A stretch of 64,000 nucleotides of DNA from NCBI GenBank assembly GCA_041653615.1, contig JBAZEZ010000003.1, forward strand, positions 1,213 to 65,212, given 5' to 3'. The notes beneath the pieces are model-generated. The model was given only the letters and a program-made list of their open reading frames with translations. It was not told the origin of the DNA and did not search any database. The translations under genes were made by a program, and so were the position numbers. Origin of the DNA: Candidatus Ratteibacteria bacterium. Lineage in GTDB: Bacteria; Ratteibacteria; UBA8468; MWAK01. Positions 1-64,000 of the stretch are shown here, piece by piece. Numbering within the stretch: the first letter of the stretch is position 1; the number at the start of each line of letters is the position of its first letter.

Positions 1-347
1 AGGTTAAGGTTGATATTTTTACGGTCGGCGAGAAAGTTTCCGTTTCCGGCGTTTCCATCGGAAAAGGTTTTCAGGGAGTTGTTAAACGCCATGGATTTGC
101 GGGCGGCCCCGCTACCCACGGTTCCATGTCGCACCGGGCGCCCGGTTCCATCGGAGGCAGTAACCCGGACCGCGTACCCAAGGGCCGGAGAATGGGCGGC
201 CGGATGGGCGGCAAAAGAATTACCGTTCATAACTTGGAAGTGGTGAGAGTTGATACGGAACGGAACCTGCTTCTGCTTAAGGGGGCAGTTCCCGGCGCGG
301 AAGAAGGGCTTTTAGAAATAAAGAAAAGACGAATCGCGAAATCTTAA
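1..347 (+). CDS. rplC: 50S ribosomal protein L3, C-terminal part (5' end outside window)
   Basis: ORF ending at 347; tail ...[11 protein letters not shown]...[10 protein letters not shown] matches L3 C-terminus; followed by L4-L23-L2 in canonical S10 operon order. Confidence 0.85.
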
Positions 348-362
348 AATGCGCGTAAATTT

Positions 363-983
363 ATGGAAATAAAAATTCTTAATCTGTCCGGAGAAATCGT
401 CGGTACGGAAAAGGTAGAAACCGAACCGTTGGGCCGGGTGAACAAGAAAATCCTTTACGACGCAGTTAACGCTTATCGGGCGAACCAGCGTCAGGGAAAT
501 GCTTCCACGAAAACAAAGAGCGAGGTTCGCGGCGGCGGCAAGAAACCCTGGCGGCAGAAGGGTACCGGTCGTGCCCGGGTCGGTTCGATTCGTTCGCCAT
601 TGTGGCGTGGCGGCGGCGTTATTTTTGGTCCCAAACCGCGGGATTACCGGGTGAATCTACCGGAAAAAGTCAGAAGGGCGGCTCTCAAGGAAGCGTTTAA
701 GGATAAAATTCTTTCGGAAAAAATTTATTTGCTGTCGGAGTTTCAAATGCCCGAAGCAAAAACGAAAACGGTCAGCCAATTTTTGCAAAAATCTTTTTTA
801 TCTGGTAAAATACTTATTTCTCTTCCTAAGGAAGCGGAACTTTTTCGCCGGGCCGGAAGAAATATTCCCGGCGTAATGTTTTCCGACTGGAAATCGTTGA
901 ATTTTTACAATATTTTAAATTCCGATTGCCTCTTAATTTCCCGGGACATTTGGAATGAGGTTAAAGAAAGAGCGCAGATATAA
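363..983 (+). CDS. rplD: 50S ribosomal protein L4
   Basis: 206 aa; [13 protein letters not shown] motif typical of uL4; position after L3. Confidence 0.93.
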
Positions 984-1004
984 TTACTGTACCCGATATT
1001 ACTT

Positions 1005-1283
1005 ATGAATACGGCCGACATCATAAGATTTCCGTTAGTCACCGAAAAGGGCAGTTCTTTTTTGCAGCCGCAGAACAAGTACCTGTTTTCGGTTCTGCCT
1101 TCGGCCAATAAGCCGGAAATCAAAAAAGCGGTGGAAAAAATTTACAAGGTGAAGGTCATCGCGGTGCACATTTCTAATTTTACGGGTAAAAAACGACGGC
1201 ATGGCAGGCAGGAAGGGAAAAAGCCCGATTGGAAAAAAGCTATTATTACTTTGAAGAAAGGGGAACGCATTGAGTTTGTCTAA
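1005..1283 (+). CDS. rplW: 50S ribosomal protein L23
   Basis: 92 aa; IIRFPLVTEK N-terminus typical of uL23; operon position. Confidence 0.9.
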   Translation: MNTADIIRFPLVTEKGSSFLQPQNKYLFSVLPSANKPEIKKAVEKIYKVKVIAVHISNFTGKKRRHGRQEGKKPDWKKAIITLKKGERIEFV

Positions 1284-2088
1284 AAGAAGGCCGGTAACAC
1301 CGACCATGCGGCACGCTGTTTTGCCGGATTTTGCGGAAATAACCAAAACGGAGCCGGAAAAAAAGCTTCTGGTTTGCCGTCGTAGTAAAGGCGGACGGAA
1401 TAATCAGGGTCGTTTGACATTGCGTCACCGGGGAGGCGGGCACCGCCACCATTACCGTATTATCGATTTTCGTGAGGATAAGTTGTTGGCGGGTAAGGTT
1501 ATCGCTATCGAATATGATCCCAACCGGAGCGCGCGCTTGGCGCTGGTTCAGTATCCGGACGGTGAACGTCGTTATGTGCTGGCTACAGCCGGAATGAGCG
1601 TTTCCGGCCGGGTTGCGTCTACCCCCGAAGCTCCGGCCGCGGAAGGAAACCGGATTCCGTTAAGAACCATTCCCGAAGGAAGTAACGTCTGTTGTCTTGA
1701 TTTGAATCCGGGCAGAGGCGCTCAGATTGTCCGGTCGGCGGGAGCTACTGCCGTTTTGATGTCCAAGACCGATAAATACGCCCAGGTAAAACTTCCTTCC
1801 GGTGAAATAAGATTTTTCCTGCTGGATTGCCGTGCTAAATTAGGAACAATCAGCAATGCGGAACATCGTTATGAATCGCTGGGCAAAGCCGGTCGTAACC
1901 GATGGCGCGGCCGTCGGCCGAAAGTACGCGGAGTGGTGATGAATCCGATTGACCATCCGTTGGGTGGCGGTGAAGGAAAGAGTTCCGGAGGCAGACCGCC
2001 GGTAAGCCCTCAGGGAAAGCCGGAAGGCGTAAAAACCCGGAATCGGAAAAGGTTTTCTCAGAAGTTAATCGTCAAACGCCGTAAATAA
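1270..2088 (+). CDS. rplB: 50S ribosomal protein L2
   Basis: 272 aa; PTMRH..DFAEIT N-terminus, GGGHRHHYRIIDF and MNPIDHPLGGGEG motifs of uL2. Confidence 0.95.
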   Translation: MSLSKRRPVTPTMRHAVLPDFAEITKTEPEKKLLVCRRSKGGRNNQGRLTLRHRGGGHRHHYRIIDFREDKLLAGKVIAIEYDPNRSARLALVQYPDGERRYVLATAGMSVSGRVASTPEAPAAEGNRIPLRTIPEGSNVCCLDLNPGRGAQIVRSAGATAVLMSKTDKYAQVKLPSGEIRFFLLDCRAKLGTISNAEHRYESLGKAGRNRWRGRRPKVRGVVMNPIDHPLGGGEGKSSGGRPPVSPQGKPEGVKTRNRKRFSQKLIVKRRK

Positions 2089-2133
2089 CCATAACCATTT
2101 ACGATTTGCTGTTCACTATTTACCGAGGTTAGA

Positions 2134-2418
2134 ATGAGCCGTTCGTTAAAAAAAGGACCACTGATTGACCCGAAACTTCTAAAGAAGATTGAGAAAGTGA
2201 GGAAGAGCGGACGTAAGGAAGCGATTAAAACCTGGAGGCGTTCCAGCCAGATCAGCCCGGAATTCGTGGGGATGACTATCGCTATTCACAACGGCAAGGT
2301 TTTTATTCCGGTTTACATTACGGAAAACATGGTTGGGCATCGGCTGGGCGAATTTTCGCCCACGCGTACTTTCCGTCACCACGGGATGCATACCGAACGC
2401 TCAATTACTAAAAAATAA
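2134..2418 (+). CDS. rpsS: 30S ribosomal protein S19
   Basis: 94 aa; MSRSLKKGP...TWRRSS...GHRLGEF uS19 signature. Confidence 0.95.
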
Positions 2419-2441
2419 TTATTTATCCGTAATTTAACAAT

Positions 2442-2786
2442 ATGGCTACGGTAACAGCGAAAACAAAGTACGTGAGAATCAGCCCTCAGAAAACGCGGGA
2501 AGTGCTTTATTTGGTTGAAGGCAAATCGTCGTTGGAGGCGATCGGAATTTTAAAAAATTTGCCGCAGAGACCGGCCGCGTATATTGCCAAGACTATCGTT
2601 TCCGCGTTGGCTAATGTTCGCAGCCGGAAACTTCCCGAAGAGAATTTTCGCTTGAAAAGTTTAGTCGTGGAACAGGGTCCGCGTCTTAAGCGTTTTCGAC
2701 CGGCTTCCATGGGGAAGGCTGTTTCGGTAGTGCACCGCACCTCACACCTAAAAGTGGTTTTATCGGACGAATGGGACAAAAAGTAA
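2442..2786 (+). CDS. rplV: 50S ribosomal protein L22
   Basis: 114 aa; RISPQKTREV... uL22-like; operon position. Confidence 0.9.
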   Translation: MATVTAKTKYVRISPQKTREVLYLVEGKSSLEAIGILKNLPQRPAAYIAKTIVSALANVRSRKLPEENFRLKSLVVEQGPRLKRFRPASMGKAVSVVHRTSHLKVVLSDEWDKK

Positions 2787-3406
2787 ATCCAATTTCATTT
2801 CGCTTAGGTTTTATTGAGAACTGGCGGTCCAACTGGTTTCAACATCGGAGACTCGGACCTTCCATTCTGGAAGATTATAAGATCCGGAAGTATCTGGCTA
2901 AACGTTTTCCGGATAGCGGGGTAACCCGGGTGGATATTGATCGTTTGGTCGATATTGTCCGCGTTAAAATTAAGGCAAATCGGCCCGGATTAATTATTGG
3001 ACGTAAAGGAGCCGAAATCAACACCGTGAGCGCTGAATTGCGTAAGATTTGCGCAAAAGAGGTGACGATTGACGTTACGGAGACACAAAATTCGGCGACC
3101 GACGCCGCGTTTGTGAGCGGCAGTATCGCCACGCAATTAAGCCAAAAGGGTCGTTCTTTCCGGTATGTTTGTAAGCGGACAATTGAAACGGCTATGCAGC
3201 AGGGAGCCGGTGGGATTAAGATTAAGATATCCGGTCGGTTGGGGGGCGCGGAAATAAGCCGCTGTGAAACCTACAAACAAGGAAAGATACCGCTGCATAC
3301 TCTTGTTGCCATAATTGATTATGCCAGCGCAACTGCTTTCACCACCTACGGAACCATCGGGGTGAAGGTGTGGGTTTATAAAGGGAACGCTAAGGAAAAA
3401 GTTTAA
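2771..3406 (+). CDS. rpsC: 30S ribosomal protein S3
   Basis: 211 aa; MGQKVNPISFRLG start and KH domain typical of uS3. Confidence 0.95.
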   Translation: MGQKVNPISFRLGFIENWRSNWFQHRRLGPSILEDYKIRKYLAKRFPDSGVTRVDIDRLVDIVRVKIKANRPGLIIGRKGAEINTVSAELRKICAKEVTIDVTETQNSATDAAFVSGSIATQLSQKGRSFRYVCKRTIETAMQQGAGGIKIKISGRLGGAEISRCETYKQGKIPLHTLVAIIDYASATAFTTYGTIGVKVWVYKGNAKEKV

Positions 3407-3429
3407 CTGAATAATTTTAAAATATAACA

Positions 3430-3837
3430 ATGGCTCTAATACCGAAGCGCGTTAAATTCAGGAATATGCACGGTGGTCGGACTACCGGGAAAGCCACTTC
3501 CGGGAATGAGCTTTCTTTCGGTGAGTGCGGTTTATTGGCGTTGAAACCCGGTTATTTTACCGAACGTCAGATTGAAGCGGCTCGAGTAGCCGCAACACAC
3601 CACCTTAAGGGAAAAGGTAAGTTATGGATTCGCGTTTTTCCGGACCGGCCAACCACCAAGAAACCGGCGGAAGTTAGGATGGGCAAAGGGAAAGGCGATT
3701 TATTTCAGTGGACAGCACGCATTCTGCCGGGCCGGGTGATTATGGAATTGACCGGGGCCGGATTGGAAGACATGAAAGAAGCGCTGCGTCTGGCTTCCGG
3801 TAAATTTCCGTTGTCGACTCGTGTCATAACCCGATGA
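3430..3837 (+). CDS. rplP: 50S ribosomal protein L16
   Basis: 135 aa; [11 protein letters not shown]...MGKGKG uL16 signature. Confidence 0.95.
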
Positions 3838-4028
3838 ATAAAAAAGATTTTGACGGTTTAAAAAAATTGGGCGAACTCGAATTACGGGAAAAGCTCAGTG
3901 AATTAAAAAATAATCTTTATCGTCTGCGCATGCAGTTGCGTTTGGGTCAGACAAAGGATAACGCGGCTGTCAGCCGGACCAGGAAAGATGTTGCCCGCGT
4001 ACTCACGCTTTTGAAACAGAAACCATAG
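3834..4028 (+). CDS. rpmC: 50S ribosomal protein L29
   Basis: 64 aa; coiled-coil uL29 pattern; overlaps L16 stop (ATGA). Confidence 0.85.
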   Translation: MNKKDFDGLKKLGELELREKLSELKNNLYRLRMQLRLGQTKDNAAVSRTRKDVARVLTLLKQKP

Positions 4029-4047
4029 AGTTTTTAAATAATCCAAG

Positions 4048-4293
4048 ATGAAAAAGAAATTAGAAGGAATCGTAGTCGGCGACCAGATGGAGAAAACACG
4101 GGTTGCGGTGGTGGAGCGGTTTAGACGACACCATTTATACCATAAAGAGATACGAGTCCGGACCCGGTATAAGTTTCATGACCCTAAAAATGAAAGTCAC
4201 ACCGGTGACCGGGTTATAATTGAGGAATGCCGGCCTTTAAGCAAAGATAAAAGATGGCGTTTGATATCGATAATTAAACTGGCGGCCGGGTAG
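4048..4293 (+). CDS. rpsQ: 30S ribosomal protein S17
   Basis: 81 aa; GIVVGDQMEKTRVAVVER...RYKFHDPKNESHTGDRV uS17 signature. Confidence 0.93.
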   Translation: MKKKLEGIVVGDQMEKTRVAVVERFRRHHLYHKEIRVRTRYKFHDPKNESHTGDRVIIEECRPLSKDKRWRLISIIKLAAG

Positions 4294-4345
4294 TTGCCGG
4301 CACTTAAAAGTGTGGCGTGATTGGTTACGAGTGTAAGGATAAAAT

Positions 4346-4714
4346 ATGGTTCAATTAAGAACGATTTTGGAGGTGGCCGACAATACCGGAGCGAAAAAGA
4401 TTATGTGCTTCGGTATTCCGGGCGGCACCCGTAAGCGCACGGCCGGTATTGGGGATGTAATTGTGGCTACGGTTAAGGATGCTCTTCCCGTTGGCGCCGT
4501 AAAAAAGAAAGAAGTAGTCCGGGCGGTAGTGGTGCGTACCCGGAATCGTATTGCCCGGTCGGACGGTTCGTACCTTTCCTTTGACCATAACAGCGCGGTT
4601 ATCGTTGACGCGGACAATAATCCCCGGGGTACCAGAGTTTTTGGGCCGGTTGCCCGGGAATTGCGGGACAAGAATTTCGCAAAAATCATTTCTTTGGCTC
4701 CGGAAGTGTTATAG
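4346..4714 (+). CDS. rplN: 50S ribosomal protein L14
   Basis: 122 aa; [17 protein letters not shown] uL14 N-terminus. Confidence 0.95.
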
Positions 4715-4736
4715 GGGTTATGACAATAATAATATT

Positions 4737-5063
4737 ATGAAATTACGCAAGGGCGATTTTGTGCAGGTGATGAAGGGTAAGGATTCCGGCAAAAAAGGTC
4801 GGATATTGAGAGTCTATCCCCAGAAAGATAAAGCTTTGGTGGAAGGCGTCAATTTTGTTAAACGGCACACTAAACCGGGTCGGGTTGACCGTCAGGGCGG
4901 TATAATTCAGAAAGAGGCGCCGGTTGCCTTGCCCGCGTTGAGTTATTTTTGTTTGAAATGCAATCATAACGCGCGGGTTGGATTTAAGTTTATCAGCGAG
5001 AATAAAATCAGATACTGCAAGAAGTGCGGTGAACTGATTGAAAATAGTCAGGGGAAACAATGA
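4737..5063 (+). CDS. rplX: 50S ribosomal protein L24 (KOW domain) with C-terminal CxxC...CxxC zinc-ribbon tail
   Basis: ATG at 4737 within the long 4551-5063 ORF; MKLRKGDFVQVMKGKDSGKKGRIL KOW motif; C-terminal CLKC...CKKC. Confidence 0.88.
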   Translation: MKLRKGDFVQVMKGKDSGKKGRILRVYPQKDKALVEGVNFVKRHTKPGRVDRQGGIIQKEAPVALPALSYFCLKCNHNARVGFKFISENKIRYCKKCGELIENSQGKQ

Positions 5064-5602
5064 CACGACTTTTTGAAAAATACAAGGCTGAAATTGTTCC
5101 GAAATTGCAGACTGAGTTTAAGCATAAGAACCGAATGGCGGTCGGCAAGTTGGTGAAGGTGGTTGTTAGCGTCGGTCTCGGAAAGATCAATAAAGAAGAA
5201 AAGGCGGTCGAGGAGATTTTGGTTACGCTTGGGGCGATTACCGGGCAGAAACCGGTTACCCGGCGTGCCCGAAAATCAATCGCTAATTTTAATTTGCGAG
5301 AAAACGATTTGGTCGGTGCTTTTGTAACCTTACGCGGGAAAAGAATGTATGAATTCTTTGACCGCCTGGTGACTTTTGCTCTGCCGCGGGTGAGAGATTT
5401 TCGGGGTTTGCCTATCTCCGGTTTCGATCGGGGCGGGAACTATAATTTCGGTATGGCCGAACAGACTGTTTTTCCGGAAGTGGATTACAATAAGGTAGAG
5501 AAGGTTTTTGGAATGAATGTAAATCTGGTTTGCAACGCTAAAAACAAGGAAGAGGCGAAAGCGTTGTTGATAGCCTTGGGTTTGCCCTTGGAGAAAGGAT
5601 AA
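5060..5602 (+). CDS. rplE: 50S ribosomal protein L5
   Basis: 180 aa; uL5 N-terminus; ATGA overlap with L24. Confidence 0.95.
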   Translation: MTRLFEKYKAEIVPKLQTEFKHKNRMAVGKLVKVVVSVGLGKINKEEKAVEEILVTLGAITGQKPVTRRARKSIANFNLRENDLVGAFVTLRGKRMYEFFDRLVTFALPRVRDFRGLPISGFDRGGNYNFGMAEQTVFPEVDYNKVEKVFGMNVNLVCNAKNKEEAKALLIALGLPLEKG

Positions 5603-5785
5603 ATGGCGAGAAAAGCGTTGTTGCAGAAAAATTTACACCCTAAATACCCGGTACGGCATCGAAACCGGTGTTTGATTTGCGGAAGGCCGCGCGGTTATCT
5701 GCGCCGGTTCGGTTTGTGTCGAATCTGTTTTCGCGAACTTGCCAGCCGGGGTGAGATTCCCGGTGTGGTGAAGTCCAGCTGGTAA
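5603..5785 (+). CDS. rpsZ: 30S ribosomal protein S14 type Z (zinc-binding, 60 aa)
   Basis: CLICGRPRG...CRICFRE four-Cys short uS14. Confidence 0.92.
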
Positions 5786-5829
5786 TAGGGTCGCTTTCGG
5801 AACAAGAGTCACTATAAAGAGAGGGGATA

Positions 5830-6228
5830 ATGGTTAATGACCCAATTGGAGATTTATTGGTGCGCATCAAGAACGGGGGAAGCGTAAAGAAGGCGGAGAT
5901 AAGTGTGCCTTGCTCCCGGATGAAAGAGGCGATTCTTAAGATTCTTTCCGGAGCAGGATATGTGGCCGGTTATGAATCCCGGGAAAAATCAGGCCGAAAA
6001 GAATTGGTGGTAAAATTGAAATACGATTCCCGTTCTGTTCATGCGATTAAAGGTGTCAAACGAATGAGCACGCCGGGCTGCCATATTTATCTTTCCAGTT
6101 CCGAAATCAATCAGCGGATTAGAGGGCGGGATAAGTTGGGAATTATTTCCACTTCCCGGGGTGTAGTTTCGCATTACGAAGCTAAAAAACAAGGACTGGG
6201 CGGCAAATTTCTAGCAATAATCTGGTAG
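5830..6228 (+). CDS. rpsH: 30S ribosomal protein S8
   Basis: 132 aa; MVNDPIGDLLVRIKNG uS8 N-terminus. Confidence 0.95.
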   Translation: MVNDPIGDLLVRIKNGGSVKKAEISVPCSRMKEAILKILSGAGYVAGYESREKSGRKELVVKLKYDSRSVHAIKGVKRMSTPGCHIYLSSSEINQRIRGRDKLGIISTSRGVVSHYEAKKQGLGGKFLAIIW

Positions 6229-6254
6229 TTGTCTGTGTCTTTCACGAAAACGAG

Positions 6255-6410
6255 GATTGTCTTTTTTGCACATTTCTCGGAGTGACAGTGACAAAACAAG
6301 CATTGCGAAGGAATGAGTAGCCGAGACTCGCTTTGATGTATAAGCGAGAACACGGCGAGGCTCGTTCCGGAGTTCTGTCACGCAGAGTATGAGCAAAAAA
6401 GACATCCGAG
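6255..6410. repeat. about 150-bp palindromic, MITE-like insert in the rpsH-rplF spacer
   Basis: imperfect terminal inverted repeats GTCTTTTTTGC.CAT...TGACAG at 6258-6290 versus CTGTCA...GCAAAAAAGAC at 6375-6405; internal hairpins (CTCGCTT...AAGCGAG); the rpsH-rplF spacer is normally under 30 bp. Confidence 0.5.
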
Positions 6411-6417
6411 AGCCCTT

Positions 6418-7005
6418 ATGGCTAAATTAGGCAAGAGACTGATTAAGGTTCCCGAAGGTGTAAAAATTTCCCTGGAGTCAGGCAGCCTGAATCTGGTGGG
6501 ACCGGCGGGAAAACTGAGTGTAATTATTCCACCGACTCTTTCGGTGGTGGTGGATAAAGAGCAGATTAAGGTTAATTGTGCTGTTATGGGTCAGGGTCTG
6601 GCCAAGAAATCGGCGCGGAAACTGGAGGGAGTTCGGGGGCTTATCCGGTCTTTAATCAACAGCCGGTTGAATGCGGTTAAAAACGGCTGCCTCAAAAAGC
6701 TTGAGGTGATCGGGGTGGGCTATCAGGCCGAAGTGAAAGGAAAGGAATTGGTTCTCAAGGTTGGTTTTTCTCATCCGGTTCCGCTTCTTATTCCCGAAGG
6801 TGTAAAAGTAAAGGTTGAAAAGATTTTGGTTACCGTTTCCGGCTTTAACCCGGAAACGGTGGGTGATTTTGCCGCCAGGATAAGAGCGGTAAAGCCACCG
6901 GAACCTTACGGCGGTAAAGGTATTCGTTATCAGGGTGAGTATGTTCGGCATAAGGTCGGGAAGACCGCTGGAGCGGCCGGAGCCACGGGTGGCGGAGCCA
7001 AATAA
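6418..7005 (+). CDS. rplF: 50S ribosomal protein L6 (Gly/Ala-rich C-terminal tail)
   Basis: 195 aa; two uL6 repeats; position after S8. Confidence 0.93.
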   Translation: MAKLGKRLIKVPEGVKISLESGSLNLVGPAGKLSVIIPPTLSVVVDKEQIKVNCAVMGQGLAKKSARKLEGVRGLIRSLINSRLNAVKNGCLKKLEVIGVGYQAEVKGKELVLKVGFSHPVPLLIPEGVKVKVEKILVTVSGFNPETVGDFAARIRAVKPPEPYGGKGIRYQGEYVRHKVGKTAGAAGATGGGAK

Positions 7006-7088
7006 CGATAAACGCGTATGGGTTTTGACGTACCGAACCCGCGGGCGCCGAAAAATGGCACCCATAAATATTAAGGTAAAATAGAAAA

Positions 7089-7457
7089 ATGATTAAGGAT
7101 AAAAAAGAACGGCGTCACATGCGGCATCTACGGTTTATTAAACGGCTTGTACCCGGAAGCGGAAAGCCGCGGCTTCTAGTACGGAAAAGCTTAAAATATA
7201 TCTACGCTCTTTTAATCGATGACGCAAAAGGAAAGGTGATATTAACTATTTCCAGTACGCCTAAGGCGTTGGCCGGAGATTTGAAAAAAAACAGCCGGAA
7301 GAATGTGGCGGCCGCGGAATTGGTAGGCAAAATGATGGCCGAGGCAGCTTTAAAAGCTGGTTACAAGGAAGTTGTTTTTGACCGCGGCGGATATCTTTAC
7401 CACGGAAAAGTAAAGGCGCTTGCGGAAGCAGCCCGGGCAGCCGGACTTAAGTTCTGA
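7089..7457 (+). CDS. rplR: 50S ribosomal protein L18
   Basis: 122 aa; basic N-terminus and FDRGGYLYHGKV C-terminus of uL18. Confidence 0.93.
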   Translation: MIKDKKERRHMRHLRFIKRLVPGSGKPRLLVRKSLKYIYALLIDDAKGKVILTISSTPKALAGDLKKNSRKNVAAAELVGKMMAEAALKAGYKEVVFDRGGYLYHGKVKALAEAARAAGLKF

Positions 7458-7491
7458 TACGAAGAACATAATCAATTGAATTGTCCAAAAA

Positions 7492-7974
7492 ATGGTAGAA
7501 AAAAAACGGAAAAGAGGCGGAAATTTTAAGCGGAAAAAATTCGGAGACGACGGTTCTTATGAAAAGGTTGTGCGTATTAACCGAATCAGCAAGACGGTTG
7601 CCGGCGGACGCCGCATGCGTTTTAATGCCCTGGTAATCGTGGGAGATAAAAAGGGTAAAGTCGGCGTTGGGTTAGCCAAGGCGAAGGAAGTTTCTCTGGC
7701 GATTGATAAAGCCAGACGGTTAGCTTTGCGGCACATGGCTGTTGTTGTCATGGATGGGAACACCATACCTCATGAAATGCTGGTAAAATTTAAAGCGGTA
7801 AGAATTCTCTTGAAACCGGCCAGACGCGGTCGGGGGATTGTGGCGGGCCAGACTTTGCGTGCCGTTGCCGAAGCGGCCGGAATCAAGGACTTGGTAACAA
7901 AAATTATCGGAAGTACCAATCCGGTTAATGTGGCTAAAGCAGCCATGAAAGGGTTGACTGGTTATCTACCATGA
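7492..7974 (+). CDS. rpsE: 30S ribosomal protein S5
   Basis: 160 aa; RINRISKTVAGGRRMRFNALVIVGD uS5 motif. Confidence 0.95.
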   Translation: MVEKKRKRGGNFKRKKFGDDGSYEKVVRINRISKTVAGGRRMRFNALVIVGDKKGKVGVGLAKAKEVSLAIDKARRLALRHMAVVVMDGNTIPHEMLVKFKAVRILLKPARRGRGIVAGQTLRAVAEAAGIKDLVTKIIGSTNPVNVAKAAMKGLTGYLP

Positions 7975-8510
7975 AATTAAACGAAATCGGAAGACCGAAG
8001 GGAAGCAATCGTCCGGTAAAAAGACGGGGTCGGGGCGGTGCCAGCGGACACGGCGGTACGTCGACCCGCGGGCATAAAGGACAGAAATCGCGCACCGGTG
8101 GAGGCGTAAGGCCGGGTTTTGAAGGCGGGCAGATGCCCTTAATCCGCCGGATTCCCAAGCTTGGTTTCACTTCGCGGCGAAAAGACCGGTACCAAATTAT
8201 AAACGTAAAAGACCTTTCCCGGTTTCCGGAAAACACTTTAGTGGACTACAAAGTCCTTTTTTCAGCCGGCCTGGTTAAGAAAAAGTTGCCGGTTAAAATT
8301 CTGGGCTCTGGCGATTTAAAAGTTTCCCTGAAGGTGGAGGCCGGATTTTTCAGCAAACAGGCTGAAAAAAAGATAACGGCAGCCAAGGGACAGGCAATCG
8401 TTATTACCATACCGGCGCTAAAGACGAAACCCGAAACCAAGAATTCGAAAGTAAAATCTGCAACTCCTGGCGTCCAAAAGCCGGCAGCGAAACCGAAAAC
8501 GAAAGTATAA
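7971..8510 (+). CDS. rplO: 50S ribosomal protein L15 (Lys/Pro-rich C-terminal extension); no L30 gene lies between S5 and L15
   Basis: 179 aa; KRRGRGGASGHGGTSTRGHKGQKSR uL15 motif; overlaps S5 stop, which leaves no room for rpmD. Confidence 0.93.
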   Translation: MKLNEIGRPKGSNRPVKRRGRGGASGHGGTSTRGHKGQKSRTGGGVRPGFEGGQMPLIRRIPKLGFTSRRKDRYQIINVKDLSRFPENTLVDYKVLFSAGLVKKKLPVKILGSGDLKVSLKVEAGFFSKQAEKKITAAKGQAIVITIPALKTKPETKNSKVKSATPGVQKPAAKPKTKV

Positions 8511-9827
8511 ATGGCAAATTTATCCCCGTTCCGTGACAGCCTGAAGATTCCAGATCTCCGGAAGAAAATCCTGATTGCGCTGGGTTTGCTGTCTGTTTAC
8601 CGATTCGGTTGTTATATACCGGTTCCCGGTATTGACGGCCAGGCGCTTTCTCAATTTTTTAGCCAGGCACAGGGTACTCTTTTCGGTGTGGCTGACCTTT
8701 TTTCCGGTGGCGCGCTTTCCCAGGCGACCATATTTGCGTTGGGCATTATGCCCTACATTTCCGTTTCCATTGTTCTGGAACTTTTGACTACGATGGTACC
8801 GGCTCTGGAGCAAATGGTCAAGAGCGGCGCGGACGGACGGCGACGACTCACTCAGCTGACCCGTCAGTTAACGGTGGTTTTATGTCTTTTCCAGGGTATG
8901 ATGGTCAGTCTCTGGTTGGAAAACCCGGCCAGTTTTGGCGGGGTTAAAATGGTGGCTGACCCTGGATGGTCGTTCCGTATTATTTCCACTCTCACCCTGA
9001 CCGCCGGTACAATATTTTTAATGTGGCTGGGGGAGCAGATTACGGAGAAGGGCATCGGTAACGGAATTTCTTTGATTATCAGTCTCGGTATTATTTCCCG
9101 TTATCCGACCGCGGTTAAACAGGTGATCGAGTTAACGCAACAAGGAACTCTTACCGGTTTAAGTATCATCTTGATGCTTATTTTGATTGTCGCGGTAGTT
9201 GGTGCCACTATTCTTTTGCTGGAGGGAGAACGCCGTGTTCCGGTTCAGTATGCCCGCAGGGTTGTAGGCCGGAAGCAGTACGGCGGACAAAATACTTATC
9301 TTCCGGTCAAGATTAACCAGGGTGGCGTTATCCCGCTTATTTTCGCGGTTTCCATCCTGATGTTTCCGGCCACCATTTTAAAATTTTATAAAGGCGCTTT
9401 TGCCGTTAAACTTTCCAGTATGCTGGACCGGGGTGGATTGTTGTATATTGTTCTTTACGCGGCCCTGACGATTTTTTTCTGTTATTTTTACGCCGCGGTA
9501 AGTTTTAAACCGGAAAAAGTTTCCGACGACCTTCGTAAATACGGCGGTTTTGTCGCCGGTATCAGGCCCGGTCGTGCCACCACGGAACATCTGGAAAAGA
9601 TTTTGCTTTTTGTTACCTTGCCCGGCGCGCTTTTTCTGACTATAATCGCCCTTTTTCCCCAACTGATTGTAGGCGTTTTTAAGGTTCCGTATCTGGTCAG
9701 CAGTCTTTTTGGCGGAATCGGCCTGCTGATTGTGGTGGCGGTGCTGATTGAGACGATGCGTCAGATTGAGGCGCATCTTTTAATGCGTCACTACGAGGGA
9801 TTTTTGAAGAAGGCCCGTATCCGATAA
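8511..9827 (+). CDS. secY: preprotein translocase subunit SecY
   Basis: 438 aa, 10 TM; SecY motifs (GIMPYISVSIV, plug and TM organisation); canonical position after L15. Confidence 0.95.
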   Translation: MANLSPFRDSLKIPDLRKKILIALGLLSVYRFGCYIPVPGIDGQALSQFFSQAQGTLFGVADLFSGGALSQATIFALGIMPYISVSIVLELLTTMVPALEQMVKSGADGRRRLTQLTRQLTVVLCLFQGMMVSLWLENPASFGGVKMVADPGWSFRIISTLTLTAGTIFLMWLGEQITEKGIGNGISLIISLGIISRYPTAVKQVIELTQQGTLTGLSIILMLILIVAVVGATILLLEGERRVPVQYARRVVGRKQYGGQNTYLPVKINQGGVIPLIFAVSILMFPATILKFYKGAFAVKLSSMLDRGGLLYIVLYAALTIFFCYFYAAVSFKPEKVSDDLRKYGGFVAGIRPGRATTEHLEKILLFVTLPGALFLTIIALFPQLIVGVFKVPYLVSSLFGGIGLLIVVAVLIETMRQIEAHLLMRHYEGFLKKARIR

Positions 9828-9828
9828 G

Positions 9829-10509
9829 GTGTTGATGAATTCAAACAAAGAACGCGTTTTAAAAAATAGAGTCGTCGTTTTTTTTGGTCCGCCCGGCGTA
9901 GGTAAAGGAACCATTACGACCCGATTGGCAAAAGAGTTCGGTTGCCGGACCATTTCTTCCGGAGACCTCCTGAGGGAGAACGTGAAGGGTGGAACGGACC
10001 TGGGCAACCAGGCAAAAAAGTTTATGGATTCGGGCGGCCTGGTTCCCGACCAGCTGGTTACCCGGATGGTAATGGCTGGCTTGGAGAAGACTGAAGGCTG
10101 CGTTTTTCTGGACGGTTTTCCGCGGACCATTGTTCAGGCTAAAGAACTGGCCGCTTATCTGGAAGAAAGAAATTGGAAACTCCTGGTAATTGACTTGGAA
10201 GCGGATGACGAGTTTCTGATGGCGCGTCTTACCGGTCGGCTTGTTTGCGGGAACTGCGGAGCTATCTATCATCAGGTTAATTTGCTCCCGAAAAAAGAAG
10301 GCGTTTGCGATGTTTGCGGCGGAGGTCTTTACCGGAGAGCGGATGACCATCCGGATGTTGTTGCTACGAGACTTTCGGTTTATCACCAGCAGTCGGCGCC
10401 GTTACGGGATTATTATCAAGAATTAGGTTTGATGGTAACGCTGCGCGGAGATAATTTTTTAGATAAAACGCTTGCCGCCGTGCGCGATGTTTTGGTAAAT
10501 ATTTCGTAA
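9829..10509 (+). CDS. adk: adenylate kinase (zinc-binding LID: CGNCG...CDVCGG)
   Basis: P-loop GPPGVGKGT; four-Cys LID; canonical position after secY. Confidence 0.93.
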   Translation: MLMNSNKERVLKNRVVVFFGPPGVGKGTITTRLAKEFGCRTISSGDLLRENVKGGTDLGNQAKKFMDSGGLVPDQLVTRMVMAGLEKTEGCVFLDGFPRTIVQAKELAAYLEERNWKLLVIDLEADDEFLMARLTGRLVCGNCGAIYHQVNLLPKKEGVCDVCGGGLYRRADDHPDVVATRLSVYHQQSAPLRDYYQELGLMVTLRGDNFLDKTLAAVRDVLVNIS

Positions 10510-10523
10510 GCGCGGAGAGATAG

Positions 10524-11258
10524 ATGCGGCATCAGGCGAAACTGATAAGGATGAAGGAAGCCGGCCGTATCGTCGGCTTAACCCGTCAGTATCTTGCGGG
10601 ATTAATTGTACCGGGCATTACTACCGGCGAGTTGGATAAACGAGCCGGGGAGTTTATCGAGAAAGAAGGCGGGCGGGCCGCGTTTAAAGGATACTGTGGT
10701 TTTCCCGCGTCAATTTGTGTTTCACCCAACGAAGTTGTAATTCACGGGATTCCCGGGGAAAGACGGCTTCTAGAGGGAGATATCGTCGGCATTGATTTGG
10801 GCGTGGAGAAGGATGGTTTTTTTGCCGACGCCGCCGCGACTTTTCCAGTCGGGACGATTTCCGCGGAGAACGAAAGGTTGATTTCGGTGACCCGAGCATC
10901 TCTCTTGACGGCGCTTGGTCGGTTAAAATCCGGGTTGTTCGTAGACGATATCAGTTCCGTAATTGAAAAGTCGGTTAATAAAGCCGGATTTTCGGTAGTT
11001 AAATCTTTTTGTGGGCACGGCATCGGCCGTCGGTTACATCAGAGTCCGGAAGTGCCGAATTTTGTAAGCGGGAATACTTTTCGTTTATACCCCGGACTTG
11101 GCTTGGCGATCGAACCTATGGTAAACTATAGGGGAGGAGAAGTAAAAATTCTCCCTGACGGCTGGACGGTGGTAACTGTAGACGGAAGTCCATCCGCTCA
11201 TTTTGAGGAAACAGTTGTCGTGCTGGAAAATGGTTGTGAGATCGTAACTCAAGCATGA
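10524..11258 (+). CDS. map: type I methionine aminopeptidase
   Basis: 244 aa pita-bread fold motifs ([22 protein letters not shown]). Confidence 0.92.
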
Positions 11259-11470
11259 AAAAGGAGAATAAATTAAAAGTTGAAGGCGTTGTTTTGATGG
11301 CGCTGCCTAATGCCAACTTTAAGGTAAAATTAAAGAACGGGCACGAAATTTTAGCTCACGTCAGCGGTAAGATGCGAATGCATTATATCAAAATTTTACC
11401 GAGCGATAAAGTGATTATGGAAATCAGCCCTTACGATTTAACGAAAGGCAGAATCATTCAACGGCAATAA
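11255..11470 (+). CDS. infA: translation initiation factor IF-1
   Basis: 71 aa S1-like; [25 protein letters not shown]. Confidence 0.93.
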
Positions 11471-11478
11471 CGATAATT

Positions 11479-11604
11479 ATGAAAGTACGAGCTTCGGTGA
11501 AAAAAATTTGTCCCCAGTGTCAGATTATTCGGCGGGGCGGTAAGGTCCGGGTTATCTGTAAAAATCCCCGGAAGGGACCAAAACACAAACAGGTTCAGGG
11601 ATAG
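11479..11604 (+). CDS. rpmJ: 50S ribosomal protein L36 (41 aa, not in the ORF track)
   Basis: translation [41 protein letters not shown], a CxxC...C...H zinc ribbon; between infA and rpsM. Confidence 0.9.
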
Positions 11605-11615
11605 TTTAAAAGACT

Positions 11616-12035
11616 ATGGCTAGAATAATCGGTGTGGAGATTCCAAACGCCAAGCGGGTAGAAACAGGACTTACTTATATTTACGGTATCGGCGTGAATT
11701 TAGCTCGGCGTTTATTGAAAGAGACCAAGATTGATGCGGATATCAGGGTAAAAGACCTTACGGAAGACCATATTAACCGTTTAACGATGGCGATTCAGCG
11801 CAGTTACCGGGTTGAAGGCGACTTGCGCCGGGAAGAAACGGCAAACACGAAGCGCTTGATAGAAATCGGTTGTTACCGAGGTGTTCGGCACAAGCGAGGT
11901 TTACCGGTTCGGGGACAAAGGACGCATACCAACGCCCGGACCCGCAAGGGTCCCCGGAAGACGGTTTCAACCATCCGCAGCAAGGATAAGCGGAGCGAAA
12001 TAAAGTCCAAGGGACCGGAAACCAAAAAGAAATAG
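11616..12035 (+). CDS. rpsM: 30S ribosomal protein S13
   Basis: 139 aa; [11 protein letters not shown]...YIYGIG uS13. Confidence 0.95.
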
Positions 12036-12050
12036 AGAGGGCAAAAGCGA

Positions 12051-12437
12051 ATGGGTAAAAAGTACGAAAAGAAGAAAAAAAAGAGCACTGCTCCTTCCGG
12101 AGGCATCGCCCACGTGAAGGCGACATTCAACAATACTTTTGTCACGATAACTGATGACAAAGGCAATGTTTTGGTCCAGGCAAGCAGCGGCCAGGTTGGT
12201 TTCAAGGGGACCCGTAAGGGGACGCCGTACGCTGCCGGTTTGGTTGCCCGGGAGGTGGCTCGTCGCGCCCAGGATCTCGGGGTGAGAGAAGTGGAAGTTC
12301 GGGTAAAGGGACCGGGTCCGGGTCGGGAGACGGCTATTCGTTCTCTTCAGTCAGCCGGGCTGATGGTAACCCAGATTCACGATATGTCTCCGATTCCTCA
12401 TAACGGTTGTCGGCCGCCCAAGGAGCGCCGAGTTTAA
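12051..12437 (+). CDS. rpsK: 30S ribosomal protein S11
   Basis: 128 aa; uS11 C-terminus [18 protein letters not shown]. Confidence 0.95.
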
Positions 12438-12439
12438 AA

Positions 12440-12500
12440 ACAGCCGTAGCAGTGCGATTCATCGCACGTATTGCCGTAGAACAGGCGGAAGGCCTGTGAA
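12440..12500. repeat. two short hairpins in the rpsK-rpsD spacer (GTGCGATTCATCGCAC; CAGGCGGAAGGCCTG)
   Basis: the GCGATTCATCGC core palindrome recurs at 52915-52935 inside another intergenic repeat. Confidence 0.4.
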
Positions 12501-12506
12501 AACACT

Positions 12507-13133
12507 ATGAAAACAAGAGCGCCAGTTTGTAAAATCTGTCGTCGCGAAGACACGAAATTATTTCTAAAAGGCCAGCGGTGCTTAACGGCGAAATGCGCCA
12601 TAGACAAAGGACGACCGACGCCTTCCGGAAACAGCCGGTATTCCAGCCCGAATTCCACCTATCGTCTCCAGCTGCGGGAAAAGGAGAAAGTCCGTTCTTT
12701 TTACGGCGTTTTGGAAAGACAGTTTCGACGTTATTTTGCCATGGCTCAGAAGAGCGGTCAGGCTCCCGGCGAAAAACTGCTTATTTTCTTGGAACGGCGG
12801 TTGGATAACGCTTTAGTTGTTGTCGGTTTGCTGCCTTCCAGGCGTTCTGCCCGTCAGTTAATCGGCAGCGGTCATATTCGGGTAAACGGTCGTCGCATGA
12901 GCATCCCTTCTTATTTGGTTGCTAACGGTGACGAAGTGGAATTCCGGTCCGGTTCCCGGGTTTTACCAAAGCTGAAGGAAATGATTCTGGCCGGCGGTGT
13001 GACAAAACAGTGTCCGACTTGGCTGAATCTGGATAAGGAAGCGGTCAAGATTAAAGTTCTGCGGGAACCTTCCCGGAGTGAAATTTCCGTCCCGGTGGAG
13101 GAGGGTCACATCGTTAACCTTTACTCACGGTAA
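12507..13133 (+). CDS. rpsD: 30S ribosomal protein S4 (zinc-binding N-terminus)
   Basis: 208 aa; CKICRREDTKLFLKGQRC plus S4 domain. Confidence 0.95.
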   Translation: MKTRAPVCKICRREDTKLFLKGQRCLTAKCAIDKGRPTPSGNSRYSSPNSTYRLQLREKEKVRSFYGVLERQFRRYFAMAQKSGQAPGEKLLIFLERRLDNALVVVGLLPSRRSARQLIGSGHIRVNGRRMSIPSYLVANGDEVEFRSGSRVLPKLKEMILAGGVTKQCPTWLNLDKEAVKIKVLREPSRSEISVPVEEGHIVNLYSR

Positions 13134-13151
13134 TTTACAGAAGGAAAAAAT

Positions 13152-13946
13152 ATGGAGCAATTTAAATACCCGACAAAGATTGAGTGGGAGAAGGATACAT
13201 ATCGTGAGACTTACGGCAAGGCTGTTGTAGAGCCGCTGGAACGCGGTTTTGCCATTACGGTTGGAAATTGTCTCCGCCGTGTCCTGCTTTCGGCGATTCC
13301 CGGCGTAGCGATTACCAGTGTCAAGATTGACGGTATCGCCCATGAATTTTCGGCGATTCCCGGCGTAAAAGAGGATGTTACTGATGTTGTTCTGAACCTT
13401 AAGCAGATAAACCTTAAGGCCAACATCACCGGACTTCCTAAAAAATTTTCCGTGACGATTGAAAAAAAGACAGAACTTTTAGCCGGCGATTTGTTTGCCG
13501 ACGCGGAAATTAGCGTTGAGAATCCAAAATTGCATATTGCCACTCTTTCCAAAGGAGCTACGCTGAAGTTAGAGTTAACGGTCAGCCAGGGGTTTGGTTA
13601 CGTGCCGGTCGGACGGATAGTCGAGGAAGGAGTACCTATCACTACTATTCCTTTGGCGGCTTCGTTCAGTCCGATTACCCGGGTTTCTTACCGTATCGAA
13701 AATACGCGGGTAGGACAACGGGTTGATTACGAAAGGCTGTTGTTGGAAATCTGGACAACCGGTTCTATTACACCTAAGGATGCGGTAAAGCACGCTACCG
13801 AGATTTTGAACAAGCATTTTAACCTGATTGCCGGAAACGGTGAGGCGGACGGAATAAAAACACCGAAAGAACCTTTAGTGAAAGCCAGTCTTTCGGAAAA
13901 ACCTTCAGTCAAGAAGGCTGCTCCGAAAAAAACAAAAAAAAGTTGA
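13152..13946 (+). CDS. rpoA: DNA-directed RNA polymerase subunit alpha, N-terminal domain only (264 aa, Lys-rich tail, no recognisable alpha-CTD)
   Basis: alpha-NTD dimerisation/assembly motifs (AITVGNCLRRVLLSAIPG, two Rpb11-like segments); ends in KKAAPKKTKKS roughly 65-80 aa short of typical RpoA. Confidence 0.85.
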   Translation: MEQFKYPTKIEWEKDTYRETYGKAVVEPLERGFAITVGNCLRRVLLSAIPGVAITSVKIDGIAHEFSAIPGVKEDVTDVVLNLKQINLKANITGLPKKFSVTIEKKTELLAGDLFADAEISVENPKLHIATLSKGATLKLELTVSQGFGYVPVGRIVEEGVPITTIPLAASFSPITRVSYRIENTRVGQRVDYERLLLEIWTTGSITPKDAVKHATEILNKHFNLIAGNGEADGIKTPKEPLVKASLSEKPSVKKAAPKKTKKS

Positions 13947-13952
13947 GGGTAG

Positions 13953-14303
13953 ATGCGACACCAACGAAGAAAAAGGGTTAATTTAAACCGAGGTCGCCGG
14001 GCCGGAGTTTTCAATTCTTTGCTTAAGGGGTTGATTATCCACGGAAAGGTTAAGGCTTCTACGGCCCGCGTCAAACAGATACAGGTTTTGGCGGAAAAGA
14101 TAATTACCATGGCTAAAGAAGATTCGGTGGCCAGTCGGCGCCGGATATTTTCCTACCTGCAGGATGAAACCATGGTGAAGAAGTTGATGTCTGAAATCGC
14201 CCCGCGTTATCAGGGTCGCAACGGTGGCTATACTCAGTTATTTAAGCTTGGTCCCCGCCAGGGCGACGGATGCGAACTTTCCCAGCTAACCTTCCTGCCG
14301 TAA
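13953..14303 (+). CDS. rplQ: 50S ribosomal protein L17
   Basis: 116 aa; MRHQRRKRVNLNRGRRAGVF... bL17. Confidence 0.93.
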   Translation: MRHQRRKRVNLNRGRRAGVFNSLLKGLIIHGKVKASTARVKQIQVLAEKIITMAKEDSVASRRRIFSYLQDETMVKKLMSEIAPRYQGRNGGYTQLFKLGPRQGDGCELSQLTFLP

Positions 14304-14359
14304 AGAAGATAAGTGGTGAATGGTAGGAATCGACCATTGCCGCACTGCTACCTGAATGC

Positions 14360-15742
14360 ATGCCTAAAGCAGAAAACATTGATTTCCTGAGAGAGCATAA
14401 TCAACACCATATTCTTCAACATTACCAACGCCTTAGTCCGGATAAACAGAACCGTTTCCGGAAAAACTTGGATGGGCTGGACCTTCCGCTGGTTTTTAAA
14501 CTTCACCAGGAATTTTCCGTTAGAAATATCGTCGCGCATGTTTCTGGCGATATTCAACCGGCCCCGATTATTACCCTACCTAAAACACCCTCCGAGGCGG
14601 TTTTCCGGGAAAAGGCGTGCGCTGAAGGGGAGGCGCTTCTTCGCGAAAACAGGATTGCTGTTCTTGTTGTAGCCGGTGGCCAGGGTTCTCGTTTCGGGTT
14701 TGAAGGCCCCAAGGGTATTTTCCCTGTTTCCCCGGTCAAAAATAAATCTCTGTTTCAATTGTTTTCCGAAACGATTCTGGCTCTAAACCGCCGTTACCGG
14801 TCCGCTATTCCCCTGTTGGTTATGACCAGCACGGAAAACGACGGTTCAGTTAAAGATTTTTTTCGGGCGCATTCCTTTTTCGGATTGGATTCCGGCGCGG
14901 TCTTCTTTTTTAAGCAAGAGATGCTGCCTACGATTACTGCGGCCGGTAGTCTGATTTTGAAGGACGAGACGCATCTATTTACCAATCCCTCCGGACACGG
15001 CGGTTCTCTCAAGGCGCTTTACAAATCCGGACTTCTTTCCGGGCTTACGCAAAAGGGTTTCTCCGACCTTTTTTATTGTCAAATTGACAACCCGTTAGTG
15101 AAGATAGCCGAACCGGCTTTTCTGGGATATCACCGCCTGGCGGAATCAGAATTTTCTCTCAAGGTTTTGCGGCGGCGAAACGCGGCGGAAAAAATAGGCG
15201 TTTACGCGCTCGTAGACGGAAAGCCGGGTGTAATTGAATATAGCAACCTGGTGCCGGGGAGTGAGTGTCTGACCGAAGGGGAAGACATGCGTTTTTGGGC
15301 CGGGAGCATAGCTATTCATATTCTTTCCCTGCCTTTTGTGGAACGTTTGAATCGTCAGGGATTCAGTTTGCCTTATCATCGGGCGGTTAAGATTACCGAA
15401 GCGCCGGGTTTTGGCGGAAAATTGGAAAAGATGACTGTCTGGAAATTCGAAACATTTGTATTCGACGGTTTGCCGCTGGCCGCCAGGACTTGCTGCGTGG
15501 AAACGCTCCGGGAGGAAGAGTTTGCTCCGGTCAAGAATCGGCAGGGAGAAGATTCGGCCGATTCTGCCGCAAAGGCAATTTCTGTTCGCACCCGGCAATG
15601 GTTGGTTGAAACCGGCAGCGCGGCTGTGGCGCCGGGGGTGCGGGTTGAAATAAGCCCGGGTTATGCCTTGGATAAAGAAGAACTCGCCGAAAAACGGAAA
15701 GGAAATCCCCTGGTAATCAAAAAAGACACCTACCTGGAATAA
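14360..15742 (+). CDS. UDP-sugar / UDP-N-acetylhexosamine pyrophosphorylase (UDPGP, eukaryotic-type UAP family)
   Basis: 460 aa; LVVAGGQGSRFGFEGPKGIFPV nucleotide-binding loop and DNPL motif of the UDPGP family. Confidence 0.75.
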   Translation: MPKAENIDFLREHNQHHILQHYQRLSPDKQNRFRKNLDGLDLPLVFKLHQEFSVRNIVAHVSGDIQPAPIITLPKTPSEAVFREKACAEGEALLRENRIAVLVVAGGQGSRFGFEGPKGIFPVSPVKNKSLFQLFSETILALNRRYRSAIPLLVMTSTENDGSVKDFFRAHSFFGLDSGAVFFFKQEMLPTITAAGSLILKDETHLFTNPSGHGGSLKALYKSGLLSGLTQKGFSDLFYCQIDNPLVKIAEPAFLGYHRLAESEFSLKVLRRRNAAEKIGVYALVDGKPGVIEYSNLVPGSECLTEGEDMRFWAGSIAIHILSLPFVERLNRQGFSLPYHRAVKITEAPGFGGKLEKMTVWKFETFVFDGLPLAARTCCVETLREEEFAPVKNRQGEDSADSAAKAISVRTRQWLVETGSAAVAPGVRVEISPGYALDKEELAEKRKGNPLVIKKDTYLE

Positions 15743-15841
15743 GCATTTTGTACTGATGCCGTTTTGACTTAAACCCTGTATTTTTAGTAAAATAACAATT
15801 TAACGAAAAGATTTTGTACTTAACCCGGGGGAAATAAAAAA

Positions 15842-16450
15842 ATGGATATCAGGTGGCTTTTATCATTTAAGATGACCGGCTGGTTTTGCGGCGGCGTGAT
15901 CGTCGTTTTGGCCGTTCTTTCTATCGTTTCCTGGTCACTCATTTTTCAGAAAATGGCTGCTTTTCGCCGGGCGCGTCGCGCCAATTCCTTTTTCCGTTCA
16001 ATGTCTGGTACGGAAATATCGGAGAAGTACACTGCTTTTTTTGCTTATTCCTGCCTATATCTGATTTCTTGGAAGGTAAATCAATTTCCGTTATTGGATG
16101 AAAAGAACCTTTTAAAATTAGAAGAGGAACTCAAAATTGAATTGAATGAGTATTTTGAGAATCTGAGCAGCGGACTTCCCATTCTCGGCAGTATTACCAG
16201 CGTGGCTCCTTTTGTGGGCCTGTTGGGCACGGTTTGGGGCATTATGGTTATTTTTGGAAGGATGCACGGTCAGGTGGCCGGTGTTTCGGAGATGGTGGCT
16301 CCGGGTGTGGCTCAGGCGCTTATCGCCACCGTAGCCGGTTTGATAACAGCCATACCGGCGCTCTTTTTCTATAACTATTTTACGATGATTTTGCGGAGTC
16401 TTTCCAGCGAAGCGGACACTTACGCGAGCCGGCTTATTTCTAAGAAATGA
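15842..16450 (+). CDS. exbB: MotA/TolQ/ExbB proton-channel family protein
   Basis: 202 aa, 3 TM; PILGSITSVAPFVGLLGTVWGIMVIF signature. Confidence 0.85.
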   Translation: MDIRWLLSFKMTGWFCGGVIVVLAVLSIVSWSLIFQKMAAFRRARRANSFFRSMSGTEISEKYTAFFAYSCLYLISWKVNQFPLLDEKNLLKLEEELKIELNEYFENLSSGLPILGSITSVAPFVGLLGTVWGIMVIFGRMHGQVAGVSEMVAPGVAQALIATVAGLITAIPALFFYNYFTMILRSLSSEADTYASRLISKK

Positions 16451-16866
16451 ATAAAAGGATAAAATTCACACCGTCATTGCTGGACCAGATTAATATTACT
16501 CCGATGCTGGATACCATTTTGGTTCTGCTCGCCGTTTTTGTTATTATTTCCCCGTTGGTCGGGCCCGGCATTCCGGTCAAGCTTCCGACTGCCACCGGAG
16601 AAAAACTTTCGGTTAGCGCAACCATTCTCCTGACATTGAATAAGCAGGGTGAAGTATTTTTGAGCGGTAGGCAGGCAAATCCAATCTTTCTTTCGGTTGA
16701 CCTCCAGAACTTAAAAAAGGCAGACCCGGGTTTGAAGGTTATTATCCAGGCGGACAAAGAAGTCTCTTATGAAGCTGTGGTTTCCCTGCTGGATATTGTG
16801 CGTCAGGCCGGAATTTCTTCGGTGGGTCTGGCCACCACCTCGAAGACCGTAAACGGTAAATGGTAA
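16447..16866 (+). CDS. exbD: ExbD/TolR biopolymer transport protein
   Basis: 139 aa; INITPMLDTILVLLAVFVII N-terminal TM; ATGA overlap with exbB. Confidence 0.85.
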   Translation: MNKRIKFTPSLLDQINITPMLDTILVLLAVFVIISPLVGPGIPVKLPTATGEKLSVSATILLTLNKQGEVFLSGRQANPIFLSVDLQNLKKADPGLKVIIQADKEVSYEAVVSLLDIVRQAGISSVGLATTSKTVNGKW

Positions 16867-16931
16867 TAACAGAATAAATAAAATATTTCACCGTTTAATG
16901 TTTTCACTATTCATAATTTAAAGCACTACGA

Positions 16932-17699
16932 ATGAAAGCCTATCTTCTTTCTGTATTCTTCCACCTACTTTTCGCCGGCCTCCTTTTTTTTCTGGCGGTT
17001 TCACCCGGGAAAGCCCTGCCTTCGGGGAGGGTTGACCAGGTTTTTTTGGTAACTTCAATACCGGTGGCTCCGATATCTTCCGTGTCGGCGGATGCGCTCC
17101 CCGCGACGCCCTCGGGCTCGATGAGTCGAGTTCCTGCAATTAAGCCGGAGAATACGATTGAGCCGGTACCGGTAAAGCCGGAAAAAAGCCTGGCGGAAAA
17201 ATTAGCAATGCGTTTGAACGGCGCAACGTCCGAAGTTTGGAATCACACGACGGCAAACCGGAGCGGAGAGCCCCGGGAACAATCCGGAACCGCAGCCGAG
17301 ACAGGGACGGGAGTTCCCGTAAAAGAAGGATTATCACCCGGTCAGACGCAAAGTTTGCCGAGCCAGGCTTCGGTATCAACCGGTGAAGGCGCAACCCGGG
17401 TGAAACCGGAGGAGGGTTTTTCAGACGAATGGTATCTTACCCTGCTTTCCCGGCGGCTCACCGAAAGATGGAATCCGGTGCGCGAAGGGATTGCGGTGGT
17501 AGCGAGGGAGGTTACCGTATCCTTCACGATAACCCGGGATGGTCGGATAAAAGACGTGGGTCTTACCCGCGCCTCCGGTAACCAAAGATTTGACCGTTCC
17601 GGCGTTACTGCGGTGGTTGAAAGCGATTTTTTGCCGCCTCTGCCGACAAGTTGGGGGAAAAAAGAATTGCAAATTTCCGTTCGTTTCCGGGAAAAGTAG
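16932..17699 (+). CDS. TonB-family energy transducer (N-terminal TM, Pro/Ser-rich spacer, TonB_C domain)
   Basis: 255 aa; C-terminal ...VSFTITRDGRIKDVGLTRASGNQRFDRSGVTAV... TonB_C-like. Confidence 0.7.
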   Translation: MKAYLLSVFFHLLFAGLLFFLAVSPGKALPSGRVDQVFLVTSIPVAPISSVSADALPATPSGSMSRVPAIKPENTIEPVPVKPEKSLAEKLAMRLNGATSEVWNHTTANRSGEPREQSGTAAETGTGVPVKEGLSPGQTQSLPSQASVSTGEGATRVKPEEGFSDEWYLTLLSRRLTERWNPVREGIAVVAREVTVSFTITRDGRIKDVGLTRASGNQRFDRSGVTAVVESDFLPPLPTSWGKKELQISVRFREK

Positions 17700-17710
17700 G
17701 AAAGTTTATT

Positions 17711-17974
17711 TGGACGTAGATTTACGCAGATAATCGCAGATACAGATTAAAGATTACTTTAATGTGGATATTTTCACGATATCACCAAGAAATAATTAGG
17801 AAGATAAAAGGCACGATACAGGCAAGGGCAATAAAGGTAAAACACGTCACACATAATTTTGAACCCCTACCATCCCAAAAGATATAATTTTTCATAATAG
17901 AATTACTTAAAAAAATACTCTTAAAAAATTATAGTTTAAGCTTTATCCCGTTGTTTCTGCGTACATCTGCGTCC
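17711..17974. mobile_element. MITE-like element bounded by inverted repeats GGACGTAGAT / ATCTGCGTCC (copy 1 of 3)
   Basis: AT-rich 264-bp segment between convergent gene ends; TIR and internal block GATAATCGCAGATACAGATTAAA shared with copy 3 at 30779-30894. Confidence 0.6.
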
Positions 17975-17984
17975 CAATAGTAAT

Positions 17985-18968
17985 TTATCTTGCGTCTTTA
18001 ACACACCTGAATCCCAGATTTGGTTCCGGCATTGTTCCCTTGAATTGCGCGTAGGAGGAAAGCTCGTTGGCTCCGTCTTCAAAAGATCCGCCCTTTACTA
18101 TTTTCCATCGTTTACTGTCGGAGGTGTAAGGAGTGGTTGTCCATTCCCGTACGTTTCCTACCATGTCAAATATGCCAAAAGGGCTGCGGTCATATGGAAA
18201 ACTTCCTACCGGCGTCGTGGTTCCCTTCCCCTGTCGGTTACCGTTGGCGTAAGTCTGAATATAATTGTTTCCCCAGGGGTAGATGAAGCCTTCGTTACCT
18301 CGGCTGGCTCGTTCCCATTCTTCTTTAGTCGGCAGTCTTTTTCCTACCCATTCAGCAAATTCTTTTGCATCCTGGTAAGAAACATTAACGACCGGATGGT
18401 TGGCTAATTCATTCGGGTAGATTCCGTTTTTCCAAATATTATACTTCGGGCCTCTGGGGTCAGCCGGTGGCTTATGTTCGGTTGCCCTGACAAAATCGGC
18501 ATACTGCCGATTGCTAATTTCGTATTTATCCATGAAAAAAGCCGGAACGTTGAGTTTAACCGACGTCCCATTTTCGTTCCAGCCCGCGATGTAATCTCCG
18601 GCCGGCACCAAGACCATACCTTCCGGAGAAGGCGCTTGTTCCGGATTTTTGGGCGCGTTACTCGAGGACGCGGAACCGCCTCCGCTGATACCGGGTAGCG
18701 CTAATCCCGGAGTCGGTTGCGGGACGGAAAGACCGTTTTCCGCGAGTTCGTTGGAACGGACGGAATTATGACCTAACCTCATTGTTTTTTTAGCTATGTT
18801 TTTGGCAATAATTATGATACCTAAAATAAGGCTCAAGGCAAGAATGATTAGAAGAAAAGAAGATATGATTGCGCGGAGCGGCGTTTTTTGTTTTTCGGAA
18901 GATTGGTTTGTTTTTGCGACCTTGGTTCCGTCTTCTTCGGAAATCAGGATTTTGGACATATACTTCAC
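17985..18968 (-). CDS. formylglycine-generating-enzyme (FGE-sulfatase / SUMF1) domain protein, membrane anchored
   Basis: 327 aa; N-terminal TM; MVLVPAGDY...YPWGN...GNVREWT...GFRCV motifs of the FGE-sulfatase fold. Confidence 0.75.
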   Translation of the reverse strand: MKYMSKILISEEDGTKVAKTNQSSEKQKTPLRAIISSFLLIILALSLILGIIIIAKNIAKKTMRLGHNSVRSNELAENGLSVPQPTPGLALPGISGGGSASSSNAPKNPEQAPSPEGMVLVPAGDYIAGWNENGTSVKLNVPAFFMDKYEISNRQYADFVRATEHKPPADPRGPKYNIWKNGIYPNELANHPVVNVSYQDAKEFAEWVGKRLPTKEEWERASRGNEGFIYPWGNNYIQTYANGNRQGKGTTTPVGSFPYDRSPFGIFDMVGNVREWTTTPYTSDSKRWKIVKGGSFEDGANELSSYAQFKGTMPEPNLGFRCVKDAR

Positions 18969-19130
18969 CTCCCTTTCTTTAGAGTGACCCGTGACAAAAT
19001 TTATTTAATATTATATCATTAAAGCGGGGGAAAAAGTCAAGAGAGATTTGCTTTTTGATGTCGGCACGGTATAAAATTTAAAGAACGGCGGTGTTTTAAA
19101 AATACGTTTATTTAATTTACCGTTTTTAAA

Positions 19131-20585
19131 ATGGCGGAAAAAGAACTGCTTCAAGAGCGGGAACGAAAACTGGGCGCGATTATTCAGCGCGGTACCTATC
19201 CTTACGGCGGTCGTTTTGTCCGAAGCGTCCCGGCTCGGGAAGTAACGGATGGTTCAGGCGATGTCCGGCTCGCCGGTAGAATTGTTACCATGCGTAATCA
19301 CGGAAAGGCCGCTTTCGCGGACTTGGAGGACCTTTCCGGTCGTATTCAGGTCTATTTTCAGCAAGATATTCTCGGTGTTGCTTTTGACCTCTATCAGTTA
19401 TTGGATATCGGAGATATCGTCGGTGTGTCCGGAGAGCCTTTTCGCACTAGAACCGGCCAATTAACCGTTAAGGCTAAGGAGTTAACGCTTCTTTCCAAAT
19501 CAAACCGGCCCCTTCCGGAAAAATGGCATGGGCTGAAGGATGTCGAAACCAGATTTCGTCAACGATATCTTGATTTGATTGCCAACCCGGAAGTGCGGGA
19601 AGTTTTTATCGCCCGCAGTCTTATCGTCAGTCGCATACGGCAACGCCTGAATGAGAGATGTTTTTTGGAGGTGGAAACGCCGATGATGCATCCGATCGCG
19701 GGTGGAGCAGAGGCCCGACCATTTGTCACCCATCATAACACTTTGGGTACGGATCTTTATTTGCGCATCGCTCCGGAATTATACCTGAAGCGGCTTTTGG
19801 TCGGCGGTCTGGAAAAAGTTTACGAAATAAACCGCTCTTTTCGTAACGAAGGAATTTCACCGCTCCATAATCCTGAGTTTACGATGCTGGAACTTTACGC
19901 GGCCTATACTGATTACAAAGGGATGGCCGAAATTGCCGAAGGGCTGATTTTGTCTTTACTGGAGGCCAATATTCCGGGTGTGAACGGTTCCGGAAATAAG
20001 TTAAATTATCAGGGGGTGGAAATTGACCTGTCTCCTCCCTGGTGTCAGGCGACTTTATTCGATTTGATGAGAGAGCATGCCGGTATCAACGATTTGCGTA
20101 ACCGGGGAGAATTGCTTGCCTGCCTTCAGAAAGAGAGGACCCCGCTCACCGGAACCGAAACAGCCTTTGACCTATTGGACACTCTTTTTAAAATAAGGGT
20201 TCAGCCGAAATTGGTATCGCCAGTTTTCGTGATGGATTACCCCCGGGAGATTTCACCTTTGGCCAAGAGTAAACCGGGGGAGGCGGAGACGGTTGAACGA
20301 TTCGAACTTTTTATCGCTGGGATGGAGGTTGGTAATGCCTACTCGGAATTGAACGATCCGGAAGAGCAGCGCCGTCGTTTTTTGGAAGAGGTTAAGAATA
20401 ATCGTCCGGACCGGCCCAAGGTGGTGGATGAGGATTATATTCTCGCTCTATCCTACGGAATGCCGCCGGCCGGTGGTCTGGGCATAGGTATCGACCGTCT
20501 GGTGATGCTGTTGACGAACCAGCCTTCCATCCGCGAAGTAATCCTTTTCCCGCTTCTGCGTTCCCAGGCGGTAATTTCTAAGTGA
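19131..20585 (+). CDS. lysS: lysine--tRNA ligase (class II)
   Basis: 484 aa; OB anticodon-binding domain plus class II motifs (FRNEGIS..HNPEFTMLELY; GGLGIGIDRLVM). Confidence 0.93.
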   Translation: MAEKELLQERERKLGAIIQRGTYPYGGRFVRSVPAREVTDGSGDVRLAGRIVTMRNHGKAAFADLEDLSGRIQVYFQQDILGVAFDLYQLLDIGDIVGVSGEPFRTRTGQLTVKAKELTLLSKSNRPLPEKWHGLKDVETRFRQRYLDLIANPEVREVFIARSLIVSRIRQRLNERCFLEVETPMMHPIAGGAEARPFVTHHNTLGTDLYLRIAPELYLKRLLVGGLEKVYEINRSFRNEGISPLHNPEFTMLELYAAYTDYKGMAEIAEGLILSLLEANIPGVNGSGNKLNYQGVEIDLSPPWCQATLFDLMREHAGINDLRNRGELLACLQKERTPLTGTETAFDLLDTLFKIRVQPKLVSPVFVMDYPREISPLAKSKPGEAETVERFELFIAGMEVGNAYSELNDPEEQRRRFLEEVKNNRPDRPKVVDEDYILALSYGMPPAGGLGIGIDRLVMLLTNQPSIREVILFPLLRSQAVISK

Positions 20586-20815
20586 TGGAAAAAAAACGAA
20601 GGGTACTTTGGCTGGAAAACGCTCTGATTATTATGGCGATTGCCGCTTTGTGGCCGGGTATTTTGCATTGGCCCGACCGGATAACCAGGCCGTTTCTTTA
20701 CCTGGCGTTGGTTACGATGGTGGTGATTGCCCGACGCCGGTGGCGTCGGCTGATGAACCTGAAAACGGCCGAAAGAGACGAAGTTAGGCACAAAGGCACA
20801 AAGGTAGAAAGTTGA
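20582..20815 (+). CDS. small two-TM membrane protein, hypothetical
   Basis: 77 aa; overlaps lysS stop (translational coupling); hydrophobic helices. Confidence 0.4.
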   Translation: MMEKKRRVLWLENALIIMAIAALWPGILHWPDRITRPFLYLALVTMVVIARRRWRRLMNLKTAERDEVRHKGTKVES

Positions 20816-21361
20816 ATGAGGCGGAAGATTGGTTCTTGGGCGAGAATCGTTTTTGTCTGCGGTTTTTTGATTTGGGTTGGTCTTTTTACCAATTTAATTC
20901 TTCGGCCGGGCGAGAATCGTCAGGCCAAAGAACAGGAAAAAAAAGGAGACGTTTTTTTCAATAACGGCAAACCAGAAACAGCTCTTGTTTATTGGCGCCG
21001 CGCCATAGCGTTGGCTCCAAAACAGCGGTCTCCTTACGAAAAGATTTCGGCTTATTATCTGTTGCAAGGTCAATGGTTAGAGGCGAGAAAAATTTTGGAA
21101 AGTGGTTTGACACAATTGCCTTCGTGTGCTAATCTTTACTTTAATTTAGGTTTGAGTTATTATTTTAGCGAAGATTATATTCGCGCAAGGGATAATTTTG
21201 GGCGCGTGACACAGCTTGATTTTTATTATCCCGACGCCCATTATTTTTTAGGGTTAATCTACCAAAAGGAAGGCAAGCCGGTAGAAGCGAATAAAGAATT
21301 TGTTCGAGAAGTGAACTTGGATCCGACCAGTCGTCGAGCTTGGAGTGAAATCCGAAAATAA
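20816..21361 (+). CDS. membrane-anchored TPR-repeat protein
   Basis: 181 aa; N-terminal TM then TPR-like helices (ALVYWRRAIALAP..., YFNLGLSYY, YFLGLIYQKEGK). Confidence 0.55.
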   Translation: MRRKIGSWARIVFVCGFLIWVGLFTNLILRPGENRQAKEQEKKGDVFFNNGKPETALVYWRRAIALAPKQRSPYEKISAYYLLQGQWLEARKILESGLTQLPSCANLYFNLGLSYYFSEDYIRARDNFGRVTQLDFYYPDAHYFLGLIYQKEGKPVEANKEFVREVNLDPTSRRAWSEIRK

Positions 21362-21374
21362 AATAAATTTAATC

Positions 21375-21485
21375 GGACGCAGATAAATACAGAAACTATC
21401 TGATAATACTTATAAAATAATCTTTAAAGTATTTGTAATTTTCTAAAAATTAATCTTTTAATCTATATCCGCGGTAATCTGCGTC
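21375..21485. mobile_element. MITE-like element with GGACGCAGAT / ATCTGCGTCC inverted termini (copy 2)
   Basis: 111-bp AT-rich unit immediately upstream of the 21500 CDS; same TIRs as 17711 and 30779. Confidence 0.55.
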
Positions 21486-21499
21486 CGTAATAATCTTTT

Positions 21500-24400
21500 A
21501 TGAATATTTTCAAAAAAGTCCGAACCATTTTTATTCTTTTCAGTTTTCTGTTTTTTTTCTCGGTTACCGCGCAATCCACGGTTACGGAAGACGTCGCCTA
21601 TTTTTCTTCCCTGACGTCCCGGGTGCCCGGTTATCCGGGCAATAAAGCGGCGGCCGATTATATTTCGGCTCGGTTCCGGTCGCTTGGTCTTCAGGAAATA
21701 AAAAGGGAGGCCTATTCCGTAACTGTTCCGGTGGAAGAGTTTTCCACCCTGGAGTATCAGGGGAGGAAGATAAAAATTTCGGCTCTCTGGCCTAATCATG
21801 TGCGTACTTCCACTCTGCCGCCGGATGGAATTACCGGAAACCTGGTTTACGGCGGGGATGGTTCCCTGGTCAATTATTCGGGGAATGATCTGAAAGGCGC
21901 GGTTGTCCTGTTGGATTTTAACTGTGGATTTCGTTGGATGGACGCCGGTTTGCTGGGTGCCCAGGCGGTTATTTTTATTGCGCCGGAGGACACGACTTTT
22001 TTTGAAGCCCGTCGGAAATTTTTGAGTATACCGTTGGATTTACCCCGCTTTTATGTTACGCGCGAAGATGCGGATTTTTTGCTTTCCAAATTGAGGCGGG
22101 CTCAAAATACCAAGGCCGTTAACTCAGTACCGGTGAAACTTTCATGCCGGCAGAGCTGGCAGAAGGCGCCGACGGAAAATATTCTGGGTTATATAACCGG
22201 CACCGACCCTAAATTACGAAATGATATTATCTGCCTTTCAGCCTATTACGATTCGAATTCAGTAGTTCCTTCCCTGGCGCCCGGTGCGGATCAGGCCAGC
22301 AGCATCGCCGGACTACTTGATCTTGCCGCTTACTTCAGCCAGAATCCTCCCCGGCGGACCATTCTTTTTCTGGCTAACGGCAGTCATTTTCAGACCCTGC
22401 GGGGTATGGGTGATTTTGTTAAGCGGCACTACCGCAAAGAAAAAACTTTTTTAACCAAAGAGATGGAACCGATTAATCTGAAGCTATTAATCGGGCTTGA
22501 ACTTTCCAGTCATTCCGACCTTTTGGCGACCTACCATAACAGCAGTGAATTATATGCCCAGCGATATTTTGCTCCGTTCGCCAAAAAATTCCTGGAATAT
22601 GTCCCGGCTGCTTTTTCGGGCAAACTGCTTAACGGCGTCAGTCCGGAAAGAGGAGTGGCTTTTTCCGCTTTTCTTCCGGAAGGTATTAGCACCGACGGTT
22701 CCCTTTCTATCCGTTTCGGGTTGCCTTCCCTTTCTTTTGTAACCGTTTATGACAACCGGCGATATTTTGACACTCCGGTGGATATTGCTGCCCGCGTTGA
22801 CATCGGAAAATTAACAACCCAGGTTGAACTATTGCGCCAGATGCTGTACCGGGCATTTAATGATTCGGAATTTTTTCCGGAGGCGGAGCTTGCGTTCAAT
22901 GATTCCGTGCGCACCTTAAGGGGCCGCATCGTTTCTTTTGACCCGAAGACCAGTTTTGTTCCCAATCAGCCGGTGGCGAACGCGATTGTTTGCCCCAGAT
23001 ATCTTTATGTTTCTTATCAAAACCGTAAGAGTGCCTACGGAGTCCGGGGTGAATATTTGGAGTTGACTGATGCAAAGGGACGTTTTACCATTAACCAGAT
23101 TTTTGCCAATTGGGGTATTCTTGAGGCTTTTTATCTAGACCCGGAAAACGGTCGGATTACGATGGCTCCGGACCGGGGCGTTAACGGCGCGGAAAATTAT
23201 CCGATGAATTTTACTTTTGACGCGCCGGTCAAGGACTGGTCGATTGTCCTTTTTAACTGCGTCAGTACCAATCTCTACGATTTTATCGACCCCAGATATT
23301 TAATCGGATTGGATAAGATGGATGTTTTTAATTCCGCCAATTCTATTCCGTCCGCTTACGGTTTTTCATATCTGGAACTCCGTTCTTGGGAGTGGTCTTC
23401 CGAGGTGGAGCCGGCGGCGGTTATTTATTCCGAGCCGGGCATGGAGATTAAAGTTGCCGGAGAAACCGGTCCCCTGGGGAAAAGGATACTGCTCTTGAAT
23501 TCTCCCGACAGCAAGACCAAGGCTGATTCGGAAGGCTTGGGTTATCCGTTGACTGACGATTCGTCTCTGCTTACGCTTACTCCCTACCGGGCCTGCCGGG
23601 ATATGATTAACCTCAACGATTACCGGATCAATAATTTCAAGCAGTTCGGTATTTCCAACGAAAGGCTGCTCACCCTTCACGAAGAGGCAAAAAAATGGTT
23701 TTCCGTCGCATCCGAAAACCTGGCTCAGTTTAACTGGTATTCTTTTTTGACCAACAGCCGGCGAGCGGTTGGTCTGGAATCACGGGCTTATCCGGACGTG
23801 CAGGCTACAACCAATGATGTAATTAAAGGTCTTATTTTCTATTTTATTATTCTCCTGCCCTTCGCTTTTTTCAGCGAGAGGCTCTTTTTTGGTTTTACCG
23901 ATATCCGGAAACAAATTGCCGGAATTTTTACCATATTTTTAGCCGTTTATTTAGCTTTGCGCTTTGTTCACCCCGGTTTTCGTTTGAGCAACAGTCCGGA
24001 GGTTATTTTACTGGCTTTTATCATTCTCGTTCTTTCCGTTTTGGTCATTTTTTTAATTGCCGGTAAGTTTGAAGAACAGATGCAGCGTCTGAAACGAGAG
24101 CGGGCCAAGGTTTACGAAACCGACGTGGGACGCATTGCCGCCACCGGAGTTGCTTTTAACCTTGGAATTGCCAATATGAAACGGCGGAAACTCCGTACCA
24201 CGCTTACGGCGATTACCCTGATACTGTTAACTTTTACGGTCATCTCTTTTACTTCCATCAAGAGTTACCTTAGTTTTAATCAGGTGGCCAGAGGGTATTC
24301 GCCCGCCTATGAAGGGTTGATGATCCGGGACCGTGCTTGGTCTCCTTTGGAAGAACTCGGCTATGAGTATGTCAAAAATGAGTTTTCCGAAAAGGCGGTT

Positions 24401-25891
24401 GTGGCTTCCCGTTCCTGGTTGTTGAATCCGACTATTGAAGATAAGACTTTTACTCGCGTGGCCTACGGAAAACAGGAGACTTTTGTTTCAGGGTTGTTGG
24501 GTTTGACAGTCCAGGAACCGTTGGTTACCGGTTTCGACCGGTTACTAGTGGCCGGAAAATGGTTTGGAACTGATACGGAAAAATCGGTTATTATTTCGGA
24601 AAATATGGCCAAGAACCTTAACTTCCCTGTTTCGGAACTTGGTCAAGGCCAGGTAAATATTTTCGGAGAGGACCTGAAGGTCGTGGGGATTGTTTCGGAT
24701 GCGAAACTTAACGATTACAGTGATTTGGACGGTGAGCGGTTGACGCCGGTTGATTTTGCGATGATGCCTAGCCAGGAGATGAGCAAATTCAAGATGGAAC
24801 ACGCCGCCAACGTGATGTCCGGAGGCGGAAACACCAAAACCTTTACTCATCAGGAAGCGGCCAACGTGGTCATCGTGCCGTTCCAGTTCCTGCGCCAGCG
24901 CGGAGGTACCGTCCAGTCAATGGCGGTTAAATTCAATCCCGGTTATGAAACTCGGAAAGAGATTGAGGATTTCGTTTCCCGGCTGGCAGTGACGATTTTT
25001 GCCGGGATTAACGGTAAGACTTCGGTTTATTCGTCTCTTGGATTAACTTCTTTTTCCGGAATAGGGAATCTCTTTATTCCCATCCTGATTGCCAGCTTGA
25101 TTGTTCTCAATACCATGATGGGCGCGGTTTATGAACGTATCCGGGAAATCGGTATTTACAGCAGTGTCGGTTTGGCGCCCAGTCACATCGCCGCTCTTTT
25201 CTTCGCGGAAGCCTGCGTCTATTCGGTTCTGGGCGCGGTGGCCGGTTACCTGTTAGGCCAGGTGGTTTCCAAGGCCCTCCTGACGGCTGGTCTGCTGAAA
25301 GGTCTGACGCTGAACTATTCCTCTCTTTCCGCGGTTAGTTCTACCATCATTGTTATGGCCGTGGTTTTTATTTCCACTATTTTCCCGGCCCGTAAGGCTT
25401 CGCAGATGTCTGTTCCGGATGTTACGCGGCGGTGGGTTTTGCCTAAGCCGGACGGAGACGCCTGGGTTTTTGGTTTTCCATTTACGGTCGGAGAAGGCGA
25501 AGTCCTGGGTTTAATGACTTTTTTGCGTGATTATTTTTCTTCCTATTCGATTGAGGCGGTTGGTTATTTTTATACCGCTGATAACAAATTATTTGAAGAG
25601 ACCGGTCCAAAGGGTAAGTCCTATGTGACTTCTTGCCGGGTGTATTTGGCGCCGTTCGATTTGGGCGTGAGCCAGCAGTTTAAACTTTCCGCGTTTCCGG
25701 CCGGGGAGTTTGGATTTTACGGAATAGAAGTCCGAATGGAACGGGAAAGCGGGGAGGGAAGTGACTGGCAACGGTTGAATCGGAGATTCCTCGACAGCAT
25801 CAGGAAGCAATTTTTAGTCTGGCGGACGATAAGTAAGGAGATTAAAGAAGATTACCGGCAAGAAGGTGAAAAGGAATTGAAGAATGGATAA
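21500..25891 (+). CDS. large fusion protein: secreted M28-peptidase-like/PA domain (catalytic residues apparently substituted), then a MacB/FtsX-type permease module and a C-terminal cytoplasmic domain
   Basis: 1463 aa; signal/TM; M28-like block with GADQASS in place of GADDNASG and YYDS in place of AHLDS; FtsX signature (MKRRKLRTTLTAITLILL plus three C-terminal TM helices IYSSVGLAPSHIAALFFAEA...). Confidence 0.65.
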   Translation: MNIFKKVRTIFILFSFLFFFSVTAQSTVTEDVAYFSSLTSRVPGYPGNKAAADYISARFRSLGLQEIKREAYSVTVPVEEFSTLEYQGRKIKISALWPNHVRTSTLPPDGITGNLVYGGDGSLVNYSGNDLKGAVVLLDFNCGFRWMDAGLLGAQAVIFIAPEDTTFFEARRKFLSIPLDLPRFYVTREDADFLLSKLRRAQNTKAVNSVPVKLSCRQSWQKAPTENILGYITGTDPKLRNDIICLSAYYDSNSVVPSLAPGADQASSIAGLLDLAAYFSQNPPRRTILFLANGSHFQTLRGMGDFVKRHYRKEKTFLTKEMEPINLKLLIGLELSSHSDLLATYHNSSELYAQRYFAPFAKKFLEYVPAAFSGKLLNGVSPERGVAFSAFLPEGISTDGSLSIRFGLPSLSFVTVYDNRRYFDTPVDIAARVDIGKLTTQVELLRQMLYRAFNDSEFFPEAELAFNDSVRTLRGRIVSFDPKTSFVPNQPVANAIVCPRYLYVSYQNRKSAYGVRGEYLELTDAKGRFTINQIFANWGILEAFYLDPENGRITMAPDRGVNGAENYPMNFTFDAPVKDWSIVLFNCVSTNLYDFIDPRYLIGLDKMDVFNSANSIPSAYGFSYLELRSWEWSSEVEPAAVIYSEPGMEIKVAGETGPLGKRILLLNSPDSKTKADSEGLGYPLTDDSSLLTLTPYRACRDMINLNDYRINNFKQFGISNERLLTLHEEAKKWFSVASENLAQFNWYSFLTNSRRAVGLESRAYPDVQATTNDVIKGLIFYFIILLPFAFFSERLFFGFTDIRKQIAGIFTIFLAVYLALRFVHPGFRLSNSPEVILLAFIILVLSVLVIFLIAGKFEEQMQRLKRERAKVYETDVGRIAATGVAFNLGIANMKRRKLRTTLTAITLILLTFTVISFTSIKSYLSFNQVARGYSPAYEGLMIRDRAWSPLEELGYEYVKNEFSEKAVVASRSWLLNPTIEDKTFTRVAYGKQETFVSGLLGLTVQEPLVTGFDRLLVAGKWFGTDTEKSVIISENMAKNLNFPVSELGQGQVNIFGEDLKVVGIVSDAKLNDYSDLDGERLTPVDFAMMPSQEMSKFKMEHAANVMSGGGNTKTFTHQEAANVVIVPFQFLRQRGGTVQSMAVKFNPGYETRKEIEDFVSRLAVTIFAGINGKTSVYSSLGLTSFSGIGNLFIPILIASLIVLNTMMGAVYERIREIGIYSSVGLAPSHIAALFFAEACVYSVLGAVAGYLLGQVVSKALLTAGLLKGLTLNYSSLSAVSSTIIVMAVVFISTIFPARKASQMSVPDVTRRWVLPKPDGDAWVFGFPFTVGEGEVLGLMTFLRDYFSSYSIEAVGYFYTADNKLFEETGPKGKSYVTSCRVYLAPFDLGVSQQFKLSAFPAGEFGFYGIEVRMERESGEGSDWQRLNRRFLDSIRKQFLVWRTISKEIKEDYRQEGEKELKNG

Positions 25892-27842
25892 AAAAGAAAA
25901 CATATTCCCGCAGCCGGATGGTTTCGAAAGCGGTTTTAATATCAAAACTTTGTTCGCGGCTCTTTTTGTCGGTTTTATTATGCTGCCGGCCGGTATTTAT
26001 ATGGGTTTGATTGCCGGAACCAGCTTGGGTGCCGCCGCCCAGTGGGTAACGCTCATCCTTTTTGTCGAAATAGCCAAAAGGTCTTTTGTTCAGTTGCGGC
26101 GTCAGGAGATTTACCTCATTTTTATCGTGGCAAATTCCCTGATGATGGTGGGCGCGGCCGGTATTACGAACGGCGGCGCGTTCAGTTCGTTAATCTGGGA
26201 ACAGTATTTTGTTCAGTCGCCTTACGCTAAAGCTTTCGGACTTTCCAGTCAGATTCCGCTCTGGGCTGTTCCGCCGGCCGGCAGCGCCGCGCTCATCCAG
26301 CGCACCTTTTTGAGTAAAGTCTGGCTTGTTCCGATACTCATCCTTTTAGCAACCCAGATATTGAGCCGGGTCAATGCTTTTACGCTCGGATATTATTTTT
26401 TCCGGGTTACCAGTGATTTTGAGCGGCTGGAATTTCCGATGGCTCCGGTGGCGGCGGAAGGGGTTTGGGCGCTGACCGATCTTTCCGCTAAAAAAGATAC
26501 CAATCGCTGGCGCACCTTTGTTACCGGAGGCATGATCGGCATTATTTACGGTGTTTTTTATGTTTTCATTCCCACTTTTACCGGGTTGGTAATGGCTAAG
26601 CCGTTTACGCTTATCCCGATTCCTTTTGTCGATTTCACCAGCCAGGTAAGCTCCATTTTTCCGGCTTCGGTTCTGGGTTTTATGACCGACCTGGGCAACG
26701 TTTTTGCCGGTTTTGTCCTGCCTTTCTGGGTAGTGCTGGGTACCTTTGTCGGTTCCGTCGGGGCGCAGACTATTGCCAACCCGATTTTGTACAAGCATAC
26801 GGATTTTTTGAAAACCTGGCAGCCGGGAATGGGCGCTATCCCGGCCTATACGTCCACTACGATTGATTTTTGGATAAGCGTCGGAATCGGTCTGGGTATT
26901 ACGGTTTTAATTTTGAGTATCATCTCGGTTATTTCCAAAATTAGACAGAGAGAAAAGAAAACTCAAGCCGCAACTAAAATACCGGCGAACCGGGGTGATT
27001 CTCCCCTGGTGGTTATGCTGGGAATTTGGGCTCTTTCCACCCTCGTCTACGTGGTTCTTTGCCACGTGCTGGTACCTAAGTTTCCGTTACCTTTGATATT
27101 GTTTTTCGGTTTTATCCTAACCCCGGTGCTCACGTATATTTCCGCCCGGATGTTCGGCATAACCGGGGTTGCCAGCGGAATTTCTTTCCCCTACCTGACG
27201 GAAGGAACCTATATCCTTTCCGGCTACAAAGGCGCGGATATCTGGTATATGCCCTTGCCTTATTTCAATCACGGAGGAATGGCTCAAGGTTTCAAGCAGA
27301 TGGAGTTGCTTAAGGTGCGTTTTACGGATTGGTATAAGACCGAATTTATGGCTTTAGGGATAATGCTTTTTTGTAGTTTTCTTTTCTGGTCGGTCATCTG
27401 GAAGATGGGGCCGATTCCTTCGTCAACCTATCCTTTCGTTCAGCGGATGTGGCCGATGATGGCTATTCCGCGGGCGCTCTGGGTTTCCTCTACCGTTCAT
27501 GGGGGCGCCACCTGGCTGCTGGATTCGATTAAGGGTTCAATAATCGGCTGGAGCGCGGTCGGAGGTTTGGCTACGGCGGGAATCTTAGCCCTCTGTAAAG
27601 TACCAATTTCATTTTTTTACGGGATAGTAGGCGGAATTCCAATGTTACCGCATTACACTATTCCGATGTTTTTCGGAGCTCTATTAGGCAAATTTTTCTT
27701 TGCCCGGCGCATCGGTGTTAAAGAATGGCAGAAGATGACGCCGCTGCTTCTGGCCGGTTACGGTTGCGGTATGGGATTGGCCGGGGCGGCTTCAGTTGCC
27801 GTTGCCCTGATCGCCAAAACGGTGTTTCAATTGGTTTATTAA
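25884..27842 (+). CDS. polytopic integral membrane protein (about 14-16 TM), hypothetical; translationally coupled to the upstream fusion protein
   Basis: 652 aa, overlaps upstream stop by 8 nt; Gly/Trp/Pro-rich TM helices; family not recognised. Confidence 0.55.
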   Translation: MDKKENIFPQPDGFESGFNIKTLFAALFVGFIMLPAGIYMGLIAGTSLGAAAQWVTLILFVEIAKRSFVQLRRQEIYLIFIVANSLMMVGAAGITNGGAFSSLIWEQYFVQSPYAKAFGLSSQIPLWAVPPAGSAALIQRTFLSKVWLVPILILLATQILSRVNAFTLGYYFFRVTSDFERLEFPMAPVAAEGVWALTDLSAKKDTNRWRTFVTGGMIGIIYGVFYVFIPTFTGLVMAKPFTLIPIPFVDFTSQVSSIFPASVLGFMTDLGNVFAGFVLPFWVVLGTFVGSVGAQTIANPILYKHTDFLKTWQPGMGAIPAYTSTTIDFWISVGIGLGITVLILSIISVISKIRQREKKTQAATKIPANRGDSPLVVMLGIWALSTLVYVVLCHVLVPKFPLPLILFFGFILTPVLTYISARMFGITGVASGISFPYLTEGTYILSGYKGADIWYMPLPYFNHGGMAQGFKQMELLKVRFTDWYKTEFMALGIMLFCSFLFWSVIWKMGPIPSSTYPFVQRMWPMMAIPRALWVSSTVHGGATWLLDSIKGSIIGWSAVGGLATAGILALCKVPISFFYGIVGGIPMLPHYTIPMFFGALLGKFFFARRIGVKEWQKMTPLLLAGYGCGMGLAGAASVAVALIAKTVFQLVY

Positions 27843-27879
27843 CATAACGGCATTAACATCATTATGTTATCCCGCGTCA

Positions 27880-27960
27880 CAATGCTGTCATTCCCGCATG
27901 TATTAGGCGGGAATCCACACCCCTGAAGACTGGATTCCCACTTACTATCCGTGGGAATGA
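27880..27960. repeat. paired palindromes ATTCCCGCATGTATTAGGCGGGAAT and GGATTCCCAC...GTGGGAATG upstream of birA
   Basis: 28-bp core ATTCCCGCATGT..TA.GCGGGAATCCA also present at 63045-63072. Confidence 0.5.
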
Positions 27961-28523
27961 CACCGAATATAGTGCGGTTTAAAAAAAGAGGAAACATCTA
28001 CGTCTTTTCCGAACTTTCATCCACGCAGGATAAGGCCTGGGAACTTGTTTCCGATGGCGTTTCTTCCGGTTCCCTGATTATTGCCGGCGTTCAGACTGCC
28101 GGTAGAGGACGGCAAGGCAAAATTTGGTATTCCCCCAGGGGTAGTTTGTGTTTTTCCCTCGTTTTATTCCCGGTTTCCTCCGGGCAGTCCGGCGGGATTA
28201 CGATTTCTGCCGCAAGGGCGCTTCAACTTGCTTTAAAATCCGCGCTGAATTTAGAAACCCGGCTTAAACTTCCCAACGACCTCTATTTTCAAGAAAAAAA
28301 ATTGGCCGGAATTATTTTGGAGGTGAAACAGAAAAAAGCGGTTTTAGGCGTCGGACTTAATGTTAATTGTCCGGCCAATTCCTGGCCCGTCGGAGTTCAG
28401 GCAGTTAGTTTAAAAGAGATTCTAAACAGGCGGGTCAGTCGTTGCGCCATTCTCTTCGCTTTTCTGAACAATTTTCAAAAAGAAACTTTGACATTTACTC
28501 TCTTTGAAGATAAAATATTGTAG
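27951..28523 (+). CDS. birA: biotin--[acetyl-CoA-carboxylase] ligase catalytic domain (BirA-like, no N-terminal HTH evident)
   Basis: 190 aa; GRGRQGKIW and KLPNDLY...KKLAGIILE BPL motifs. Confidence 0.8.
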   Translation: MGMTPNIVRFKKRGNIYVFSELSSTQDKAWELVSDGVSSGSLIIAGVQTAGRGRQGKIWYSPRGSLCFSLVLFPVSSGQSGGITISAARALQLALKSALNLETRLKLPNDLYFQEKKLAGIILEVKQKKAVLGVGLNVNCPANSWPVGVQAVSLKEILNRRVSRCAILFAFLNNFQKETLTFTLFEDKIL

Positions 28524-28573
28524 TGGTGTGATTTGTCGTACAAATCGTCAATACCAAAAGGGGGTGAAATAGC

Positions 28574-29176
28574 ATGAGAAAAAATGGATTTACCCCGTTT
28601 AGAGGTTTATCGCTAATGGGGTTTACGCTGATTGAACTTTTAGTTGTTATTGCCATCATTGCCATTTTGGCGGCTATGATTTTACCGGCGCTCTCGCGAA
28701 CGCGGGAAAGCGCCCGGCGCACCACCTGTCTCAATAATTTAAAACAGTTAGGATTGGCTGTAAATATGTATATTCAGGACAACAGCGAATGTTTACCGGG
28801 TATGCAAGAATGGGTTACTACGCTTGGCTCTTATGTTTCGGATAATGACCAGGTTTTTTCTTGCCCCAGCGATCCGGATAAAACCAGTTCCACCTCTTAC
28901 GCCATAAACAGTTATGCGTCCGGTGAGAAGATTTCCGCGATTAGCCATTCCTCAACTTTTCCGGTCTTTTTTGACCGCAACACAACCGGCGCAAGTTCAT
29001 CCTATTTTACCGGATGTCCGCCAACCGCGCCGAGTGGCCCCAGCGATCCATTTTATTATGTTTTTTGTTCCAACCGGCATACCAATGGCGCGAATTTTTT
29101 GTTTCTGGACAGTCACGCAACCTGGCTTTCGAATCCGGAAAGCGTAAGTTCCGATATTCTAAAGTTTGAGCCTTAA
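28574..29176 (+). CDS. prepilin-type N-terminal cleavage/methylation domain protein of the DUF1559 (H-X9-DG-like) family
   Basis: 200 aa; [25 protein letters not shown] leader; C-terminal [13 protein letters not shown]; family abundant in Planctomycetota, Verrucomicrobiota, Lentisphaerota and Omnitrophota. Confidence 0.8.
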
Positions 29177-29177
29177 A

Positions 29178-30761
29178 ATGGTCCTGCCCCGTCTGGTCGA
29201 TTTTGATTCGCAGACTGTTCCGGAGGAGGACACGGAAGTATTGGTCATCGGCAGCGGCGCGGCCGGTCTTTCCGCCAGCCTGAGCGCGGCCGGAGCCGGC
29301 CGGCGTGTTATGCTGGCGGCAAAAAGCGGTTTTCTGGATACGGCCTCTGACCTGGCCCAGGGCGGAATCGCGGTTGCCCTTTCCAAGGACGATTCTCCGG
29401 AAAAACATTTTCAGGATACGCTTAACTCCGGTTCGGGATTGGCTGACCCTGAATCCGTTAAAGTGCTGGTCCGGGAAGGTCCGGAAATAATCAGGGCGTT
29501 GCTTGCCTCCGGAGCAATTTTCACCCGGGATGGTTCCGGACTTGTTTTTACCCGGGAAGGCGGTCACTCGTTACCGCGCATTATCTATGCTTCCGGAGAC
29601 CGCAGCGGCGCGGAAGTAATTCGTACCCTCTCACCTCTTGTCCTCCAAAACCGTCGGATTGAAATCAGGGAAAAATATTTTTTGATAGACCTTATTACTT
29701 CGGGAAATTCAGTTATCGGCGGGCTTTTTTTTGAAGGGGAAAAAAAGATTCCTTTTTTTGTCCGGGCCGCCAGCGTGGTTTTGGCAACCGGCGGTCTCGG
29801 CCGGTTGTTTCAGGAGACGACCAATCCCACCATTTCTACCGGAGATGGTATGGCGGCGGCTTATCGCAGCGGGGCAACTCTGCGGGATTTGGAATTTGTT
29901 CAATTTCATCCAACTGTTTTTTACGTGGCCGGCGCCCCGCGTTTTTTGATTTCCGAAGCGGTTAGAGGCGAAGGCGCGGTCTTGGTCAACGACCGGCAGG
30001 AACATTTTATGCGTTCCTACCATCCGGACGCGGAGCTTGCTTCCCGCGATGTGGTTTCCCGGGCTATTCTGGACCAGATGAAACGCCAGGCCGCCCGGAA
30101 CGTTTATCTGGATTGTCGTTCTATCGGCGCCAATTTCAAGAAGCGGTTTCCCTCCATTTACGCTATGGTCCAGCGTTTTCGGATAGACCCGGCACATGAC
30201 CTTATTCCGGTTCGTCCGGCAGCCCATTACATGATGGGTGGAGTTAAGACTAATTCTAGCGGGGCGGTGGAGGATTTGGAAAATCTTTTTGCCTGCGGAG
30301 AGGTTGCCTGCACCGGTGTTCATGGCGCCAACCGGTTGGGCAGTAATTCGCTTCTGGAGTGCCTGGTTTTTGGAAACAGGGCCGGGTCTGCGGCTGCCGC
30401 CGGGAAGCATATTTTCCGGGGCCGTGTTCAGTTCACCCGGCGCTGGAAAGATTTCCATTTGGATGTGACCGATATCAAGAGGTCACTTAACGCGTTGGTC
30501 TGGCGTCATTGCGGCATAGAGCGGGAAGGTAACGACCTGAAGTTTGCTCTGGAGAAACTAAAAGAATGGCAAAGTTATGCTCTTTCCGCTCGTTTTTTTG
30601 ATTCTTCCGGTTGGGAAACGCAAAATATGCTTTTGCTTGCCGGTTTGATTGCGCAAAGCGCTTTGGAAAGGACTGAAAGTCGGGGTGCGCATTTCCGTAC
30701 CGATTTCCCGGAAAGAGATGATAAGGAATGGCTCAGGCATATCGACCGAAAGATTAACTAA
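29178..30761 (+). CDS. nadB: L-aspartate oxidase
   Basis: FAD-binding VLVIGSGAAGLSASL, RSGATLRDLEFVQFHPT; ATG immediately after upstream TAA (the track's 29166 start is a TTG). Confidence 0.85.
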   Translation: MVLPRLVDFDSQTVPEEDTEVLVIGSGAAGLSASLSAAGAGRRVMLAAKSGFLDTASDLAQGGIAVALSKDDSPEKHFQDTLNSGSGLADPESVKVLVREGPEIIRALLASGAIFTRDGSGLVFTREGGHSLPRIIYASGDRSGAEVIRTLSPLVLQNRRIEIREKYFLIDLITSGNSVIGGLFFEGEKKIPFFVRAASVVLATGGLGRLFQETTNPTISTGDGMAAAYRSGATLRDLEFVQFHPTVFYVAGAPRFLISEAVRGEGAVLVNDRQEHFMRSYHPDAELASRDVVSRAILDQMKRQAARNVYLDCRSIGANFKKRFPSIYAMVQRFRIDPAHDLIPVRPAAHYMMGGVKTNSSGAVEDLENLFACGEVACTGVHGANRLGSNSLLECLVFGNRAGSAAAAGKHIFRGRVQFTRRWKDFHLDVTDIKRSLNALVWRHCGIEREGNDLKFALEKLKEWQSYALSARFFDSSGWETQNMLLLAGLIAQSALERTESRGAHFRTDFPERDDKEWLRHIDRKIN

Positions 30762-30778
30762 AGAGAAGCAAATTAATT

Positions 30779-30894
30779 GGACGCAGATTACCGCTGATAA
30801 TCGCAGATACAGATTAAACATTGCTCGAAAAGTACCTTAAAATTATCTTTCATCCTTGATCTTTATCCGGCTGTTTCCGCGTATATCTGCGTCC
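30779..30894. mobile_element. MITE-like element with GGACGCAGAT / ATCTGCGTCC inverted termini (copy 3)
   Basis: 116 bp between nadB and trpE; internal GATAATCGCAGATACAGATTAAA shared with copy 1. Confidence 0.6.
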
Positions 30895-30904
30895 TATTTG
30901 TTTT

Positions 30905-32419
30905 ATGGAAATCTATCCCTCTTTTAAGGAGTTTGAGCGCTTGGCGAAAGAAGCCAATTTTATCCCGGTTTCCTGCGAGATTTTAGCTGATTTGGAAACG
31001 CCGGTTTCCGCCTATTTTAAGGTGGTGGGCGTTCAGCCCGGTTTTCTGCTGGAAAGCGCTGAAGGCGGTGAGCGCTTTGGCCGTTATTCATTTCTGGGGA
31101 CCGATCCGAGCGCGATTATTCGCACCAAAGGGAATCGGATTGAAATTGAAACGGGAACCGCAAAAGAAGTAAAGGAAGAAAACCCATTTCCGTTTTTGCG
31201 TAAGTACCTTGCCGGGTTTAAGGTGGCTGTTGACCCGACGCTTCCCCGTTTTTCCGGCGGATTGGTCGGCTATTTTTCCTACGACGTTGTTCGATTTTTC
31301 GAGAACCTGCCGGACATTAAAGAAGATGACCAAAAATTGCCGGATATGCAGTTATTTCTGGCCGATACTATCCTTGCTTTTGATCATTTCCGGCACCGGC
31401 TTAAAATTATAACGCACGCTCGTCCCGAAAATGGTTCCGAGAAAGCTTATGAGGGCGCGAAAAGAAGGATAAAGGAAATAATCAGTCGTCTGCGCAGTAA
31501 TGTATCGGTTGGACAGGCGTCCGCCCGCGCTAAAGACGCGGTGGACGAACTTTCAGGTTCGCCAACGGGAAAATTTCAGTTTCAGAGTAATTTTAGCCGT
31601 CCGGAATTTGAAAACGCGGTTCTTAAAGCAAAAGAATATATTCAGAAAGGTGACGCGATTCAAATTGTTCTTTCCCAGCGGCTCCGCGTTGATTATCCGA
31701 AACCCGGGCCTGACCCTTTCGACCTCTATCGTGCTATTCGCGCCATAAATCCTTCCCCGTATCTTTATTATTTCAATTTCAGTGAAACCATTTTAGTCGG
31801 TTCGTCTCCGGAAGTGATGGTACGCCTGGAAGAAGGTAAGGCTACTTTGAGGCCGATTGCCGGGACCAGGCCGCGGGGCCAAAATGAGCCGGAAGACCGG
31901 GAATTAGGAGAGGATTTAAAAAAAGACGAAAAAGAGAGGGCGGAGCACATTATGTTGGTTGATTTGGGCCGTAATGATTTAGGCCGGGTCTGCCAGCCCG
32001 GAACGGTTAAGGTAACCGAACTGATGGCGGTGGAAAAGTATTCACACGTAATGCACCTGGTGAGCAATATTACCGGTGACCTGCGGTCGGATAAGGATGC
32101 TTTTGATCTTTTCTCCGCCGTATTTCCGGCCGGCACTGTTTCCGGCGCGCCTAAAATTCGGGCGATGGAAATAATCGAAGAATTGGAACCGGTTAAACGC
32201 GGTCTTTACGCCGGAGCGGTCGGTTATTTTGATTTTTCCGGAAACCTTGATACTTGTATTACCATCCGGACAGTCTGGATTGAAGACGGCAAGGCCTATC
32301 TTCAGGTGGGCGCCGGTATCGTGGCCGATTCGGTTCCGTCCAGGGAATATGAAGAAACGTTGAATAAAGGCCGGGCGTTTTTGGAGGCGCTCCGTCTGGC
32401 ATCGTCGGGACTTTTATGA
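30905..32419 (+). CDS. trpE: anthranilate synthase component I
   Basis: 504 aa chorismate-binding enzyme (LVDLGRNDLGRV, GAPK.RAMEII); followed by its amidotransferase partner. Confidence 0.85.
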   Translation: MEIYPSFKEFERLAKEANFIPVSCEILADLETPVSAYFKVVGVQPGFLLESAEGGERFGRYSFLGTDPSAIIRTKGNRIEIETGTAKEVKEENPFPFLRKYLAGFKVAVDPTLPRFSGGLVGYFSYDVVRFFENLPDIKEDDQKLPDMQLFLADTILAFDHFRHRLKIITHARPENGSEKAYEGAKRRIKEIISRLRSNVSVGQASARAKDAVDELSGSPTGKFQFQSNFSRPEFENAVLKAKEYIQKGDAIQIVLSQRLRVDYPKPGPDPFDLYRAIRAINPSPYLYYFNFSETILVGSSPEVMVRLEEGKATLRPIAGTRPRGQNEPEDRELGEDLKKDEKERAEHIMLVDLGRNDLGRVCQPGTVKVTELMAVEKYSHVMHLVSNITGDLRSDKDAFDLFSAVFPAGTVSGAPKIRAMEIIEELEPVKRGLYAGAVGYFDFSGNLDTCITIRTVWIEDGKAYLQVGAGIVADSVPSREYEETLNKGRAFLEALRLASSGLL

Positions 32420-32473
32420 TCGTGAATCGTGAACGGTGAACGGGAACAGACTAAAAATAATCTTGACAAAACT

Positions 32474-33043
32474 ATGGTTTTACTAATTGATAACTACGAT
32501 TCTTTTACCTACAATATTTTTCAGGAGATTTCGGAATTGGGCGCCGAGGTTCGGGTTATCCGTAATGACCGGATTACGATTGACGGTGTTTTGCAGATGG
32601 CGCCGGAGAGGGTGGTGGTTTCACCGGGTCCGGGTCGACCGGAAAATGCCGGTATCTCGGTTTCTCTGATTAAGAAACTGGCGGGAAAGATTCCGGTTTT
32701 GGGGGTTTGTCTTGGTCACCAGGCGCTTGGATATGCGTATGGCGGCAAGATTATCGGAGCGAAGCGGTTGATGCACGGCAAGACTTCGCTGATTTTTCAC
32801 GACGGTTCCGGAATTTTTACCGGAATTCCGAATCCTTTTGAAGCGACCCGCTACCATTCCTTGTTGGTTGAAAAGGCGACCCTTCCGGATTCTTTTAAGA
32901 TTATTGCCTGGACCGAAGATGGTGAGATTATGGGTTTGCAGGTGAAGGGTTTACCGCTTTTCGGTGTTCAGTTCCATCCGGAGTCAATTCTGACCAAAGA
33001 GGGCATTAACATTCTGCGGAACTTCCTGAACTACGGTGAGTAG
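32474..33043 (+). CDS. trpG: anthranilate synthase component II / class I glutamine amidotransferase (TrpG or PabA)
   Basis: MVLLIDNYDSFTYN start; GVCLGHQ catalytic Cys; HPES. Confidence 0.85.
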   Translation: MVLLIDNYDSFTYNIFQEISELGAEVRVIRNDRITIDGVLQMAPERVVVSPGPGRPENAGISVSLIKKLAGKIPVLGVCLGHQALGYAYGGKIIGAKRLMHGKTSLIFHDGSGIFTGIPNPFEATRYHSLLVEKATLPDSFKIIAWTEDGEIMGLQVKGLPLFGVQFHPESILTKEGINILRNFLNYGE

Positions 33044-33102
33044 TGAATTGTGAACGGTGAATGGCAACTGATTTAATGCTTGAATCTTTTACGATTCACT
33101 AT

Positions 33103-34215
33103 TTACAGTTTTTTACTTTTCGGATAGGTACGCCGGGTAGTGCGTTTTTCAAAATCTTCCAACAGTCGGCGTTCTTCGGTGGTTAGGTTTATCGGTGTTT
33201 CAATCGTTATCCGCACTAACTGGTCTCCCCGTCCGTAACCGGAAATATTCGGCATACCTCTTCCGCGCAGGCGCAAAACGGTACCGGTTTGCGTTCCAAC
33301 CGGTATTTTCATCCGGACATCTCCCTTGAGAGTCGGTACTTCTTTTTCTGTTCCGAGCGCTGCTTCGGTAAAGGTAATAAACTGTTCGTAAAGAAGGTTG
33401 TTTCCCTCCCGTCGGAACAAAGGGTCTTCTTCCACAAAAACGTTGAGGTAAAGGTTGCCGGCCGGACCCTTTTGAATCCCGACGTTACCTTTGCCGTGGA
33501 TACGCAGTTTTGACCCGTTTTCAATACCGGCCGGAATTGTTACCTGGAGACGTTCTTTTTCTCTCACCCTGCCTTTTCCGTTGCAGTCGCGGCAGGGTTT
33601 TTCAATAACTTCTCCGCCGCCGCCGCATCTCGGACAGGTTTGGCTGACAGAAAAGAAACCTTGATTGTGCCTGATCTGTCCGTCCCCGTCGCACTGGGGG
33701 CAGGGCCGCTTGCCGGTGCCGGCTGACGCACCGGTGCCCTTACAGGATTGGCAGGTGGTCAGCCGCGTCAGCGATACTTCTTTCTTAACACCTTCCGCGG
33801 CTTCTTTTAGCGGGATGCTGACTGAAGCTTCTATGTCTTCCCCGCGAAAAACCTGTTCCCGCTGTCTGGAACCGGTTCCGGACGCCCCGCGAAAAAAACT
33901 GAAGAGGTCGTCAATGGAACCGCCGCCAAAAATATCTCCAAAGTCTTGTTGGACCCGGCCCCAATCATCGGTTGGGTTGAAGCCGCTGTTTTCAATTCCC
34001 GGAAAACCGAATTGGTCGTAAGTGGCGCGTTTCTGGGAATCGCTCAAGACTTCGTAAGATTCGGTTGCTTCCCGGAATTTTCCCTCCGCTTCTTTGTTGC
34101 CGGGATTCCGGTCGGGGTGAAACTGGAGCGCCAGTTTTCGGTAGGCTTCCTTGATATCGTCGTTGCTGGCGTCTTTCTTGACGCCTAAAACTTCATAGTA
34201 ATCTCTCTTGGCCAT
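33103..34215 (-). CDS. dnaJ: molecular chaperone DnaJ
   Basis: 370 aa; J domain with HPDRN; four CxxCxGxG zinc-finger repeats; C-terminal domains. Confidence 0.93.
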
Positions 34216-34471
34216 CGTGTTATACCATGAAAAACGTAGCGCGATCCTTTTCGGGTCGCTAATGTACAGGAGGGGTTTGTTATTCTTATTATAGTATTTT
34301 ACCCTATTCGCGTATTTTTTTCAATTTCACAACAAGGTTTAAGGAGTTTCCATGTTTTACGATTTTTGCCGCAGATTGAGAGGGTGGTTTCCCGGATTTG
34401 CGAGCGCATTTGACCTTAATGTATTTTTGATTTAAAATATAGCCAGATAACAATATGGTTATATTAATGCT

Positions 34472-35440
34472 ATGAATATCTTTCTCCCCCTAAAAATTCT
34501 GGCTGATTGGTTTACCTTTCAAGTTTTTCGGGTTCCCCGTGAAACCCTGGCCGCGGAAGCCGTGAATTTTTTCATCTTTGATACGGTCAAAATCTTTATA
34601 CTTCTCCTGGTAATCATTTTCACGGTGTCAATTATCCGTTCATTTTTGCCGCCGGAAAGAGTACGGGCAATTCTACTGCGTAAGAATAAATATGCCGGTA
34701 ACGTCCTGGCCTCTCTGTTAGGTATTATCACCCCGTTTTGCACCTGCAGCGCCATTCCGCTCTTCCTGGGGTTCGTGGAAGCCGGCGTGCCGCTTGGAGT
34801 TACCTTTTCCTTCTTGGTTTCTTCCCCGATGATTAACGAGGTGGCTTTAATTATGCTGGCGGGAATGTTCGGTTGGAAAATCGCCCTGGTCTATATTGTG
34901 AGCGGTTTGATAATCGCTATTGTTTCCGGGATTATTATCGGTTCCCTGAGAGTTGAAAATTTGTTGGAGGATTTTGTTTTACAAAATAAGATAGACGCTT
35001 CTTATTTCGGCACAAAATTATCGTGGCCGGAAAGAATGGCATACGCTAAAAGCTATACCGGTGATATTCTAAAAAAAGTTTGGCCTTACGTGTTGGTTGG
35101 AATCGGGGTAGGCGCCTGGATACACGGTTACGTGCCGGCCAATTTTTTGGCAAAGTTTGCCGGGGCCGGGAAATGGTACGCGGTGCCGCTGGCAACGCTT
35201 ATCGGAATTCCGCTTTACTCCAACGCGGCCGGCATAATTCCGCTGGTCAGCGCTTTGACGGAAAAAGGGGTTAGCCTGGGAACCGTTCTCGCTTTCATGA
35301 TGGCGGTCACTGGGTTGTCCCTGCCTGAATTTTTGATTCTGCGGCGGGTAATGAAAGCGAAACTCGTTTTTATCTTTGCCGGCATTGTGGGTGTCGGAAT
35401 TATTTTTACCGGTTATTTGTTTAACCTGATATTAAAATGA
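34472..35440 (+). CDS. DUF318/ArsP-type permease
   Basis: 322 aa; TPFCTCSAIPLF motif of this permease family; co-located with arsR and redox-active disulfide protein. Confidence 0.75.
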   Translation: MNIFLPLKILADWFTFQVFRVPRETLAAEAVNFFIFDTVKIFILLLVIIFTVSIIRSFLPPERVRAILLRKNKYAGNVLASLLGIITPFCTCSAIPLFLGFVEAGVPLGVTFSFLVSSPMINEVALIMLAGMFGWKIALVYIVSGLIIAIVSGIIIGSLRVENLLEDFVLQNKIDASYFGTKLSWPERMAYAKSYTGDILKKVWPYVLVGIGVGAWIHGYVPANFLAKFAGAGKWYAVPLATLIGIPLYSNAAGIIPLVSALTEKGVSLGTVLAFMMAVTGLSLPEFLILRRVMKAKLVFIFAGIVGVGIIFTGYLFNLILK

Positions 35441-35832
35441 ATAATTCCCTGAAAGAATTAACCGGTATTTTTAAAGCCCTGGGTGACCGGAACCGGTTTC
35501 GAATTGTCAAAATGCTGCAGAAGAGACCGCTTTGCGTCTGCGAAATCAGGGAAATTTTGGGTATCTCTCAGCCGGCTGTTTCCCGTCATGTAAATATCCT
35601 GAAGAACGCCGGACTGATAGAGGATGAAAAGAACGGAGTCTGGAATAATTGTCGGCTTCCCGAAATCATTCAAAATGAATCGGTTGCCGCAATCCTAAAA
35701 TACCTTGAATATCGCGGCAACAAAGACGGCCGAATAATTAGTGATTGCCGGAAAGCGTCTGGCGTTAATCGTAAAGATATTTGCGCCCGAAAGAAGAAAA
35801 GAGTTCCTTCTCCCCTGCGGGGAGAAGGTTAG
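35437..35832 (+). CDS. ArsR/SmtB-family transcriptional regulator
   Basis: 131 aa; wHTH LCVCEIREILGISQPAVSRHVNILKNAGLI. Confidence 0.85.
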   Translation: MNNSLKELTGIFKALGDRNRFRIVKMLQKRPLCVCEIREILGISQPAVSRHVNILKNAGLIEDEKNGVWNNCRLPEIIQNESVAAILKYLEYRGNKDGRIISDCRKASGVNRKDICARKKKRVPSPLRGEG

Positions 35833-35860
35833 GGTGAGAGAGAAGGGGGGGGGAAGATGA
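35810..35860. repeat. palindrome CCTTCTCCCCTGCGGGGAGAAGG followed by a G-run; related to the CTCCCC/GGGGAG element inserted in rimO
   Basis: perfect 9-bp stem hairpin overlapping the arsR stop; same CTCCCC-N4-GGGGAG architecture as 54870-55020. Confidence 0.5.
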
Positions 35861-36087
35861 AGATTGAAATTCTCGGTTCTGGTTGCGCTAAATGCAAACA
35901 ACTCAACGCTAGCGTAAAAACAGCCGTAAAAGAATTAGGATTGTCGGTTGAGGTTGTTAAGGTTACCGAGATTGCCAAAATCGTTGCTTACGGCGTGATG
36001 CTGACACCGGCCCTGGTAATTGACGGTAAAGTCAAATCAAGCGGCCGGAACCTGTCTGTTGCCGAAATCAAGAAAATTATTTCCTAA
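35857..36087 (+). CDS. small thioredoxin-fold redox-active disulfide protein
   Basis: 76 aa; GCAKCK motif; VIDGKV; classic partner of the DUF318 permease and ArsR. Confidence 0.8.
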   Translation: MKIEILGSGCAKCKQLNASVKTAVKELGLSVEVVKVTEIAKIVAYGVMLTPALVIDGKVKSSGRNLSVAEIKKIIS

Positions 36088-36096
36088 GCAAGGGAG

Positions 36097-36681
36097 ATGA
36101 TAATGTCGAAAAAAACTATCAGCAAAACAGTTTTTCTGGTTATTTTAGTTGTTATGTTTGCTTTGTTTATGTTACAGCAAAAAGGCAAGCAATCTGTTCC
36201 TGCGCCAAATGTTCCGGTGGTGGAAAAAACAGAGGCGGCCATATCCGGGTTTCGCCGAGGCGAGCTTCGTCCAGACGAGCCGAACTTGCTTTCTTCGGCT
36301 CAAGATATAAGCAAGAGCGAAAAGAAATTACCTGCCCAAAGCAGCACCGTTAAGGTAAAAGAAAAGCAGGTAGGTCCTGCGCCGAATCAAAAATTACCCC
36401 GCCTGGTTGACTTGGGTGCCAAAACGTGCGTTCCCTGTAAGATGATGGCGCCTATCCTGGAAGAATTGCGGAACGAATACAAAGGGAAACTACAGGTTGA
36501 ATTTATTGACGTGTGGGAAAATCAATCAGCCGGAGACCATTATAAAATACGGTTTATTCCCACCCAGATTTTCTTTGACCCGTCCGGAAAGGAGTTATTT
36601 CGCCATGTAGGTTTTATGAGCAAAGAAGACATTTTGTTTAAATGGTGGGAACGGGGTCTTAATCTAATTGCCGAACATTGA
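36097..36681 (+). CDS. membrane-anchored thioredoxin-like protein (CxxC)
   Basis: 194 aa; N-terminal TM; CVPCKMMAPILEEL thioredoxin active-site context. Confidence 0.7.
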   Translation: MIMSKKTISKTVFLVILVVMFALFMLQQKGKQSVPAPNVPVVEKTEAAISGFRRGELRPDEPNLLSSAQDISKSEKKLPAQSSTVKVKEKQVGPAPNQKLPRLVDLGAKTCVPCKMMAPILEELRNEYKGKLQVEFIDVWENQSAGDHYKIRFIPTQIFFDPSGKELFRHVGFMSKEDILFKWWERGLNLIAEH

Positions 36682-37387
36682 TACAATGTACGCGCTTTTT
36701 AATTATCTGGCGCACGCAATTGAAGGGACTCCTTTAATTGCTGTTTCTGCCTCTATCGCGTGGGGTATCTTAAGCATTCTTCTTAGTCCCTGCCATCTGG
36801 CAAGTATTCCACTTATCGTAGGATTTATTAATGGGCAGGGAAAGATATCTACCAGAAGGGCGTTTTCCGTATCCGTTATTTTTGCTTCCGGAATCCTTCT
36901 GTCGATAGCGCTTGTCGGGGTAATTACGGCCGCAGCGGGAAGAATGTTGGGCGATGTCGGCAGGTTTGGAAATTACTTCGTCGCAGTTATCTTTTTCATC
37001 TTCGGTTTGCATCTGATCGGCGTCATCCCGCTGTCATTTTCCGGCCCGGGGCAAATTGCCATGAAGCGAAAGGGGACGGCGGCGGCGTTTATCCTGGGGC
37101 TTGTTTTCGGAATTGCGTTGGGTCCGTGCACTTTTGCCTATATGGCTCCCATGCTTACGGTTGCCTTCAAGCTGTCGGCAACCAACCTGGTTTACGGTTT
37201 GTTATTGTTTCTTTCGTACGGGGTAGGACATTGTTCGGTAATTATTTTTGCCGGAACTTTTACGGAGGTTGTCCAATATTACCTCAATTGGAGTGAGAAG
37301 TCAAAAGGAGCAATAATTTTGAAAAAAATCTGCGGCTTACTGGTTGTTCTGGGTGGTGTATATATGCTTTATACTATACGGAGATAA
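36668..37387 (+). CDS. ccdA: cytochrome c biogenesis / disulfide-reductant transporter CcdA (DsbD transmembrane domain)
   Basis: 239 aa; two conserved Cys in TM segments (SPCHLASIPL ; GPCTFAYMAP). Confidence 0.8.
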   Translation: MPNIDTMYALFNYLAHAIEGTPLIAVSASIAWGILSILLSPCHLASIPLIVGFINGQGKISTRRAFSVSVIFASGILLSIALVGVITAAAGRMLGDVGRFGNYFVAVIFFIFGLHLIGVIPLSFSGPGQIAMKRKGTAAAFILGLVFGIALGPCTFAYMAPMLTVAFKLSATNLVYGLLLFLSYGVGHCSVIIFAGTFTEVVQYYLNWSEKSKGAIILKKICGLLVVLGGVYMLYTIRR

Positions 37388-37390
37388 CTA

Positions 37391-38443
37391 ATGATGAAAG
37401 AATCAATTACGAAAAAGTTGTTGTTTTTGGACCGTTATTTGACGCTATGGATTTTTTCGGCCTTGATTTTCGGGGTCAGCCTGGGGTATTTCATCCCATC
37501 CATTGCTGGTTTTTGGGACCGGTTTACTTTCGGCACTACCAATGTCCCCATCGCCATCGGCCTGATTTTGATGATGTATCCTCCGCTGGCTAAAGTCAAA
37601 TACGAAGAACTCGGTGATGTTTTCAAAGACTGGAAAATATTGGGTATTTCCCTTTTGCAGAACTGGGTAATCGGTCCGATCTTGATGTTTTTTCTGGCGA
37701 TCGTTTTTCTGCGGGGATATCCGGAATATATGGTCGGGCTGATTATGATCGGGCTGGCCCGCTGTATTGCCATGGTAATTGTCTGGAACGACCTGGCGCA
37801 AGGCGACACTGAATACGCGGCCGGACTGGTGGCGTTTAACAGTATTTTTCAGGTGTTGTTCTATTCTGTCTTTGCCTGGATATTTATCACTAAATTACCG
37901 CCGTTGTTCGGCCTCAAGGGAATTGCCGTGAACATTACCATCGGGCAAATCGCCAAGAGTGTTTTTATCTATCTCGGCATTCCTTTCCTGGCGGGACTTG
38001 TTACGCGTTTTGGGTTGCTTAAGTTTAAGAGTAAAGAATGGTATCATACCAAATTTATCCCCAGGATAAGCCCGCTTACTCTGATTGCGCTTCTTTTTAC
38101 CATTGTGGTTATGTTCAGTCTGAAAGGCGGGTATATCGTAAAAATTCCGCTGGATGTTGTCCGGATTGCCATTCCGTTGTTGATTTACTTTGTGGTAATG
38201 TTCCTGGTGAGTTTTTACCTGGGCAGGCGATTTAAAGCCGGTTACGCTAAAACCACTACGCTGGCTTTTACCGCCGCGAGTAATAATTTTGAATTGGCGA
38301 TAGCGATGGCGGTGGCCGTTTTCGGAATTAATTCAGGCGCTGCTTTCGCGGCGGTAATCGGTCCGCTGGTGGAAGTGCCGGTGATGGTCGGGTTGGTCGG
38401 TGTTGCTTTACGCCTTAAAAACATGCGTCAGGCCCCGGCCTGA
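37391..38443 (+). CDS. acr3: arsenite efflux transporter, ACR3 family
   Basis: 350 aa; [11 protein letters not shown]...[21 protein letters not shown]3 signature. Confidence 0.85.
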
Positions 38444-39211
38444 TTTGGGATGAAGCAGGACAATCATTAATCCGCCTACAATGTTGCCGATGGTTACCGG
38501 GATGAGGTTTCTGAATATTTCCCAAAAACGCGAAAAGAATTGTCCGCTGGCCATAAGTCCGGCCGGGATGAAGTACATGTTGGCAATGGAGTGTTCGTAT
38601 CCTGAGGCGACAAACACCATAATGGGAAAATAGATTCCGAATATTTTACCGGCTATGGTCTTTGAAGATAAACACATAATTACTGCCAGGCAGACCAGCA
38701 TATTACAGAGTATTCCCCGGTAGAAACCCTGGAAGAAGGTCAGGGAAATTTTACTCTCGGCAATTCTTGCCGCGATGTTGCCGGCGGTGCTGGTTAAAGC
38801 GTTGGTTTGTAATAATCCGGAACTGAATACCAGGTAGGCCAGAAGCAATCCGCCGATAAAGTTGCCCAGGTAAACCACCAACCAGTTTCTCAACATTTTT
38901 GAAACGCCGTATTTTTTGCCGAGCAAACCGATTACCATCAGGATGTTACCGGTGAAAAGTTCTGCGCCGGGAATGAGAACCAGCATTAAACCCACGCTAA
39001 AGACGGTACCCGCCAGAAATTTTCCGAATCCCGGGTCAAGCGTTCCGCCGCTCAGGACGGCGGTAGCCGCCGCCGCTCCGAATCCGATGTAAATACCGGC
39101 CAGAATTCCGTAAACAAAGAGGTCAAAAAGGGAAGAAGTCGCTTTTACTTCCCCGATTGCAATCAACGACCGGGATACTTCCTTCGGTTGCAAAAACAGG
39201 TTTTCACTCAT
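38408..39211 (-). CDS. formate/nitrite transporter (FNT) family channel
   Basis: 267 aa; FocA/NirC-like helices ([18 protein letters not shown]). Confidence 0.8.
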
Positions 39212-39329
39212 AATTCATACCTACGTGTCATTTCGGAGAACGTTTTTTGCGCGGGTTCCTTATCTGATGTTCCGGATAGGGCGCGGTAATCTCACGTTTT
39301 CATAATTATAACTCGTGCCCGGAAAAAAA

Positions 39330-40277
39330 TCAAAATCGCCGCACGAGGTTTTGTTTGTAAAACCGGGCGACTTCCAGACTGTCTATCACCGAAATAATTT
39401 CCTGGTTCCGGCCGGCCGCTCCGCTGGGATTATAAGAGCCGGTGATGACTTTCTTGTTATCAATCAGGAATAGTTTGTAGTGGTTTAAATAATAATTTTT
39501 GTCCCAGACCATGTTCGCACCGGAATCTTTTAGTTCGTGGAAAGCCGTATTATTTCCGGTCCAGCCCTGTTCCAGGGTGCCTGATACCTTAATGCCCCGT
39601 CTGGTTTGTTCTTTTAAAACTTGAATTATTTTGTTATCGGTGAAGACGTAATGAGAGAAAAATATTTCTTTTTGCGCCGATTTTAGTTCTCGTAAAATAG
39701 CGGGACGGCATTCGGGGTTCAAGTAAATTTGAATGGGAATCAACGGGTTGCCTTGAAAGGACGAAGGCGGTTTTTTGTCTGCGATCAGAGAGTTAAAGAC
39801 CTGCCGTAAGTAACCGGCAATTTCCGGCGAGTGAAAAAAGATTAAATCGTTGTCGCTTTGATAGGCAGAATTAAAGGTCAGGTTGAGGGAACCCAGCCAG
39901 GCAATATTTTCATCTATGACGCCAAATTTAACGTGCATCAGTGAAGACGGTTTGGAGTCGGTATAAATAAAATCAAAGGGGAGGGCAGGGGCGCTTTTTG
40001 CCGCTTCATCATCTATCAATAGCCGGATTTTCACGCCCCGGTTTTGAGCCGCCTTCAAGGCGGCGAATATACAGGGTAGGTTGGCTTCAAAGGAAGTTAT
40101 CAGCACTTCCTTTGAAGCCCGATTGATCAGGCCGGTTATTTTAAGAGGTATATCGTTTTTGCGGGAAAGGTAGACTTCGAAATCTTTGGTTACCAGCGGC
40201 TGCGGTTTACCGCACCCGGTTAAAAGAATTAAAGGTATCAGCCAAAGCACAGTGAAAAGCATGTGTCTGAATCGCAT
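39330..40277 (-). CDS. phospholipase D-family lipoprotein (two HKD motifs; cardiolipin synthase or nuclease-like)
   Basis: 315 aa; lipobox LLTGC; HVKFGVID...GSLN and HYKLFLID...GSYN. Confidence 0.75.
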   Translation of the reverse strand: MRFRHMLFTVLWLIPLILLTGCGKPQPLVTKDFEVYLSRKNDIPLKITGLINRASKEVLITSFEANLPCIFAALKAAQNRGVKIRLLIDDEAAKSAPALPFDFIYTDSKPSSLMHVKFGVIDENIAWLGSLNLTFNSAYQSDNDLIFFHSPEIAGYLRQVFNSLIADKKPPSSFQGNPLIPIQIYLNPECRPAILRELKSAQKEIFFSHYVFTDNKIIQVLKEQTRRGIKVSGTLEQGWTGNNTAFHELKDSGANMVWDKNYYLNHYKLFLIDNKKVITGSYNPSGAAGRNQEIISVIDSLEVARFYKQNLVRRF

Positions 40278-40516
40278 TATTTTATTATACCACCGTTGTC
40301 ACTGCGCCGTCCCTGCAAAAACGGCAGGTTGTCAAACGGCAGACTCCCTGTCATCCGCTGAAGAATAGAAGTGGGTTAATTGCTGGCAGGGTTGAGAACT
40401 ACACTCGTCCCTGCCATTCACCGAAGAAACGAAGAGGGTACAACATCTGGCAGGGTTCTTATGCTATAATAATATTGTTAATTGTCATCTGGAATTCTTA
40501 ATGCAGGGGAGGAACA

Positions 40517-41089
40517 ATGGAAACCAAAATTTTACCTTTTAAAAGATTAATGCTGGAAAAAGAGAATCTGCTGGCGCGTAAGATTCTGCTGTCGGTAGCG
40601 ATGGCCGCGGTAACCGGACTGCTGGCCGGTATCCGCATCCCGCTTCCATTTACGCCGATTCCGCTTACCGGCCAGGTTTTAGGAGTACTTCTCGCCGGAC
40701 TTTTCTTGGAGGGTTCTTTTGCCGGCCTAAGCCAGGCCCTTTACCTTTTTATCGGCTTAAGCGGTATTCCCTGGTTTTCCGGCTGGAGCAGTCTTTCCTT
40801 TGCAACTTTTGCGGCCAATCCTACTTCCGGGTATCTTGTCGGGTTTATTCCGGCGGCTTTCCTGATCGGCAAATTGGAGCACGGCGGGTCCGGGATGAAC
40901 ATTTTCCGGCACGCGGCCGCATTCTTTTCCGGTATTTTAGTCCTCTATTTTTTTGGCGCGATTCATTTGTCGTCAATACTGCACATTGGTTTTCAGAAAA
41001 CATTGGTTTTGGCTGTTTACCCCTTCATTTTTTTTGATTTTTTGAAAGCACTTCTGGCCGCTTCATTTATCAGCGTTTTTCGCAGGTAA
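40517..41089 (+). CDS. bioY: biotin transporter BioY
   Basis: 190 aa; BioY TM core with PFTPIPLTGQVLGVLLAG. Confidence 0.85.
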   Translation: METKILPFKRLMLEKENLLARKILLSVAMAAVTGLLAGIRIPLPFTPIPLTGQVLGVLLAGLFLEGSFAGLSQALYLFIGLSGIPWFSGWSSLSFATFAANPTSGYLVGFIPAAFLIGKLEHGGSGMNIFRHAAAFFSGILVLYFFGAIHLSSILHIGFQKTLVLAVYPFIFFDFLKALLAASFISVFRR

Positions 41090-41130
41090 AAGGGAAGACA
41101 GTGTCAGTGCGAGCTTTTTGTGCAGTTACT

Positions 41131-41217
41131 GGAGAGGTGCCTGAGTGGTTGAAGGGGCACGATTGGAAATCGTGTAGCCTGCAAGGGCTCGTGGGTTCGA
41201 ATCCCACCCTCTCCGCC
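41131..41217 (+). tRNA. tRNA-Ser (anticodon GGA), type II with long variable arm
   Basis: GGAGAGG acceptor 5' arm pairing with CCTCTCC; D-arm TGCCTGAGTGGTTGAAGGGGCA; anticodon loop TTGGAAA; long extra arm; GTGGGTTCGAATCCCAC T-arm; discriminator G plus encoded CC. Confidence 0.85.
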
Positions 41218-41254
41218 TTCGTCCGCTGAAGCGGACTTCGGCGGACGCAGTCCG
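41199..41254. repeat. direct repeat copy A (tRNA-Ser 3' half plus 39 nt downstream)
   Basis: 56-bp string GAATCCCACCCTCTCCGCCTTCGTCCGCTGAAGCGGACTTCGGCGGACGCAGTCCG, repeated at 41417. Confidence 0.8.
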
Positions 41255-41416
41255 CCAAGAGGTTTAGAAGCTGTTTTTGCGAAGGTGAGTAAGCTTTCTT
41301 GAAGGTGAGATTCGAGGGGAGCGAAGTCAGGCGACGCGACAAGAAGGAGCGTTGCCAGCGGGTGGCCTAGTCGAGACGTAGTGAAGTCGAGACAGCCGAA
41401 TCCCACCCTCTCCGCC

Positions 41417-41472
41417 TTCGTCCGCTGAAGCAGACTTCGGCGGACGCAGTCCGATCAGAAATTTGCGAAATC
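41417..41472. repeat. direct repeat copy B of the tRNA-Ser 3' end (att-like remnant), 1 mismatch
   Basis: 55 of 56 identical to 41199-41254, 218 bp downstream. Confidence 0.8.
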
Positions 41473-41544
41473 CGCTGTTTGCTGGACAAAGAGAGGAGAA
41501 AGAGGGTATAATACAATTTTTAGTTAACAACCGGGAGGTTTAGG

Positions 41545-41751
41545 ATGCATACGGGAAAAATAAAGAAATTGGTACGGGATAGGGGATTTGGATTTATTGC
41601 TGACACAGACGGCAAAGAGGTGTTTTTTCATCAAACAAGTCTGGTTGAAACAACCTTTGACGCGTTAAACGAAGAACAGTCGGTGGAGTTTGAGGTTGAG
41701 AAGTCGGATAAAGGACCGCGTGCCGTTAACGTACGCGTTGTTCAGCAATAA
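41545..41751 (+). CDS. cold-shock protein (CspA family)
   Basis: 68 aa; RGFGFI and VFFHQT RNP motifs. Confidence 0.9.
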   Translation: MHTGKIKKLVRDRGFGFIADTDGKEVFFHQTSLVETTFDALNEEQSVEFEVEKSDKGPRAVNVRVVQQ

Positions 41752-41949
41752 CCGCGTTTTCTTCGTGTCGAAAAAGATAAAGTTCAACAAGGAGCGCCGG
41801 GTCTGTAAGGTTTCAGGATGCGGGCATGTTTTAAGTATATACAATCCTGAGGGGTATTGCTATGCCCATCAACCTCAGTTCGTTACGGTAACACAACCGC
41901 CGGTTACGCCGCTTGCCAGGCAGGATATTCTTCTACCTAAAATTTAATA

Positions 41950-43227
41950 ATGACACCAGCCCAACAGCAGCCAAATGCTTCTTTCTACGGTTTAGGTATT
42001 GCGCCGAAAATTCTGGAATTCCTGGACCGGATGAAATTTACGGTCCCGACGCCGATTCAACGTAAAGCGATACCGGTCGCGATTGAAGGCAAGGATGTTA
42101 TCGGGGTCGCGCAAACCGGTACTGGAAAGACGCTGGCGTTCGCCGTGCCCATTATTCAAGGTCTTGCCCAGAAAAAGGGGCGCTGTCTGATTCTTGTTCC
42201 TACCCGAGAACTCGCTTTACAAATCGACGAAACATTCCGGAACCTCGCTTTTCTATTTAGTATGCATACAGCTGTTATTATCGGCGGAGTTTCTATGTAT
42301 AAGCAACTGCAGTCGTTACGGAAAACTCCCCGTATTCTTATAGCGACGCCAGGCCGTCTCGTTGACCACTTGAAAAAGCGCACGGTTTTTTTGAACGATG
42401 TGTCGGTACTGGTTCTCGATGAAGCCGACCGCATGCTTGACCTGGGGTTTTTGCCGGACATTGAACGTATTCTGAAAATTGTTCCGAAAGAAAGGCAGAC
42501 GATGCTTTTTTCGGCAACCATACCGAAAGAGGCTATTGCCATAGCGGCCGCGCACATGAAACTGCCGGTCCATATTGAGGTTGCTCCGTCCGGTACGGCG
42601 GCCGAACGCATCACCCAGGAACTGTTTATTGTTAAAAAAGGCTCCAAGAATGAACTTCTCCGTAAACTACTGAATCAGTACCGCGGGTCGGTTTTGCTTT
42701 TTTCCCGCACAAAGAGCGGCGCCTCAAAAATTGTGCGTTTTCTCCGAGAGGCGAAGTATAGTGCCGCCGAAATACATGCCAACCGCTCCCTGTCTCAGCG
42801 CATTGAAGCGCTTGAGGGTTTTAAATCCGGCAAATACCGGGTGCTTGTCGCGACCGATATCGCGGCCCGGGGTATTGATGTCGTTGACATAGAAATCGTT
42901 ATCAATTACGACCTTCCGGAATACGTCGAAAATTACGTACACCGCATCGGCCGCACGGGACGCGCCGGACACGAAGGACACGCCATATCTTTCGCGACGC
43001 CCGAGCAGTGCTCTAATGTCCGCAATATTGAAAGGTTCATTAAAACCGCGCTGCCCATTTCGGAACATCCGGAACTTCCCCGGGAAACATTCACCGCAAA
43101 ATCAATCCGGCCCGAAAATACACAGCGCAAACGTCGTTTTGGCGGTTCTGTTCAACGTCGCAGGACACAAAAACAGGTTGGCAACAGCGGCGTTCAACAA
43201 CAAAGGTCACGTTATTCAGCCCGATAA
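41950..43227 (+). CDS. DEAD-box ATP-dependent RNA helicase
   Basis: 425 aa; Q motif, AQTGTGKT, PTRELA, DEAD, SAT, HRIGRTGRAG; basic C-terminal tail. Confidence 0.9.
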   Translation: MTPAQQQPNASFYGLGIAPKILEFLDRMKFTVPTPIQRKAIPVAIEGKDVIGVAQTGTGKTLAFAVPIIQGLAQKKGRCLILVPTRELALQIDETFRNLAFLFSMHTAVIIGGVSMYKQLQSLRKTPRILIATPGRLVDHLKKRTVFLNDVSVLVLDEADRMLDLGFLPDIERILKIVPKERQTMLFSATIPKEAIAIAAAHMKLPVHIEVAPSGTAAERITQELFIVKKGSKNELLRKLLNQYRGSVLLFSRTKSGASKIVRFLREAKYSAAEIHANRSLSQRIEALEGFKSGKYRVLVATDIAARGIDVVDIEIVINYDLPEYVENYVHRIGRTGRAGHEGHAISFATPEQCSNVRNIERFIKTALPISEHPELPRETFTAKSIRPENTQRKRRFGGSVQRRRTQKQVGNSGVQQQRSRYSAR

Positions 43228-43451
43228 AAAATAAGAGCCGGGTCGCCTTACGCCGGTTTTATATTCGGCGTTTTTTCCTTCCTCTGCATCTTTCCGTTGA
43301 CGCAAAGCGCTCTCGAAAATATTTAAAAATTGACCTCGGAACGCAGGAAGTAATACAATTTAAATATTTGAAACGCATTTCGGAAGAGCCGGATGTGGGA
43401 AAGCCATAAGTTTTGCAAGTTATATAGAAATCGCTTATGGAGGATTAAATA

Positions 43452-46400
43452 ATGGTTACCCAAAAAAGAATAATGTCGGCATTAGCGGCACTTATGCTTA
43501 TTTTTGGCATAGGCGCATCTATCTATGCGCAAGGAAACAAGTGGGAGAATCTTAACGACCAGGTTATGTCATTGTACAGTCAAGGTCAATACGAGCGTGC
43601 TGTAGTGGTTGCAAAAGAGGCGTTGCAGGTTTCCGAACAATCTTTTGGACCTAACCACTCTTCTACGGCTACAAGCCGGAACATCCTTGCGTTGTTGTAT
43701 AAAACCCAGGGCCAGTACGGACAGGCCGAGCCGCTTTACAGGCGTTCGCTGGCGATTGACGAAAAAGCTTTCGGTCCGGACCATCTTAATGTGGCCACAG
43801 ACTTGGATAACATCGCGGGGTTGTGTTATGCTCAGAAGCAGTATGCTCAAGCAGAGCCGTTCTACAAACGTTCGTTGGCAATCAGGGAGAAATCTTTCGG
43901 TTTGGATAATCTTGGAGTGATTTCAAGCCTGAACAATCTCGCGGGGTTGTACTATACCCAAGGTCGTTACGCTCAGGCCGAACCGCTTTTCAAACGTTCT
44001 TTGGCAATCCGGGAAAAAGTTCTCGGTCCGAATAACCTTGAGGTGGCAGCGAGTTTGAATAACCTCGCGGAAATGTATTATGCCCAGGGCCGTTACGTGC
44101 AGGCCGAACCGCTTTACAGGCGCTCGCTGGCGATACGGGAAAAAGCTCTTGGTCCGGATTATCCGGATGTGGCGACAGACCTGAATAATCTTGCGGGACT
44201 GTACTATGCCCAAGGACGTTACGCTCAGGCTGAGCCGCTCCTCAGACGTTCGCTGGCAATCCGGGAGAGGACTTTGGGCAAGAATCATCCTGATGTGGCC
44301 GCGAATTTGAACAACCTCGCTGAAGTGTATGATGCCCAGGGACAGCATGACCAGGCCGAACCGCTTTACGAGCGTTCGCTGGTAATCCGGGAGAAGGTTT
44401 TTGGCAAGAATAATCTTGATGTAGCCGTAAGCCTGAACAACCTTGCGGGGTTGTATTCTGCCCAAGGCAAATATGCCCAAGCCGAGCCGTTCTATAAGCG
44501 CGCTCTGGCAATTAGGGAAAAAGCGCTTGGTCCAAACAACCTTATGGTGGCCGCGAGTCTGAATAACCTCGCGGACCTATACTATGTTCATGGCCAATAT
44601 GCTCAGGCCGAGCCGCTTTACAAACGTTCGCTGGCGATCCGGGAAAAGGCTCTTGGTAAGAACCACCCTGATGTTGCCTCCAATTTGAGCAACCTCGCGG
44701 GTTTGTATTATGCCCAGGGCCAGTACGTAAAGGCTGAACCTCTTTACAAGCGCTCTTTGGCAATCAGGGAGAAAGCTTTCGGTTCTGATAACTTTGCTGT
44801 AGCCGTGAGCCTGAACGACCTCGCAGGTTTGTATTATGCCCAAGGTCAATATACGCAGGCCGAACCGCTCTATGCGCGCTCGTTGGCGATCCGGGAAAAA
44901 GCTTTCGGCTCGGATAATCTGGCGGTGGACACAGACCTGAATAACCTCGCAGAATTGTATTATGCCCAGGGCCAATACACTAAGGCCGAACCGCTCTACA
45001 AACGCTCGTTGGCAATTAGGGAAAAAGCTTTTAGTCCGGATAGCCTTGAGGTAGCTGCGGGTTTGAATAATCTTGCGGACCTGTATTATGCTCAGGTCCG
45101 GTACGCTCAGGCTGAGTCGTTGTACAAGCGGGCATTAGCGATCGACGAGAAAGCTTTCGGTCCAGATAACCTTGCGGTAGATACAGACCTGAATAATCTT
45201 GCGGAACTGTTTTATGCCCAAGGCCAGTATGTTCAAGCCGAGCCGTTTTTCAAGCACTCTTTGGCGATACGAGAGAAAGCTCTCGGTCCAGAAAATCTTT
45301 TAGTAGCCGCGAGCCTGAACAGTATAGCAGACCTGTATTATGCCCAGGGCAAGTACGCGCAATCTGAGCCGTTCTATACGCGTTCTTTGACAATCAGGGA
45401 GAAAGTTTTCGGCTTGGACAATCTAGCGTTGGATACAGATCTTACCAATCTCGCGAATCTATATTATACCCAAAGTCATTATGCCCAGGCCGAGCCGCTC
45501 CTCAGGCGTTCGCTGGCAATAAGAGAGAAGGCTTTTGGTCCGGATAACCTTGCGGTAGCAACCAGCCTGAACAGCATAGCAGACCTGTATTATGCCCAGG
45601 GTCAGTATGCTCAATCTGAGCCATTCTATAATCGCTCGCTGGCAATCAGGGAGAAATTTTTCGGCGCCGATGACCTTGCGATGGACACAAACTTAAATAG
45701 TCTTGCGAACATGTATTATGCTCAAGGGCAATATGGCCAGGCCGAACCGCTTTACAAACGCTCGCTGGCGATACGGGAGAAAGCTCTCGGTCCGGATTAT
45801 CCCGACGAAGCCACAGATTTGAGCAACCTCGCGGGTTTGTATTATGCCCAGGGCCAGTACGTAAAGGCTGAACCGTTCTATACGCGCTCGCTGGCGATTA
45901 GGGAGAAAGCTTTCGGATCTGATAATCTTACGGTGGATACGGATTTGAATAACCTCGCGGAGCTTTATTATGTTCAGGGCCAGTACGCTAAGGCTGAACC
46001 TCTTTACAAGCGCTCTTTGGCAATCAGGGAGAAAGCTTTCGGTTCTGATAACTTTGCTGTAGCCGTGAGCCTGAACGACCTCGCAGGTTTGTATTATGCC
46101 CAAGGTCAATATACGCAGGCCGAACCGCTCTATGCGCGCTCGTTGGCGATCCGGGAAAAAGCTTTCGGCTCGGATAATCTGGCGGTGGACACAGACCTGA
46201 ATAACCTCGCAGAATTGTATTATGCCCAGGGCCAATACACTAAGGCCGAACCGCTCTACAAACGCTCGTTGGCAATTAGGGAAAAAGCTTTTAGTCCGGA
46301 TAGCCTTGAGGTAGCTGCGGGTTTGAATAATCTTGCGGACCTGTATTATGCTCAGGTCCGGTACGCTCAGGCTGAGTCGTTGTACAAGCGGGCATTAGCG

Positions 46401-46925
46401 ATCGACGAGAAAGCTTTCGGTCCAGATAACCTTGCGGTAGATACAGACCTGAATAATCTTGCGGAAATTTATTATATTCAGGATCATTACGCTCAGGCCG
46501 AGCCGCTCCTCAGGCGTTCGCTGGCAATAAGAGAAAAGACTTTTGGCCCCAACCACCCTGGTGTGTCCACAAGTCTGAACAACCTTGCGGATTTGTACTA
46601 TTCCCAAGGCAATTATGGCCAAGCCGAACCGCTTTACAAACGTTCGCTGGCAATTGACGAAAAAACTCTCGGTTCGGATCATCCCGAAGTGGCAATAGAT
46701 TTGAACAATCTCGCGGGTTTGTATTATGCCCAAGGCCATTACGCTCAGGCCGAGCCGCTTTACAAGCGTTCTTTGGCAATTTGGGAAAAAGCTCTCGGTC
46801 CAAATCACCCCAATGTGGCTACGAGCCTTGATAATATGGCGGTGCTCTGTCGAAAAAGCGGTAGAGAAAAAGAAGCAAAGGCGCTGGAGACGCGAGCTGC
46901 AGCCATCAGGGCAATTAAGCGTTAA
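43452..46925 (+). CDS. secreted or lipid-anchored protein built from about 26 tandem 42-aa TPR units (kinesin-light-chain-like)
   Basis: 1157 aa; signal peptide; unit consensus [42 protein letters not shown] repeated throughout. Confidence 0.8.
   Translation: [1157 protein letters not shown]
44728..45206. repeat. 479-bp perfect internal direct repeat, copy 1, within the TPR gene
   Basis: identical to 45988-46466 (offset 1260 bp = 10 TPR units). Confidence 0.85.
45988..46466. repeat. 479-bp perfect internal direct repeat, copy 2
   Basis: identical to 44728-45206. Confidence 0.85.
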
Positions 46926-47034
46926 ATCTTTATTATGAAATTACGTTTGACCCTGGAAGAAGTAAGTGGTACAATCTTGACGGCAAAAACTTAACGAATA
47001 GCTTTAATCGAAATCAAACCACAATTTTAAATTC

Positions 47035-47838
47035 ATGGTTAAAGAAGACAGAAGCGGCAACGATGAGAAAGGGCTGATTTTTTACCATCGGGCCTACCGG
47101 ATATTTCCCTCCGGAGGTGTTCGCCGCCATACTATTGAAATTCTGCTCCTTTTCCTTCTTTTCGGCCTGATAGTATACCTCCTGTTTCCCTTGGCAACCA
47201 GGTTAACAAGTTATTTTTCCAAACAGGTTCTTTCCTACGTTATGCCTCCCAATACGCTTCAAATAATACAAAAGCCGTTTTTGTTCCGGCATGTTTACAT
47301 GATTGACCGCATCGGTAAATTTCCCGGAGCATTTTTTCTGTTAATTACCCTTATTATAACCCTGCTGATCATGATTGTCGTCCCGCGCCTGAAAAATATT
47401 CCTAAATCTTTTGGGACATGGATATCTTTAGCCGCCGCGATAAACATGATATCCTGTCTCTTTTTCCTCTTTTTTTCAAACCGGTTTCCTTACGATATCA
47501 GGATTTTTTCCGAACTTTACGTGGAAACGCAGGTTATTATCTGGTTTTTGATTGCTTTTATTGTGCCCATGGCCCTGGCGCCGTTTCCCGTAAATATTTT
47601 TTTGAAAATAGGCGTTACCGGTTTCATCCTGGCTTATTCTGTAATCTTTGGTTGCGCGCGCTATATTATTTTTCTCTACATACTGACCAAACACAGTTAT
47701 TTGTTTATGGCCCCGCTCTTTTTTATTTTCGGCCCGCTGGTGGATTCCGTTTACATTATAGGCATCTATTCTCTTTTCATAAGCCTCGTTGCCACTAAAA
47801 TGAAGGGAGTTATGACAAAATGGCGCTGGTCATATTGA
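47035..47838 (+). CDS. polytopic membrane protein, hypothetical; first gene of the exopolysaccharide-like operon
   Basis: 267 aa; 6-8 hydrophobic helices; overlaps the start of the downstream GT2 gene. Confidence 0.5.
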   Translation: MVKEDRSGNDEKGLIFYHRAYRIFPSGGVRRHTIEILLLFLLFGLIVYLLFPLATRLTSYFSKQVLSYVMPPNTLQIIQKPFLFRHVYMIDRIGKFPGAFFLLITLIITLLIMIVVPRLKNIPKSFGTWISLAAAINMISCLFFLFFSNRFPYDIRIFSELYVETQVIIWFLIAFIVPMALAPFPVNIFLKIGVTGFILAYSVIFGCARYIIFLYILTKHSYLFMAPLFFIFGPLVDSVYIIGIYSLFISLVATKMKGVMTKWRWSY

Positions 47839-49151
47839 TTCTTAAAATCTACGTCTGTTTTTCCGCGCTCATAATGATTGTTTATACAATCAGGCATTTT
47901 ATCTTTACCTTGAACAGGGTCGCCGGCGAACAGAGAATATACTATCAGGATATAATGGACAGTGAACTTCCGACGGTTTCCGTGCTGGTTCCCATGCATA
48001 ATGAAGAAAAAGTGGCCCGGGATATTTTGAACTCTTTGCTCGGTACCTCCTATCCCGGCGCGAAACTGGAGATATTGCCGATTATGCTGGCGGACAATCC
48101 GAACGAGACGCTGGAAACACTGGAAAATGTAGAAATCATACCGATTGACGACCATTCCACTGACGGAACAAAGAAGATATTGGCCGAGTATGCCGCCAAG
48201 TACCCGCAGGTAATGCCCGTATACCGGCAAGACCAGAAACGGGGCAAAGCTCGTGGATTAAACGATGCCATTGATATGGCCCGGGGCGATATTATCGTGG
48301 TTTTTGACGCCGACTACATCCCTGGAAAAGGCATCATCAAAGACCTCGCGGTTTGTTTTAAGGACCCGGAGGTGGGGGCGGTTATGGGCCGGGTTATTCC
48401 TTTGAATACCAAACATTCCCTGCTGACGCGGCTGCTTGACCTGGAAAGGTCCGGCGGCTACCAGGTTGACCAGCAGGCCAGGCATAACCTGAAACTTATG
48501 CCGCAGTATGGCGGAACGGTCGGTGCCTTCCGGCGCGATATCGTTATCGATATCGGCGGGTTCAACCCGAACAGTCTTACCGAAGACACGGAACTTACTT
48601 TCCGGCTTTTTACCCTGGGGTGGAAGGTCCTTTACGCCAACCGGGCCGAATGCTATGAAGAAGTTCCGGAAGACTGGAACGTGAGGGCGCGTCAGATAAA
48701 GAGATGGTCTCGCGGCCATAACCGGGTAATGTTCGGACAGATGTGGCCGTTGCTTAAATCAAAATATCTGACCGGCCGGGAAAAAATAGACGGAGCCTTG
48801 CTGCTGGGCGTGTACGCAACTTCTTTTATATTTGTCCTGGCCGCGTTTTGTTCCCTGGCGTTATTTTTTCTTGGAGAAATGGAGATATTCCCGGGTATTC
48901 TATTTTTAATTATGGTCATAACTTATAATGCCTTCGGTAACTTCGCTCCATTTTACCAGATTGCCACCGCCTCTTTTCTGGACGGAGGCGCTTACCGGAT
49001 ACGCTTGCTGCCGTTGTTTATATTTACCTTTTTCTTTAATTTATGGTATGTGTTTCTCGGATTCCTGTACGCGGTAGTCGACGTGGTAACCAGAAGAAAG
49101 ACCCGGTGGGATAAAACCAGTCGGTACCGAAAAACGGAGGTTACATCATGA
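47820..49151 (+). CDS. family-2 glycosyltransferase, processive synthase type (PgaC/IcaA/NodC/cellulose-synthase-like)
   Basis: 443 aa; N-terminal TM, DxD-type (VVFDADY), TEDTELTFR, Q(I)KRW processivity motif, C-terminal TM helices. Confidence 0.85.
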   Translation: MALVILILKIYVCFSALIMIVYTIRHFIFTLNRVAGEQRIYYQDIMDSELPTVSVLVPMHNEEKVARDILNSLLGTSYPGAKLEILPIMLADNPNETLETLENVEIIPIDDHSTDGTKKILAEYAAKYPQVMPVYRQDQKRGKARGLNDAIDMARGDIIVVFDADYIPGKGIIKDLAVCFKDPEVGAVMGRVIPLNTKHSLLTRLLDLERSGGYQVDQQARHNLKLMPQYGGTVGAFRRDIVIDIGGFNPNSLTEDTELTFRLFTLGWKVLYANRAECYEEVPEDWNVRARQIKRWSRGHNRVMFGQMWPLLKSKYLTGREKIDGALLLGVYATSFIFVLAAFCSLALFFLGEMEIFPGILFLIMVITYNAFGNFAPFYQIATASFLDGGAYRIRLLPLFIFTFFFNLWYVFLGFLYAVVDVVTRRKTRWDKTSRYRKTEVTS

Positions 49152-50200
49152 CACCGTTATTTATCTTTTTTAATTCAATTCCATACCCGATTTTGCTGGC
49201 TTTTCTGATTTTCCTGCTCTTGATATTGCTTCCTTTTGTCCCGGCTATCCGGGAACTTGTCAGGCCGAAGGATTCTCTCGCTTTGTTCATCAAGATGGAT
49301 TACACGAAAAACCCGAGGTATTTTGACCGGGCATTCAAGGATATCCTGGAAAAATCCCTGGAAAAAGTCGGATACGAACCCGGGCTGAAGAAGGTGCAGC
49401 TTTCCAAGAACGAACTGGTTGATATTTCGGATTCCAAGGTGGTCCCGGATAACGAAATCGTCGGTAACATTCTGTACGTCCGGAAAAAATTCACTTCCGG
49501 CAAAAGAGTATATCTGAATAAAGAAATTTTCGCCGGGGAATCGGCCATAATCGGAGAAAAAAATGTGCTGCGTGCTGTTGCCAGCGACGGAAACATAACC
49601 ATTTCCGCGGGAACAAGGGTTATCCGGTGGGTCGGGACCGAAGGGAGCGTGTTTGTCGGGTCGGATTGCGTCTTGGGAAAGCTCTGCTCCTGTAGCGGTT
49701 TGTTGGAGATAGGCAAGGCCTGCGTGTTTAACGCCTTGTACGGTAAACCTATTAATACCTATAAAATGCCGGACAAAGAGGTGGTTTCGGTTGCGCCGAA
49801 AATGAAAAATGTCGATGACGCGGCGTGGTACGTATCCGAAAATCATTTTTCGATACCTCCCGGCGCCGTGATTAATAACGATATTATCTCCAAGAGAAAC
49901 CTGACTTTAAAAAAGGACTGCACCGTTGCGGGCAGTTTGAAGTCCTACGGAAATATCGTGCTGGATGAAGGCGTAACCGTAAAAGGCAACCTGTTTGCGG
50001 AAGGAGATATTATCATCGGCGGGAAGAGTACCGTTACCGGAAATATATTTTCACAGAGCTATATCCGGATCGGCGGAAACGTGGGGGTCGGGGAAACGGG
50101 AACTATTAAGTCGGTCATCGGCAAAAAGGGGATTGAACTGACCGGCAATACGGTTATCTTCGGTTATGTTCTTACCGAAGGAACCGGTCGGGTGCTATGA
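49148..50200 (+). CDS. membrane-anchored bactofilin-like (CcmA/DUF583 beta-helix) protein
   Basis: 350 aa; N-terminal TM; repeated G(N/D)I..G...V.G motifs in the C-terminal half; ATGA overlap with GT2. Confidence 0.6.
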   Translation: MTPLFIFFNSIPYPILLAFLIFLLLILLPFVPAIRELVRPKDSLALFIKMDYTKNPRYFDRAFKDILEKSLEKVGYEPGLKKVQLSKNELVDISDSKVVPDNEIVGNILYVRKKFTSGKRVYLNKEIFAGESAIIGEKNVLRAVASDGNITISAGTRVIRWVGTEGSVFVGSDCVLGKLCSCSGLLEIGKACVFNALYGKPINTYKMPDKEVVSVAPKMKNVDDAAWYVSENHFSIPPGAVINNDIISKRNLTLKKDCTVAGSLKSYGNIVLDEGVTVKGNLFAEGDIIIGGKSTVTGNIFSQSYIRIGGNVGVGETGTIKSVIGKKGIELTGNTVIFGYVLTEGTGRVL

Positions 50201-52860
50201 TGAAAAAAAGGTTGTTGTCTATTATTTTAACGGGCACCATCGTTTTTGTGGTCGCGTTTGTCATCACGCAAAGATTTCTTACGCTTAATCGCGATATCTT
50301 GCCCAAAAACCAGGTTAACGCGTTACTCGTTTGCAACCCGGTTCTTTACGGGAACCAGCCGGGTATCACCGAAGCATACGACAAGGTGCTTGAAGAAGAA
50401 GGCGTGCCGCATAAAGTGGTAACACCCCACGCGCTTCTTAGCCTGGATTCCGCTCAAATTCTGGAAGCAAACCCGGTGATTATTATCCCGGACGGCGTAG
50501 CGCAGTCTTTGCCTTCGGACTTTGTCCAGTGGTGCAAAAACTACCTGGCCAGCGGCGGAAGCATGATGGTCGTTTATGATGGCGGAACCAGAAACAAAAA
50601 GGGAGCTTTCCTTAAGGAAGCGCTTTTTGCCGATTTTCTGGGAGTTAATTATCTGCCTTACGAACGTTTGCGGGGGCAGACCTATACGCGCGGCTATATT
50701 CAGTTTAAGAATTCGGCGAGCGCTGATTTTTTCCAGATGCCGACCGGCGTGCTTGACGCGGATAATTTTCTGCTCGGATATCAATACGGAAAACTGGAAT
50801 ATCCGATAGTCCGGGCGGAACCGCTCGGAGATGTCCCGGCCGAAGATATTTATGCTTACGCTCTCACGAAAGAACAAGAGAGATATCCGGCGCTGGTTTT
50901 AAAAAAGAAAGCTGCCGGAAGCGGCAGCCTGCTTTACGTTAACTTTCCCCTGGGTTATCTGAAAGCATACACGAACAACGACCTGTTGCTGAGAACCATC
51001 TTGAGAACATTTCTTTTTAAAGTGGTAAAAATCCCCCACTTGCTTAATACTCCTTCTGGAAAGGGCGGCCTGGTCATAAATTGGCACATTGATTCAAACA
51101 ATGAATGGCTTGGTATCCCTTTCATGGAGAAACATCGGTTTTTACGAAAAGATCTTGAGTATTCAATTCACGTAACCGCCGGAGATTTTTGTGACGAACC
51201 CGGAGACGGCAGGGGGTTTGACGCGTCCGGCCGGGGTCGGCCGTACCTTGAGACCCTGGCAAAATACGGGACAATCGGTTCCCACGGCGGATGGGCTCAT
51301 AACTGGTTTGCCAAAAACCTGCAGGAAAGGAAAATCAGTCCGGAGGGACAGGAGGAATATATCAGGCGGAATGACGAATCTCTCCAGAACGTCATCGGGT
51401 ATAAAATCATCGAATATTCCGCGCCGGTGGGAGTCCATCTCCAGCCCATAACTACCAACATCCTGGAAAAACTCGGATTTGTGGCGTATTACTACACCGG
51501 TGATTTGGGTTCCGCTCCCAACCGCACGTTCGTAAACGGGAAGATGGTTTCCGACAAAGTAATCGCTTTTCCGGTTATGCCTTACCGAAAGTTTGCTTCA
51601 ATTGACGAGATGGAAAGGGCGGGTATTACTCCGGAAGAAGTAAAGAAATGGTGGTGTGACACCCTGGATTATACGGTTAGGAACAGGACGGTCCGACTTA
51701 TCTATTCCCATCCGTACGATTTATATAATATACCGAAATATTCCCCTGCGCTTGATGCGTTTTTAAATTACGCGGAAAAGGAACAAAACAACGGAAAGGT
51801 GCGCGTTAAGCCGATGAGTTATTTTGCCAAGTTTATGCTGAAATTCCTGAAGACGCGATATGTTTTCAACCTGCAGGAAAGCGGACTGGCGGTAAACATT
51901 CAAAACAGTGACGGACTCAATGAAATTACCCTGGCTATCCCTAAAGACCGGTATCAAAAACCCGAAGGGTCGGAATTTATTCTGGATCAGGACAACGATT
52001 ATTACTACCTGACCTGTGCCGGAAACCTTCGGAAAAAAAATTTCCAAGTCAGCCAATTGCATCCGGTGCTCAGGATATGGCAGGAGTTTCAGAAGGTTGA
52101 AGAAAATAATTATATTATCCCGTATTTCGTTACTTTAAAAGCGATCGCTGACTTAAATGATGGCAAAATAGATATTGTCAAAAATTATATCATTTGGCAC
52201 TTAAACCACCTGAACTACCCGGACAAGAACGGTCTCAACGGAACCATCTATGATTATCGTATATCTCAGGACGGCAGGGAAGTGTCCACGAAGGACTATG
52301 ATTCGGTTGACTCATATGCCGGCATGTTTCTTTACCTGGTTAACCGGTATTATCAAAAGACGAACGACAAGCAGTTTATCGAGAAAAACCGGGCAAAACT
52401 TGAAGATATCGCTCGTGTGATTGTCTGGATGCAGGATGTTGACGGGTTAATCATGGTGATGCCCGGAAATAATACAAAATACCTGATGGATAACTGTGAG
52501 TCCTACGGAGGAATAAAGGCCTTCATGTCGTTATCGCGTGCGATGAATTGGGAAACAAAAGATTTTGAAAAAACGGAGAGCGCGCTCCGCAACGGCATCC
52601 GGAAATTTTTTGACAGCGGAAAGAATAATTTTTACTGGGCCATTCAGGAAGAAAAAAAACACGCGTCAACCTGGGATAATTATTATCCCGACGCTTACGC
52701 CCAACTTTTTCCCGTTCTTTTCGGACTCCTGGAAGAAGATACGGTATTAAGAACCTCGCTGTGGAAAAATTTCAATCAATTCCAGGCAAGTAAAATTGAT
52801 AAGATGGCCCCGGAGCAAAAGATAATCTTTGAATTTACAAAAGAAGTGATGAGTAAGTAG
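50197..52860 (+). CDS. large membrane-anchored periplasmic protein with a putative polysaccharide deacetylase/hydrolase-like central domain (PgaB/PelA analogue candidate)
   Basis: 887 aa; N-terminal TM; region INWHIDSNNE...GSHGGWAHNW reminiscent of NodB-type metal-binding motifs; ATGA overlap with the upstream gene; domain call is tentative. Confidence 0.45.
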   Translation: MMKKRLLSIILTGTIVFVVAFVITQRFLTLNRDILPKNQVNALLVCNPVLYGNQPGITEAYDKVLEEEGVPHKVVTPHALLSLDSAQILEANPVIIIPDGVAQSLPSDFVQWCKNYLASGGSMMVVYDGGTRNKKGAFLKEALFADFLGVNYLPYERLRGQTYTRGYIQFKNSASADFFQMPTGVLDADNFLLGYQYGKLEYPIVRAEPLGDVPAEDIYAYALTKEQERYPALVLKKKAAGSGSLLYVNFPLGYLKAYTNNDLLLRTILRTFLFKVVKIPHLLNTPSGKGGLVINWHIDSNNEWLGIPFMEKHRFLRKDLEYSIHVTAGDFCDEPGDGRGFDASGRGRPYLETLAKYGTIGSHGGWAHNWFAKNLQERKISPEGQEEYIRRNDESLQNVIGYKIIEYSAPVGVHLQPITTNILEKLGFVAYYYTGDLGSAPNRTFVNGKMVSDKVIAFPVMPYRKFASIDEMERAGITPEEVKKWWCDTLDYTVRNRTVRLIYSHPYDLYNIPKYSPALDAFLNYAEKEQNNGKVRVKPMSYFAKFMLKFLKTRYVFNLQESGLAVNIQNSDGLNEITLAIPKDRYQKPEGSEFILDQDNDYYYLTCAGNLRKKNFQVSQLHPVLRIWQEFQKVEENNYIIPYFVTLKAIADLNDGKIDIVKNYIIWHLNHLNYPDKNGLNGTIYDYRISQDGREVSTKDYDSVDSYAGMFLYLVNRYYQKTNDKQFIEKNRAKLEDIARVIVWMQDVDGLIMVMPGNNTKYLMDNCESYGGIKAFMSLSRAMNWETKDFEKTESALRNGIRKFFDSGKNNFYWAIQEEKKHASTWDNYYPDAYAQLFPVLFGLLEEDTVLRTSLWKNFNQFQASKIDKMAPEQKIIFEFTKEVMSK

Positions 52861-52861
52861 G

Positions 52862-52995
52862 GGTCCCGTAATTGTTGTGTAGTTGCCGAGCTTGCTCGGC
52901 GCAGTTAATGTAGGGGCGCGATTCATCGCGCCCGTGGGTCGGATGAATCCGACCCCTACGTTTAAAGAGCCAACCAAGGTTGGCCCCTACAATTT
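52862..52995. repeat. multi-hairpin intergenic repeat, copy A (GTTGCCGAGCTTGCTCGGCGC module plus GTAGGGG...CCCCTAC nested palindromes)
   Basis: shares a 23-bp module with 55633-55655 and the TGTAGGGG/CCCCTACA architecture with 55668-55725 and 60198-60290. Confidence 0.7.
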
Positions 52996-53012
52996 AAGGA
53001 CGAAAGGAATCT

Positions 53013-54170
53013 ATGCGCGCTATCAGAAGACTGAAAATCGGTGTGGTAACTGTTTTTTTTCTGTTCGTGGCGACTTTTCTTTTTGCCGAAGCGCCGTCCC
53101 AGGATTTCCATTTTCAAAACGGTGTAAAATTGTACTTGGAAGGGGATAGTGAAGCGGCCCTGGTTGCGCTGCGAAAATCGCTGGAAATAAATCCGGACAG
53201 CCGGGAAACCCGGGAACTAATCAATCTAATTTCCGGAAAGAAAAAGGCCGAACCGATTATAGTTGCGGAGCAAAACCCCGCGTCTCCGATACAGTTTTTA
53301 GAGCCTGAAGAGGCGGTGCAACAGGCAGTCCTGGATACAAAAGAACCCATAGAACCCGTGCTTACCAACAGGTCTTCAGAACCCGCGGTGCTTCCCGGCG
53401 GGTTTTTAGATTACGTGTCTTCCAAAAAAATAACGAAAATCAACATGGTACCATACCGGAATAGTCTTGAAGCAGATTTTTTAGTGGAATATCTTGACCC
53501 GAACGACATTTATGGTTCCTGGGAAAGTTTCGAACTCACCTTTTACCGGAATCAGTCTGACTCTTTAACGTATTTTCTGCAGGGCGGGGTATTCTGGCGG
53601 GATGAGGGAGACGGAATGAGTTTCGGCGCCGGGATTTCTAAAACCTGGAACAAGTATCTGTATACTTCTTCGTCCGTACATGCCGGAACCAACGTTGATT
53701 ACCTTCCCGAAATAAATCTTTCCCACGGTTTTTATTTTAAATTGGGGCAAAACAGAAACAACGTCGTCCCAATAGGTTTTACCTACATTGGTTTCCGCAA
53801 CGGTCACGAAGTGTATGTCGTTTCTTCCGGAATAACCGTTTACCGAACCGGATGGATTTTCGAGTACTTGTTATCCCGAAACCAGAATGAACCCGGCAGC
53901 GTCATTTCTTATTCCCACCTTGCCTCTGTTGCTCACGGACAGGATGGTTTGCAATGGTTGACCCTCACCCTCTCCGCCGGCCAGGATGCCTATCTGGCGA
54001 CGGATTTAACAACACCGGAGGAAGTGAATCAGGATTCTTACGGCGCCGCAATCCGTTTAAAACGGTGGTTGGGAAAGAGTTACGGAGTTATCGGAGAAAT
54101 CAGTTACTTTACTTTGGGTGATTCATACGATAAGTACGGTCTTACCGTCGGCATTTTTACTGAATTTTAA
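53013..54170 (+). CDS. putative outer-membrane beta-barrel protein with an N-terminal TPR-like module (PgaA-like export porin candidate)
   Basis: 385 aa; signal peptide; alternating amphipathic beta-strand pattern; C-terminal ...GIFTEF aromatic terminus; N-terminal HFQNGVKLYLEGD...INP...LISGKK module shared with the PilQ N-terminus. Confidence 0.5.
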   Translation: MRAIRRLKIGVVTVFFLFVATFLFAEAPSQDFHFQNGVKLYLEGDSEAALVALRKSLEINPDSRETRELINLISGKKKAEPIIVAEQNPASPIQFLEPEEAVQQAVLDTKEPIEPVLTNRSSEPAVLPGGFLDYVSSKKITKINMVPYRNSLEADFLVEYLDPNDIYGSWESFELTFYRNQSDSLTYFLQGGVFWRDEGDGMSFGAGISKTWNKYLYTSSSVHAGTNVDYLPEINLSHGFYFKLGQNRNNVVPIGFTYIGFRNGHEVYVVSSGITVYRTGWIFEYLLSRNQNEPGSVISYSHLASVAHGQDGLQWLTLTLSAGQDAYLATDLTTPEEVNQDSYGAAIRLKRWLGKSYGVIGEISYFTLGDSYDKYGLTVGIFTEF

Positions 54171-54183
54171 AGGGCTGGAATTT

Positions 54184-55632
54184 TTGAAAGTTTACGCGCT
54201 GAGCCTGGGATGCCCGAAGAATCTGGTTGACACGGAAAGGTTTCTGGCCGACCTGGTCGGTAAAAGATGGGAAGTGGTCGCGGAGCCGGATGAAGCGGAC
54301 GTTCTTTTCCTGAATACCTGCGCGTTTCTCTCCGAGGCGGTAGTTGAGTCAAAGAAGTTTTTGCGGGATTTGATTTTCGTCAAGAAACGTTTTCCGGAAA
54401 AAAAGATTTATCTGGCCGGCTGTATGGTCAGTCGCATTGGCAAATCGCTGCTATCTGAATTTCCGGAAATTGACCGGTTGATTACCCCTCAGGAGATCGT
54501 TCTTCTTCCTAACCGCTTTCTCTGCACCCCAAGTCACTATGCCTACCTTAAGATTTCCGATGGCTGCGACAATCATTGCCGCTATTGCCTGATTCCCGGA
54601 TTGCGCGGCCCCTTGAAGAGTTACCCGATGGAGCGGTTGATTGCCGAAGCGCGCACGCTGATAGCCGGAGGCGTGCGGGAAATAAATATTTGCGCCCAGG
54701 ATACCACCAGCTATGGGATTGACCTTTACGGAAAACCGGTCTTGGATAAATTGCTGCGGGAAGTTTGCAAAATTGAGGATTTGCGCTGGGTTCGGCTTTT
54801 GTATACCTATCCTACCGGTTATAACGAAGAACTAATAGAAACGCTCGCGGAACTTGCTTCCCCCTCACCCCGCCCTCTCCCCCGTGGGGAGAGGGGGAAT
54901 TCCTCTTTATTATTTCCTCTCCCCGAAAGGAAGAAGATGAATTCTCTTTCGTCCTTTCCTCTCTCCCCGGAGGAGAGGGGGAATACCCTTTTATTATCTC
55001 CTCTCCCCACGGGGGAGAGGATGAAGGTGAGGGGGAGTTTGCCGGGAGGGGTGAGGGGGAAATTGTGTCCCTACCTTGACATCCCGTTGCAGCACGCTTC
55101 CGACCAAATACTTTCGGCGATGAATCGCCACGGCAGCCAAAAAGAATACCGTAAATTAATTGCCAAATTGCGCCGTGCCATTCCGGATTTGATCCTGCGC
55201 ACAACTTTTATGGTCGGCTATCCGGGTGAAACGGAAAATGATTTTCAAATACTGCTGGATTTTGTTGAGGAGATGGAGTTTGAAAAATTAGGTCTTTTTG
55301 CCTATTCGGCGGAAACCGGTACGCCGGCGGCTGATTTACCGCAGGTTCCCCAGCCGCTGAAGGAAGAACGACTGGAAAGGTTAGGAAAAGTCCAGGCGAA
55401 GATTTCGCGGCGTAAATTGAAGAATTTTATTGGATGCGAGGTTGAAGCGGTGGTTGAGGACGTTAATCCGGATGATAAGAAAAAATCAATCGGCCGGACC
55501 CAGTTTGACGCGCCGGAAGTGGACGGTTCAATTATTCTGGACCGCCTGTTCCCGGTCGGGACCTTTGTTCGGGTAAAGGTTATTGGTGTGGATTCGTATG
55601 ACTTGCACGGAGAGGTAATACAAGAATTGTAG
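54184..55632 (+). CDS. rimO: ribosomal protein S12 methylthiotransferase RimO (MiaB-family radical SAM plus TRAM), carrying an in-frame 67-aa insertion
   Basis: MTTase N-domain (SLGCPKN), CDNHCRYC radical-SAM cluster, YLDIPLQHAS, C-terminal TRAM; probable TTG start at 54184 (the track ORF begins at 54118 and overlaps the upstream gene). Confidence 0.85.
   Translation: MKVYALSLGCPKNLVDTERFLADLVGKRWEVVAEPDEADVLFLNTCAFLSEAVVESKKFLRDLIFVKKRFPEKKIYLAGCMVSRIGKSLLSEFPEIDRLITPQEIVLLPNRFLCTPSHYAYLKISDGCDNHCRYCLIPGLRGPLKSYPMERLIAEARTLIAGGVREINICAQDTTSYGIDLYGKPVLDKLLREVCKIEDLRWVRLLYTYPTGYNEELIETLAELASPSPRPLPRGERGNSSLLFPLPERKKMNSLSSFPLSPEERGNTLLLSPLPTGERMKVRGSLPGGVRGKLCPYLDIPLQHASDQILSAMNRHGSQKEYRKLIAKLRRAIPDLILRTTFMVGYPGETENDFQILLDFVEEMEFEKLGLFAYSAETGTPAADLPQVPQPLKEERLERLGKVQAKISRRKLKNFIGCEVEAVVEDVNPDDKKKSIGRTQFDAPEVDGSIILDRLFPVGTFVRVKVIGVDSYDLHGEVIQEL
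54860..55060. mobile_element. 201-bp palindromic MITE-like element (TIRs CCCCCTCACCCC / GGGGTGAGGGGG; three internal CTCTCCCC-N4-GGGGAGAG hairpins) inserted in frame within rimO
   Basis: TIRs at 54860-54872 and 55048-55060; length 201 = 3 x 67 keeps the frame; encoded peptide is low-complexity PLPRGERG...PLPTGER. Confidence 0.7.
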
Positions 55633-55735
55633 TTGCCGAGCTTGCTCGGCGCGGTTGTTTTGTTGTAGGGGAGGGGCTCTGTCCCCTCCCGTGGTGGGCG
55701 GGGATGTAACCCCGCCCCTACATTAACACTTTCCT
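55633..55735. repeat. multi-hairpin intergenic repeat, copy B
   Basis: GTTGCCGAGCTTGCTCGGCGC + TGTAGGGGAGGGGCTCTGTCCCCTCCCG + GGCGGGGATGTAACCCCGCCCCTACATTAA between convergent rimO and pilQ; likely also a bidirectional terminator. Confidence 0.7.
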
Positions 55736-57351
55736 TACTTAACCTGCGCGGTCTTTTCGCGAAGTAAAGCCGCGGCGTCCGCGGATTCGTTAACAACGTG
55801 CGGCGTAATAAAAATTAAGAGTTCCGTTTTCTTGGGTTCTTTAACCGTTCGTTTGAAAAGATAGCCGAAAATCGGAATATCTCCGAAAAAGGGAACCTTG
55901 TAAGCAGTGTCCTTCGTTTGGTTGGTTAGCAGCCCTCCGATTACTACCGTCTGCCCTGATCTAACCGTAACGTTGGTATCGGATTCCCGGTTGTTGATTC
56001 TGGGAAGAACCAGGGTTCCGTCCCCGGTACCGGAAGCCACAGAATCGCCCAGGGATGTTACTTCCGGGTGGAGAATCATTTCCACCGCGCCTGCCTGGTT
56101 AACGTGAGGTATAACCCGAAGACTGATTCCGATGGGTTCGTAATGGTCGAGTGAACCGGTGATCAAGGTTTTTCCCGTGGTATCGGTAGTCGTGGTAGTG
56201 GTCATGATGGGGTATCTTTCGCCGACCATAATTGCGGCCGGATAGTTGTCCAGGGCCATGATTCGCGGGTTGGAAAGGATGTTGGCTTTTCCGGATTTTT
56301 CCAGGGCTTGGATCGTTACGTTTAAAGGGATGTGATTGTTATCGTAAGTAAGAGAAAGTCCGCCCCCGGCGGACATTGCCGGGACAGGAAAAGCCGGGCT
56401 GGTCAGGGTTGTGAGGCCGGAGGTAAGGCCGTTGGTTGTGGTGGGACCCCAGTTAATCCCGATGTCCCTTATATAGTCCGAGCTGATTTCTACAATCATG
56501 GCTTCGATCAGAATTTGGGATGGTTTTACGTCCAATTGGTTGATGAGAGTTTCAATTTTGGCTAAAACCTTCGGGGAATCGACAACTACCAGTACTTTAG
56601 GTTTTTCTTCGTTAGCGGTCGCTTCGCGCGTTTTTTTCCCGATGGTGGTTCCGGTGGTGGAAACACCGCTCATTGACCAGCCGCCGACCGATAAGTCGGT
56701 CATTACGTCAACCGTTCCGCCGGGTGAAAGTTGTTTTTGGATAATCTCCTTAATTTTTTCCGCGCTTACGTAATTAAGGGTAAACACCCTCGTAATCAGC
56801 GTGTCGGTGGTTAAGGGATTGTTCCGCGAGGAAAGGTTGGTTAAGGTGGAAACCAGCATCAGGCTGCCGGATTTTTCGTAGCCGAATCCGTTTACCGCCA
56901 GGATTGCGCGGAGGGCTTCTTCCACCGGTATGTTGGAAAAGGAAATAGTTACGGTTCCGGCCACTTCCTTGCCCGCGACAATATTAAATCCGTATTCTTG
57001 GGCAAAGAGCCGTAGGACATCGTTAAGGTCGGCGTTTTTTAACTCCAGGCTCAGTAATTTTGCCCCTTCCGTTTTTATTGCCGGAGCCATGACTTCCGTT
57101 GGCGCCTGGCTGATTTCCTGTTTTCCGGAAATCAGGGCAAGCAATGCCTGTGCCTGTTCGTGGCTGGGGTTAATTTGGAGCGATTGGTTCAATTCCGATA
57201 CGGCCGCTTTGTTTTCCCCATTCAAATAATACTTTAAACCTTTCTGGAAGTGTTGTTCTGCCGGAGGCGCTCCTTCACCCAGGAGCAATACCGGAACAAA
57301 TAAGAGTAAGACCAGCAGAATCCAAAATCTTTTGGTTATCGCGGGACACAT
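55735..57351 (-). CDS. pilQ: type IV pilus secretin PilQ (secretin family outer-membrane channel)
   Basis: 538 aa; signal peptide; N0/N1-like repeats; C-terminal secretin domain (VVIGGLLTNQTKDTAYKVPFFGDIPIFGYLFKRT...LLIFITPHVV); last gene of the pilMNOP cluster. Confidence 0.8.
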   Translation of the reverse strand: MCPAITKRFWILLVLLLFVPVLLLGEGAPPAEQHFQKGLKYYLNGENKAAVSELNQSLQINPSHEQAQALLALISGKQEISQAPTEVMAPAIKTEGAKLLSLELKNADLNDVLRLFAQEYGFNIVAGKEVAGTVTISFSNIPVEEALRAILAVNGFGYEKSGSLMLVSTLTNLSSRNNPLTTDTLITRVFTLNYVSAEKIKEIIQKQLSPGGTVDVMTDLSVGGWSMSGVSTTGTTIGKKTREATANEEKPKVLVVVDSPKVLAKIETLINQLDVKPSQILIEAMIVEISSDYIRDIGINWGPTTTNGLTSGLTTLTSPAFPVPAMSAGGGLSLTYDNNHIPLNVTIQALEKSGKANILSNPRIMALDNYPAAIMVGERYPIMTTTTTTDTTGKTLITGSLDHYEPIGISLRVIPHVNQAGAVEMILHPEVTSLGDSVASGTGDGTLVLPRINNRESDTNVTVRSGQTVVIGGLLTNQTKDTAYKVPFFGDIPIFGYLFKRTVKEPKKTELLIFITPHVVNESADAAALLREKTAQVK

Positions 57352-57364
57352 ATTTTCCCCTCCT

Positions 57365-58618
57365 TTATTGTAATATTCTGATTACCTGTTCCAACCGTTC
57401 TTTTAAGCGAACGGCATCTTTATCGGTCGGATCCAGTTTCAGGATTCCATCAGTTGTTTCCATTGCTTTTTCGTACTGGCCGGCGTTAATGTAGGCGCTT
57501 GCCTGATTTTTGAGTTCACTGATTCGTTTTTCTTGGTCAAAGACTGGTTTAGGCGCGGGTGGCGGAATCACCACTTTCGGTTTCGGAGTTTTCACCGCTG
57601 CCGGTTCTTCCGAAACTTCTTTGGCTTTTATTTTTACCTCAGAATTTTCCTGCGCGGCAATGGTAATCGGTTCGGCTTTGGTGTAGATAAAGTTAATGGT
57701 GGCGGCGCCATTTTGAAAACTGAAGGCCGGAATAAATTCCGGCTTAATCAATCCGGTTCCGGATGTTTTTATGAATACCCCTTTTCCTTCTTTATCGTAA
57801 TAAACACAGACATTATCATAGGCGTCTTTAGCCGTAATTTCCGTCTGGAAAGCCCGCCCGGCAGTAATTTCGGAAGGATAGGCGATGCTAAAATGATGAA
57901 TAAATCCGGGTTTTATTCCCATGGTTCCCGTTCCGGAGATTTTACCTGCCTCATTTTTGAAAACAAGGGTTGCTTTGCCGGTTTTGGTGCATGTCAATTT
58001 GATTGCCGCTATTCCCTCGGTAAAATTAGTCTGGTTAAGATAATTCGGGCTGACCGTACTTTCTCCGTTGTTTGTAATTCTGATGCTGCCCTGTTCGGTA
58101 CCAAACGAGGTTACGCAATTTCCGTTGGCGTCCCTGGCGATTATTTCCCCGGTAAAAGGTTCGCCGGCTCTTGACTGGGCCGGAAGCATGATTTCAAAAT
58201 AAGCGGCTTTGCCGGGAAACGCCTGAAGAATTGCCGATCCAAGGGCCGCGGAGCCTTTTTCCTTTACGATAATTTTAAAGATTTCAGCCCGGGAGTAGGA
58301 GCAGGTAACGACCGTTTTTCCTTCTTTAAAATCATCCGATTTAATAATTCCCGGTTTGAATTCTCCGGTGCCGATAGCCTTGATTTCAATTTCTTTTTCC
58401 TTTTGGTCATATCCGGCTATCATGTTGTCGTAGAAATCTCTGACCTCCAGTTCAATGGTAAAAGGTTCGCCGGCTTTGATTCCGGAGGGCGCGTTAATGA
58501 TAAAATGGTCGGTTTCGCCCGGTGATACTGTAATGGCAGCCGAAACCCGGTCGGCGGTTCCCGTAAAGATAAATAACGACAGAATTATTAGGAATGATTT
58601 TTTCATTATTTTTTTCAT
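57365..58618 (-). CDS. secreted protein with three about-110-aa Ig-like repeats, a Pro-rich linker and a short TPR-like tail; embedded between pilP and pilQ
   Basis: 417 aa; signal peptide; repeated ...AGEPFT...DAYDN... blocks; PKPKVVIPPPAPKP linker. Confidence 0.5.
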   Translation of the reverse strand: MKKIMKKSFLIILSLFIFTGTADRVSAAITVSPGETDHFIINAPSGIKAGEPFTIELEVRDFYDNMIAGYDQKEKEIEIKAIGTGEFKPGIIKSDDFKEGKTVVTCSYSRAEIFKIIVKEKGSAALGSAILQAFPGKAAYFEIMLPAQSRAGEPFTGEIIARDANGNCVTSFGTEQGSIRITNNGESTVSPNYLNQTNFTEGIAAIKLTCTKTGKATLVFKNEAGKISGTGTMGIKPGFIHHFSIAYPSEITAGRAFQTEITAKDAYDNVCVYYDKEGKGVFIKTSGTGLIKPEFIPAFSFQNGAATINFIYTKAEPITIAAQENSEVKIKAKEVSEEPAAVKTPKPKVVIPPPAPKPVFDQEKRISELKNQASAYINAGQYEKAMETTDGILKLDPTDKDAVRLKERLEQVIRILQ

Positions 58619-58643
58619 TTTAAGTCTCCCTTGTCTGTCTTAA

Positions 58644-59102
58644 TTAGTTTCCAAACCGAAGAATTTCTTCATCCGTTCCTCTTTTCAGTATGACCCGATT
58701 TTTTTCAATAGCCACAATTTTTTTGTCGTTCACGATATCTCCGACCCGAAGGATTTTTTCATTGATAATCGCTGTTGCTTTTCCGCCGTTCCCCAAAAGT
58801 ATGCCGGTAAGGGAGGAGGGCGCTAATTCACCTTTAAGTATTAATTGAAATGGGCCTGTTCCGGCAGAAGTGAATGCCGGACGCATCGGGTCTTTTTGGG
58901 TTGTGTGGTAATATATCGGCATCCCCGCCTGTTTGGATTTTTCCAGCAGGTCTGCTGTTTCTTTCCAAAAGTTTTCTTCGCCAATTACTTCGGTTTCATT
59001 CTTTACCGGGTTTGGTTTTTTCCCGGTCAGATGGAGGCTGAAGAATAGGAATCCCAGGGAAAAGAGCATTAGAACCGCGAGAACTATCGGTTTTTTATTC
59101 AT
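58644..59102 (-). CDS. pilP: type IV pilus assembly protein PilP-like
   Basis: 152 aa; signal/lipoprotein-like N-terminus; C-terminal beta domain ...AIINEKILRVGDIVNDKKIVAIEKNRVIL typical of PilP. Confidence 0.6.
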   Translation of the reverse strand: MNKKPIVLAVLMLFSLGFLFFSLHLTGKKPNPVKNETEVIGEENFWKETADLLEKSKQAGMPIYYHTTQKDPMRPAFTSAGTGPFQLILKGELAPSSLTGILLGNGGKATAIINEKILRVGDIVNDKKIVAIEKNRVILKRGTDEEILRFGN

Positions 59103-59605
59103 TTGGTATAGGTGACGACTTCAATTTCTCCCCGGTGCAGGTTTTCCGTATTCTCCAGGGTTAACCGGTCTATTCGGAAAAGGGCCTGGTCTGATTCCAG
59201 GAGATGGATAAAATTTACAATCTGCCGGTAATTTCCCGTGAAAACAATTTTAAAGGAGATTTCGCCGGTCGTTTTGGCGATATCGGTTCGAGGGGTAGGG
59301 GCAACCGATGAAACCCGGACGCTTGCTTTTTTAGCCAAACCCAACAGGCGGGTTAGAATGGATTTTTCCGGGATAAACAGCCGGTTTTTAAGAATAGCCC
59401 CGGTCTCTTTTAGGCTATTTCGGGAAGCGGCAATTTCTTCTTCCTGCTGCGTCACAGATGATTTTAAGGTGTCGGAATTTAATTTTACTTTAAGTTCTTT
59501 TATCTTGCGGTTCTGGGGAAAAATAAGAACCATAAAAAGAGAAACCATTAATGCCAGATAAGTTACGCCGGCTATCAGAAACCACCTTAAAGGAATTCTC
59601 TTCAT
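59099..59605 (-). CDS. pilO: type IV pilus assembly protein PilO-like
   Basis: 168 aa; single N-terminal TM, coiled coil, ferredoxin-like C-terminus; position between pilN and pilP. Confidence 0.6.
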   Translation of the reverse strand: MKRIPLRWFLIAGVTYLALMVSLFMVLIFPQNRKIKELKVKLNSDTLKSSVTQQEEEIAASRNSLKETGAILKNRLFIPEKSILTRLLGLAKKASVRVSSVAPTPRTDIAKTTGEISFKIVFTGNYRQIVNFIHLLESDQALFRIDRLTLENTENLHRGEIEVVTYTK

Positions 59606-60150
59606 TTTTTTGTTCCAACGATTCTGAAATTAAAGGTTCCCGCTTCTTCTCCTATCTGCTCGAATTTCAGGTCATTCAATCCCCGGGTAAAATTTTCATT
59701 TCCGTTTAACTTTTCCAAAAAGACCGACAGAGAAGTCATCGTTTGGTTTCCAGACAGTTCCTGCCCCTCCAGGGAGACAATGTCCCCTTCGAAATTTATC
59801 TTGTTAAAATAAAAATGGTTTGGTGTGGCGTCAGAGAGTACGACCAATTTTGGCGTCAGGAGCAGGCGTTGTTCTTGGAATAGCACGATTTTTTTCAATT
59901 CTTCCTGCCGGGATTTTTCCTCATCGGTGGGGGAGAATGTCTCGCGTTGTTCTTTGGTCAGGGTCAACCCCTGTTTTTCTACTCGCGCGGTATAATCGGT
60001 AATAATGGTCTTATTGGTTGCGCGAATGATACTTAAAATTGCCAAGGAAAAGAACAGTATGGGCAGAAAAATGCCGATAAAGAAAAAAAGACGTTCTTTT
60101 CTTTCAATCGGTTCGGTGTATCTTTCTTTGATTAAATTAATTTCAACCAT
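59602..60150 (-). CDS. pilN: type IV pilus assembly protein PilN
   Basis: 182 aa; MVEINLIKER start (PilN INLLP-type), single TM. Confidence 0.65.
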   Translation of the reverse strand: MVEINLIKERYTEPIERKERLFFFIGIFLPILFFSLAILSIIRATNKTIITDYTARVEKQGLTLTKEQRETFSPTDEEKSRQEELKKIVLFQEQRLLLTPKLVVLSDATPNHFYFNKINFEGDIVSLEGQELSGNQTMTSLSVFLEKLNGNENFTRGLNDLKFEQIGEEAGTFNFRIVGTKK

Positions 60151-60164
60151 AATTTCTTTTAATT

Positions 60165-60295
60165 GTAGTCGCCCGGCTTGCCGGGCTCCGTTTTTTTCTT
60201 GTAGGGGAGGGGCTTTGTCCCCTCCCGCAGTAGGACAGGCGTCCCGCCTGTCAAATCGCGGGCGGGGATGTAACCCCGCCCCTACATTAAAATTT
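60165..60295. repeat. multi-hairpin intergenic repeat, copy C, in the pilM-pilN spacer
   Basis: GCCCGGCTTGCCGGGC + TGTAGGGGAGGGGCTTTGTCCCCTCCCG + GGCGGGGATGTAACCCCGCCCCTACATTAA; about 90% identical to copy B over the latter modules. Confidence 0.7.
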
Positions 60296-61824
60296 TAAGA
60301 ATTTACACCGTTCCTCGGAGAAAGTCCGGCCAGAATGGCAAGGAAAGGAGCCAGGTTTTTTCCCCGTTCCGTTTGCAGTCCGTCGTCTTTTAAAACTGGA
60401 TATGGTTCCAGTTCCAGTAGTATTCTTTCGCCGATAAATTTCGGCAAGGAAGGAATCTGTCCGCCGCCGCCGGTTACCACCAATTTTTTAACCTTTATTT
60501 CCAAAACCTGCTGGCAATAGCTGATTGTTTTTTCCAATTCATCCAACAGGGTTTTTGTGGTTTTGTCAATGGCGTCCGGGAAGGCAATCAGGGAATGTTT
60601 TTTTTCTTCCAACATCTCCAGGACGGTTGGGGCGTCGAAGTTGTTGGCAGACACTATTTCCGCGATTATCCTTTCGTTGCCCCAGAGTATATCCCGGACA
60701 AAAAGAAGTTTGTTTTTTTCAACTACGGCCAGGTTGCTTCTCCGGTGTCCGATGTTAAGAAGCAGCGTTGCTTCGGAACCGTTTCCGGTGTTGGCCAGGT
60801 ATCCGTTTGCCAGCGCAATGCTGTCAATGGTTAATCCGGTCGGATTGAGCCCTGTTGATTTAAGTAAAGAAATTCTTTCGTCGCTTAAAATTTGCGGGGC
60901 GGCGACAAAAAGAATTCCCCTCTTTTCATTTTTTTGGTCGATAAGAGAGAAATCGGAATCCATCAGGGAAAGGTCTTCTCCGAGAATCTGCGATGCTTCA
61001 ATCTTAATCGCCCCGGTCAATTCTTTGCCGGTCAGGGCAGGGAGGGAGAGGTATTGCACGTTTATTTCCGAGTTGGAAATAGAAGAGAAAACCGGTTTTC
61101 TCTCCAGGTGGTGCTTGGATACCCAACCGGAAAGCAGGGTGGCTGTTTCGTTGTTTTCAACCGGCCGCCGGGCAAATTCAATCGCTTTCAGTTTTCCATC
61201 GCCATTGATAACCGCGAGTTTTACGTATCGGCTGCCGATATCTACGGCTACCGTAGTCTGTCCGCCGAATTTTTTCTGGGACGGGGTGGTCATTTTCAAG
61301 GATTTATTTTGCTTTATCTCCTCTTTTTTTACTATTGCCTGCTGCCGCAGTTCTTCCCGTTCCCGAAGCAGGGTTTCTTTTTTAGCCAGGGCTGCCTGAC
61401 GCGCCGCCTCTTTCTGTTTTTGTAATTCTTCTTTTGTTTTGATTGCAGCTGCTTTGCGTTCTTCGGTTTCTTTTAACCTGCCCGCCGCAATTTCTTCCTT
61501 GTTCCGCCTTTCTTCGGTGGATTGTTTTTGCTTAAATTCCAGTTCCCGCTGTTTTGCCGCTTCTTTTTCCCGGAATTGCGCTTCGGTTTTTACTATTGCC
61601 TGCTGCCGCAGTTCTTCCCGTTCTCGAAGCAGGGTTTCTTTTTTAGCCAGGGCTGCCTGACGCGCCGCCTCTTTCTGTTTCCGCAGTTCTTCCTTTGCTC
61701 TAACTCTAACATCCATTGCTTCCGCCGCGGCTTTATTTTTTTTGAGCCGGAGTATCTCCAGAAATTTTATTTTGTTTTCTTTTTGGTCAGAGTTCATCAT
61801 CTTTTCCAGCTCGGTTTGGTCCAA
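60295..61824 (-). CDS. pilM: type IV pilus assembly ATPase-fold protein PilM with an about-200-aa Lys/Glu-rich coiled-coil N-terminal extension
   Basis: 509 aa; C-terminal actin/FtsA-like fold (VAVDIGSRYVKLAVI...); N-terminus contains two copies of KEELRKQKEAARQAALAKKETLLREREELRQQAIVK, encoded by an about-100-bp DNA tandem repeat at 61324-61425 and 61587-61688. Confidence 0.7.
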   Translation of the reverse strand: MDQTELEKMMNSDQKENKIKFLEILRLKKNKAAAEAMDVRVRAKEELRKQKEAARQAALAKKETLLREREELRQQAIVKTEAQFREKEAAKQRELEFKQKQSTEERRNKEEIAAGRLKETEERKAAAIKTKEELQKQKEAARQAALAKKETLLREREELRQQAIVKKEEIKQNKSLKMTTPSQKKFGGQTTVAVDIGSRYVKLAVINGDGKLKAIEFARRPVENNETATLLSGWVSKHHLERKPVFSSISNSEINVQYLSLPALTGKELTGAIKIEASQILGEDLSLMDSDFSLIDQKNEKRGILFVAAPQILSDERISLLKSTGLNPTGLTIDSIALANGYLANTGNGSEATLLLNIGHRRSNLAVVEKNKLLFVRDILWGNERIIAEIVSANNFDAPTVLEMLEEKKHSLIAFPDAIDKTTKTLLDELEKTISYCQQVLEIKVKKLVVTGGGGQIPSLPKFIGERILLELEPYPVLKDDGLQTERGKNLAPFLAILAGLSPRNGVNS

Positions 61825-63005
61825 CTGAAAAAAGTAATTCCACCACCACCGCCCGAATCACCGGGAGGCGGTACTTCCCCCAAGGAAACGTCATCGTATA
61901 ACCTTACGTTTCCCGTGAGGTTCACCTGGTTGGCGATGACTCCGCCCCGCAATTCCGAACTGCCGCTAATGGTAACTGTGGAACCGGGCGCGTAAATGGC
62001 GGCGTTAATTCGGCAGTTGCCGGTTAGGCTCACCGCCGGGCTGCCGGTAACGTATATCGCGATGTTGGCCGGACTGTCGTTATAATTCAACTGGGCACTG
62101 TTGGAAAAGGTAACCGCTCCGCCGCCGCCCATATATATCGCAAGGTTTGCTCCCGAACCCAAAATAATGCCGTTGCTGTTGTTTGTTATGGATAACGCGT
62201 TCTCTATGTATAAACGGACGGTCCCGGATATGGTGAGTTCGGCGTCCGAAGCGATTGAAAGGGATTTGAGGTGATAATCACCCGCCGTTATGCCGGCGTC
62301 CCTGGGCCAGGAACTCATCGTGTAGTTACCGCCGCTTACCTTAAAGTTTCCGGTCAGTCCCGGGGTGGTTTGGGTAATACGGGGTAAGCTGGTCAGGCTG
62401 GTGGGGATGGTTACCGGGTCGGGTGTGCGCAGGGCTGCGTTTGTATCCTGGTCCCCGGTTATGGCGTTTGGACTCCACGAAGGGTAAGTTATGCTGCCGG
62501 TGGACGGAACGGCCGCGTCGCCGTGTATTATGCCGGTTGAGTTTATGTAAATACTTGAATTGCTGCCGGTGGAAGCATCGGCGGCAGCTCCGGTTCGGGA
62601 ATCATATCCGTAAATCTGGGAACTTCCGTAAATGGAAATCTGTGAGGCGCCGAACAGGCCCTGGCTGAAATAACCTCCACCGCTGCCTTTGGTAAGGTTC
62701 ACAACAATGGTTTCATCCTTAACTCCGTTTACCTTACCGGTTGAAGTATTCGTAATCGTATTTCCGTTTATTGTTTGAGTTAGTTCGAAAGAACCCGCTC
62801 CCAGGTTTACGGTCATGGGGTTGGGGTTAGGCATCCAGGAACTGCTTTGTTTTAATTGGTAACGCGCATAGTCAATACCGGCTTCCGCCAGGTAGAATGC
62901 CTGTTCCCGGTGTAACCGTTTGTTGGCCTCAATCCGGTCCATGGAACCGATTACCATAATTCCGGCTCCGACAATCATCGCGATAATCATATAAATAATG
63001 ACCAT
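61797..63005 (-). CDS. PilX-like pilus-associated protein with N-terminal TM and Thr/Ser/Gly/Asn-rich beta-helix-like body
   Basis: probable start at Met ...MVIIYMIIAMIVGAGIMVIGS (the track ORF extends to 63140 through the intergenic palindromic repeat); PilX_N-like hydrophobic segment then repetitive beta-rich region. Confidence 0.5.
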   Translation of the reverse strand: MVIIYMIIAMIVGAGIMVIGSMDRIEANKRLHREQAFYLAEAGIDYARYQLKQSSSWMPNPNPMTVNLGAGSFELTQTINGNTITNTSTGKVNGVKDETIVVNLTKGSGGGYFSQGLFGASQISIYGSSQIYGYDSRTGAAADASTGSNSSIYINSTGIIHGDAAVPSTGSITYPSWSPNAITGDQDTNAALRTPDPVTIPTSLTSLPRITQTTPGLTGNFKVSGGNYTMSSWPRDAGITAGDYHLKSLSIASDAELTISGTVRLYIENALSITNNSNGIILGSGANLAIYMGGGGAVTFSNSAQLNYNDSPANIAIYVTGSPAVSLTGNCRINAAIYAPGSTVTISGSSELRGGVIANQVNLTGNVRLYDDVSLGEVPPPGDSGGGGGITFFSWTKPSWKR

Positions 63006-63039
63006 CGGCAGCAGGTAACCGTTCTTACTCCTGATTTTT

Positions 63040-63130
63040 GTTATTCCCGCATGTGGTAAGCGGGAATCCAAATGCATTAGGTGTAAATTCCCGTCTAAAA
63101 TATAAGGGAGTGACGGAATTTTATTATTCG
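63040..63130. repeat. paired palindromes ATTCCCGCATGTGGTAAGCGGGAAT and AAATTCCCGTC...GACGGAATTT
   Basis: core shared with 27880-27960. Confidence 0.5.
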
Positions 63131-63136
63131 TATTCA

Positions 63137-63655
63137 TCACGGTTTATTTCTCAGGTAAACCAGGAAATTATTAGACAATCTTCTTTCAGTCGGTGTTCCT
63201 TCACTTTTTACGACGGTCAGGTCAACCCGGACGCTGCGTTTGTCAGGAAGACTGTTTTTGAAAGTAATGGATTGCAAGGTGTTTATAATCGGTGCCGGGT
63301 CCGGGGATTCGCCGAAGTTTTTGTAAATCAACCCATTGCCCGAAGCCTGCCGGTAGAATTCTTTAGACCAGTCATTTTTATAACCGGTCCGAATCCGATT
63401 TCCGCTGTTAGGACCGGGATAGGAAATGGTATCGTAGTCTGCTTCATCCAGTACCCCTTTTATCTGGTAACTTGCCGTATCAAGGTCTCTTTGTAAATCC
63501 GCTATCTCCTTGCCGGTTTTAAAATCTTTAAATGAGGCAACAATCAGGGTTTCGATGCCGAAGAGCGCTATCGCACTTAGGCTAATGGCGATGATTACTT
63601 CAACCAGCGTAAATCCGCCTGCGCTAAAGCTTCGGCGGATGAATCCCTTTTTCAT
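63137..63655 (-). CDS. type IV pilus minor pilin (PilW-like) with prepilin N-terminal methylation motif
   Basis: 172 aa; GFTLVEVIIAISL leader/hydrophobic helix. Confidence 0.65.
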   Translation of the reverse strand: MKKGFIRRSFSAGGFTLVEVIIAISLSAIALFGIETLIVASFKDFKTGKEIADLQRDLDTASYQIKGVLDEADYDTISYPGPNSGNRIRTGYKNDWSKEFYRQASGNGLIYKNFGESPDPAPIINTLQSITFKNSLPDKRSVRVDLTVVKSEGTPTERRLSNNFLVYLRNKP

Positions 63656-64000
63656 AATTTTTCCGAGATGTACGTTGTTAGGGAAACGGGTGGAGTTGCT
63701 TCACCCCAGTTCACGGAAACCGTATATGCTCGTATAAAATTTCCGGTCGGATCTTCGGTAATGGTGTTCGAGGTTGTTGTTCGCGTAAAAGTTTTTCCTT
63801 TATATTGCCAAGTAGGGTCGAATGTGATGGTGGGGGGGTAATCCATGCTCTTTAACTGCTCTATTTTATAAATGGCGGTCCAGTTCGCCAGACGCTGGCA
63901 GTCGGCATAAGAAAGATTATTGCGATTGAGGGAAAAAAAGGCTACTCCGCCAAGCAGGGATATGACCAGTATGATTGTGGCGATAATTACTTCAACTATC
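63652..64000 (-). CDS. minor pilin (PilV-like), 3' portion; N-terminus beyond window end
   Basis: reverse strand reads ...EVIIATIILVISLLGG... pilin-type hydrophobic helix at the window edge, continuing into the 63652-63846 ORF. Confidence 0.5.
   Translation of the reverse strand, partial: IVEVIIATIILVISLLGGVAFFSLNRNNLSYADCQRLANWTAIYKIEQLKSMDYPPTITFDPTWQYKGKTFTRTTTSNTITEDPTGNFIRAYTVSVNWGEATPPVSLTTYISEKL

Follow-up and report, generated by a model that had tools for sequence, protein, structure and literature searches.

A BoxC/PIT/TMECO-type repeat array within the reading frame of rimO, probably carried as a translated passenger

The insert and its host protein

How did a palindromic stretch of 201 bp come to be read as part of a conserved enzyme, and what kind of sequence is it? 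The question is raised by rimO of a Candidatus Ratteibacteria bacterium, which we analysed within a stretch of 64,000 nucleotides (GCA_041653615.1 JBAZEZ010000003.1:1213-65212, here called the window); the source MAG assembly holds NCBI protein MFA5393172.1. The gene and its insert lie as follows.

54184-55632, plus strand: rimO coding sequence, with the TTG start chosen by NCBI; an alternative GTG lies at 54118
54859-55059, plus strand: in-frame insert, 201 bp or 67 codons, translated SPSPRPLPRGERGNSSLLFPLPERKKMNSLSSFPLSPEERGNTLLLSPLPTGERMKVRGSLPGGVRG, its frame checked, with a gap here against 4jc0 and relatives

From either the GTG at 54118 or the TTG at 54184 the open reading frame reads through PRPLPRGERGNSSLL...PLPTGERMKVRG to 55632, and its product is ribosomal protein S12 methylthiotransferase with UPF0004, radical-SAM and TRAM domains. 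The protein reaches the level of the RimO equivalog NCBIfam TIGR01125 (413 bits against a cut-off of 357), has the three-domain architecture and carries both Fe-S cysteine triads, with C10, C46, C80, C128, C132 and C135 all falling in invariant alignment columns (6/6). Pfam returns PF00919, PF18693 and PF04055, the last in two stretches, the radical-SAM match being broken in two by the insert. An earlier note on this DNA had called rimO an essential-type gene, which overstates the case, as E. coli rimO null mutants are viable.

Alignment to T. maritima RimO (4jc0) leaves a clean gap of 67 residues, with residues 244->246 of the structure spanning 246->315 of the query, and in ten other RimOs (from L132-L151, regex-anchored) the spacing at this site is fixed at 23-24 residues. 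The insert site is the helix-to-strand loop ahead of the YLDIPLQH strand of the radical-SAM barrel, which in other RimOs is a fixed short loop. Since YLDIPLQH belongs to the radical-SAM core, the insert lies inside the core domain and not, as had been suggested, between the core and that segment. The length first given for it, 201 bp, is correct, but the block sits one base to the left of 54860-55060; that the length is divisible by three follows simply from the open reading frame being intact.

Helix-to-strand loops of a TIM-type barrel lie on the face away from the catalytic strand ends. An AlphaFold2 model of the inserted RimO (mean pLDDT 88, pTM 0.85) is confident outside the insert and gives pLDDT values below 50 for residues 231-287, between the helix at 215-225 and the strand at 294-299. 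The surface loop that the earlier note had proposed to look for by modelling is thus predicted, floppy and disordered, on an otherwise intact RimO, and the enzyme probably stays active. The insert peptide is rich in Pro, Gly, Ser and Arg, with in-silico tryptic fragments including GNSSLLFPLPER and GNTLLLSPLPTGER. A search of a 5.8-billion-protein collection with the 67 residues gave one word-sharing candidate and no scoring match, and thus revealed no other in-frame copies.

Internal architecture and repeat family

Hairpins, triplex motifs and repeats overlap within the insert; hairpins and palindromes are listed without a strand.

54861-54895, minus strand: triplex-motif unit CCCTCTCCCC-ACG-GGGGAGAGGG-CG-GGGTGAGGGG, 10 triads with 0/0 mismatches (triplex finder)
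54873-54895: perfect hairpin CCCTCTCCCC-CGT-GGGGAGAGGG, 10-bp stem and 3-nt loop
54874-54957, plus strand: tandem unit 1, 84 bp, 28 codons, PLPRGERGNSSLLFPLPERKKMNSLSSF
54915-54937: degenerate hairpin TCCTCTCCCC-GAAA-GGAAGAAGA, the second hairpin of tandem unit 1
54925-54958: central imperfect palindrome around GAATTC, 80% complementary
54955-54983: imperfect hairpin TTTCCTCTCTCC-CCGGA-GGAGAGGGGGAA, 83%, the first hairpin of tandem unit 2
54958-55041, plus strand: tandem unit 2, 84 bp, 28 codons, PLSPEERGNTLLLSPLPTGERMKVRGSL
54999-55021: perfect hairpin TCCTCTCCCC-ACG-GGGGAGAGGA, 10-bp stem and 3-nt loop
54999-55034, plus strand: triplex-motif unit TCCTCTCCCC-ACG-GGGGAGAGGA-TGA-AGGTGAGGGG, read as SPLPTGERMKVRG, 10 triads with 0/0 mismatches
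55026-55036, plus strand: inner G-box GGTGAGGGGGA, third strand of the plus-strand unit
55050-55060, plus strand: outer G-box GGTGAGGGGGA, pairing with TCCCCCTCACC at 54859-54869

The insert comprises two perfect 10-triad units in inverted orientation, set within two tandem units of ~84 bp plus a duplicated G-box. The tandem units are spaced by 84 nt and form a direct repeat of 79% identity over 68 nt (57/84 positions when aligned without gaps), and the hairpin at 54999-55021 is complementary over all 21 nt to that at 54874-54894. The perfect terminal inverted repeats described before are present, CCCCCTCACCCC (54860-54871) and GGGGTGAGGGGG (55048-55059) being complementary over 12 bp and extending to 18 nt at 94%; they are, however, one unit's G-box and the complement of the G-box of its inverted partner, and the G-box of the minus-strand unit is the complement of the left repeat. 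With up to one mismatch the terminal 12-mer occurs three times in the 64-kb window, against 0.45 expected. Three internal hairpins of the form CTCTCCCC-N4-GGGGAGAG had also been claimed; this pattern has no match, and freeing the loop length yields two perfect hairpins with 3-nt loops, a third that is imperfect (83%) and a fourth that is degenerate. The insert is read in a frame that avoids the TGA of GGGTGAGGG.

Folding of the 221-nt region gave z = -6.5 as DNA and -6.2 as RNA, and the triplex-motif finder made 2 matches in the window and none in 100 dinucleotide-shuffled sequences. Rfam models gave only sub-threshold chance matches on the insert region, to microRNA and similar models.

BoxC and PIT repeats reportedly go back to Bachellier et al. 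in the 1990s and to Hoyne and Maher (2000, 2002), and to our knowledge neither a function nor a mode of spread has been established for the BoxC/TMECO family in the roughly 30 years since it became known. Judged by its sequence, the building block of the insert is such a repeat, with a C-rich arm, a complementary G-rich arm and a mirror G-box, the blocks described by Holder et al. 2015 (PMC4666352). Our custom finder identified the corresponding architecture, in which a pyrimidine stem is joined through loop 1 (3-6 nt) to a complementary purine stem, and this through a short loop 2 to another purine stem that mirrors it, with G*G:C, A*A:T or T*A:T accepted as triads. The minus-strand unit, CCCTCTCCCC-ACG-GGGGAGAGGG-CG-GGGTGAGGGG, is to be compared with E. 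coli TMECO no. 3, CCCTCGCCCC-TTT-GGGGAGAGGG-CCG-GGGTGAGGGG (PMC4666352 Table 1). The published TMECO pattern, CCCTCNCCC-N3-6-GGGNGAGGG-N3-GGGNGAGGG (PMC4666352), has no strict match in the window; relaxing loop 2 to 1-6 nt recovers the minus-strand copy, which fits only the relaxed form because its loop 2 is CG (2 nt), all three blocks being present. The plus-strand copy is one base out of the TMECO register (TCCTCTCCCC / GGGGAGAGGA).

The likeness extends over the three blocks CCCTC(T/G)CCC(C), GGGGAGAGGG and GGGTGAGGGG with their short variable loops, a mirror symmetry permitting a purine-motif triplex, the arrangement in inverted pairs, of which five are described in E. coli (PMC4666352), and local rearrangement with partial deletion that leaves hairpin-capable remnants. 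The differences are that E. coli TMECO copies are reported to be always intergenic (PMC4666352) whereas the rimO repeats lie within coding sequence and are translated, that loop 2 here measures 2-5 nt instead of 3, that the host belongs to Omnitrophota/Ratteibacteria while the 2015 survey had the exact pattern in proteobacteria, and that the rimO units form part of a 201-bp array in which 84-bp units are repeated in tandem. For the E. coli sequence, in vitro work has demonstrated an intrastrand triplex (Holder et al. 2015, PMC4666352). As far as its sequence indicates, each rimO unit could fold into a hairpin or into a purine-motif intrastrand triplex, and these sequences might also behave as plain hairpins or as G-quadruplex-prone tracts.

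The hairpin core occurs at at least 120 loci in reference genomes from many phyla. Among the matches listed for this core, a GG.GAGGG box lies within 25 nt on at least one side in 93 of 147 copies and on both sides in 5, and the strict TMECO pattern has 73 matches in 58 of the 120 reference loci listed. Copies in frame were found in LigA of a Planctomycetota MAG (L028), where the adenylation domain is split, in VgrG of a Stutzerimonas stutzeri isolate (L051), in a Fer4-CCG protein of a Nitrospirota MAG (L034) and in YheS of Rhodanobacter lindaniclasticus DSM 17932 (L097), where query 141->190 corresponds to 9nlh_H residues 323->326. The rimO locus adds a case in coding sequence to a repeat family that was already known, and in the literature searched we found no post-2015 paper on coding-region copies of this family.

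Within the 64-kb window the family is confined to the rimO copies and one degenerate relative.

35806-35842, plus strand: degenerate unit relative at the 3' end of an ArsR-like gene, with a hairpin at 35806-35828 (CCTTCTCCCC-TGC-GGGGAGAAGG) followed by a degenerate TTAGGGTGAGAGAG

This hairpin, which had been noticed at the arsR stop and placed at 35815-35837, does exist, though at 35806-35828, and it supplies the last nine codons (...VPSPLRGEG) and the stop of the ArsR-like ORF 35437-35832. The triplex finder missed it because its third strand has decayed. In related genomes the repeat appears, on sequence grounds, as a dispersed family with intergenic copies: a variant hairpin, ACCTCCCCC-CTGGC-GGGGGAGGT..GGTGGGGG, sits in the rimO genes of L005 and L010 and between genes at L006:4355-4387 and L007:3370-3402, two relatives whose rimO has no insert yet which carry the variant hairpin intergenically, and further intergenic triplex-type units lie at L005:4863, L006:5113 and L006:11384.

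Allelic variation at the insertion codon

Comparison with orthologues bears out the central claim of the earlier note, an in-frame palindromic-repeat insertion in rimO. Beyond the gap against 4jc0, relatives at 81-90% protein identity have at this codon nothing, a lone G-box, a 51-bp unit, variant hairpins of 33-36 bp or a 72-bp form that contains a nested hairpin. The 51-bp form, a single unit with both boxes, is that of L002, and nested hairpins occur in the inserts of L004, L133 and the window. Five of seven variant inserts fold as DNA hairpins (z -2.5 to -5.5), the two decayed or nested ones giving -1.0 and -1.6 and an uninserted rimO control -0.3. A metagenome scan with RimO added two close relatives only (L132 and L133), the remainder being distant RimOs. 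A lineage-specific domain was considered and rejected, since the variant peptides are not conserved and disorder is predicted for this part of the protein; no conserved segment shared by the orthologues was seen in the alignment. At the protein level the insert is passenger DNA and not a domain.

Insert states are patchy across the 10-member clade (94% bootstrap), and the 14 codons upstream of the site track the insert type against the gene tree, with linkage over ~40 bp of flank. Far upstream, L010 shares 88% identity with its sister L282, and beside the site 50%; for the window and L002 the values are 78% far upstream and 86% beside the site. That the insert type moves with its flanks argues for homologous recombination rather than transposition. 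Two simple routes between alleles were tried and rejected: excision does not account for the uninserted L006, L282 and L283, whose upstream helix is a different haplotype, and no simple direct-repeat deletion in the window or L002 gives the GAA-ATG-GTGAGGGGG of L008 in one step.

Origin of the array

Taken together, these data suggest that the insert is an in-frame BoxC/PIT/TMECO-type array in a RimO loop, a repeat carried and translated as a passenger at a site that is both permissive and unstable, to which we give a probability of about 0.68. A single unit of ~51 bp with both boxes would have entered the loop in an ancestor of the Ratteibacteria/Omnitrophota RimO clade. The window lineage would then have enlarged it by tandem duplication of the ~84-bp block and the G-box, and other lineages may have gained nested hairpins, exchanged the unit for another triplex-type hairpin, let it decay or lost nearly all of it. 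Short-patch homologous recombination would have shuffled the alleles between lineages. Slippage or template switching at the structure presumably drives the length changes, and genomic instability is reported around TMECO sites, where structure-prone repeats provoke slippage (PMC4666352). The element itself would be neutral or selfish.

A more active history is a tentative, rather improbable alternative, in which BoxC/TMECO repeats are a spreading element that inserts into single-stranded or hairpin DNA and colonises surface loops of conserved genes in many phyla; the rimO loop would then be a recurrent landing pad, at which two subfamilies and the nested hairpins arrived independently.

The earlier note had described the insert as a MITE-like element resembling those of the Rickettsia type. 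Bacterial MITEs (Correia, ERIC, Nezha and others) are small, have terminal inverted repeats and strong secondary structure and are occasionally fused in frame with an ORF, features that the rimO insert shares. We consider it unlikely, however, that a genuine MITE akin to the Rickettsia palindromic elements (RPEs), supplied with a transposase from elsewhere, landed in frame in rimO and later received nested related elements. The perfect 12-bp terminal repeats, the presence/absence polymorphism among orthologues, the nested hairpins of L004, L133 and the window, the two repeat subfamilies at one codon, one of them also intergenic elsewhere, and the many copies in viral or proviral contigs among the matches listed would all suit such an origin, and RPEs are a precedent for in-frame survival (PMC10969869). 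The terminal repeats, though, are integral to a ~35-nt unit, far shorter than a MITE, and the interior is accounted for by two tandem 84-bp units, so that the perfect ends remain but the single 201-bp MITE gives way to an array built by local duplication. No target-site duplication was found at the flanks of the window insert (CTTGCT | element | AAATTG) or of the L002 insert (CTCACT | element | AAATTA), the insert type travels with its flanks, and no transposase, integrase, phage or plasmid association was found for TMECO in the published work (PMC4666352).

The comparison with RPEs holds as a description of the outcome. RPEs are palindromic and lie in frame in housekeeping genes at fold-compatible sites (Ogata et al. 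2000; reviewed in PMC10969869), and the repeats in rimO, as in LigA, VgrG, YheS and the Fer4-CCG protein, are likewise palindromic and in frame at permissive positions, their presence varying between orthologues. Membership of the RPE family does not follow: RPEs are ~100-150 bp long, belong to Rickettsia and have their own consensus families and a conserved peptide, whereas the GC-rich, triplex-type rimO unit measures ~35 nt, occurs in different phyla, is set apart from RPEs by description and is near-identical instead to E. coli TMECO. Coding insertion is moreover the exception here, the copies seen in related genomes being intergenic. REP/BIME elements, with their GTAG tags, are mobilised by RAYTs (Di Nocera et al. 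2013, PMC3733652). The rimO element resembles these short GC-rich extragenic palindromes in its inverted doublets, high copy number and nesting but has no GTAG or CTAC tag at its ends and carries an extra mirror G-box. We know of no link between BoxC/TMECO-type elements and RAYTs. GTAG...CTAC doublets are present elsewhere in the window, at 52910-52959, 55665-55721 and 60201-60285, and flank both sides of the yaiO-rimO pair.

Selection for a nucleic-acid or protein feature is another doubtful explanation, whether as structured mRNA or DNA that slows transcription or translation between the enzyme halves, as a contingency locus switched on and off through length changes, or as a flexible binding loop. 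The arms and inner hairpin stems are identical between the window and L002, although the two rimO genes agree at 79% of positions overall and 60% of third positions, and such perfect conservation could reflect selection for function rather than neutrality. An insert also persists at this codon in most clade members, the sister-clade L011 keeping a decayed trace (TTTTCACCTTTC) together with a nested hairpin; L133 has an out-of-frame version; and the RNA structure is strong (-125 kcal/mol, z = -6.2). Set against this, the variant peptides are unrelated and the insert is predicted to be disordered, no insert is present in several close relatives, L133 is frameshifted a second time elsewhere and resembles a low-quality contig, the repeat turns up in unrelated genes and, for the most part, in intergenic DNA, and no regulatory role was found for TMECO in E. 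coli (PMC4666352). The insert differs in the same respect from PARCELs, palindromic repeats translated in proteins of distant microbes that form an amphipathic module in surface proteins (PMC2996958) and appear to be selected as protein, whereas the rimO peptide is unconserved and predicted to be disordered.

A local origin, in which a G-rich VRG-coding stretch (GGTGAGGGGGA, as in L008) seeded a palindrome by fold-back or template switching and duplications built the array, is highly improbable. L008, the closest relative, has only the 11-mer G-box, GAA-ATG-GTGAGGGGGAAG, and this lone GGTGAGGGGGA may have been a target already in place rather than what is left of a unit; at the corresponding position P0126 has AEMVKGKV, tandem duplication accounts for most of the interior, and structure-prone repeats provoke slippage (PMC4666352). 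The hairpin-plus-box unit is, however, near-identical to copies in distant phyla, which makes independent local invention very unlikely, and an intergenic copy in another genome is identical to the second subfamily at this codon. L008 also shares its flank haplotype with the unit-bearing alleles and groups within insert-bearing sequences at 100% bootstrap, which fits a deletion derivative.

We give practically no credence to an assembly or sequencing artefact or a dead gene, even though GC-rich palindromic repeats are hard for short-read assemblers, several cluster members are fragments and L133 is frameshifted, since the gene and insert are identical in a 130 kb NCBI MAG contig and an 18.6 kb contig of an independent ENA assembly (L001, ERZ27247358; 99.97% identity across 17.6 kb), neither the reading frame nor any catalytic motif is disrupted, homologous inserts lie at the same codon in samples of other studies, and in-frame copies exist in isolate genomes.

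Returning to a translated passenger repeat as the preferred reading, its interest lies in repeats described as strictly intergenic in E. coli being carried in frame and translated in conserved genes. One permissive loop can host a long-lived, fast-changing repeat cassette, with short-patch recombination exchanging its alleles. Inserts of this kind break up domain matches, as with the Pfam radical-SAM match, create spurious low-complexity peptides (PLPxGER...VRG) in protein databases and can break metagenome assemblies. Sampled more densely, the rimO allelic series could help to show how these repeats arise and are lost, and were the repeats actively spreading, it would offer a natural series of filled, nested and emptied sites that reveals the insertion mechanism.

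The insert in rimO and its repeat family

The gene at 54118/54184..55632 was identified as rimO by the TIGR01125 equivalog (413 bits, cut-off 357) and by domain matches, with UPF0004, radical-SAM and TRAM domains all present by Pfam, although the radical-SAM match is broken into two stretches. An in-frame insertion of a palindromic repeat, as the earlier note had proposed, was confirmed: alignment places residues 246 to 315 opposite only residues 244 to 246 of T. maritima RimO (4jc0), and the distance between the WxRxxY strand and DxPxQH, anchored by regular expression, is constant at 23-24 residues in ten other RimOs (retrieved loci L132-L151). An independent ENA contig (99.97% identity over 17.6 kb) holds an identical rimO gene.

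Features of the insert and its decayed relative
54859-55059: 67 extra in-frame codons (frame check)
54860-71 and 55048-59: perfect terminal inverted repeats, 12 bp
54873-95 and 54999-55021: perfect 10-bp hairpins with 3-nt loops
54861-54895, minus strand: perfect 10-triad unit (triplex-architecture finder)
54999-55034, plus strand: perfect 10-triad unit (same finder)
35806-35842: decayed relative of the unit, covering the last nine codons and stop codon of an ArsR-like gene

The two perfect hairpins are mutually complementary, and the insert also holds one imperfect and one degenerate hairpin, two tandem units of ~84 bp (28 codons each) and, at its right end, two copies of GGTGAGGGGGA. Its folding z against shuffles is −6.5 as DNA and −6.2 as RNA. 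The perfect terminal inverted repeats stood as first described, as did the remaining features, but the original coordinates were one base off and the 4-nt hairpin loop was wrong; the hairpin at the arsR end is present, at 35806-35842 and not 35815-35837. The insertion site carries no target-site duplication, and there was no sign of transposition.

Holder et al. (2015, PMC4666352) give the TMECO consensus as CCCTCNCCC-N3-6-GGGNGAGGG-N3-GGGNGAGGG and report that the repeat forms a purine-motif intrastrand triplex in vitro, that the 23 copies of E. coli K-12 are exclusively intergenic and frequently in inverted pairs, and that local rearrangement is raised near repeat sites. A finder written for this architecture (pyrimidine stem, purine stem, mirror purine stem) was run on the window and 100 shuffles; the window has two 10-triad units inverted relative to each other inside rimO, and the shuffles have none. 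The minus-strand copy is nearly base-for-base equal to E. coli TMECO no. 3 and misses the strict published pattern only because its loop 2 is 2 nt. Judged by sequence, the repeat inside rimO is a BoxC / PIT / TMECO repeat. The terminal inverted repeats are thus G-box sequence: one is a unit's G-box, the other the complement of the box in the inverted partner. Neither a single 201-bp MITE nor identity with Rickettsia-type palindromic elements was borne out; the insert consists of inverted TMECO units and two tandem ~84-bp units.

A scan of reference genomes with the hairpin core CCTCTCCCC-NNN-GGGGAGAGG gave, among the matches listed, 147 copies in at least 120 loci, from Alpha-, Gamma- and Deltaproteobacteria, Planctomycetota, Acidobacteriota, Nitrospirota, Chloroflexota, Rokubacteria, Methylomirabilia, Omnitrophota and Enterobacteriaceae. 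Of these 147 listed copies, 93 have a GG.GAGGG box no more than 25 nt from the hairpin on at least one side; only 5 have one on both. The core is also frequent among the IMG/VR viral and proviral contigs listed (L162-L281, for example L204 and L205), some with 6 copies in 5 kb or 7 in 14 kb; many of them may in fact be prophage stretches containing host-like DNA. The 2015 paper found no association with transposons, phages or plasmids (PMC4666352).

Coding copies and their effect on the protein

An AlphaFold2 model of RimO built with 57 homologues (pLDDT 88, pTM 0.85) puts residues 231-287, located after helix 215-225 and before strand 294-299, under 50; the insert is therefore predicted to be disordered within a helix-to-strand loop, with the rest confident. 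In TIM-type barrels the face that holds such loops is the non-catalytic one. RimO here keeps all six cluster cysteines, and the frame in use, PLPxGER..VRG, bypasses the TGA in GGG-TGA-GGG. The enzyme is probably active, with the insert as a floppy loop.

The 147 listed copies were screened for stop-to-stop ORFs extending 120 codons or more to each side, and in four proteins an in-frame copy was verified by comparison with Pfam and PDB.

Confirmed in-frame copies in other proteins
L028, Planctomycetota MAG: NAD-dependent DNA ligase LigA, adenylation domain split
L051, Stutzerimonas stutzeri SD25545: VgrG, between the gpD and gp5 OB domains
L097, Rhodanobacter lindaniclasticus DSM 17932: ABC-F protein YheS, two units where the second ATPase domain begins (residues 141 to 190 align with 9nlh_H residues 323 to 326)
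L034, Nitrospirota MAG: Fer4-CCG protein, interdomain linker

Coding copies thus make up at least 4 of the 147 sampled, and two of the four proteins are from isolate genomes. No account of in-frame coding copies was found in the literature searched on this family.

Allelic states and probable exchange at the rimO codon

In a clade of ten RimOs (81-90% identity, 94% bootstrap) all states occur at exactly the insertion codon.

States at the insertion codon
L006, L007, L282, L283: no insert
L008, the closest relative: lone GTGAGGGGG, translated MVRG (MVKG in the retrieved RimO P0126)
L002: one hairpin between both boxes, 51 bp
L005, L009, L010: different hairpin, ACCTCCCCC-CTGGC-GGGGGAGG...GGTGGGGG, a triplex-type motif in its own right
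L004: the hairpin of L005/L009/L010 plus a nested hairpin
L133, low-quality frameshifted contig: L002 type plus another nested hairpin

The peptides encoded by the variant inserts are mutually unrelated which, with these varied states, marks the segment as an in-frame repeat and not a domain. Folding z is −2.5 to −5.5 in five of seven variant inserts, −1.0 and −1.6 in the two that are decayed or nested, and −0.3 in an uninserted control. In L133 (279-450, JGI Ga0182022_1205917) the nested hairpin, CCCTTACCG-ATTCAA-CGGTAAGGG, lies with L002-type arms at the same codon; the frame shifts within the insert and once more further upstream; either the gene is decaying or the contig has low coverage. 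A decayed left arm with a nested AT-rich hairpin persists in the sister clade (L011), so the insertion predates the ten-member clade.

The hairpin of L005, L009 and L010 is also intergenic in L006 and L007, both with an empty rimO, indicating that the rimO inserts are copies of dispersed repeat subfamilies; the remaining triplex-type units in the genomes of such relatives are intergenic throughout. A third triplex-type subfamily, TCCCCCCT-GACA-AGGGGGGG-CGAG-GGGGGGGT, is intergenic at L006:5113-5141 and 11384-11415 and in L007, with one copy directly downstream of the uninserted rimO.

Over the 14 codons before the site the alleles fall into three haplotypes (NRQLIEALQN, NEELIETLAEL and NEELIATLAELT) that group by insert type and not by the gene tree, which indicates short-patch recombination among lineages that co-exist. 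Identity between L010 and its sister L282 falls from 88% far upstream to 50% beside the site, where L282 is 78-86% identical to the other empty alleles; between the window and L002, both with the CCTCTCCCC-type unit, it rises from 78% to 86%. These patterns indicate that short-patch homologous recombination swaps the cassette together with some 40 bp of flank, and that the empty alleles are a separate haplotype, not excision products. L008 shares the flank of the window and L002 and is best explained by deletion of nearly the whole insert. Between the latter two, 40% of third codon positions differ and arms and stems are identical, which fits recent exchange, homogenisation or DNA-level constraint.

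Neighbouring repeats and overall reading

Three GTAG...CTAC palindrome doublets form a family distinct from the unit inside rimO and agree with the GTAG-tagged REP superfamily (PMC3733652).

GTAG doublets
52910-52959
55665-55721
60201-60285, with a third hairpin, GACAGGCG-TCC-CGCCTGTC, nested between its two

One example reads GTAGGGGAGGGG-CTCTGT-CCCCTCCC-GTGGT-GGGCGGGG-ATGTAA-CCCCGCCCCTAC, and doublets lie on either side of the yaiO-rimO gene pair. An exact 23-nt repeat, TAGTTGCCGAGCTTGCTCGGCGC, which includes the small hairpin GCCGAGC-TTG-CTCGGC, occurs at 52880-52902 and 55630-55652 (two seen, none expected), the latter copy starting with the rimO stop codon; each copy is just upstream of a doublet and may therefore belong to a larger composite repeat. 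Apart from these repeats, the longest perfect hairpin of the window is a 15-bp inverted repeat at 40083-40119, GGCTTCAAAGGAAGT-TATCAGC-ACTTCCTTTGAAGCC. An 88-aa ORF (52883-53149, plus strand, starting MPSLLGAVNVGARFIAPVGRMNPTPT) crosses a doublet and almost certainly reflects spurious translation of repeat DNA.

An active, structure-targeted element with rimO as its landing pad appears unlikely. We favour, with a probability of about 0.68, an array of a known repeat family, translated as a passenger in a permissive, unstable loop whose variety would stem from duplication, nested hairpins, decay, deletion and short-patch recombination. Peptides from repeat DNA, including PLPxGER..VRG, probably contaminate protein databases.

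Follow-up and report, generated by a model that had tools for sequence, protein, structure and literature searches.

Two components of a type IV pilus locus in an uncultured bacterium (NCBI label Candidatus Ratteibacteria; closest relatives labelled Omnitrophota) raise the question whether they are conserved parts of the machine or recent changes. One is a PilM with a long charged N-terminal extension, the other a 417-aa Ig-repeat protein encoded between pilP and pilQ. The window, the whole 64,000-nt stretch of DNA analyzed, was compared with same-species assemblies and with relatives. Both components probably represent recent, population-specific changes, and neither a conserved machine part.

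The reading as a type IV pilus assembly locus was correct, and open reading frames together with Pfam and NCBIfam matches bear out the gene order on the minus strand: minor pilins, pilM-pilN-pilO-pilP, the 417-aa protein and pilQ. The first gene (63652-64000) encodes a minor pilin and is truncated by the window end, leaving only its 3′ part; its product has 126 aa in contig L005 of the same species and is 51% identical to a 124-aa pilin of L001 (tblastn). Its stop overlaps the ATG of the next gene (63137-63655), encoding a 172-aa minor pilin with a prepilin N-methylation motif (Pfam N_methyl, E 3e-4, 20.7 bits, slightly under the 21.2-bit cutoff; NCBIfam TIGR02532, score 18.9, over the cutoff of 16.3) and 55-62% identity to pilins of relatives. 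A DUF7305 protein of 446/447 aa (61797-63140; Pfam PF23981, E 7.9e-20) has a pilin-like hydrophobic N-terminus and occupies the PilX position. Its gene is syntenic in L003, L004, L013 and L017. An HMM search yielded no PilX_N match in this protein, so the term PilX-like describes its position only. PilM (60295-61800, frame open to TTG 61824) is identified by PF11104 (E 9e-13). PilN, PilO and PilP are assigned from sub-threshold HMM matches, size and synteny. PilN (59602-60150, 182 aa; Pfam PilN, E 7.4e-4) starts with MVEINLIKERY followed by a transmembrane segment and is 57-79% identical to the products of the syntenic genes in relatives. A PilO/GspM-like protein of 168 aa (59099-59605) matches T2SSM_b (E 1.2e-3), PilO (E 0.033) and NCBIfam GspM (E 4e-7). 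The PilP/GspC-like protein (58644-59102, 152 aa; T2SSC, E 7e-3; GspC, E 2e-4) has an N-terminal membrane anchor, no lipobox cysteine, and a C-terminal domain kept in relatives. The Ig-repeat gene (57365-58618) and the gene for a PilQ-type secretin of 538 aa (55735-57351; Secretin, E 2.7e-50) complete the series. The 144-nt gap between pilM and pilN holds a pair of GC-rich hairpins (60204-60282, minus strand) that recurs after pilQ in the convergent pilQ/rimO gap (55668-55718, minus strand); each hairpin has exactly two copies in the window. An exopolysaccharide-like gene set adjoins the operon.

PilM comprises 501 aa from ATG 61800, as in the gene call of L017, or 509 aa from TTG 61824. The PilM_2 domain is confined to aa 229-468 of the longer frame (60295-61824), and the actin-like core begins at about residue 182. 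With the PilMs of relatives, which have 325 aa, this core shares 60-78% identity; TIGR01175 scores 97.7 bits, under its cutoff of 133. The predicted K/E-rich, in-frame extension is present (61294-61800, minus strand), with a length of about 170 aa from the ATG (178 aa from the TTG) instead of about 200 aa. E, K, A, L, R and Q make up 78% of its residues, next to a single Gly and a single Pro. The coding frame contains no stop in 178 codons, while the remaining five frames hold 2-11 stops each; this openness may partly reflect an origin in coding DNA. AlphaFold2 (pLDDT 86 for the whole PilM model) predicts a single long helix for residues 4-159 (pLDDT 82-95).

The expected duplication of about 100 bp inside the extension is real, yet not tandem. 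Copy A (61587-61697) and copy B (61326-61436), both on the minus strand, share 111 nt at 95% identity, including a 94-nt core at 98.9% with one synonymous difference in the codon comparison. Their starts lie 261 nt (87 codons) apart with a 150-nt spacer in between; hence they are not tandem, and Tandem Repeats Finder detected no array here. Repeats are a classic source of misassembly, and two of the three contigs carrying the extension (L005 and L017) begin at the same point in pilC. An assembly artefact is nevertheless extremely improbable. Three near-identical assemblies of the species (contigs of 130 kb, 18.6 kb and 9.1 kb from three records, possibly of the same or related samples) contain the extension in identical form, its reading frame is intact throughout, and the contig name of L017 (k141_...) implies a k-mer of 141, longer than the 94-nt core.

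No relative examined has the extension. It is absent from the PilM orthologues of L001, L003, L004 and L013 (48-78% identity), and in a search of 1.84 billion proteins none of the 150 best PilM representatives was extended at its N-terminus. The coiled coil proposed to link PilM to cytoskeletal partners is unsupported by this distribution. The high-confidence predicted helix speaks for such a coiled coil, and a dN/dS of 0.36 over 70 codons against the homologous contig L011 points to some constraint at the protein level. Heptad periodicity, however, was no higher than in shuffled sequence (crude test).

In place of the extension, relatives have a DUF7305-pilM spacer that measures about 70-80 nt, or 22 nt in L013, and contains promoter-like motifs (TTGACA/TAnACT) 8-9 nt before the pilM ATG. 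Among 5.8 billion proteins, the only homologue of the extension was P0167, encoded on L011, a YaiO-family fragment from another metagenome in which the matching K/E-rich stretch precedes the barrel domain. The homologous segment of the extension (61372-61583, minus strand) is 79% identical over 212 nt without gaps and 74% identical over 54 aa. L011 is a 756-nt contig neither end of which matches anything, and it could be a chimera joined at a shared 41-nt stretch. The window itself encodes a YaiO-family outer-membrane barrel (53013-54170, plus strand; TIGR04390, E 8e-34). Its gene carries a 38-nt stub (53308-53345) resembling the repeat core (84% over 38 nt; E 0.11, weak alone).

The extension is read here as a young, species-specific insertion. 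About 450-500 nt would have displaced the promoter-bearing spacer, in frame with pilM and with the start coupled to the stop of the upstream gene. Part of the insert is related to the region coding for the K/E-rich pre-barrel stretch of a YaiO-family outer-membrane protein, and an internal duplication with an 87-codon period would have lengthened it later. Since the insert is in frame and the start is ATGA-coupled, PilM is most likely made with the N-terminal helix: about 160 residues would form one strongly charged helix, which at 0.15 nm per residue would span some 23 nm when fully extended, and roughly 20 residues of flexible linker would connect it to a normal actin-like core. On the cytoplasmic PilM ring the extension would be a tolerated spacer or a steric appendage, not a conserved interaction domain.

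Alternatively, the extension is not, or not only, translated within PilM; synthesis would start at Met178, and the upstream frame would be a 5′ leader, open on account of its recent copying from coding DNA. In the alignment, Met178 lies within about four residues of Met1 of the relatives, and the 3′ junction (TTGAAAATGAC) is also conserved in L003. Since the insert has homology to coding sequence elsewhere, the openness of its frame could be inherited, and pilM of the relatives looks nearly leaderless and therefore may need no ribosome-binding site. Against this stand the loss of the ancestral promoter motifs, with no promoter-like site found inside the extension on the coding strand, and the lack of a suitably spaced Shine-Dalgarno site before Met178. 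Both junctions preserve the reading frame, and the period of the duplication is divisible by three. In ATGA the start codon and the DUF7305 stop overlap, a coupling style also seen in pilO and pilP, and dN/dS is below 1. A start at Met178 is thus considered unlikely.

The second component was correctly described as a protein with three Ig-like repeats and a TPR-like tail between pilP and pilQ. It is a periplasmic accessory protein: behind a signal peptide come three invasin-like Ig domains at about aa 30-325, then a disordered, Pro-rich linker (328-359), and the three helices of a TPR-like tail occupy aa 362-416. Internal self-similarity is strong (E 1.6e-19), and the AlphaFold2 model (pLDDT 83) shows three beta-sandwiches and three helices joined by a disordered linker. 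The best Foldseek matches were InvD (5ldy) and invasin (1cwv); Pfam matches to Big_1 and TPR remained below cutoff.

This gene is not conserved in synteny. At the same position, L001, L003 and L004 encode a small LysM protein whose tail is homologous, and L013 has no gene between pilP and pilQ. The tails of the Ig and LysM proteins align (QYEKAMETTDGIL against QYRQALETTEQIL) with modest 30% identity (E 0.002), as generic TPR-like sequences scoring under Pfam cutoffs. Membership of the Ig protein in a lineage-conserved alignment subcomplex, coupled with a functional PilM coiled coil, is consequently very unlikely. The gene does lie inside the operon with its own Shine-Dalgarno-like site and a frame intact in most assemblies. 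It is syntenic in no relative, however, and its homologues occur in non-pilus contexts; together with the missing extension in relatives, these comparative data have largely refuted that reading already.

Homologues outside pilus loci raise another alternative, a passenger gene without pilus role, e.g. an accessory of exopolysaccharide export or an adhesin, whose tail likeness merely reflects generic TPR-like helices. The nearest homologue of the Ig protein, P0010 (51% identity), is encoded in a Wza/Wzc polysaccharide-export operon, where its gene precedes that of a Wza-type exporter and overlaps the start of the latter by 4 nt; further homologues occur in unrelated contexts. Moreover, an exopolysaccharide-like gene set is found beside the operon, L013 functions without a gene at this position, and the Ig gene carries a nonsense codon in L005, which hints that it may be dispensable or is a sequencing error. 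Several observations oppose a passenger and make it improbable. The Ig gene sits exactly where the LysM-tail gene sits, both tails share a specific motif and three-helix layout, the adjacent PilQ module changed along with the gene, and the Wza-like partner of P0010 itself begins with a PilQ-type module.

The secretin consists of a TPR-like module, an N0/STN domain, Secretin_N and Secretin, and has no AMIN domain. TIGR02515 reaches 258 bits, under its cutoff of 284, and the best solved relatives are PilQ structures (9x0w, 6ve2). The N-terminal module (aa 28-79; 57115-57270, minus strand), itself generic TPR-like sequence scoring under Pfam cutoffs, is homologous to the N-terminal modules of Wza-like proteins and of the YaiO-family barrel protein encoded in the window (46% identity to the latter, E 9e-12). 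It is only 56% identical to the modules of L001, L003 and L004, which share 88-92% identity among themselves, and the PilQ core retains 76-82% identity to relatives. Nucleotide homology to relatives (blastn) breaks between about 58880 and about 57030 and resumes at about 57030. The first 95 or so codons of pilQ thus appear replaced together with the accessory gene, judged from four relatives. L013 keeps the PilQ module though it has no gene between pilP and pilQ.

The PilQ module and the accessory tail are inferred to form a putative docking pair, the most interesting reading of the locus. In this clade, the pilP-pilQ position holds a small periplasmic protein whose head is exchangeable and whose three-helix TPR-like tail, behind a linker, is conserved. 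The head is a LysM peptidoglycan-binding domain in three relatives and three invasin-type Ig domains here, the gene having apparently been exchanged jointly with the pilQ codons for the signal peptide and single TPR-like module. The tail would dock on the PilQ module, and the head would then connect the secretin, which lacks AMIN, either to the cell wall (through LysM) or to a different periplasmic partner (through the Ig rod). Of the roles in the original prediction, a secretin-associated factor remains plausible, though on other grounds: a tail shared with the LysM proteins and a gene apparently replaced along with the secretin module.

As predicted, the window holds no PilB, PilT, PilC or major pilin (tblastn). 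PilC and a 145-aa pilin are encoded directly past the window end in the same-species contigs L005 and L017, and the L001 contig carries genes for PilB, a PilT-like ATPase, PilC and a pilin upstream of the equivalent operon. The region corresponds to the assembly half of a gene cluster for a type IVa pilus and is, apart from the two add-ons, an ordinary operon.

The genes between 55735 and 64000 are tightly packed on the minus strand. The series opens with a truncated minor pilin (63652-64000; ORF plus Pfam/NCBIfam matches), a 172-aa pilin carrying an N-methylation motif (63137-63655), a DUF7305 protein of 446/447 aa (61797-63140) and a PilM_2 protein encoded by a 509-codon ORF (60295-61824), all assigned by Pfam/NCBIfam. 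PilM matches PF11104 above cutoff (E 9e-13) and reaches 97.7 bits with TIGR01175, below the cutoff of 133. Its core is predicted by AlphaFold2 as an actin/FtsA-like fold (pLDDT ~90). The following three products score below family cutoffs and have been assigned by size, membrane anchors and synteny. A PilN-like protein (59602-60150; Pfam PilN E 7e-4) and a PilO/GspM-like protein (59099-59605; Pfam PilO E 0.033) fit in length, N-terminal hydrophobic segment and gene position. The 152-aa PilP/GspC-like protein (58644-59102) has weak T2SSC/GspC matches and resembles PilP by position and C-terminal domain; the lipobox cysteine, the criterion for a PilP lipoprotein, is absent from its sequence. An accessory protein of 417 aa (57365-58618), an ORF with Big_1 and TPR matches below the Pfam cutoffs, precedes the secretin of 538 aa (55735-57351). 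The latter contains N0, N1 and secretin domains, with Secretin (E 2.7e-50), Secretin_N and STN above the Pfam cutoffs. The most related solved structures are PilQ proteins, which have 571-901 aa among those listed. No Pfam match to an AMIN domain was found in the secretin, which begins with a TPR-like module instead. The NCBIfam models for PilQ, PilM, GspD, GspM and GspC all score below cutoff. The gene order originally predicted, minor pilins followed by pilM-N-O-P, the 417-aa gene and pilQ, agrees with the ORFs and family matches, with the N, O and P assignments below cutoffs.

A tblastn search with the proteins of a relative detected no PilB, PilT, PilC or major pilin in the window, as had been predicted. 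PilC and a 145-aa pilin are located just past the window end in two contigs from the same organism, L005 (99.976% identity over 8167 nt) and L017 (identical over 13.7 kb except one indel). In the relative's locus L001, PilB, a PilT-like ATPase, PilC and a pilin are encoded directly upstream of the same operon; the two ATPases were seen only in this relative. Given these neighbours, the window edge cuts through a type IVa pilus cluster. The source MAG is labelled Candidatus Ratteibacteria by NCBI, its closest relatives Omnitrophota. The pilus system is a divergent, PVC-type one, and the core machine is most likely a standard PilMNOPQ assembly system.

Several features of the surrounding DNA were recorded. 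On the plus strand, 47035-54170 adjoins the pilus operon and resembles an exopolysaccharide locus in its genes, which encode a glycosyltransferase of family 2, a 350-aa protein weakly matched by bactofilin, an 887-aa protein matching no Pfam family, and a YaiO-family barrel. A RimO-like gene (54118-55632, plus strand) contains an in-frame insert of ~200 nt at 54858-55061, built from perfect GC-rich hairpins (e.g. CCTCTCCCCCGTGGGGAGAGG) recurring every 42 nt, and nested in an outer inverted repeat. It splits the Radical_SAM match in two and is translated as PLPRGERG.../SPLPTGERMKVRG. The L001 orthologue has a short form of the insert and the one in L013, a more distant relative, has none; a hairpin-repeat element is thus apparently growing within the gene of a conserved enzyme. 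A GC-rich hairpin pair, GGGGCGGGGTTACATCCCCGCCC and GGGAGGGGACAAAGCCCCTCCCC, occurs in exactly two copies in the 64 kb, at 60204-60282 within the 144-nt pilM-pilN gap and at 55668-55718 after pilQ (minus strand). Similar elements are found in intergenic regions of the relatives' pilus operons, and the pair may act as an intra-operon attenuator or RNA-stability element. Rfam at gathering thresholds returned only a tRNA for the hairpin regions. The PilP-like protein of L013 (4328-4903) harbors its own K/E/S-rich insert of ~45 aa, which indicates that charged low-complexity insertions may recur in the pilus proteins of this clade.

The PilM_2 domain spans only residues 229-468 of the ORF (Pfam). 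The first ~178 codons contain no stop in the coding frame, compared with 2-11 in the other five frames. The extension consists to 78% of E, K, A, L, R and Q, has one Gly and one Pro, includes ~20% hydrophobic residues and matches no Pfam family. The TTG at 61824 is unlikely to be the start codon. Eight codons 3' of it, the sequence ATGATG and the TGA that ends the DUF7305 gene overlap as ATGA, the same coupling as at pilO, pilP and the DUF7305 gene itself. One public gene call starts at this overlapping ATG, giving a PilM of 501 aa. Two direct-repeat copies (61326-61436 and 61587-61697) share 95% identity over 111 nt, with a core of 94 nt at 98.9% identity whose sole difference is synonymous. 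The copies start 261 nt (87 codons) apart and are separated by 150 nt, and Tandem Repeats Finder reported no array in the extension. The duplication itself therefore stands, and its description as tandem is wrong; the copies are dispersed.

The original prediction read the extension as a coiled coil. AlphaFold2, run on a 24-sequence alignment, predicts that residues 4-159 form one unbroken helix (pLDDT 82-95), followed by disorder at 161-182 and then by the confident actin-like core. A crude register scan gave a mean heptad periodicity of 0.255, below that of shuffled sequences (0.310), 289 of 300 of which equalled or exceeded the observed value, so that the coiled coil is left unsupported. 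Pairs of E with K/R at i to i+3/i+4 number 23 against 18.4 +/- 3.3 in shuffles (z ~1.4), a marginal enrichment. A charged single helix may be the better, if unproven, description of the modelled segment.

A search of 5.8 billion proteins yielded an identical protein and seven relatives at 60-83% identity, the latter of 321-326 aa and aligned to the core only. A scan of genome contigs with a profile from the PilM alignment gave five loci, among which L013 was the only new close relative. PilM identity to the window is 78% in L001, 72% in L003, 60% in L004 and 48% in L013. In the DNA of all four, pilM starts at the position of window Met178-182, preceded by a spacer of ~70-80 nt in L001, L003 and L004 and of 22 nt in L013. 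An exhaustive HMMER search of 1.84 billion representatives produced 3110 PilM matches. The best 150 of these all match the query within residues 165-507, with alignments starting no later than target residue 98; no N-terminally extended PilM is among them, and two long proteins have their extra length at the C-terminus. The extension is found in no other PilM retrieved, and the orthologues in L001, L003, L004 and L013 lack it, a result that the original prediction had named as speaking against it. The same holds for the best 150 of the 3110 matches. When JGI metagenome contigs were scanned for strain variants with an exact 23-nt pattern, no match was returned, and literature searches on N-terminally extended PilM or Omnitrophota pili gave nothing specific. 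An origin as assembly artefact is very unlikely, because the extension recurs without change in the 130-kb, 18.6-kb and 9.1-kb contigs of three assemblies, and the k-mer of 141 suggested by the name of the 18.6-kb contig (k141_...) exceeds the identical repeat core in length.

The DNA upstream of the relatives' pilM suggests what preceded the extension. The spacers of L001 (9925-10000), L003 (2605-2670) and L004 (3615-3700) carry TTGACA/GTGACA and TG-n-TA(T/A)ACT motifs that end 8-9 nt before the pilM ATG. A promoter scan flags L001 only, owing to the 19-nt spacing in L003 and L004. Judged by these motifs, transcription in these relatives probably starts anew just before pilM, with almost no leader. 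The motifs are gone in the window, where neither a promoter-like site on the coding strand of the extension nor an internal promoter or Shine-Dalgarno site for Met178 was found. Over its first ~45 nt, the extension ORF can be aligned with intergenic DNA of the relatives. L001 has an ATGA-coupled mini-ORF of 13 codons there, ending at a TGA inside the -35 hexamer.

With the extension alone as query, one significant homologue was retrieved, the 166-aa protein P0167 from the 756-nt metagenome contig L011. Positions 86-297 of this contig align ungapped with window 61583-61372 (79% nucleotide identity; 74% at the protein level over 54 residues), and positions 257-615 match window 53308-53678 with 77% identity, within the YaiO-family outer-membrane barrel gene that sits 1.5 kb beyond pilQ. 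The overlap stretch matches both the extension and the YaiO-family gene, and both ends of the contig match nothing; L011 could be chimeric, with the junction in that overlap. The window YaiO-like gene retains a 38-nt stub 84% identical to the repeat core (E 0.11, weak by itself). A YaiO-alignment profile search of metagenome contigs gave no further relative of the K/E-rich L011 type. Comparison of L011 with the extension of the window over 70 codons gave a dN/dS of 0.36, which points to some constraint at the protein level. We infer an origin in three steps. The stop of the mini-ORF and the promoter upstream of pilM would have been lost, K/E-rich linker-coding DNA would have been captured, creating the extension, and a duplication with an 87-codon period would have lengthened it. 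The resulting PilM would carry a charged helix projecting from the cytoplasmic ring, ~23 nm long if 0.15 nm is counted per residue. Being young and unique, the extension is most likely a tolerated or mildly modulatory appendage.

The 417-aa protein was originally described as three Ig-like repeats with a TPR-like tail, and self-comparison, AlphaFold2 and Foldseek agree with this structure. Self-comparison finds three repeats of ~100 aa (E 1.6e-19). The AlphaFold2 model (pLDDT 83) starts with a signal-peptide helix, followed by beta-sandwich domains at approximately residues 30-125, 126-225 and 228-325, a Pro-rich disordered linker (328-359) and three helices (362-416). Foldseek against the PDB ranks Yersinia InvD (E 4e-12) and invasin first and Ig arrays of S-layer proteins and macroglobulins next. 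Pfam Big_1 reaches 21.4 bits, with a cutoff of 34.9; TPR is likewise below cutoff, and no LysM was detected with Pfam or NCBIfam. The protein is probably periplasmic. Its signal peptide has no lipobox, and only the three C-terminal helices are present; it is not a pilotin by these features. The TPR-type matches of the tail and of the N-terminal module of PilQ, the YaiO-family barrel and the Wza-like protein (TPR_2 E 0.007-0.015, Fis1_TPR_C E 3e-4, TIGR02521 E 9e-5) are all below cutoffs, and the helical hairpin with capping helix in the AlphaFold2 model fits a TPR.

The role as lineage-specific pilus factor originally envisaged for this protein depends on its synteny, which is not conserved. 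The gene between pilP and pilQ in L001, L003 and L004 encodes a protein of 154-175 aa with signal peptide, LysM (E down to 1.8e-14), linker and helical tail. In L013, pilQ directly follows pilP. The tails are homologous, QYEKAMETTDGIL in the window and QYRQALETTEQIL in the relatives' LysM proteins, with a common three-helix layout, 30% identity and E 0.002. The closest full-length homologue, P0010 from another Omnitrophica MAG, is 51% identical including the tail. Its gene overlaps the start of a Wza-like Poly_export/SLBB gene by 4 nt in a Wzz/tyrosine-kinase/glycosyltransferase operon. More distant homologues have no tail and occur in unrelated contexts. Among these distant Ig-repeat proteins, P0013 and P0014 (L009 10001-11758) contain four repeats and a different C-terminal domain of ~130 aa, resembling by eye an AMIN-like beta domain, with no Pfam match.

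In L005, a change from TAC to TAA at position 57797 of the window gives the Ig-repeat gene a nonsense allele, Y274*; in L017 and in Logan contigs the gene is intact. Over 8.2 kb, window and L005 differ only at 57797 and 57785 (L005 7176 and 7188), 12 nt apart in this gene. The second difference is synonymous, and Tyr274 is invariant in the family alignment. Y274* is a genuine loss-of-function allele or else stems from a local error.

The TPR-like module of the secretin comprises ~50 aa (residues 28-79) right behind the signal peptide and matches the PilW TPR model TIGR02521 weakly (NCBIfam, E 9e-5). The YaiO-family barrel of the window (53013-54170, plus strand) begins with the same module (46% identity, E 9e-12), as does the Wza-like protein encoded downstream of P0010 (L006 4133-5515; 48-51% identity). 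All relatives' PilQs carry it. The PilQ core (residues 101-538) of the window is 76-82% identical to those of L001, L003 and L004, which are mutually 79-83% identical. For the module, the window shares 56% with these three, and they share 88-92% with each other. Identity to the module of the distant L013 is 58%, so those of L001, L003 and L004 are no closer. Blastn homology to the relatives ends in pilP at ~58880 and restarts at ~57030, near pilQ codon 107. Given the divergent module and this Blastn gap, the accessory gene was apparently exchanged as one tract with the 5' end of pilQ. The Wza-type locus L006 was rejected as direct donor, because the window module is about equally distant (46-58%) from all others.

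This exchange tract, taken together with the pairing at the P0010/Wza locus, suggests that tail and module form a cognate pair. Three observations run counter: L013 has the module and no accessory gene, the resemblances are those of TPRs in general, and the Ig-repeat gene of L005 has the Y274* allele. In this Ratteibacteria/Omnitrophota lineage, three unrelated outer-membrane channels, PilQ secretin, Wza-type exporter and YaiO-type barrel, have the same ~50-aa N-terminal module. A gene for a small tail-bearing periplasmic protein, with LysM or three Ig domains as head, lies immediately upstream of the secretin and the Wza-type exporter; none was found before the YaiO-type barrel. Jointly read, module and tail might be a split TPR, a plug-in adaptor connecting envelope machines to the cell wall or other periplasmic structures and exchanged as a cassette, as seems to be the case at this pilQ, and the PilM extension would combine a former intergenic mini-ORF with captured linker-coding DNA; this combined account is conceivable, though rather doubtful. 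In the relatives, the obvious candidate for anchoring the AMIN-less secretin to peptidoglycan is the LysM-tail protein, with TsaP, FimV and GspB as analogues. In the window organism, the LysM head has most likely been swapped for an Ig rod, which could serve as a spacer or bind another envelope component.

Overall, the original prediction is upheld in part, in its observations as in its interpretation, yet both findings that it had set against itself were made. The module-plus-tail arrangement common to three outer-membrane channel types is the lead worth following. If true, the pairing would show how a lineage with an AMIN-less secretin anchors envelope-spanning machines, and would represent a modular adaptor common to pilus, polysaccharide-export and barrel proteins. 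The PilM extension offers a clean natural case of a very recent N-terminal domain gain, in which a promoter would have been lost, a stop codon in a -35 box removed, coding DNA captured and an internal duplication added afterwards. The case can serve to study the origin of new protein segments. Since a single population carries it, it says little on general pilus biology, and direct tests are hard because the organism is uncultured.

With the type IVa PilMNOPQ systems of Pseudomonas, Myxococcus and Thermus, the locus shares gene order and families (actin-like PilM, bitopic PilN and PilO, a PilP-like protein, a secretin) and, in the relatives, adjacent PilB, PilT, PilC and pilin. In the Thermus PilM-PilN complex, PilN binds PilM through a conserved INLLP motif, which the N-terminus of the window PilN, MVEINLI..., resembles. 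The window differs in its AMIN-less secretin headed by a single TPR-like module, in a PilP-like protein without lipobox, in the additional gene between pilP and pilQ, and in the ~160-residue N-terminal helix of PilM, absent from other PilMs retrieved.

TsaP and FimV are LysM-containing proteins tying the PilQ secretin to peptidoglycan; the comparable proteins of type II secretion are GspB/ExeAB. The LysM-tail proteins that the relatives encode just before pilQ appear functionally analogous, with a periplasmic peptidoglycan-binding head on a secretin-proximal part. They belong to none of the TsaP, FimV and GspB families. Their sequence kinship to TsaP and FimV is limited to LysM. They are far smaller (154-175 aa). 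Compared with TsaP, which is defined by LysM plus a FlgT-like domain, they consist of LysM and tail only; compared with FimV, they have no transmembrane and cytoplasmic parts. The 417-aa protein of the window has no LysM whatever and thus falls outside TsaP as well. The pilotins PilF, PilW and Tgl are TPR lipoproteins of ~six TPRs needed for PilQ assembly. The weak match of the secretin module to the PilW TPR model and the TPR-like accessory tail recall them, whereas the window proteins have no lipobox, ~1.5 TPRs each, and TPR-like units split between secretin and accessory protein.

Like the Big_1 arrays of invasin and intimin, the 417-aa protein has three tandem beta-sandwiches, with InvD and invasin as best matches. 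Unlike them, it has neither a beta-barrel anchor nor a C-terminal lectin-like adhesive domain, and it ends in the TPR-like tail. The PilM extension resembles ER/K single alpha-helices and K/E-rich helical linkers such as TolA domain II in being rich in E, K, R, A and Q with almost no Gly or Pro. In this it also fits that it is predicted as one uninterrupted helix with no heptad pattern. It differs from both types in its marginal charge-pair enrichment, its ~20% hydrophobic residues and the lack of any family-level homology found. A further parallel is the Akkermansia cluster Amuc_1098-Amuc_1102, a PVC cluster with non-canonical extra genes between a PilM-like gene and the secretin (PMC5332112). 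Weak NCBIfam matches relate the window PilM to the Amuc_1101 family, and secretin and tail to the Amuc_1098 family, with scores far below cutoffs. The extra length of the Amuc_1101 family is C-terminal, as seen from the match to profile positions 6-315 of 608, and that of the window PilM is N-terminal.
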